A stretch of DNA of 64,000 bases from Leucoraja erinacea (lineage: Eukaryota). Shown here one piece after another: positions 1 through 64,000 of this stretch (positions are counted from its first letter, which is position 1; each line of letters opens with the position of its first letter). Location of the stretch: assembly GCF_028641065.1 (NCBI RefSeq), contig NC_073393.1, positions 20,026,001 to 20,090,000 on the forward strand. The letters are read 5' to 3'. The translations under genes and the position numbers were made by a program. The notes below the pieces were generated by a model. That model was not told where the DNA came from. It ran no database searches and saw only the letters and a list, made by a program, of their open reading frames with translations.

Positions 1-24790: not shown

Positions 24791-27700
24791 ATGTTGTCCA
24801 GTATTGCACTTCGCTGTTTCTCTTTTTGGGGGATAATTTTCACAGGTACATGGCATCCCCATAAACCGTTTATACAGACTAAAACCTACATCTATTCAAG
24901 GTTTCTTTAATGCGTGTCTTTATTTCCATCTGCAATTAGCCCTGCTCTTGCGTTTAACCTTCTGGTGTGAAATATTCCTAATATGGCCTGTTTTTCTTTC
25001 CTTTAGGCTCTGGGGAAACTGCAGACAATGTAAGTCAATTTCCTCAAGCAGTAAATGTCTCGACGGGCCAACATGCTTCGTTTCACTGCTCTCTTCCCTT
25101 CTTTCGTGAAGGGCCCAGCGTAAGCGTACATTGGTGGAAACAGGGTGAAAATGATTTTTTCATCCCAGGCCCTGACGGGAGAACGATTTCCGGCGTCAGC
25201 ACTAAATTCAGTGGCTTCCTGAAAATAGCCAATGTGAGCCGACAGGATGCCGGAGTATATTATTGTACCATCACCCGCCGAGGCACTTTAGTTGGCAACG
25301 GAACCGGATCGACATTAGTTGTGTTGGGTAAGTATGTTTAAACATGTAACGAATGCGATTTCGCGACTGTGATATTGCCCGCAAGTAACGTGTTTTTTTC
25401 AGATTTTAATCATTCATACAGCCAGATGAATACTATAAATATTGTAATTGGTAAATCATACCATAGATGGTCTGCATGCTGATATGTATAAACAAGACGT
25501 ATTGGCGATATTAATCAAAACGTATCTTATGTATTGGATGTTTATTTCCAAAGCACAGCATAACATCTGTACAATACAGGTAGCATTGTAGTGCCCGTCG
25601 TGAATACGTAAAAGACATATGCAACTATGATAGTGGGTGACCCCATACGATATACCATTTCGCCTGCGTTAGAACAAGTGTTTGTTTATATATTGGACGT
25701 TAGAGTCATTCAATTGTTCATCCAATTTGCGGTGAACCTCACTTTGACAATGGAAGACGCCCAGGACAAAAAGATCAGTGTGGGAATGGGAGGGGGAGTT
25801 AAAGTGTTGGCTAGTGGTGGGATCCCGTTGGAGGTGGCGAAAATGCCGGAGAATAATGTGATGTATGCGACGGCTGATGGGGTGAACGGTGAGGACTAGG
25901 GGGACTATGTCCCTGTTGCGACTGGGGGAGGGGGGGTGGGGGCAAGCGCGGAGCTGCGGGTTATCGAGGAGACACCAGTGAGGGCATTGTTTATGATGGA
26001 AGGGGGAAAAACCCTGTTTCCTATTGCATGAAGGCATCTCAGATGCCCTGGTATGGAACACCTCATCTTGCGCGCCGATGCGGCGTAGACGGAGGAATTG
26101 GGAATAGGGGATACAGTCTCTACAGGACGTAGAGTGGGATATACATTTACCATCATGTTTTTCTTCACTAGACAGCACGAGTAAACGTCATCTCTGATTT
26201 CAAATCGGGTATAAAGATTCCGTTTACATTATTATAAAAGCACAATGAACGCGCGAATCCGCCTCACATTAACCATTCGCACTCCGCGCACTTATTTTCT
26301 ACTAATATAAACGTATCACTGACCTTCATTCCCTAGTTCCGCCAACTCCACTGAAAATTTACTCTGGAATTCCCGAGAAGACGGAATCCTTCTTTATTCT
26401 CTGCGCGACATCTCCCTTTTACCCAAAGGATATCAGCTTCATCTGGTATAAAGATGGTATAAAAACTACAACGGATTTAGTTAATAGCAACAAGCCCACC
26501 GCAGATGGATTGTATGAAGCTTCCAGCCGATTAAAGGTGACACAGTATGGCCCGTCCGGCACCGTTTACACCTGCCTTGTGAATCATGTAACTCGCAGTG
26601 TTCCTGCAGCAGCTACTTACGTTGTCATCAACTCCGACACAGGCAGGACAGGTAAGATCTCTATTACCATAGAAATATACGTAAAGTTTGAGATTTCACA
26701 AAATGTTGCATGATATGAATTACCGTTAGTCCGGGCCTGAAACTATCAACCATGAAGATCCGTCTATTATAATCACATCCGCTCGATTTCCATGTGGCTG
26801 CAAATGTTCTCATCAAGTACACGCAAAATTGTATTTTGACAAGTTAATTGGGAGCTGCGAATCTCAAGAAAGCTATTCCCACAAATCTCCTCGATACGGT
26901 ATAACCGCTGGTTTTCCTTTTTCTTCAGGGGGAATAGGTTGTAATTGCCCCAGTAAAGCATCCTCCGTGACCAACTGCCCTTCATTTCTGCCCAAACGAG
27001 AAGACCCCAAACTTCTCCCAACTCTTCACTGAACCAGCCACAATGATCTCATCTATCATTCTCGCAAACAACCTGTGCATAGCCCTAAATTAAAAATTAG
27101 TGATTCTCAACCATTTGTCACGGTATCCTGTCCTTTGGATCCACTGCTTCATCCATGAGGTCTAAAGTTCCACGATCTGCCTTAAATCTTTTATCAGCTT
27201 ACCAGAATTGTGTAATATTTCCTCTTTCCCGTACGCTTCCAAATTCCTCAAAATATAAGCATATCTTGGCTCATTTGTCCAGTCTAACAACGACCTTCTC
27301 ACGTCTCCTGTTTTTTTTTAAATGTAGGATAACAGCACTCCCATAACAAACACAGAAACCATTCCCCGCCACCGCGAGGGTCAATTGTTTGATTCTAATC
27401 AAAATGCCGTGATCCCGATATCCGACTAACATATCTCGCTCTGCCGCCATGTCTCCACTGCCGGATGACATCTGCTCCTTGCCGAAAGTCCAAGGAGCTG
27501 AAACGGTGTCTCCCGTTCCCTGAACATGACATTACTTCCTACAGATCAGAAATGTTGCAAATAATTTAAAGCTTCAAATAAAGTAACACGCTGAAAATAT
27601 TCTCATTGACATTCCTGAATTTTAAAGCGAATATAATTTGTGAGTCGGACAGACGGTTTGCTGTCTCCGATTTAATCAGGAGTATCTCTCATATTGAACT

Positions 27701-29326
27701 TTCATTTTAATAAGGAATAAGTGAACACCGGTTCGTTTTTTAAAGCTGTTGTTCTCGTAGTAAAGTATGAAAAACATTATTTCTCACTTATATGAATAGG
27801 TTCAGAAAATTACGCCTGAAAGCATGAGCAAGAAAGCGTTCGGCACAGTAGCCTTCATCATTCATAATATTGAGTATAGAAGTTAAGAGGTCGTGTTACA
27901 ATTGCACGGGACATTGGCGAGGCAACATTTGGAGTATTGTGTTCAGTTATGGCCATCCTGTTACAGGAATTATGTTGTTAAACTGTAAAGGGTGCAGGGA
28001 AGATTTACGAGGGAGTTACCAGGACTCGAGAGCCTGAGTTATAGGGAGCGATTGAACAGGCTCAGACTTTATTCCTTGTGCTGCAGAAGGATGAGCGGTG
28101 ATCTTATAGAAGTTCTCCGCATTAGGGGAACAGATAGGGTAAACGCACGGTATTTTTCTCAGAGGAGGGGAATAAAAAATTAGAGGGCAAAAATAAATCT
28201 GGACCAGCGCATGGAAAGGATAGTTTTAGGAGGTCATGGGCCAAACGGCAGGCAAGTGGAACTAGTGTGGATGGGCTATATTGGTCCGCGTGGGCAAGTT
28301 AGGCTGAAAGGCCTGTTTCCACATTGAATTACTCTTTGACTCCACAAATGTTGGTGGGTGAACATTTAGGGACCAGTAACTACAGTTCTATTTGCGAGAA
28401 CATAGTTTTGAATCAACACAGGGTTCGTCCACAAGGTTAAAGTCCGAAGCTGGTGCAAGGTCAACTTTGATGGTATTCGACAGGAATTTACAAACGCTTG
28501 GTGGAGGCTTGGAGCAGACGCAACCAGGATACTTATTGACCAGCAGAGTTAATCCAGCACTTTGCATCATTTTAACTTACAACGATTGAGTTGAGTAGGT
28601 TATTTGCAGCCAAAGCAGCTTTGGGGAAATGGAATGCTCTTCAAAGTGCAAAGGCGAGAGTTCTAAGCATGCATGTTCATGCTAAAGTAATAGGTAAGAC
28701 AAATGAGAGTAAAGAAGCCCAGATGACATGCAAATTTGAGTCTCTGGTCAGGAAAAAAAGGAGATATGGGCCAGTTATAGGCAGCTGGGATGAAGCGTAT
28801 CCTTGAAGGAGTTTAGGAGACTGAGGAGCATAATTAAGAAGCAAATCAAACGGGCAAAAAAAAGGCAATGGATAATTCTAGCAAATAATATTAAGGAAAA
28901 TATGAAGACATTTCGTGAGTACACTAAGAGAAACAAAAAAGGTAACTAGACAGTGATATAATGCCTGCTGTAACCTTTGACAACCTTCCTCCCAACCATC
29001 AATTTTATTAAATTTATTAAATTCAAATCTGTCAATTGTATTTGTTTGCTTTTCGCAAATGTTCAAATTATTAGTAGATTTCTGAGCTTGCAGCGTAATA
29101 CATCAGATTCAAGGGAGAGGGATTTTCCGATTTCAGGAGCTACGATATTCATATGTATCTTATGTATTTCAATCTTACAGGTATTTACACCATCAATTGT
29201 GTCAGGATAATGTGCGGTTTAGTAACGTTACTACTGCCTCTTCTCGTTGCATCATGTTGTATTGCAAGAAAAAATAAAGGTAAAGAAAATTTAACCCAAT
29301 TAAGCATTTTGTTCAGGGAGCTATAG
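24791..29326 (+). CDS. Gene B: V(J)-C1-TM(Arg) Ig-superfamily receptor, predicted activating (about 278 aa)
   Basis: Exons 24791-24845, 25007-25327, 26337-26651 and 29181-29279. Read-through gives [15 protein letters not shown] at 29326; a cryptic acceptor at 30155 would give EGRRNV*. The frame is open throughout. Mostly missed by the ORF track because the exons lack early start codons. Confidence 0.85.
25007..25327 (+). CDS. Gene B V exon
   Basis: [24 protein letters not shown]...VHWWKQGE...[37 protein letters not shown]; ctttag acceptor and G|GTAAG donor. Confidence 0.93.
25718..26140 (-). mobile_element. Penelope-like fragment in gene B intron 2
   Basis: [12 protein letters not shown]...QHFNSPSHS; longer counterpart at 48500-49305. 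Confidence 0.8.
26337..26651 (+). CDS. Gene B C1 exon
   Basis: VPPTPLKI...[21 protein letters not shown]...GLYEASSRL...YTCLVNH...SDTGRT; donor AG|GTAAG. Confidence 0.92.
27825..28345 (+). mobile_element. Degenerate CR1 3' fragment
   Basis: [21 protein letters not shown]. Confidence 0.75.
29181..29279 (+). CDS. Gene B TM exon with membrane-embedded Arg
   Basis: [33 protein letters not shown]; the acceptor atgtatttcaatcttacag is identical to the gene C TM acceptor. Confidence 0.87.
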
Positions 29327-30146
29327 CTATAGAAAGGGAAGCTCGTGATGTCTCTTTTCTTGGGCAAAATAGCTTAATTTATCTTGTCATCTCGGTCGAC
29401 AAAGCCATTGTGGGCCGAGGGGCATTTTCCTATGCTGTGTATTTATGTTTTATGTTACAATGAGTGGTCTCCCTTCCATGAAAGTATTCATATTCGCCAT
29501 TCCGCCCATTTTTAAGTATACTAATATCCTACTGTATCGTGCTGTTCCCCTCAGTACTGAAGATCAATTATGTGTCACCTGTCCAATTATGTGTCACCCA
29601 TACTTCAGGAATCAGGTTTGATTCTGGTTCGAACAATTTGCAGGACTGGAAGCAACACAACTGCGCCCATTGCTTTCTGTGAGCAGTTGAGGTTTAGTCT
29701 CTTTCCCGCAGCCAGCCACGAATCGATCTGCAAATTGTCTCTAATTACGTATGCGCAGATCTTTTTTCATGTGTCATATGTTGCCAACCTATCTGACATT
29801 CCTTTGGAAATCTAGACAGTTTACATTTGTTTTCATTGTCAAAGCCCTGCCTCTCCGTATTTGCTCTCTGCCAGGTCAAATTATATGAATCCCAGCAATC
29901 GGGAGAGAATGCTAACTGGAGATTCTATTTAATTACCAGCGGCCTGGCTCCCGAAAAACACTGACTAGAATTAAAAGGCTAACGACATCAGCATATTAAT
30001 ATCGATTCGGGATAAAGCCATGTCTTTGCATATGATCGTCTCCATCGATCTATATTAACCACCAACTCTATGAGAACCGTTTTTTTTCGGGTGACAAAAT
30101 GCCATTTTTGTAACTTGAGAATAAATTAGTATTTTTAATTTACCTG

Positions 30147-30182
30147 GTACCCAGAAGGAAGGAGAAATGTCTGATATTAATG
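30147..30182 (+). pseudogene. Gene B dead cytoplasmic exon 1
   Basis: Homolog of 52689-52732 with the acceptor CCAG changed to CCTG and 36 nt instead of 44 nt. Confidence 0.75.
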
Positions 30183-31050
30183 GTATGTACTCAAAAATGA
30201 AGCATGGTCCTAAAAATAACTGTCGGTAGTCTGGGATGCATTTAATTGCCCTTAGATTAATCTGAAGTAACATTTCACATTTACACGCCCATGGAAGAAG
30301 TAAAGTTAAAATATCTGTGTTTGCCTTCAATACAACGGAAATTAGATAGCAGTATCGTTGCTACCAATACCTCTCGGTAGCAGCCGTTGAAAGGGTCTTG
30401 TACGTTAACACGATTGCTAGATGAAAACCCATCGCCAAGATGATATATTGCACTCACTTCTAAAAATTCGTGCCTCGTGTCAACAAAATGTCTAAGGTCT
30501 GTTAAATGCTCGTACATCCAGAGCAAAAACCTGAATGCCTACCACGGATGCATATATGTGCCGTTTTTGCCTTGCACCCACTGCATGCCCAGTAATTACC
30601 ATGTGAAGACTCGAAGACAATGGTAGGACGTCCAATCAGTACAGAATCAAGCTGCCCTCTATTTGCGCACAGAAAGAAACCCCAATGCACCCGCAATCAT
30701 CTCATTGGACCTTCTCTGAACTGTGTCGTGTAACGTTCTTGCGAAGAACGGCACTATCAGGCTCTAAAATGGATCCAGACGACAGTGTTCCTTAAGCGCA
30801 TCGAAACAGACGACGTCTTTGCTACTTTGCACACTGACAACCACTTGGAAACAGAATTTTGATGTGAAATGAAATGAAAAATCGCGTACGCGATTATTTC
30901 CGTTCAAACAGTTGGCTGTAATTTGCTTATTTGCGCTTGTAAATGCTAAGATAAAGCAAAGACGTTTACGAAGATAATAAAGGTCATTTACGGCTAGGAA
31001 GCCTTCCCCCGCCATCCCCACACGGCGATTGTTTTAGCTAATCAGATCTA

Positions 31051-32664
31051 CAGTGCCCTCCATAATGTTTTGGACAAAGACCCATCACTCATTTATTTGC
31101 GTCTGTACTCCACAACTTGAGATATTTAATGGAAAAAAAATCACATGGGGTTAAAGTGCACATTGTCAGATTTAAAAAAAGGCGTTTTTATACATTTTGG
31201 TTTCACCATGTCGGAATTACAGCAGTGTTTATACATAGTTCCCTCCCCCCATTTCAGGGCACCATAATGTGTGGTGCACAGCAATGTCATGTAAATGAAA
31301 GTAGTCATGTTTAGTATTTTGTTGCATATCCTTTGCATGCAATGACTGCTTGAAGTCATCGATTCGTTGACATCGCCAGTTGCTGGGTGTCTTCTCTGTC
31401 GATGCCTTGCCAGGCCTGTATTACAGTTATCTCTAGCTTATGCTTGTTTTGGGGGCTAGTACCCATCAGTTTTCTCTTCAGCATATAAAAGGCATGCTCA
31501 ATTTGGTTCAGATCGGGTGATTGACTTGGCCACTGAAGAATTTACCATTTTTTAGCTTTGAAAAACTCCTTTGTCGCTTTAGCAATATGTTTGTGATCAT
31601 TGATTTGCTGTAGAATCAACTGCCGGCCAGTTTTGATGCATTTGTTTGAAATTTTGCAGATAGGATGTGTCTATACACTTGAGAATTCATTCTGCTCCTA
31701 CCATCAGCAGTTGTATCATCAATGAAGATAAGTGAGCCAGTACCTTCAGCAGCCATACATGCCCAAGTACTGGCTCACCGATGAGGTGGTATGCATTGGA
31801 TCTTGGGCAATTCCTTCTCTCCTCCATACTTTGCTCTTGCTATCACTCTGATATCTTAATCTTCCTCTCATCTGTCTCATCTGACCTTTTTCCAGAACTG
31901 CGGTTGCTCTTTTAAGTACTTCTTGGCAAACTGTAACCTGGCCATCCTAATTTTGCGGCTAACCAGTCGTTTGCATCTTGCAGTGCAGCCTCTGTATTTT
32001 TGTTCATGAAATCTTCCACGGAGAGAGGTCATTGACAAATCCACACCTGACTCCTGAAGAGTGTTTCTGATCTTTCGGATAGGTGGTTGGGGATTTTTCT
32101 TTATTTTGGAGAAAATTCTTCTCTCATCGGCAGTGGAGGTCTTCCATGGCCTGTATGTCCCTTTGCGATTATTACGGTCAAAAATGCACTCTTTCTTCTT
32201 AAGGATGTTCTGAACAGTTGATTTTGGTAAGCCTACGGTTTGGCTGATGTCTCTAACATTTTTATTCGTGTTTCTCAGACTCATAATGGCTTCTTTGACT
32301 TTCATTGGCACATCTTCGGTCCTCGTGTTGTTAAACAGCAATACAGGTTTCCAAATGTGATGGAAAGACTGGAGGATAGACTAGGTGCTGAGAACCCCCT
32401 TAAACACACCTGAGCAATTACAAACACCTGTGAAGCCATGTGTCCCAAACATTATGGTGCCATGAAATGGGGGGACTATGTATAAACCCAGCTGTAATTT
32501 CTACATGGTAAAACCAAGATGTATTAAATGGTCTTGAATAAAACCTGACAATATGCACTGTAACTACATGTGATTTTTTTTTCTATTACAAATCTCAAAT
32601 TGTGCAATACAGAGTCAAATAAATAAATGATGGGTCTTTCTCCCAAACATTATGGGGGGGCTCT
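31051..32664 (-). mobile_element. Tc1/mariner DNA transposon, full length, decayed
   Basis: TA|CAGTGCCCTCCATAATGTTT start; about 220-bp TIRs with internal direct repeats; HTH ORF 31877-32341; empty site in the paralog at about 54170. Confidence 0.9.
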
Positions 32665-32811
32665 ATTACTCGCTTTTTTTAGTACTGTTGGAGCAGCAGA
32701 AGTGATAGACACGTCTATTCCTGTAATGGGCCATCGAATCCATTTTAGAGCCAGATTGTGTCGTTCTCCGCAAGAATCAATTCACCTTTGTTTAGAAGAT
32801 TTCTCGTTTAG

Positions 32812-33209
32812 TCTATGGAAGCGATTGTGCCTTATTTTTAGTTTAGATTAATTTCGTTTAGTTTAGTTTAGATATATTTTGTTTAAGTTTAGTTTAGATG
32901 AGTTTAGTTTAATTTAGTTTAGTTTAGATTAGTTTAGCGATACAACGCAGAAAAAGGCCCTTCGGCCCACCGAGTCCATACCGGCCAGCGATGCCCGCAT
33001 ACTTACCATATCCTACACAAACTAGGAGCAGTTTTACAATTATAGCAAGCCAATTAACCTACAAACATGTACGTCTTACGACTGTGGGACCCGGTCTCTG
33101 GCGCCGTGTGGCAGCAACTCTTACGTTGCGCCAACGTGCCGCCCCAAATCTGCTCTAAATTTGAGCAAATCTAGGATAAATCGAATGCCGGTGAATCAAG
33201 AAAGGACAG
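32812..33209 (+). pseudogene. Gene B dead cytoplasmic exon 2 (ITIM split by SINE)
   Basis: SMEAIVPY (32812-32835), then a SINE, then SALNLSKSRINRMPVNQERT (33149-33209); the LYAQ motif is deleted relative to gene C. Confidence 0.82.
32836..33148 (-). mobile_element. SINE inserted in the gene B ITIM exon
   Basis: (TTTAG)n tail and tRNA-like head; absent from the homologous exons of gene C. Confidence 0.82.
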
Positions 33210-33843
33210 GTACTCATACATGTACGCATTCAGGCTAGACATCAGTACCTCCGCCCTTCGGCATGCTTCGGCGTTCAATAAGGTGATGATTGACCTTAGC
33301 TCTGCGTTTACCACTGCCAACCGAAGTATTGACGGCTTTACTTATTTAGTACATATTTCATCTCCTGACAGAAAATATAAAGTGGAGAAAAAAAGTCAAA
33401 TTCTTGTCCTTGCGCATAATGTATCAAATAGATTTATATGGCAAAGTTAGACACAAGATGCTGGAGAAACTCGGCGGGTCAGGCATCATCTCAGGAGAAA
33501 ATGGATGTGGCGTTTCGGGTCCGGACCCTTCTTCAGACTGCATGCAGCAGGGAGAGTAGAGGGAACATTTGAAAGCGAAGTAAATTAGGAAAAGTCGGGG
33601 CCAGCTACAGATGACCTCAGGTAAAGTGGTTTCCCGATGGGTTGACTGTTGGCCAGGGACGGGTGTGAGTCCAAGAGGGATGCATAGTTACGAACTGCCG
33701 AATTCGGTAACCAACCTTTAGTGGAGGGCGGCGAGGGGCGGGGGGAGAGGAGGGTTGGGGGGGAGGGGTGTTGCCGGCCTTGATTGGTCCTGTTTTTTCT
33801 TCACCTCAGTTCCGCCTCCCCACACAAACACGCGCGCGCGCGC

Positions 33844-33880
<37 letters not shown>

Positions 33881-34124
33881 AGACGGGTCCAGACCCCAAG
33901 AGTCACCTGCCCATTTTCGTCATATATGCTGCCTGACCCGCTGACTCACTCTAGCACTTTGTGTCTATTTTTGGTATAAACCAGTATCTGCCGTTCATTT
34001 TTATTACTTTTAGTTGGCAGCCTGTTGTAATAATTTCTGATCTTGCGATGCTCTCGTGTCTGCATGAGATTTAAAGCAACTTAAAAATTAATTAATGTTC
34101 TTCCCCCTAATTTTCATCTCGTAG

Positions 34125-34290
34125 ACCAAGCAGAAACCGACGCATGCTAAAGTGATCTACGCTCCGCTCGTTACGGCAGGAAACAAGAAAAGAGAGCAAA
34201 CAATTGTACGGATAATGCCACTGACAACTAACAGCCAATAAAGCAAATGCGAGGTGCTGATGTAATCTATTCAGAATGGAATCCCGAGTA
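34125..34290 (+). pseudogene. Gene B orphan terminal ITIM exon (VIYAPL)
   Basis: TKQKPTHAKVIYAPLVTAG..., homologous to 58951-59118 but frameshifted. The ancestral frame carries an in-frame TAA before DVIYSEWNPE*. Confidence 0.75.
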
Positions 34291-35879
34291 GTGTCCGTGC
34301 TCAAAGTGATGTCTTGTTATTTGTGTAATTACTTATCAGCTCGTCCATTCTCTGACAAAAAGCTGCAACAACCCTCAGAGAAAGGACGAGATTACTATAT
34401 TACAAGCATGAAGCACTGATTTTACGTCAAAACTCCTAACCAACTGAGCCCTTCACCTTCAACACTTGGGGTGATATGGGTTGCAAATGATTGACAAAGT
34501 TATGTTCAAGTAAGTTTCGGTATCCATGCGTTTAGCAACTGTGCTCCCTGTCTTTGCATATCTTTTGTAAAGGTAGGCACCTAAATTATAATTTCTGTAA
34601 AATAATATGCACTCCCAAACGTGCTTTTACCGCATTCTTTCCAGTCGCTTTGCAATTGCTGAATGTTTGAAGATTAAAAACAAACATGATCAGAAATGGA
34701 AACGCTGTACATCATATGAATAAAAATCGAAACGATCAGAGACGAAACCAATCCGTCTTGACTCGGTTGGGGAAAAATAAACATGTAGTGGGAAGCCTTT
34801 TGTTGCATGCTATCAGTCAAAGAAAAGACTATACATGAGTACTATCAAGCCGTCCACCGTGTACCATTAAAGGATAATAGCCTTCAAATATCATTCAATG
34901 GGAAGGGCTGGAGCTTTGGGATTGCGAAATCTATAATATTGTAAGGGTCGGTGTTCAGAAGGACGAGGGGTGACCTTATAGAGGTGAACACGATCATGAG
35001 TGGAATGTGGTACTTTTACCCGGAGATGGGGAATGGACAAGCAAAAGAGGTCGGTATAAAGTGAGTGTGGACATTTTTAATTAGAACCTGCGGAGCATCT
35101 TTTTTACACAAAGGGTATGCGGTGTGTGGAACGAGTAGCCAGAGGTGTTAGTTGAAGCAGATACTGTAACAATGTTTACAAAACCTTTAGAAAGGTGCAT
35201 GGATATGATAGGTTTAGATGGTTAAGGACCCATGCAAGTGGGCCGAGTGTAGATGCGGCACGTTGGTCGGCGCGGGCAAGTTGTGATAAAGGGCTTGTTT
35301 ATAGGCGATGTGGCTCTATGATTCTCAATAAGTCTAACCGCAGGAAATGCAACACCTGTCCTTATACCTCCACCCTCGCCTCCATTCAGGGACCCCGGCA
35401 CTCCTTCCAGGTGAGACAGAATTTCACGTGCACCGCCACCAAACTTATGTACTATATCCGCCCTTCCCGATGTGGCCTCATGTACATCCACTGGGCTGAA
35501 TGTCGTCTCTGCAACCATTTCGCTCCTAACACTTGACATAAGTGCTTTAAGGGTGTAGGGAAGAACTACAGATATTGATTTACCCAGAATATATGCTCAA
35601 AATGCTGGAGTAACTCAGCGGGACAGACAGCATTTCTGGAGAGAAGGAATGGGTGACGTTTTGGGTCGAGGCCCTTCATTAGACTGAGAGTCAGGCGACA
35701 GGAATTCTAGAGATATGGAAGAATATGGTGTGAAAACGACAGATGTGGATAAGGAATTGTAGAATGATAACGCCCTCTGCGCAAAGCGGAGAGGGGTGAA
35801 GATGGGAAGATATGGCTAGTGGTAGGAACCCGTTGGAGGTGGCGAAAATGTCGGAGAAACGTGTGCTGTATGCGAGGGC

Positions 35880-36503
35880 CGATGGGTGAAAAGTGTGGAC
35901 TAGAAATGGACCATATCAGGGGTGACAGTGGAACAGCAATGGCAGGAATTTCTGGGAATAATCCAGGAGATGCAGGATCTTTTCATTCCAAAGAGGAAGG
36001 AAGCTTCTAGTGGGAGAAAGACGCGACGGTGGCTGACAAGGGAAGTCAAGGACAATGTAAAACTAAAGGAGAAGGCGTATAACAAAGCAGAGATTAGTAG
36101 GAAGCCAGAGGAACGGAAAGATTTACCGAACAATAGAAGGTGCATGTTGGGGAAGTTCAGGACAAGGTTCCCGATGTCGGGGAAGCCCAGGACAAGGGGT
36201 CACAGCTGAAGGATAAGGCGGAAATCCTTTAAAACCGAGATGAGGAGAACTTTTTTCACACAGAGAGTGGTGAATCTCTGGAACTCTCTGCCACAGAGGG
36301 TAGTTGAGGTCAGTTCATTGGCTATATTTAAGAGGGAGTTAGATGTGGCCCTTGTGGCTAAGGGGATCAGGGGGTATGGAGAGAAGGCAGGTACGGGATA
36401 CTGAGTTGGATGATCAGCCATGATCATATTGAATGGCGGTGCAGGATCGAAGGGCCGAATGGCCTACTCCTGCACCTAATTTCTATGTGTCTATGTTTCT
36501 ATG
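35880..36503 (+). mobile_element. CR1 fragments
   Basis: VEQQWQEF...FIPKRK and a 3' tail (TTTCTATG)n. Confidence 0.8.
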
Positions 36504-36554
36504 TAACTAAAAAAGGCAGAACATGCAGGGAGAGAACATGAAATACGAAGGTAA

Positions 36555-36615
36555 AGGGCCTGTCCCACGAGCATGCGACCTGAATGCGGCGAGCGCGACC
36601 AAACCAGAAGGGAGG

Positions 36616-36674
<59 letters not shown>

Positions 36675-36962
36675 GGGGTGGGGGCGCGCGGAGGTCGAGT
36701 GAGTGACGTGAAGTTCGAGCGAAGTCCGCGGGAAGTTCGCGCGTGACGTACGGCGTCAAGACGCTGCGTACGGCGTCAAGACGCTGCGTACGTCGTCGAG
36801 GCGGCTGCGGGCCTCGCGGAATCTTTGGACACGGTCAGTTTTTCGGAGCCCCGCGCGGTGTCGGGACCAGCTCCGCACAACTCCATACGGCTCCGGCGAT
36901 CGAAGTGGGATCGATTAGGTCGTGCTTGCCGCATGGAGTCGCATGCTCGTGGGACAGGCTCT
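36555..36962. mobile_element. MITE with TIRs (PIF/Harbinger-like)
   Basis: AGGGCCTGTCCCACGAGCATGCGAC ... GTCGCATGCTCGTGGGACAGGCTCT inverted termini, preceded by TAA; non-coding. Confidence 0.75.
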
Positions 36963-37642
36963 ATAGATAGCCAGTAAAATAAAAGACGATAGTAAGAATG
37001 TCTTCAGTTATATAACGAGTAAGACAGAAAATAGTGGAAGTTGGGTCTCTGGAGAATGATGCAGGAGAAGTGGTAATGAGGAATAAAGCAATGGCAGAGG
37101 AGTTTCATAACTTTTTTGCATCAATCTTTAGGAGGGATGAGTCATTATTGAATGGCAGACTAGACTTGATGGGCCGAATGGCCCAATTCTACTCATATCA
37201 CTTATGACCTTCTGACCTTCTTATCGAGTCCACATCACAAGATTAGATAATGTACAGCCACAGCTAAACACACTTCTCGGCATCTGCATACAATTGCATC
37301 TTGTGTTTCTTGTGCTTCTTGTGCGTGGTGGTGGTAAGATGGGTGGAAACAGGGCTGCGACGTGAACGCTTTCCTTGACCCCACCTTCTGACCTTATGAT
37401 CTATGACCTACTCCGTTTAATTTAGAATTTAGAGATCCAGCTACTAGGGACATTTTGTTTCCATTTACCAATCCAAGTATCCTACATACCTGTAGGTCTT
37501 TGGAGTGTGGGAAGAAACCGAAAATCTCGGAGAAACCCACGTAGGTCACAGGAAGAACGTACAAACTCTGTACGTCGGCACCCGTAGTTCGGATCGAACC
37601 GGTGTCTGCTGCATTTGCTGTAAGGCAACAACTCCACCGCTT

Positions 37643-40118
37643 TATGCACTTTAACTACATGTGATTTTTTTTTCTATTACAAATCTCAAATTGTGCAATA
37701 CAGAGTCAAATAAATAAATGATGGGTCTTTGTCCCAAACATTATGGGGGGCTCTATTACTCGCTTTTTTAGTACTGTTGGAGCAGCAGAAGTGATAGATA
37801 CTTCTATTCCTGTAATGGGCCATCGAATCCATTTTAGAGCCAGATTGTGTCGTTCTCCGCAAGAATCAATTCACCTTTGTTTAGAAGTTTTGTCGTTTAG
37901 TCTATGGAAGCGATTGTGCCTTATTTTTAGGTTACACAGAAAAGCTGGAGAAACTCAGCGGGTGCAACAGCATCTATGGAGCGAAGGAAATAGGCAACGT
38001 TTCGGGCCGAAACCCTTCTTCAGACTGATCAGGGGTGGGGGGGGGTGGGGACAAGAAAGGGAAAAGGAGGAGTAGCCGGAAGGCTGGAGGGTGGGAGGAG
38101 ACAGCAGGGGAGCTGAGGAAGGGGAGGAGACAGCAAGGACTAACAGAATTGGGAGAAGTCGATGTTCATGCCCCCGGGGTGCAGACTCCCCAAACGGAAT
38201 ATGAGGTGCTGTTCCTCCAATTTCCGGTGCTGCTCGCTGTGGCCATGGAGGAGACCCAGGACAGAGAGGTCGGAGACGGAGTGGGAGGGGGAGTTGAAGT
38301 GCTGAGCCACCGGGAGGTCAGCTAGGTTATTGCGGACCGAGCGGAGGTGTTCGGCGAAACGATCGCCCAACCTCCGCTTGGTCTCACCGATATAGATCTG
38401 CTGACATCTAGAGCAGCGGACGCAATAGATGAGGTTGGAAGAGATGCAGGTAAACCTCTGTCGCACCTGGAACGATTGCTTGGGTCCCTGAAAGGAGTTG
38501 AGGGGGGAGGTAAAGGGACAAGTGTTGCATCTGCTGCGGCCGCAAGGGAAAGTGCCCGGGGAGGGGGTGGACCGAGAGGGAAGGGAAGAATTGACAAGGG
38601 AGTTATGGAGGGAGCGGTCTTTGCGGAAGGCAGATATGGGGGGAGATGGGAAGATGTGGCCAGTAGTGGGGTCACGTTGGAGGTGGCGAAACTGACGGAG
38701 GATTATTTTTTGTATGTGATGGCTGGTGGGGTGAAAGGTGAGGACTAGGGGGACTCGGCCCTTGTTGCGAGTGCGGGGATGGGGAGAGAGAGCAGTGTTG
38801 CGGGGTATGGAAGAGACCCTGGTGCGAGCCTCATTTATGGTGGAGGAGGGGAACCCCCGTTCCCTGAATAGTGAGGACATTTCAGATGTCCTGGTGTGGA
38901 ACGCCTCATCCGTGGAGCAGATACGGCGTAGACGGAGGAATGGGGAGTAGGGGATGGAGTCCTTACAGGAAGCAGGGTGGGAAGAAGTGTAGTCCAGATA
39001 GCCATGGGAGTCAGTGGGTTTATAGTGTATGTCGGTTAGAAGTCTATCACCTGCAATGGAGATAGTGAGGTCAAGGAATGGTAGGGAAGTGTCGGAGAAG
39101 TGCCTTATTTTTAGTTTAGTTTAATTTCGTTTAGTTTAGTTTAGATATATTTTGTTTAAGTTTAGTTTAGATGAGTTTAGTTTAATTTAGTTTAGTTTAG
39201 TTTAGATTAGTTTAGCGATACAACGCAGAAAAAGGCCCTTCGGCCCACCGAGTCCATGCCGGCCATCGATGCCCGCATACTTACCATATCCTACACAAAC
39301 TAGGAGCAGTTTTACAATTATAGCAAGCCAATTAACCTACAAACCTGTACGTCTTACGACTGTGGGACCCGGTCTCTGGCGCCGTGTGGCAGCAACTCTT
39401 ACGTTGCGCCAACGTGCCGCCCCAAATCTGCTCTAAATTTGAGCAAATCTAGGATAAATCGAATGCCGGTGAATCAAGAAAGGACAGGTACTCATACATG
39501 TACGCATTCAGGCTAGACATCAGTACCTCCGCCCTTCGGCATGCTTCGGCGTTCAATAAGGTGATGATTGACCTTAGCTCTGCGTTTACCACTGCCAACC
39601 GAAGTATTGACGGCTTTACTTATTTAGTACATATTTCATCTCCTGACAGAAAATATAAAGTGGAGAAAAAAAGTCAAATTCTTGTCCTTGCGCATAATGT
39701 ATCAAATAGATTTATATGGCAAAGTTAGACACAAGATGCTGGAGAAACTCGGCGGGTCAGGCATCATCTCAGGAGAAAATGGATGTGACGTTTCGGGTCC
39801 GGACCCTTCTTCAGACTGAATGCAGCAGGGAGAGTAGAGGGAACATTTGAAAGCGAAGTAAATTAGGAAAAGTCGGGGCCAGCTACAGATGACCTCAGGT
39901 AAAGTGGTTTCCCGATGGGCTGACTGTTGGCCAGGGACGGGAGTCCAAGAGGGATGCATAGTTACGAACTGCCGAATTCGGTAACCAACCTTTAGTGGAG
40001 GGCCGGGAGGGGCGGGGGGGAGAGGAGGGTTGGGGGGGGGGGGTGTTGCCGGCCTTGATTGGTCCTGTTTTTTCTTCACCTCAGTTCCGCCTCCCCACAC
40101 AAACACGCGCGCGCGCGC

Positions 40119-40163
<45 letters not shown>

Positions 40164-40510
40164 AGACGGGTCCAGACCCCAAGAGTCACCTGCCCATTTT
40201 CGTCAGATATGCTGCCTGACCCGCTGACTCACTCTAGCACTTGGTGTCTATTTTTGGTATAAACCAGTATCTGCCGTTCATTTTTATTACTTTTAGTTGG
40301 CAGCCTGTTGTAATAATTTCTGATCTTGCGATGCTCTCGTGTCTGCATGAGATTTAAAGCAACTTAAAAATGAATTAATGTTCTTCCCCCTAATTTTCAT
40401 CTCGTAGACCAAGCAGAAACCGACGCATGCTAAAGTGATCTACGCTCCGCTCGTCACGGCAGGAAACAAGAAAAGAGAGCAAACAATTGTACGGATAATG
40501 CCACTGACAA
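37643..40510 (+). repeat. Local duplicate of 32552-34228 (Tc1 end plus dead tail exons) carrying a Penelope insertion
   Basis: Near-identical sequence (ORFs 33220-33450 and 39498-39728 are identical); flanked by a 63-bp direct repeat at 37580-37642 and 40510-40572. Confidence 0.85.
37931..39099 (-). mobile_element. Young Penelope-like element, 5'-truncated, with 15-bp TSD
   Basis: Intact 246-aa ORF with a Cys motif and GIY-YIG (LIYCVRC...IYIGETKRRL..RF.EH); TSD GTGCCTTATTTTTAG at 37916-37930 and 39100-39114. Confidence 0.9.
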
Positions 40511-41689
40511 CCCGTAGTTCGGATCGAACCGGTGTCTGCTGCATTTGCTGTAAGGCAGCAACTCCACCGCTTCGCCACCATGCCGCCATGTTGTAACTGG
40601 AGAGAGGGTCAGCAGGAGTACAGCTGCTGTGATACTGGGGAGACCCGGGTGAGGGCCTCATCTGTGATGGATGACGAGAATCCCCATTTCCTAAAGAATA
40701 AGGACATCGGGATGTCCTGGTTTGGCACACGTCATCTTGGGCGCAGATGCAGCGTAGACGTTGGAATTCGGAACAGGGGACTAGGACGCAGTGTGGGAAT
40801 AAGTATGATCTAAATAGCTGTGAGTTTATGATATATGTCAATCGATATTCTGTTTCCTGTGTTGGAGCCAGTGAGATAAAGAAACAGAAGGGAGATGTCG
40901 GGGATGGTCCTAGTGAACTTGAGTGCGGGATGAAACTTAGTCGTGATGTTAATGGAGTCTGTGAGTTGTGCATGGGAGCCCCAATGCAATCATCAGTGTA
41001 ATATAGATAGATTTCTGGGATAAGCCCAGTGTACGCCTTGAACAGGGATTATTTGACCTTCCCCGCAAAGATAGACATAAAAAGTTGGAGTAACACATGG
41101 ACACGCACCTTCTCGATTGTGTTACTTATTGTAGCTGCAGTACTTGTATTTGGGTCAGTTGAGTTTATACTGAATGGTAGAGCCCAGCGTATTGATAATG
41201 GCGTCACAGGGGGGGGGGGGGGGGGGGGGGGGCATTGTCTTCATTGGAGGAAAGAAGATGAGACTTTATTGCCTTCCTTCACAGTGAGGAATGTGGTGGA
41301 GCCGCTGTGGTGGATGTTTATGTTAATTTTTATGTATTTGTGTCTTGTTGCTTTTTTTGGTATGACTGTATGGCAAATCAAATTTTCTGTATGTTGAAAA
41401 ACACGTTTAGCTAATAAATTACATGAGTTACGAGTTACGAGTTATTAGCTTCCTACTGTGTTCTCTATAAATATCTGATCAAGCCTGGGGGATTTGTCTA
41501 CCTTCACACAACTTAGGACGTTCAGTACTTCATCGACCGCAATGCCGACTTACCTCAAGATCCTTCCATTAACTGTCCCAGATTCTGAGATGCCACCGTC
41601 TTTTTCCATAGTAAAGCCTCAGTTTCGCTCATTATCTGAACTTCCTCACACTCAGGTGCCTTGCCTTTCATTCTAACATGAATGTGTCT

Positions 41690-42520
41690 GCCCAGAACTC
41701 TTGTAATCATAATTTCTAAAGCATTCAACTTTTCAAATGCTTCGTTCCCCGCAATTAAACGCGTGCAATCAACTGAAGCAATTCCTTGTCCAATACGATC
41801 AAAGTAGGCCCTGCCCTAGTTAGGTAATTTAACGAGCGGGGTGGCCCTATCTCTATCCTTAACTATCTTTAAACTATCTTTAAACTAATTGAACAGCAGT
41901 CAACGGTCGCAGAAGGCTCACACAAAGAACGCTTCAGTCACATGCTCTTCCCAATTTCTTAAGAGTAGATCAAGCTCTGCTCTCTACCATGTCGGGCCCT
42001 CTGCATGTTGCCTGAGGAAACGTTCCTGTCACATTTGACACATTCCACCCCACCTAAGCCTTTTACACAATGCAGTCCCAGTGTATGTTTGAAAGTTAAA
42101 AGCCCCGATCATGATAACCTTATTATTAGTCTTGCAGCTGCCAGCAATGCTGGGGCATATCTTCTCTTCTAATTCCTGTTAACTATTTGTGAGTCACAAC
42201 AAGGTGATAATCCCCTTTTTTATGTCTCCACTCTACCCATATAGTCTCAATGGACGAACTACCAGTAATGTCATCTCGGACTAGTGCCATGACATTCTCC
42301 TTAATCAATAAAGCAACATCCCCCTCCTCTTTTACCCCAGACCTATCTCTCCTGCAGCACCTGTATCCTGGAACATTAAGTTGCCAGTCCTGTCCCTCTG
42401 TTAGCCAGGTTTCCTTAATGGCTACGGCATTCCAGTCGCACAGACCTATCAACACCTTGAGTTCATCTGACTTATCAATAAGGCCTCTCGCATTAAAAAT
42501 AAGTGCAATTCAATCCAACA
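41690..42520 (-). mobile_element. Old CR1 endonuclease-region fragment
   Basis: VAIKETWL...WQLNVPGY...RRDR motif. Confidence 0.7.
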
Positions 42521-44676
42521 GTCCTTCCTCACTCCCTACTGTAATCCTTTCTATTATGTCCTCTGACCTTATTTCATCTCCATGCATACGGCTTCCAGCC
42601 TCTCATCTGTCTCAGTCTTCCTTCGGATCCCCCACCCTTCCAATCTAAATTAAACCCTTTAAGGGATTCCTGTTTCTCCTTAAAATTATACCTAATTTCT
42701 GCATTATGTTCGGAGCAGATATCCTTGGCCAAAAGGTCCGTGCCTATGCTATACTGTCCTTTGTACTTCTCAAAGACCTTGCTAAAGTCCATTTAGACGA
42801 CGTCTATGGCCCTGGCACCAGCAATCTTCTTTGCTGCTTCTTCAAAATACTCTGGTAAATTCGTCTCTCATGTACAAAGCCATGCTTACTATATCCACTG
42901 TACGGATACCATTCCAAAAGCAGATGTATCTCATCCCTCCACTTAACTCGGATTCATTTGTTCACTGTTCTCCATTCTGATTCGACGAATCAAACGCGAA
43001 TCCACATTGGTATTTCCCCATATATACCTGTGTGTGCTTACGTGTGTCCAGTCATCTCTTTGTTAATTTGAGCAGTCAGGTGCGGGATTAACAACAATAG
43101 ACAATAGATAATAGGTGCAGGAGTAGGCCATTTGGCCCTTCGAGCCAGTACCGCCATTCAATGTGATCATGGCTGATCATCCACAATCATTAGCCCGTTC
43201 CTGCCTTCTCTCCATATCCCCTGACTCCGAAGAGAGGTTAGTCTACGTGGTAGTCTGGGGTACGTCCGCAACTCTCTGTAATATCTAGCTGTCTTGGGAG
43301 TAGCTGTTCCCAAACCATGCCTTGATGCGGCCCGATAAAATGTTTTCAATGGCGCATCTTTTGAGGCAGGGATATTGACGACATGCGTAACTGCCCAAGC
43401 CTTCTAAGAGAGTAGAGGTATTGGTGTGCTTTATTTGCCATTGTATCGACGTGGCTGGTCTAGGACAAATTGTTGGTGATATGTATTCCTAAAAACCTGG
43501 AGCTTTCAGCCATCTTTACTTTAGCAGCATCAATGTATACCAGTGTATGTGCACCGCTTCGCTTGCCGACGACGATCATAACTTCTTTGTCTTGCTTTCA
43601 TTAAGAGAACGGTTATGTCATGATATAAGGAAACGTCTCTGTCCAGAGTCCCTTAGTCTTTGTAATATATGGATTTCCATGGATTATTGGGATTCAGGCA
43701 TTGATTGACAACCAGCACACACGGATGTGACAATATTATAGTATAAACCCTCTAATTCAGGTCAGTACTTTCAACTACTTTAGGCATTTACTGATCCAGG
43801 TCATTACTTCCAACTGTGGCACCCGCCTTGCATATACAGTAGCTTGTAGCACCGTGTACGTAAAGCAGGACTGCGCCTCTTTGCTTTCTGATTGCATTCC
43901 ATCTGGATATCTGTGGAGTCTCCAGTTACCTTCAGGTTTCGCGTCCACAGGAAGTAAAGCAGTTCAGACTACAATGGCCAAAGGACTTATGCAAGTACAT
44001 TGGAGCATCTAGGAAGATAGAAAAATAACTAACAGTGAGGTACGGATTTCCCTGCATCCCAGCAAACTTTGCCAGGCTATTTTTATATAACCACAACTCA
44101 TACAATTAGCGATTCTTCACAGAGAATTCACCATACTCACATATAGAACAAGGTTTTAGAAACCGGTAATTGTTGTCAGTATATTGCTCAAACGAGTATC
44201 TTACTAATATTATATTATAAATAGTCACAATCATGCAGTTTATTCCGCTGTTTTCCTAATCCTGCCGTATTTGGAGCAATTGGATTGCTTATGTGAACTG
44301 ATAACCTGATAATAATTAATCGCTGAACGCCTTTATTAGCAATCAAACAGCTTTGCGCAAACTATAGAAACAGGTGTCCGCACAACCCTTGTGAATTCTT
44401 CATTGACGTTGACATAGTTTAACCTGTCTACACGCACTACCCCCTCCGCTTGCATCCACTCCCCGACACTAAACTACACTAACCGTGCCTGCATCACTGC
44501 CTGGACAATCACATTATGAAGTATTGAGTCTGGCTTGATTTCCTCCATGTTCAGCAATGTTTGGCACGTATTTCGGCATTTCCATCAGTATATGTGTTAC
44601 GGCGGCGAACGCTATTTCTGCTTGGAAAACCTACAATAGTCGGTCCAAATCCCACCATCTGGACAACAAATCACAC

Positions 44677-46358
44677 AGAAACACAGAAACATAGAAAATA
44701 GGTGCAGGAGTAGGCCATTCGGCCCTTCAAGCATTAACGCCATTCAATATGATCATGGTTGATCATCCAACTCGGTATCCTGTACCTGCCTTCTGTCCAT
44801 ACCCCCTGATCCCTTTAGCCGCAAGGGCCACATCTAACTCCCTCTTAATTACAGCAAATGAACTGGCCAGAACTATCTTCTGTGGCAGAGAATTCCAGAG
44901 ATTCACCACTTTCTGTGTGAAAAATATTTTTCTCATCTCGGTCCTAAACGATTTCCCCCTTATCCATGAACTGTGACCCCTTGTTCTGGATTTCCTCAAC
45001 ATCGGGAACAATCTTCCTGCATCTAGCCTGTCAACCCCTTAAGAGTTGTGTAAGTTTCTATAAGATCCCCCCTCAATCTTCTAAATTCTAGCAAGTACAA
45101 GCCGAGTCTATCCAGTCTTTCTTCATATGAAAGTCCTGACATCCCAGGAATCAGTCTGGTGAACCTTCTCTGTACTCCCTCTATGGCAAGAATGTCTTTC
45201 CTCAGATTAGGAGACCAAAACCGTACGCAATACTCCAGGTGTGGTCTCACCAAGACCCTGAACAACGGCAGTAGAACCTACCTGCTCCTATACTCAAATC
45301 CTTTTGCTATGAATGCTAACATACCATTGGCTTTCTTCACTGCCTGCTGCACCTGCATGCCTACTTTCAATGACTGGTGTACCATGACACCCAGGTCTCG
45401 TTGCATCTCCCCCTTTCCTAATCGGCCACCATTCAGATAATAGTCTACTTTCCTGTTTTTGCCACCAAAGTGGATATCCTCACATTTATCCACATTATAC
45501 TGCATCTGCCATGCATTTGCCCACTCACCCAGCCTATCCAAGTCACCTTGCAGCCTCCTTGCATCCTCCTCACAGCTAACACTGCCCCCCAACTTCGTGT
45601 CATCCGCAAACTTTGAGATGTTGCATACAATTCCCTCGTCCAAACCATTAATATATATAATATAAATAGCTGTGGTCCCAGCACTGAGCCTTGCGGTACC
45701 CCACTAGTCACTGCCTGTCATTCTGAAAAGGACCCGTTTACTCCTACTCTTTGCTTCCTGTCTGCCAGCCAGTTCTCTATCCATAAACACTGAACCCCCA
45801 ATACCGTGTGCATTAAGTTTGTATACTAATCTCTTATGTGGGACCCTGTCGAAAGCCTTCAGAATGTCCAGATATAACACATCCACTGATTCTCCCTTAT
45901 CCACTCTACTAGTTACATCCTCGAACATTTCTATAAGATTCGTCAGACATGATTTACCTTTCATAAATTCATGCTGACTTTGTCCAATGATTTCACCACT
46001 TTCCATATGTGCTGCTATCCCATCTTTAATAACTGACTGTAGCAGTTCCCCCACTACCGATGTTAGACTAACTGGATTGTAATCCCCGTGTTCTCTCTCC
46101 CTCCCTTTTTAAAAAGTGGGGTTACATTAGCTACCCTCCAATCCTCAGGAACTACTCCAGAATCTAAAGAATTTTGAAAAATTATCACTCATGCACCCAC
46201 TATTTCTGGGGCTACTTCGTTAAGTACTCTGGGATGCAGCCTATCTGGCCCTGGTGATTTATCGGCCTTTAATCCATTCAATTTACCTAACACCACTTCC
46301 CGGCTAACCTGGATTTTACTCACATCATCCATCTAATTTGACCCCCGGTCCCCTGCTA
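44677..46358 (-). mobile_element. CR1 LINE, 5'-truncated
   Basis: FADDTKLG and GVPQGSVLGP motifs plus tail repeats. Confidence 0.92.
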
Positions 46359-47328
46359 TCTGTTTCACCGTGCCCGTCCACCGCCATCCTCGTCGATTAT
46401 GGATTTTCTCGCTGAATAATACAAAACCGTTTCACCAAACCGACGTGACACTGAGAGCTTTTCGGTGGTGGCGAAAGCAGAAACGCCGACAACAGAAGAA
46501 CGAATGCCTCAGAAGCAGCGGTGAAGCAATTTATGGCTGTTACCTGTTAAACCCGACGCAGTTTCACCAGCAATCTCTATTGAATGGCGAATACCTCCCT
46601 CTGTTATGAACTTTAAGAATGCGTTATCTATTTCTTTGCTAAACTATAGACCAATGGGTCTCACCAATCTTATCTGAAATTATTTCGCAGATTTTTCTGC
46701 TGAAATGACGCAAACTTCCGCTATCATTGCACAACAGTGTACCGATGTTTTTGCAGAGACTAACTGAGCAAAATGGGACTTTTCTCTTCATCCTGTGCGG
46801 AAAATCAAGCTAAATTCAGTATGGAGAGCAGGGGAATTTCAAAATGGGGACCAGCGCTTAAATGTCGTCATCATAGCTTGTGTTAGCACAAGGACTCGCT
46901 GATTATTGGAGTGGAAGCGAGAAGGGACGAAATGGGCGGTGCGGTGAGGGGAGGGGGAGCGGTGGGTCGTGGTCAGGGATGGTAGCGATCCGGAGTGATG
47001 ACGTTGGGATGGCGGAATGGGACTGCTAGGGTTGGGGTGTGTGGATTGATTGGGGAGGCGGAGAGTCGATTTAGTACAACTAGATGCAAAACGCAGGATT
47101 TTAGAGCTCATCTACGTTATATTTGTTTGGTGTATTGCTTTCTCTTCATTCAGTGAAAGTCCACAGCCGATTGTGTCGCTGTTGACAGCAATGCAAGTAA
47201 AATTAAGTCTAGCCACATCGACAAGAGCCGCGCTGCAGTCACAGAAGGAGTGACGCGCTTCATCGTCTGACAATTCGACCTTCAGACACGTTCACTGCTC
47301 CACACGCCCTGTGATCACTTGCTGCAGT

Positions 47329-50300
47329 ATGTTGTCCAGTATTGCACTTCGCTGTTTCTCTTTTTGGGGGATAATTTTCACAGGTACATGGCATCCCCAT
47401 AAACCGTTTATACAGACTAAAACCTACATCTATTCAAGGTTTCTTTAATGTGTGTCTTTATTTCCATCTGCAATTAGCCCTGCTCTTGCGTTTAACCTTC
47501 TGGGGTGAAATATTCCTAATCTGGCCTGTTTTTCTTTCCTTTAGGCTCTGGGGAAACTGCAGACAATGTAAGTCAATTTCCTCAAGCAGTAAATGTCTCG
47601 ACGGGCCAACATGCTTCATTTCACTGCTCTCTTCCCTTCTTTCGTGAAGGGCCCAGCGTAAGCGTACATTGGTGGAAACAGGGTGAAAATGATTTTTTCA
47701 TCCCAGGCCCTGACGGGAGAACGATTTCCGGCGTCAGCACTAAATTTAGTGGCTTCCTAAAAATAACCAATGTGAGCCGACAGGATGCCGGAGTATATTA
47801 TTGTACCATCACCCGCCGGGGCACTTTAGTTGGCAACGGAACCGGATCGACATTAGTTGTGTTGGGTAAGTGTATTTAAGCGTGTAACGAATGCGATTTC
47901 GCGACTGTGATATTGCCCTGCAAGTAACGTGTTGTTTTCAGATTTTAATCATTCATACAGCCAGATGAATATTATAAATATTGCAATTGGTAAATCATAC
48001 CATAGATGGTCTGCATGCTGATATGTATAAACAAGACGTGTTAGCGATATTAATCAAAACGTATTTTATGTATTGGATGTTTATTTCCAAAGCACAGCAT
48101 AACATCAGTAAAATACAGGTAGCATTGTAGTGCCCGCCGTGAATACGTAAGAGACATATACAACTATGGTAGCGGGTGACCCCATACGATGTACAATTCC
48201 GCCTGCGTTAGATCAAGTGTTTGTTTATATATTGGACGTTAGAATCATTCAATTGTAGCCACATGAATAAGTTTGGACGCTAACGTTGCGGACGTAAAAT
48301 AACGAAGAATCGGAACCTAAATTTCCATCAACATTTCAAATAACCTGCATGGTATCCCGGACATTCCACCCAAAATTCTCATATCACAACTAAATTACAT
48401 TTTTCAGAATTTTGTATTCACATTTTTTATTCAACATTTCCATGTGTGGCATTTCCCCGAGATCTCAGTGTGGCAAGAACAACACATTTACCATCATGTT
48501 GCGGGAACTGCAGATGCTGGTTTAAACCGAAGATAGACACAAAATGCTGGCGTCACTCAGCGGGACAGGCAGCATCTCTGGATAGAAGGAATGGGCGACG
48601 TTTCGGGTCGAGACCTTTCTTCAGATTGGCAGGGGAGACGGAGACACAGAGATAAGGAAACGTGTGGTGTCAAAACGAGACAAAGGGGATGACGATCAGC
48701 GGGAATGTAGAATAGATCATTGTTAGCTAGGAGAAGGGAACAACAAAGTAAACAGAGATAAAATGTAAACGAGGACAGTCAGATTAATCGGAGAACTGGA
48801 AAGAGAGCGAAGGCAAGGGTTACTTGAAATTAGAAATGAATATTCATACCGCTGGGGTTTAAGCTGCCCAAGCGAAATACGAGGTGTTGTTCCTCCAATT
48901 TGCGGTGGACCTCACTTTGACAATGGAAGAGACCCAGGACAAAAAGATCAGTGTGGGAATGAGAGGGGGAGTTAAAGTGTTGGCTAGTGGTGGGATCCCG
49001 TTGGAGGTGGCGAAAATGCGGGAGAATCATGTGCTGTATGCGACGGCTGATGGGGTGAACGGTGAGGACTAGGGGGACTATGTCCCTGTTGCGACTGGGG
49101 GGAGGGGGGGGGGGGGCAAGCGCGGAGCTGCGGGATATCGAGGAAGACACCAGTGAGGGCATCGTTTATGATGGAACCCCTGTTTCCTATTGCATGAAGG
49201 CATCTCAGATGTCCTGGTATGGAACACCTCATCTTGCGCGCAGATGCGGCGTAGACTGAGAATTAGGGAGTAGGGGATACAGTCTCTACAGGACGCAGAG
49301 TGGGATATACATTTACCATCATGTTTTCTTCACTAGACAGCACGAGTAAACGTCATCTCTGATTTCAAATCGGGTATAAAGATTCCGTTTACATTATTAT
49401 AAAAGCACCATTAACGCGCGAATCCGCCTCACATTAACCATTCACTCTCCGCGCACTTATTTTCTACTAATATAAACGTATCACTGACCTTCATTCCCTA
49501 GTTCCGCCAACTCCACTGAAAATTTACTCTGGAATTCCCGAGAAGACGGAATCCTTCTTTATTCTCTGCGCGACATCTCCCTTTTACCCAAAGGATATCA
49601 GCTTCATCTGGTATAAAGATGGTATAAAAACTACAACGGATTTAGATAATAGCAACAAGCTCACCGCAGATGGATTGTTTGAAGCTTCCAGCCGATTAAA
49701 GGTGACACAGTATGGCCCGACCGGCACCGTTTACACCTGCCTTGTGAATCATGTAACTCACCGTGTTCCTGCAGCAGCTACTTACGTTGTCATCAACTCC
49801 GACACAGGTAAGACTGTGTATCGCTATTACCATAGAAAGATACTTAAAGTTTGAGATTTCACAAAATGTCGCATGATATGAATTACCGTTAGTCCTGGCC
49901 TGAAACTTTCAACCTTGAAGATCCCTCTATTATAATCACATCCGCTGGAATTCCATGTGGCCTCAAATGCTCTCATCAAGTACACGCAAAATTGTCTTTT
50001 GACAAATTTCATTGGGAGCTGCTACCTCCAACATGTCAGGCGCTGCACTCCGATTCTGAAGAAAGCTACTCCTACAAATCTCCTCGATACGGTATAACCG
50101 CTGGTTTTCCTTTTTCTTCTGGGGAAATGGGTTGTAATTGCCCCAGTAAAGCATCCCCCGTGACCAATTGCCCTTCATTTCTGCCCAAACGAGAAGACCC
50201 CAAATTCTCCCAACTCTTCACTGAACCGGCCCTATGATCTCGTAATTCTCGCAAACAACCTGTGCACAGACCTAAATTAAAAGTAGTGATTTTCAAGCAT

Positions 50301-62893: not shown

Positions 62894-64000
62894 TATAACC
62901 ATATAACCATATAACAATTACAGCACGGAAACAGGCCATCCTGGCCCTAAAAGTCCGTGCCGAACAACTTTTTTCCCCCTTAGTCCCACCTGCCTGCACT
63001 CATACCATAACCCTCCATTCCTTTCTCATCCATATGCCTATCTAATTTATTTTTAAATGATACCAATGAACCTGCCTCCACCACTTCCACTGGAAGCTCA
63101 TTCCACACCGCTACCACTCTCTGAGTAAAGAAGTTCCCCCTCATATTACCCCTAAACTTCTGTCCCTTAATTCTAAAGTCATGTCCTCTTGTTTGAATCT
63201 TCCCTATTCTCAAAGGGAAAAGCTTGTCCACATCAACTCTGTCTATCCCTCTCATCATTTTAAAGACTTCTATCAAGTCCCCCCTTTACCTTCTGCGCTC
63301 CAGAGAATAAAGACCTAACTTATTCAACCTATCTCTGTAACTTAGTTGTTGAAACCCAGGCAACATTCTAGTAAATCTCCTCTGTACTCTCTCTATTTTG
63401 TTGACATCCTTCCTATAATTGGGCGACCAAAATTGTACACCATACTCCAGATTTGGTCTCACCAATGCCTTGTACAATTTTAACATTACATCCCAGCTTC
63501 TATACTCAATGCTCTGATTTATAAAGGCTAGCATACCAAAAGCTTTCTTTACCACCCTATCTATATGAGATTCCACCTTCAAGGAACTATGCACGGTTAT
63601 TCCCAGATCCCTCTGTTCAACTGTATTCTTCAATTCCCTACCATTTACCATGTACGTCCTATTTTGATTTGTCCTGCCAAGGTGTATCACCTCACATTTA
63701 TCAGCATTAAACTACATCTGCCATCTTTCAGCCCATTTTTCCAAATGGCCTAAATCACTCTGTAGACTTTGGAAATCCTCTTCATTATCCACAACACCCC
63801 CTATCTTGGTATCATCTGCATACTTACTAATCCAATTTACCACACCTTCATCCAGATCATTGATGTACATGACAAACAACAAAGGACCCAACACAGATCC
63901 CTGAGGCACCCCACTAGTCACCTGCCTCCAACCCGATAAACAGCCATCCACCATTGCCCTCTGGCTTCTCCCATTCAGCCACTGTTGAATCCATCTTGCT
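62894..64000 (-). mobile_element. CR1 LINE 3' portion (runs off window)
   Basis: GVPQGSVLGP and YADDTKIG motifs; (ATAACCAT)n tail. Confidence 0.93.

Follow-up and report, generated by a model that had tools for sequence, protein, structure and literature searches.

Gene B of the little skate, Leucoraja erinacea, is plausibly, if still tentatively, an activating, ITIM-less counterpart of its inhibitory neighbour, gene C. It is one of three adjacent skate immune-receptor genes (A, B and C) and corresponds to RefSeq XP_055505064.1, which is labelled 'SIRP-alpha-like' and bears the title 'tyrosine-protein phosphatase non-receptor type substrate 1-like'. The proposal joins two features of the gene, an arginine in the upper part of its transmembrane (TM) helix and a short cytoplasmic tail. 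The Arg would lie in the outer leaflet of the membrane and would pair with aspartates in an ITAM adaptor that, like CD3-zeta or FcR-gamma, forms a disulfide-linked dimer, a pairing that we model on those of CD89, NKp46 and TCR-alpha. Ligands that inhibit through gene C would then activate through gene B.

Exons of gene B

The exons of genes A, B and C were searched singly, and the full-length RefSeq protein of gene B was used as a long query. Gene B has four consecutive open exons, for leader, V, C1 and TM, with their canonical splice sites intact. They are listed here with the two codons that matter most below, in positions of the window, i.e., the whole stretch of 64,000 nucleotides that was analysed.

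24791..24845, + strand: leader exon, with a phase-1 end and donor GTACAT
25007..25327, + strand: V exon with a J-like end
26337..26651, + strand: C1-type Ig exon, ending in phase 1
29181..29279, + strand: stalk/TM exon, acceptor AG at 29179-80, donor GT at 29280-81, phase 1 in and out
29195..29197, + strand: Asn codon AAT, three residues ahead of the Arg; ATT (Ile) in gene C
29204..29206, + strand: Arg codon AGG, alignment column 394; TGC (Cys) in gene C, two base changes away

Queries with C-type, A-type or Arg-type TM sequences found no second TM exon in gene B, and a search of Rfam over positions 20000-64000 of the window gave zero matches.

The Arg would be irrelevant if the TM exon were skipped or if the transcript ended early, the product then being mainly a secreted V-C1 protein. 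The Amblyraja RefSeq model (P0001) does lack a B-type TM exon: its B-like C1 is joined directly to another C1 and to a TM of the C type. Moreover, because the C1 and TM exons of gene B both end in phase 1, skipping of the latter would join C1 to the exon homologue at position 34125 (see below) through a phase-compatible junction, with the same quick, out-of-frame end as when the TM exon is included. Yet the splice sites of the TM exon are canonical and strong, its acceptor flank is conserved, and the RefSeq skate model includes this exon together with V and C1 (the 5' end of the model differs). We consider this outcome very improbable.

Origin and position of the transmembrane arginine

The initial annotation had described a TM peptide with an Arg at the N-terminal end of its helix and a gene C helix that lacks it. 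The peptide matches the translation of the + strand exactly, and the Arg aligns with a Cys in the uncharged, ancestral-type counterpart of the exon:

51390..51494, + strand: stalk/TM exon of gene C

Since a Cys is found at this position in the TMs of gene C, Amblyraja and Mobula, the Arg of gene B is, judging from the aligned sequences, a derived state that replaced a conserved upper-TM Cys. The motif of gene B is N-C-V-R, in which the Asn is also new and stands one turn above the Arg. The residues of the YTxNxxR pattern stem from the C-type TM (NYVMISIC) via point changes, and 20 of the 21 nucleotides upstream of the exon, at the acceptor, are the same as in gene C.

Since SC has taken the place of an ancestral KR, 20 hydrophobic, uncharged residues lie between this Arg and the cytoplasmic RKNK. 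For that reason the most hydrophobic 19-residue window begins just past the Arg, which may thus sit at the edge of the membrane, as the helix is long enough to cross the bilayer with the Arg left unburied. This would suit a gene B that is a tail-less, non-signalling decoy or adhesion receptor like SIRP-gamma, with an adaptor-free Arg at the extracellular interface. The change of KR to SC extended the hydrophobic stretch towards the cytoplasm, short-tailed members of the same family with no charge in the TM do exist (P0069, P0166, P0160 and P0152), and the Arg of gene B does not stand at the column where the other Arg-bearing members have theirs. In the ancestral register, however, 15 residues lie between the position of the Arg and the cytoplasmic boundary. 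The Asn and the two hydrophobic residues before the Arg reproduce the context of CD89, whose Arg lies within the membrane, and the joint origin of Asn and Arg is rare under drift (0.26% of the simulations described below). An Arg on the extracellular side would also run contrary to the positive-inside rule. A decoy or adhesion receptor of this kind is thus, in our assessment, quite unlikely.

Loss of the cytoplasmic tail

The tail of gene C is encoded downstream of its TM exon:

52689..52732, + strand: tail exon 1 of gene C, in agreement with the Amblyraja protein P0001
54347..54454, + strand: ITIM exon of gene C
58951..59118, + strand: last exon of gene C, TKQKPMPGKVIYAPV...GIYSEWIPK*

In gene B the corresponding region holds the following:

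29280..29326, + strand: read-through of the TM donor, giving 15 amino acids with the phase-1 G at 29279; stop at 29324-26
30143..30188, + strand: remnant of tail exon 1, homologous to 52689-52732 of gene C, with the acceptor CAG changed to CTG and 8 bp deleted
32812..32841, + strand: remnant of the ITIM exon, SMEAIVPYF followed by TAG and then by an unrelated inserted repeat
34125..34241, + strand: TKQKPTHAKVIYAPL..., homologous to the final tail exon and then frameshifted by 1 bp against gene C; AATAAA at 34237

The ITIM exon remnant has a second copy at 37901-37930 with an identical stop, and the last exon homologue is duplicated at 40408. A cryptic AG at 30153-54 yields the tail EGRRNV*, and splicing of the TM exon to 34125 yields the out-of-frame DQAETDAC*, with its stop at 34148-50, which is the C-terminus of XP_055505064.1. 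Because the three tail exons are dead, the protein ends shortly past the membrane without a tyrosine. The three tails that can be constructed, which had been reported as short and Tyr-free, were all reproduced: they extend 6, 8 or 15 residues beyond the membrane-flanking RKNK, and none contains Tyr. The cytoplasmic tail of gene B is thus short and carries neither ITIM nor ITSM nor ITAM.

Selection, drift and gene conversion

The identity between the DNA of genes B and C falls along the locus, from 96% between the promoter and V to 91% in C1 and 70% from the TM exon on. The V exons differ at 5 of 318 nucleotides (four synonymous changes and one nonsynonymous), and the sole nonsynonymous difference arose in gene C, not in gene B, since Amblyraja agrees with gene B. 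The C1 exons show seven nonsynonymous differences and one synonymous. In the TM exon 29 of 96 nucleotides have changed, with 17 amino-acid changes and a pN/pS of 1.1, and its divergence is about that of the flanking intron. The likeness of promoter, V and C1 was probably maintained by gene conversion. The TM exon and tail of gene B are old and distinct from those of gene C.

These figures bear on an explanation that does without function. Gene B could be a decaying duplicate, in which the loss of the tail ended function and the TM exon is drifting; the Arg and the Asn would then be neutral, and V and C1 would look healthy only through overwriting by conversion from gene C. The lost acceptor, deletion, stop, insertion and frameshift of the tail exons fit such decay, as do the pN/pS and intron-like divergence of the TM exon and the seven-to-one ratio in C1. 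Against it stand the four consecutive open exons with intact splice sites, the acceptor flank shared with gene C, and a V exon whose sole nonsynonymous difference is a change of gene C.

The TM exon was also compared with chance. In a post hoc test, we simulated 29 random substitutions in the C-type TM exon. A stop codon appeared in 51% of the runs, such that an open frame like that of gene B is expected in 49%, and an open frame with equal hydrophobicity was found jointly in 1.7% of these neutral simulations; gene B retains its hydrophobic 19-mer. A single basic residue within the first eight positions of the helix, the rest of the helix being uncharged, arose in 2.5% of the simulations, and this activating-type helix together with an Asn at i-3 arose in 0.26%. 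The 17 amino-acid changes themselves equal the neutral expectation.

A contig of a related genome, about 94% identical, gives a further comparison. The differences listed for the TM exon comprise three nonsynonymous changes (I>T, T>I and V>I) and zero synonymous ones, and conservation in the exon does not exceed that of the sequence on either side, both of which fit decay. The 'YT' of gene B is 'YI' there. In favour of an activating form, neither the Asn nor the Arg codon is among the listed differences, and both are probably unchanged.

Transcript data, too, lean towards decay. The TM exon had zero reads in three RNA-seq runs from three studies (tissues unspecified), 5-25% of each run having been read. 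Across positions 28400-34399 of the window, in which reads were examined, coverage was confined to repeats apart from a few reads on 28800-28999 and 29400-29599, and none on 28600-28799, 29000-29399 and 29600-30799 in these partly read runs. The exons of gene B were not found in any indexed RNA run, and a word search of transcript-derived short protein fragments with the C1 exon alone gave no candidate. On the other side, annotated genes in other species likewise combine an upper-TM Arg with the absence of a canonical ITIM. Taking these observations together, we regard decay as possible but unlikely.

Arginine-bearing receptors in cartilaginous fish

By its domain order and similarities, gene B is a member of a family of V(J-like)-C1-TM receptors of sharks, rays and chimaeras, most members of which have ITIM tails. 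It is 97% identical to Amblyraja P0001 and 32-59% identical to the other family members listed, with E-values from 1e-22 to 1e-199, and it has the hallmarks of the family: a V end of the form GNGTGS-L-V, one C1 exon (Y-C-V-H) and one stalk/TM exon. The family appears in RefSeq under the names 'SIRP-alpha-like', 'tapasin-related-like' and 'Ig lambda-like', and literature searches for any description of it found nothing specific.

An upper-TM Arg is found in XP_072926686.1 of Hemitrygon akajei, XP_059849417.1 and XP_059849425.1 of Hypanus sabinus, and XP_067906086.1 of Heterodontus francisci. None of these four proteins has a canonical ITIM, and the same is true of most upper-TM Arg members across the family. 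Such members are scattered over the C1 tree in a manner that requires at least four changes, and their nearest relatives have Gly, Ala or Ser at that column, together with ITIM tails. The Arg-bearing relatives resemble gene B in their V-C1-TM organisation, in the presence of Arg within the first turns of the TM and in having close kin with ITIM tails. They differ from it in that their Arg lies one column earlier (LLISRC, VWILRC), where it replaced Gly, Ala or Ser and left the conserved Cys in place, whereas in gene B the Cys itself was replaced. The number of hydrophobic residues after the Arg is 16-17 in these relatives versus 20 in gene B, and two of them (XP_059849417.1 and XP_067906086.1) retain tyrosines in the tail. 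The offset of one residue counts against the coupling of gene B to an adaptor. The initial annotation had also proposed that an activating TM arose in this family; the derived Arg, the Tyr-free tails and the other Arg-bearing members speak in its favour, and the pN/pS of the TM exon speaks against it.

One may speculate further that the family repeatedly turns inhibitory members into activators coupled to adaptors of the zeta/gamma type by means of an upper-TM Arg, and that gene B is such a conversion in progress, a generalisation that we hold to be possible and rather doubtful. Gene B would represent this stage by its recognisable dead ITIM exons, by the Asn-x-x-Arg that it has gained and by an ectodomain that has stayed identical to that of gene C. 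If so, the Arg-Asp-Asp assembly of non-rearranging VJ-C1 receptors would date back to the oldest jawed vertebrates. Should a zeta/gamma-like chain indeed couple to gene B and to the relatives that bear an Arg, then germline VJ-C1 receptors of cartilaginous fish would already have relied on this kind of membrane assembly, and gene B would provide a dated example of the change from an inhibitory to an activating receptor. If gene B is merely decaying, the gain would be a correction of the RefSeq model, whose C-terminus is the out-of-frame reading of a dead exon.

Comparison with known receptor systems

Upper-TM arginines couple NKp46, LILRA, GPVI and OSCAR to FcR-gamma or CD3-zeta. The likeness of gene B to LILRA, GPVI and NKp46 claimed at first is real as regards the Asn, two hydrophobic residues and Arg, which match the QNLIR of CD89, and it does not extend to homology: the ectodomain is V and C1, the spacing between YT and N is one shorter, and YT is YI in the related genome. 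CD89 assembles with the gamma dimer via an Arg that lies within QNLIR, close to the upper end of its TM domain, and a shift of one residue abolished assembly (PMC13107469). CD89 and gene B have NLIR and NCVR, respectively, at the top of the membrane, and both have a short tail without signalling motifs. As in CD89-type receptors, a Tyr-Thr stands shortly ahead of the NxxR in gene B. These receptors nevertheless have about 16 hydrophobic residues after the Arg, versus 20 in gene B, and their ectodomain is of the LRC-type C2 instead of V and C1. Homology with LRC receptors is ruled out by the domain type, the spacing of the motif and its origin by point mutation. The likeness is convergent at best, or due to chance, and not the result of common descent.

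The near-identical ectodomain common to the ITIM-bearing gene C and its tail-less neighbour B recalls the pattern of SIRP-alpha, SIRP-beta and SIRP-gamma, and the tail motifs of gene C resemble the YAxLN and YAxV of SIRP-alpha. SIRP-beta pairs with DAP12 by means of a Lys in the middle of the membrane, whereas the TM of SIRP-gamma is uncharged. SIRPs have two C1 domains (V-C1-C1), and each of the genes A, B and C has one. The C1 of gene A has SIRP-alpha as its second-best PDB match and also matches the C1 of SIRP-gamma, whereas the PDB matches of the gene B C1 are UrIg2, IgM and MHC, with no SIRP within the best 60.

The best solved-structure match of the gene B C1 is shark UrIg2 (9dmx, E-value 3.6e-15), and IgM constant domains are also among its closest relatives. 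UrIg2, too, is encoded by a non-rearranging gene of cartilaginous fish, and its V, which likewise ends in a J-like segment, is combined with C1 domains. It has nine C1 domains, which rules out a UrIg identity for gene B; members of the gene B family have one C1 and a tail that is short or contains ITIMs, and the paper on UrIg2 mentions neither an ITIM nor a charged TM residue. A CD79-like reading, suggested by a WWKQ motif and the J-like end, is ruled out by the C1 domain and by tails with ITIM instead of ITAM.

TCR-alpha and TCR-delta share with gene B a J-like V end, a C1, a connecting peptide of short length and an upper-TM Arg, which in the TCR contacts the zeta-zeta dimer (PMC13107469). 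Unlike the TCR, gene B does not rearrange, its V is not split, it has no second basic residue for CD3 dimers, and its Arg is recently derived instead of ancestral to its family. As for adaptors, a 2014 survey did not find FcR-gamma in sharks (PMC4016189), and cd247 is expressed in bamboo-shark T cells (PMC11372145).

The gene B transmembrane exon and its family

Three genes of V-C1-TM layout lie in tandem in the window: gene A (V near 5521, C1 near 8032, TM near 11540), gene B, and the ITIM-bearing gene C (V 47520, C1 49501, TM 51390-51494). The TM exon of gene B is its fourth, and the three exons that precede it are open, with canonical splice sites.

24791-24845, plus strand: leader exon, open, canonically spliced
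25007-25327, plus strand: V exon with J-like end, open, canonically spliced
26337-26651, plus strand: C1-type Ig exon, open, canonically spliced
29181-29279, plus strand: TM exon of 99 nt, acceptor ...tcaatcttacAG, donor GTAAAG, phase 1 in and out

No TM-type exon was found in gene B besides this one. In gene A, the TM exon (11540-11693; STYFLIYGCATGGIIFILLLIITMVCRHIKRSKRE) abuts an assembly gap (11694-12194), its donor site being out of view, and an ITIM exon with CSYAALDL and TTYAEV lies near 15900-16010.

With the C1 exon as query, a full HMMER scan retrieved a 319-aa protein at 100% identity, RefSeq XP_055505064.1, annotated in Leucoraja erinacea as 'tyrosine-protein phosphatase non-receptor type substrate 1-like'. 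Relatives were found in rays, skates and chimaera (Amblyraja, Mobula, Hemitrygon, Hypanus, Pristis, Callorhinchus) and in sharks (Heterodontus, Scyliorhinus, Mustelus, Heptranchias, Chiloscyllium, Hemiscyllium), under differing automatic names (SIRP-alpha-like, tapasin-related-like, Ig lambda-like, NCR3LG1-like). Their typical TM is YLLISGCAGGLVFLLLLIIIGKRC, followed in most members by two to four YxxL/V motifs. Our literature search found no published description of this chondrichthyan receptor family, and gene B is a member of a RefSeq-annotated, hitherto undescribed chondrichthyan VJ-C1 family. By sequence, its C1 is nearest to the constant domains of shark UrIg2 and IgM and not to SIRP; the C1 of gene A matches SIRP-alpha and SIRP-gamma. 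Identity with UrIg2, a separate gene with nine C1 domains, was ruled out.

Residues 1-66 of the gene B RefSeq protein (MATLAIALIDAVF...WALKLA) bypass the leader exon, which resembles the leaders of family members; the model is probably wrong at this 5' end, and likewise at its 3' end, which is out of frame. In the Amblyraja radiata RefSeq model XP_032892405.1, V is followed by two C1 domains, the first of them B-like, and by a TM and tail of C type; the model may merge the gene B and gene C orthologues, or thorny skate may possess a genuine two-C1 form.

The cytoplasmic tail exons of gene B are damaged

The TM exon of gene C is followed by three exons, consistent with the Amblyraja protein, and all three of their homologues in gene B are damaged.

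52689-52732: gene C tail exon 1, encoding 15 aa
54347-54454: gene C ITIM exon
58951-59118: gene C last exon, TKQKPMPGKVIYAPV...GIYSEWIPK*
30143-30188: gene B tail exon 1 remnant, acceptor CAG changed to CTG, 8 bp lost
32812-32841: gene B ITIM exon remnant, VPYF, then TAG, then an inserted repeat
37901-37930: second copy of the gene B ITIM remnant, with an identical stop

The gene B last exon at 34125 has kept TKQKPTHAKVIYAPL in its own frame, with a 1-bp frameshift downstream; splicing from the TM exon, in phase 1, enters it in another frame, which gives DQAETDAC*, exactly the RefSeq C-terminus. An adjacent AG at 30153-54 would produce EGRRNV*, and read-through of the TM donor gives a 15-aa tail. 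The peptide and exon described in the initial annotation were confirmed, and its three tails (read-through, cryptic AG, splice to 34125) were all reproduced correctly, with Tyr in none.

The ITIM and last exons are tandemly duplicated in both genes: 32812-32841 / 37901-37930 and 34125- / 40408- in gene B, where both ITIM copies share the VPYF-TAG stop, and 54347-54454 / ~58460 and ~54900 / 58951-59118 in gene C, where each exon has one intact and one damaged copy. The dead tail region of gene B holds transposon-derived stretches (31000-33200, 33400-33600, 33800-34000), including a minus-strand Tc1/mariner-like ORF at 31877-32341.

Genes B and C share their ectodomain but not their membrane module

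DNA identity between the two genes falls beyond C1.

Gene B 21817-25717: promoter through V, 92-96% identity to gene C in four blocks (V block 24578-25717, 96%)
Gene B 25714-27265: across C1, 91% identity
Gene B from 27269: beyond C1, about 70-80% identity (TM exon 70%; tail remnants 73-81%)

The V exons differ by four synonymous changes and one nonsynonymous change (pN/pS 0.08), the latter assigned to gene C because Amblyraja agrees with gene B; the C1 exons differ by one synonymous and seven nonsynonymous changes. The homogenised block (21817-27265 vs 42693-50452) stops about 600 bp past the C1 exon, and its sharp edge is of the type that gene conversion would leave. The pattern is the usual one for paired receptors, in which a homogenised ectodomain sits upon old, divergent membrane and tail modules. 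A dead gene B undergoing gene conversion would yield an identical picture: conversion alone could keep its ectodomain C-like, and that gene B is such a decaying copy seems to us unlikely, if still a serious contender.

The TM exons themselves differ at 29 of 96 aligned nt (19 of them in the first half) and at 17 of 32 residues. The C-type TM is the conserved state, since the Amblyraja TM equals that of gene C and Mobula has DVMTSICALSGLVSILLVFLIAKRC. In gene B, Asn replaced Ile (ATT to AAT), Arg replaced a Cys that many family members keep (TGC to AGG), and the KR that ancestrally followed the helix became SC. The replaced Cys is that of the 'GC' in LISGCAGG (alignment columns 392-397; window 29198-29215), which may have a role in dimerisation; gene B has gained Cys at two other sites, two positions ahead of the Arg and three beyond it. 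Because pN/pS is 1.1 against gene C and amino-acid changes are as many as expected under neutrality, the sequence as such is without constraint. The character of the exon, open and hydrophobic, does appear to be under constraint. In neutral simulations of 29 random substitutions, which were post hoc and placed all change on the gene B side, half of the exons gained a stop, 1.7% remained open with a 19-residue span matching gene B hydrophobicity, 2.5% ended with just one basic residue among the first eight positions of an otherwise uncharged helix, and 0.26% added an Asn three residues ahead of it. Between B and C, 20 of the 21 nt directly upstream of the acceptor match, as do 28 of 36 nt surrounding the donor.

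A 1669-nt contig of a second organism covers 28621-30012 at about 94% identity, its TM exon being conserved no better than the flanks. The three exon differences listed are all nonsynonymous, though conservative: Ile to Thr at 29184 (T>C), Thr to Ile at 29190 (C>T) and Val to Ile at 29222 (G>A). Among the differences listed, which appear complete up to 29690, none affects the Asn or Arg codon or is an exon indel, and N-x-x-R thus appears common to both. The 'YT' of the originally proposed YTxNxxR motif is not shared by this contig, which has TYI.

Upper-TM arginines recur in the family

A MAFFT alignment of 16 members places an Arg at column 393 in the four proteins below, a position occupied by Gly, Ala, Ser or Ile in their relatives; the gene B Arg is at column 394.

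Hemitrygon akajei XP_072926686.1: TM start LLISRCVW...
Hypanus sabinus XP_059849417.1: TM start VWILRCAM...
Hypanus sabinus XP_059849425.1: TM start WVPRSAMG...
Heterodontus francisci XP_067906086.1: TM start LLISRCAW...

The tails of these four are about 30-36 residues long and lack a canonical ITIM, two of them lacking Tyr altogether. On a C1-only tree, the five Arg-bearing rows amount to five changes, at least four forced by well-supported branches, a count that ectodomain homogenisation may have inflated. The Arg-bearing TMs are also closer to their local ITIM-bearing partners than to one another (e.g., WVPRSAMGGLSFLLL vs WVPGCAVGGLAFLLL). Taken together, the tree and the TM likeness indicate that an upper-TM Arg with loss of the canonical ITIM recurs in the family, which supports the general idea of the initial annotation that an activating-type TM arose here. 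Gene B is, judging by its sequence, one more such case at a slightly different position.

Position of the arginine and expression

The gene B Arg is preceded by I-Y-T-I-N-C-V and followed by 20 uncharged residues, then RKNK. When Hessa-scale values are simply summed, the highest-ranking window of 19 residues begins directly after the Arg, and that of 23 residues contains it, two residues in. Other Arg-bearing members have just 16-17 hydrophobic residues after the Arg, which must therefore be buried there; CD89 and NKp46 have about 16. The added length in gene B comes from the KR to SC change, and in the ancestral register the Arg position is 15 residues from the cytoplasmic boundary. Sequence alone cannot settle its placement, and an expressed, tail-less form with an interfacial Arg is in our view improbable.

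In three RNA-seq runs from three studies, of unstated tissue and with 5-25% of each compared against 28400-34399, RNA depth was zero over 28600-28799, 29000-29399 and 29600-30799, which amounts to no more than absence of evidence. Other single-copy sequence in that interval drew sparse reads; the transposon-derived stretches had hundreds-fold coverage on both strands in all three runs, from genome-wide repeat families and not from the gene B locus. Gene B exons were found in none of the Logan-indexed RNA runs, and a word search for short protein fragments was blank. Regarding partner chains, cd247 marks T cells in bamboo shark (PMC11372145), and a 2014 survey of the shark data then available did not find FcR-gamma (PMC4016189).

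Comparison with known activating receptors

That gene B is an adaptor-coupled activating counterpart is tentatively the leading reading, though less likely than not; secreted or other forms take up the small probability left by the readings discussed. The likening to FcR-gamma/CD3-zeta-coupled receptors is partly supported: it gains from the N-x-x-R context, the Tyr-free tails and the family precedent, and loses its kinship with the LRC and the conservation of YT. Membership of the LRC family is excluded by the V and C1 domains and by a motif whose spacing differs by one residue; the motif originated by point changes from a C-type TM and not by LRC descent. In CD89, assembly requires the upper-TMD Arg and both aspartates of the gamma dimer, the Arg tolerates a shift by one helical turn but not by one residue, and a correctly placed basic residue suffices even within a poly-Leu helix (PMC13107469, a review). 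The N-terminal context in gene B (Asn, two hydrophobic residues, Arg) is that of QNLIR in CD89. Gene B differs from SIRPs in having one C1, SIRPs are missing from the best matches of that C1, and these comparisons do not show it to be a true SIRP. In build and putative function, it resembles activating receptors of the Arg type, the partners of zeta/gamma dimers, and its relationship to gene C is like that of SIRP-beta to SIRP-alpha.

What the first reader, a model, noticed from the sequence alone, without database searches (positions are those of the whole stretch)
30140..34290. Fossil record of an inhibitory-to-activating conversion: all three tail exons of gene B are disabled, with a SINE inside the ITIM
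Seen by comparison with gene C: the cyt1 acceptor AG became TG with an 8-nt loss. Cyt2 has a SINE inserted right after the ITIM Tyr codon (IVPY^SAL) and an 11-nt deletion removing the second Tyr (TLYAQ). Cyt3 keeps VIYAPL but is out of phase, frameshifted and carries a stop. A Tc1 sits in the intervening intron. The ectodomain and TM exons remain intact. Inference: gene B descends from an ITIM receptor, as proposed for activating KIR and Ly49.
Basis: partly seen in the sequence, partly recalled or inferred. Interest (0 to 1): 0.78.

Follow-up and report, generated by a model that had tools for sequence, protein, structure and literature searches.

The report
Decayed inhibitory tail, skate SIRP-like gene
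A little-skate immune-receptor gene still carries the broken remains of the three exons that once encoded its inhibitory signalling tail, a clear but not unprecedented record of an inhibitory receptor turned into a short-tailed one.

Summary
Downstream of gene B's membrane-anchor exon lie recognisable copies of all three cytoplasmic exons of neighbouring gene C, 72-82% identical. A Tc1-like element sits between cyt1 and cyt2.

Intact tails in gene A, and in ray and shark relatives, show the long tyrosine tail is ancestral. Gene B therefore descends from an ITIM receptor.

Three corrections:
- Gene B is already annotated by NCBI (XP_055505064.1, "SIRP-alpha-like"). That model splices the membrane exon onto the cyt3 relic in a shifted frame (8 codons, stop). 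So cyt3 may still serve as the last exon, with its ITIM codons in the 3' UTR.
- The proper comparator is gene C's second tail copy. The first copy is a younger, C-specific insertion.
- "Activating" is unproven. Four RNA runs gave no read on any B-specific exon, and there was no positive control.

The scan had already noted similar fossil tails elsewhere in this genome (unchecked notes). I class this as a new member of a known kind.

The parts
24791..24845 (+). Gene B leader exon ([18 protein letters not shown], phase 1 donor)
   Evidence: scan. It is 100% identical to C 47329-47383 and resembles the leaders of family proteins (P0154, 11 of 18 identical).
25007..25327 (+). Gene B V-set exon with J-like [10 protein letters not shown] end
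   Evidence: Pfam V-set E 1e-10. 100% match to P0002 residues 67-173.
26337..26651 (+). Gene B C1-set exon. Its donor lies 9 nt downstream of the C-type donor, which reads GC in B.
   Evidence: Pfam C1-set E 7e-12.
29181..29279 (+). Gene B transmembrane exon ([32 protein letters not shown]). The Arg codon AGG is at 29204-29206.
30147..30182 (+). cyt1 relic: acceptor TG (30145-30146) instead of AG, and 8 nt shorter than C
31051..32660 (-). Tc1-like transposon in the cyt1-cyt2 relic interval, absent from C
   Evidence: Inverted ends 31056-31280 and 32659-32439, 81% alike. HTH_Tnp_Tc3_2 domain.
32812..32835 (+). cyt2 relic, 5' part (SMEAIVPY, ending on the ITIM Tyr codon 32833-32835). The acceptor ag is kept.
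32836..33149 (-). SINE-like insert in antisense orientation, (TTTAG)n-type tail first. Edges are known to within a few bases.
   Evidence: Absent from both C copies. Family copy at 12949-13235. Reads from other copies. No tRNA head found and no target-site duplication found.
33150..33209 (+). cyt2 relic, 3' part (ALNLSKSRINRMPVNQERT). An 11-nt deletion removes TLYAQ. The donor gt at 33210 is kept.
34125..34291 (+). cyt3 relic. The acceptor is intact. The NCBI model reads 34125-34150 in a shifted frame (DQAETDAC, stop TAA at 34148-34150). VIYAPL codons are at 34152-34169. There is a 1-nt deletion after 34201, a TAA at 34229-34231, and the old stop at 34289-34291.
34292..34870 (+). Ancestral 3' UTR, 82% identical to C's up to 34582. 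AATAAA/ATTAAA signals at 34673, 34719, 34776 and 34866.
37643..40511 (+). 97% duplicate of B 32552-34228 (Tc1 end, cyt2 relic with insert and 11-nt deletion, first 104 nt of cyt3 with the 1-nt deletion). It is split by an extra 1.16-kb repeat at 37935-39099.

Best explanation
Gene B is a little-skate member of the elasmobranch SIRP-like V-C1 receptor family. It began with a long cytoplasmic tail of three exons carrying tyrosine motifs, as neighbouring genes A and C and its shark and ray relatives still have, and it has lost that tail.

The three tail exons survive in place as relics. cyt1 can no longer be spliced in. cyt2 is split by a SINE-like insert and has lost its second tyrosine. cyt3 is frameshifted and carries a stop.

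From the membrane exon (phase 1 donor at 29279) every possible continuation ends within 6 to 15 codons without a tyrosine motif:
- Read-through gives [15 protein letters not shown], then stop.
- An internal AG in cyt1 gives EGRRNV, then stop.
- cyt2 gives VYGSDCALFLV, then stop.
- cyt3 gives DQAETDAC, then stop.

The most likely mature form, inferred and not shown, is the one NCBI predicts. In it the membrane exon is joined straight to the cyt3 relic, so the old last exon still supplies the stop, the 3' UTR and the poly(A) signals, and its ITIM codons lie untranslated just behind the stop.

One base change, the acceptor AG to TG, would have been enough to start this. Skipping cyt1 puts an intact C-type cyt2 out of frame with a stop after six codons. 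The other lesions could then accumulate neutrally.

The product would be a V-C1 receptor with a 13-residue tail and an arginine at the outer edge of its membrane span. That is the layout of receptors that signal through a partner chain. Its outer part is kept about 98% identical to that of ITIM-bearing gene C.

The confidence given is for the descent-and-relic part. That the gene is expressed and works as an activating receptor I put at about 0.45.
For: Homology and lesions.

Polarity:
- Both C copies lack every B lesion.
- Gene A in the same window has an intact cyt2 with both tyrosines (15865-15981) and a cyt3 (16086-16172).
- Of the 38 family-like proteins scanned, 18 have one or more ITIM-like motifs by my pattern. 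Their tails align exon for exon with C's.

Orthology of the relics with C's ancestral copy: B's TM-cyt1 intron is collinear with the sequence upstream of C's second copy. C's first copy starts abruptly at about 52533.

Neutral decay: the relic exons are 72-80% identical to C, no better than the flanking introns and UTR at 79-82%.

Annotated product: P0002 = XP_055505064.1 matches the V, C1 and TM exons 100% and ends KNKDQAETDAC. That equals 29279 joined to 34125.

Terminal exon: no AATAAA or ATTAAA occurs in the 520 nt after the TM exon, while four lie 380-575 nt after the cyt3 relic.

Upstream exons: all are open with canonical borders. V exon differences from C are 4 synonymous to 1 non-synonymous.

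Age of the lesions: those lying inside the 97% duplicate are shared with it, so they are older than that duplication, and they are seen twice in the assembly.

Arginine: the Arg codon AGG aligns with C's ATG, one base change.
Against: - Expression: none was seen. Four RNA runs of the same species label (about 5-25% of each read) gave zero depth on the TM exon, on all three relics outside repeats, and on the 3' UTR. Tissues are unknown and no positive-control gene was laid, so this neither shows silence nor supports the model.
- The NCBI model: it starts in odd exons just behind gene A's tail (16371-16415, and 17356 to about 17556) and skips the canonical leader. It was probably built without RNA support, so its last splice may be an ab initio guess.
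- Recent homogenisation: the ectodomain is only 2% diverged from C, so its intactness says little about long-term constraint.
- C1 exon: all 6 differences from C are non-synonymous. This fits relaxed constraint as well as positive selection.
- The arginine: it lies directly before the best hydrophobic 19-mer, so it may simply flank the membrane.
Confidence: 0.75

Rival explanations
1. Gene B is a dead gene as a whole. The tail relics are part of the general decay of an unexpressed copy. Its ectodomain looks intact only because gene conversion from C refreshed it recently.
For: - Zero reads on B-specific exons in four RNA runs.
- The NCBI model lacks the canonical leader.
- B and C are 95-98% identical from 21817 to 27265, introns included, so the open exons are young.
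- C1 exon differences are 0 synonymous to 6 non-synonymous.
Against: - The TM exon lies outside the homogenised block (78% identical to C). It is still open, hydrophobic and correctly bordered, while all three tail exons of the same age each carry two or more lesions.
- The loss of the C-type C1 donor is made good by an in-frame donor 9 nt downstream.
- V exon differences are 4 synonymous to 1 non-synonymous.
- The RNA runs had no positive control and their tissue is unknown.
Confidence: 0.3
2. The locus is a recombinant. A membrane exon of an older arginine-bearing family member was placed in front of the tail of an inhibitory gene. The relics would then belong to another gene's history and would not record an in-place conversion.
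For: - Identity to C breaks sharply at 27265/50452, from 90-97% to about 71%. This shows recombination or conversion has shaped the locus.
- Other short-tailed members with a basic residue at the start of the membrane span exist in rays and sharks (P0006, P0032, P0084).
Against: - The TM exon and its flanks are collinear with C's (29156-29340 with 51365-51548). The 3' two thirds of the exon align without gaps.
- The Arg codon differs from C's Met codon by one base.
- The intron from the TM exon to cyt1 is collinear with C's ancestral intron.
Confidence: 0.1
3. The lesions are assembly or haplotype artefacts and gene B really has an intact tail.
For: The window has two N gaps. It also has a 97% duplicate of the relic region that could be a misplaced haplotype.
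Against: - There are six independent lesions of different kinds.
- Those within the duplicate's range (the insert, the 11-nt deletion, the 1-nt deletion) are present in both copies.
- Unlabelled public runs hold 21-46% of the stretch's sampled words.
Confidence: 0.03

Closest known systems
Rhesus macaque Mm-KIR3DH
   Same: An activating receptor made from an ITIM-tailed signalling module. A cytoplasmic exon (exon 8) is not expressed, which shifts the frame and removes both ITIMs. The ectodomain comes from inhibitory relatives. (PMC2213150, passages seen.)
   Different: - A different family (KIR, Ig C2-type domains) in a mammal.
- There the skipped exon and the activating function are shown by cDNA and function. 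Here two exons are skipped, they are physically broken, and expression is not shown.
Hominoid short-tailed KIR (KIR2DS/3DS)
   Same: They derive from an inhibitory KIR by a few changes: a basic residue in the membrane span, plus a stop within the membrane-proximal ITIM. (PMC2213150, passages seen.)
   Different: - In KIR the tail is cut by a stop inside one continuous coding region.
- Here it is cut by splice-site loss and exon skipping, and transposable elements have since landed in the relics.
- The KIR partner (DAP12) is known. The partner here is unknown.
Mammalian SIRP-alpha / SIRP-beta pair (recalled from general knowledge, not from a call)
   Same: - A V plus C1-set ectodomain.
- A four-tyrosine inhibitory tail in one member.
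- A near-identical ectodomain with a basic membrane residue and a very short tail in the other.
- NCBI names gene B after SIRP-alpha.
   Different: - The skate proteins have one C1 domain, not two.
- Orthology to mammalian SIRP was not tested.
- The skate arginine lies at the outer edge of the span, unlike the mid-membrane lysine recalled for SIRP-beta.
Other fossil inhibitory tails noted by this scan in the same genome (s1-877756, s1-876312)
   Same: They are described as skate SIRP-like genes with a decayed ITIM/ITSM tail behind the stop codon, one of them also split by a retro-insert.
   Different: - They lie on other pieces of the genome.
- A different first lesion is reported: a stop replacing the ITIM tyrosine.
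- These are unchecked notes, and I did not examine those loci.

Membership tests
Elasmobranch SIRP-like V-C1 receptors (NCBI: 'tyrosine-protein phosphatase non-receptor type substrate 1-like') | N-terminal V-set domain ending in a J-like G-x-G-T-x-L-x-V strand, encoded in one unrearranged exon | tested here: met
   Pfam V-set E 1e-10. [10 protein letters not shown] is seen in the translation.
Elasmobranch SIRP-like V-C1 receptors (NCBI: 'tyrosine-protein phosphatase non-receptor type substrate 1-like') | One C1-set domain followed by a single membrane span | tested here: met
   Pfam C1-set E 7e-12. Hydrophobic 19-mer [19 protein letters not shown].
Elasmobranch SIRP-like V-C1 receptors (NCBI: 'tyrosine-protein phosphatase non-receptor type substrate 1-like') | Significant full-length similarity to named members in other sharks and rays | tested here: met
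   The C1 exon gave 151 representatives at E 1e-10 or better. P0002 gave 19 proteins at E 1e-10 or better, from Amblyraja, Mobula, Heterodontus, Hemitrygon, Scyliorhinus, Heptranchias and others.
Elasmobranch SIRP-like V-C1 receptors (NCBI: 'tyrosine-protein phosphatase non-receptor type substrate 1-like') | Three-exon cytoplasmic tail with tyrosine motifs | tested here: not met
   It is present only as broken relics. The feature is met in genes A and C and in many relatives. Gene B is therefore a tail-less derivative within the family.
Paired activating receptor (KIR2DS / SIRP-beta / LILRA type) | Ectodomain nearly identical to a neighbouring inhibitory member | tested here: met
   The V exon is 98.5% and the C1 exon 98.0% identical to gene C. 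C's exon path to an ITIM tail is open in the DNA.
Paired activating receptor (KIR2DS / SIRP-beta / LILRA type) | Short cytoplasmic tail without an inhibitory motif | tested here: met
   All four continuations from the TM exon stop within 6-15 codons and have no I/V/L/S-x-Y-x-x-L/V motif.
Paired activating receptor (KIR2DS / SIRP-beta / LILRA type) | Basic residue inside the membrane span | tested here: inconclusive
   The Arg (29204-29206) lies immediately before the best hydrophobic 19-mer, with a moderately hydrophobic IYTINCV in front of it. It aligns with a Met inside C's hydrophobic run.
Paired activating receptor (KIR2DS / SIRP-beta / LILRA type) | Association with an ITAM-bearing adaptor, and activating output | not testable with these tools
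   This needs co-expression and signalling assays.
Paired activating receptor (KIR2DS / SIRP-beta / LILRA type) | The gene is expressed | tested here: inconclusive
   Zero reads on B-specific exons in 4 of 4 RNA runs laid. Tissue is unknown and there was no positive control.
Whole-gene pseudogene | Disabling lesions in exons that the product needs | tested here: not met
   The leader, V, C1 and TM exons are open, with canonical splice borders.
UrIg / UrIg2 (non-rearranging VJ genes of sharks) | One VJ domain followed by many C domains | tested here: not met
   Passages of PMC12227049 describe one VJ and 9-11 C domains. Gene B has one C1 domain.

The most novel reading that the evidence does not exclude
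The skate SIRP-like cluster would hold a long-lived paired receptor. Its outer parts are kept alike by repeated gene conversion (about 2% divergence), while the signalling ends have been apart far longer (about 20-28% divergence).

The tail-less partner would have arisen by a single splice-acceptor mutation and then reused the old ITIM exon, out of frame, as its last exon.

Together with the other fossil tails this scan noted in the same genome, that would mean inhibitory-to-activating switches were already being made repeatedly, and by different molecular routes, in cartilaginous fish. The arginine (N-x-x-R at the top of the span) would couple to an FcR-gamma-like chain.
Probability: 0.3. Interest if true: 0.6.

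Novelty: new member of a known kind. Interest (0 to 1): 0.42.

Why it matters
Paired inhibitory and activating receptors are thought to arise when pathogens exploit an inhibitory receptor and the host answers with a look-alike that activates. The direction of that switch has mostly been inferred from trees of mammalian KIR and Ly49 genes.

Here the direction can be read straight from the DNA of a cartilaginous fish. The discarded inhibitory exons are still in place, each broken in a different way. A plausible first step, one splice-site base, can be named.

This gives a simple, testable example at the base of the jawed vertebrates, in a family that databases predict. None of my seven answered literature searches turned up a description of it.

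It is not a new principle. The gene is already annotated, and similar fossils were noted elsewhere in this genome.

Tried and rejected
Expression. One sequencing-run run listed no RNA holder. One read-laying run used 4 of the 12 raw-read RNA runs listed (X7, X10, X11, X14) over 29000-34900. Reads fell only on the Tc1-like element, the SINE-like insert and other repeats, mostly 95-99% alike and with loose ends at the element borders, so they come from other copies. Nothing can be concluded about gene B.

I therefore could not test which lesions are shared with Amblyraja or other skates, or whether the arginine or the tail loss came first.

Gene C's annotated product. Two searches found no little-skate protein with C's ectodomain or tail: P0002 whole (175-558 aa) and the tail region of P0001 (271-862 aa). 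Shorter, longer or unannotated products are not excluded.

UrIg. I considered it because of the VJ-C1 look and rejected it: it has many C domains.

SINE head. ARAGORN found no tRNA-like gene in 32700-33300. A 19-nt head string matched only itself and the duplicate. No target-site duplication was found.

An idea I dropped: that B once also had C's first tail copy and lost it by deletion. B 29631-29705 aligns with C 54956-55027 at 60 of 77. But B 29622-29645 matches the end of C's left intron part about as well, by eye (about 17 of 21). C's first copy also begins abruptly at about 52533, while B and C's second copy stay alike further upstream. The local alignment of B 29300-29660 against C 51500-52540 scored 48, within the shuffle range (mean 43, maximum 73). 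So the left part of the intron is not demonstrably alignable, and this point stays an inference.

Supplementary files of papers were closed and I did not ask for them. The supplements of PMC2213150 or PMC12227049 could hold gene lists that bear on prior description.

No joined, spliced model of gene B or C was given to any tool or script. Exons were translated and searched one by one, and the joined step was left out.

Full report
WHAT THE WINDOW HOLDS

Three genes on the + strand each have a V-set exon and a C1-set exon:
- Gene A: V about 5560-5880, C1 about 8080-8400.
- Gene B: V 25007-25327, C1 26337-26651.
- Gene C: V about 47545-47865, C1 about 49502-49807.

The C1 exon of B, searched against 1.84 billion representatives, found a 319-aa protein that is 100% identical over the exon (P0002). 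Its source record is XP_055505064.1, 'tyrosine-protein phosphatase non-receptor type substrate 1-like [Leucoraja erinacea]'. The genome is therefore little skate, and gene B is already a predicted gene named after SIRP-alpha.

P0002 as a query gave 19 proteins at E 1e-10 or better from skates, rays and sharks. They carry assorted automatic names: SIRP-alpha-like, tapasin-related, lambda light chain-like and others.

CHECKING THE OBSERVATION

Gene C's tail is encoded by three exons after the TM exon (51390-51494):
- cyt1, 52689-52732, [14 protein letters not shown].
- cyt2, 54347-54454, [36 protein letters not shown].
- cyt3, 58951-59118, TKQKPMPGKVIYAPV...GIYSEWIPK, then stop.

Behind B's TM exon (29181-29279) lie recognisable copies of all three, in the same order and orientation. 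The introns between them are collinear at 73-82% identity.

cyt1 relic, 30147-30182. It is preceded by cctg where both C copies have ccag. It is 36 nt against 44, with the last 8 nt before the donor missing.

cyt2 relic. It starts at 32812 behind an intact acceptor and reads SMEAIVPY. After the TAT codon (32833-32835) comes a repeat of about 313 nt that both C copies lack. Homology then resumes at 33150: ALNLSKSRINRMPVNQERT. The 11 nt gctgtatgcac that encode the second tyrosine are gone, and the donor ag|gt remains. The 5' part also lacks 12 nt, in frame.

cyt3 relic, 34125-34291. It keeps its acceptor and reads TKQKPTHAKVIYAPL in the old frame. There is a 1-nt deletion after 34201, and a TAA at 34229-34231 where C has TCA. 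The tail end, DVIYSEWNPE then stop, is still legible in the shifted frame, with the stop at the same place as in C.

Transposon. A Tc1-like element (about 31051-32660) lies between the cyt1 and cyt2 relics. It has inverted ends 81% alike and a Tc3-type transposase HTH domain at E 1e-13. It is absent from C, where the flanks are 72 bp apart.

The insert in cyt2 is short and non-coding. It starts on the + strand with a (TTTAG)n-like run. It has a relative at 12949-13235 that is about 88 nt longer inside, and it attracts RNA reads from other copies. I call it SINE-like. No tRNA-like head and no target-site duplication were found.

IS THE UPSTREAM PART OF B INTACT?

Yes.
- A leader exon (24791-24845, [18 protein letters not shown]) with a phase-1 donor lies 161 nt before the V exon. 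It is 100% identical to C's.
- The V, C1 and TM exons are open, have AG/GT borders, and their phases fit.
- One detail: the donor that C uses after the C1 exon reads GC in B. B has a GT donor 9 nt further on, which adds three in-frame codons (GRT). The NCBI protein contains them.

WHICH STATE IS ANCESTRAL?

The lesions are missing from both tail copies of C.

Gene A, in the same window and only about 57% identical to B in V and C1 at the DNA level, has an intact cyt2 with both tyrosines (15865-15981...CSYAALDLSKSKMISNMKGTEERTTYAE) and a cyt3 (16086-16172...KLIYASEEL...).

Relatives in Mobula (P0152), Heptranchias (P0155, P0159), Heterodontus (P0151, P0154), Amblyraja (P0001) and others carry tails that match C's exon for exon...PYAALD...ERTVYAQ | TKQR...LTYA...EYAQL...VIYxE.

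Of the 38 family-like proteins picked by a simple pattern:
- 18 have at least one ITIM-like motif by my pattern.
- 10 have no clear membrane span in the model.
- 10 have a membrane span but no motif. Several of these, and also P0084 (one motif in a 15-residue tail), have a basic residue at the start of the span (P0002, P0006, P0032, P0084).

The long tyrosine tail is therefore the old state, and B's condition is derived.

WHICH COPY OF C IS THE RIGHT COMPARATOR?

C's tail region is itself duplicated. 52533-54972 (cyt1a, cyt2a, the first 61 nt of a cyt3a) matches 55680-59023 (cyt1b, cyt2b, cyt3b) at 87-93%.
- The second cyt2 has a 1-nt deletion that shifts the frame.
- The first cyt3 lacks 12 nt, including the tyrosine, and then runs into unrelated sequence.

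B's intron between the TM exon and cyt1 (29656-30146) is collinear with the sequence upstream of C's second copy (54977-55793, then a repeat, then 56569 onward). C's first copy starts abruptly at about 52533, while B and the second copy stay alike further upstream.

B's relics are thus the counterparts of C's second set, which is the ancestral one. The first copy is a later insertion in C's lineage.

The outcome is the same with either copy.

No lesion is shared between B's relics and C's second set, so the set was intact when the two tails parted.

WHAT CAN GENE B STILL MAKE?

The TM exon ends in phase 1. Four continuations are conceivable:
- Reading on through the donor gives [15 protein letters not shown], then stop (29324-29326).
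- An AG inside the cyt1 relic gives EGRRNV, then stop.
- The cyt2 acceptor gives VYGSDCALFLV, with the stop inside the insert.
- The cyt3 acceptor gives DQAETDAC, with a TAA stop at 34148-34150.

None has a tyrosine motif, and no combination of relic lengths brings VIYAPL into frame without meeting a stop.

The NCBI protein ends ...CIARKNKDQAETDAC. That is exactly 29279 joined to 34125.

In that model the old last exon is still the last exon. Its ITIM codons (34152-34169) sit two bases behind the stop, and the old 3' UTR (82% identical to C's) follows, with AATAAA/ATTAAA signals at 34673-34866. There is no such signal in the 520 nt after the TM exon.

I take this as the likeliest mature form, with a caveat. 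The same model begins in two odd exons (16371-16415, and 17356 to about 17556) just behind gene A's tail, and it skips the canonical leader. The Amblyraja model P0001 also lacks a leader. These look like models built without RNA support, so the last splice may be a program's guess.

HOW IT PROBABLY HAPPENED (INFERENCE)

Losing the cyt1 acceptor alone is enough. With cyt1 skipped, an intact C-type cyt2 is entered one frame off and stops after six codons (read from C's cyt2a: frame f1, '[14 protein letters not shown]...', is not that frame; the relevant reading G|TC CAT GCA ACG TGC GGG TGA is by eye).

After that, nothing protects the tail exons. They are in fact no better conserved against C (72-80%) than the introns and UTR beside them (79-82%).

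The 97% duplicate at 37643-40511 carries the Tc1 end, the insert, the 11-nt deletion and the 1-nt deletion. So those events are older than that duplication.

The arginine codon AGG (29204-29206) aligns with ATG (Met) in C's NYVMIS, one base apart. B also lacks four codons further on, and it has SC where C has KR at the inner end. This moves the hydrophobic stretch inward and leaves the arginine at its outer edge.

Which came first, arginine or tail loss, cannot be told from one genome.

THE PAIR

From 21817 to 27265, B is 90-97% identical to C (42693-50452), introns included. Beyond that point identity drops to about 71%. The TM exon is 78% identical and the tail 72-82%. The outer parts have therefore been homogenised recently, while the signalling ends are old.

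Differences between B and C are 4 synonymous to 1 non-synonymous in the V exon, and 0 to 6 in the C1 exon. Against the Amblyraja protein, three of the six C1 changes are on B's side and three on C's (by eye). B is therefore not decaying faster than C there.

EXPRESSION

The single reads call laid four RNA runs of the same species label on 29000-34900. Depth was zero in every bin that holds B-specific sequence. Only the Tc1-like element, the insert and other repeats were covered, by reads mostly 95-99% alike whose ends hang loose at the element borders.

About 5-25% of each run was read. The tissues are unknown and no control gene was laid. This neither shows that B is silent nor supports any transcript model. 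I put it at about 0.3.

COMPARISON WITH WHAT IS KNOWN

Passages of Abi-Rached and Parham 2005 (PMC2213150) describe the same kind of switch:
- Hominoid short-tailed KIR arose from an inhibitory KIR by a membrane lysine plus a stop within the first ITIM.

The second case is the nearest parallel to B's skipped exons and out-of-frame last exon.

The SIRP-alpha/SIRP-beta pair is the nearest by domain make-up; this is recalled, not from a call. UrIg/UrIg2 of sharks is a different thing, one VJ domain and many C domains (passages of PMC12227049).

None of seven answered literature searches turned up a description of this skate or shark family or of its fossil tails. The library lacks most subscription journals, and supplements were closed.

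EARLIER NOTES OF THIS SCAN

Unchecked AI notes report the same gene's arginine (s1-878684) and the B/C homogenisation (s1-878694). They also report, on other pieces of this genome, two more fossil inhibitory tails in SIRP-like genes (s1-877756, s1-876312), and paired clusters (s1-878523, s1-877452).

The scan has therefore found this kind of thing before on other DNA. I did not examine those loci.

VERDICT

- The core inference, that B descends from an ITIM-tailed receptor, is well supported.
- 'All three exons disabled' needs the rider that cyt3 is probably reused out of frame.
- 'Activating' and even 'expressed' are unproven.
- It is a clean new example of a known evolutionary route, in an already predicted gene, so the interest is moderate.

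Noticed in passing
window 37643-37934 and 39100-40511: A 97% duplicate of B's relic region (32552-34228). It runs from inside the Tc1 right end to 104 nt into cyt3. It is split by a 1.16-kb repeat whose flanks repeat about 19 nt (32827-32845), and it is bounded on both sides by SINE-like fragments. It could be a real segmental duplication or a misplaced haplotype.
   Followed up: partly
window 52533-54972 versus 55680-59023: Gene C's tail block is duplicated with complementary damage. The second cyt2 (58465-58571) has a 1-nt frameshift. The first cyt3 (from 54912) lacks the VIYAP tyrosine and is truncated. A full four-tyrosine tail therefore needs cyt1a and cyt2a from one copy and cyt3b from the other. 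The Amblyraja model P0001 instead ends in the cyt3a-type exon.
   Followed up: partly
window 54966-54977 and 52515-52522: The right edge of C's first tail copy and the end of the intron part in front of it both read ...ATCGGCA. This short shared string at the junction suggests a microhomology-mediated insertion.
   Followed up: no
window 29656-29689 versus 54977-55010: A 34-nt island is 97% identical between B's TM-cyt1 intron and C, in a region otherwise about 75% alike. In the Amblyraja model the matching stretch is coding ([14 protein letters not shown]).
   Followed up: no
window 26642-26653 versus 49807-49812: The C1 exon donor has moved. C splices at ACAG|GTAAGA. B has GC there and uses a GT 9 nt downstream, adding Gly-Arg-Thr before the membrane exon.
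   Followed up: yes
window 26480-26599 (C1 exon): All six B/C differences in the C1 exon change the amino acid, while four of five in the V exon are silent. This is an odd contrast for a membrane-proximal domain.
   Followed up: partly
window 16371-16415 and 17356-17556: The NCBI model of gene B starts in two exons directly behind gene A's tail exons (15865-16172) and skips B's own leader. This could be a chimeric or ab initio 5' end, or read-through from gene A.
   Followed up: no
window 27265/27269 versus 50452/50520: B/C identity breaks sharply from 90-97% to about 71%, some 615 nt after the C1 exon. This is the edge of a conversion or duplication tract.
   Followed up: partly
window 33442-33533 and 33880-33973: Inverted repeats (about 75% alike) flank a (CA)n run in the cyt2-cyt3 relic intron, and C has the same element at about 54480-54800. 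In Amblyraja's model P0001, part of this element is included as a coding exon (SLADSQPTREPAYL...).
   Followed up: no
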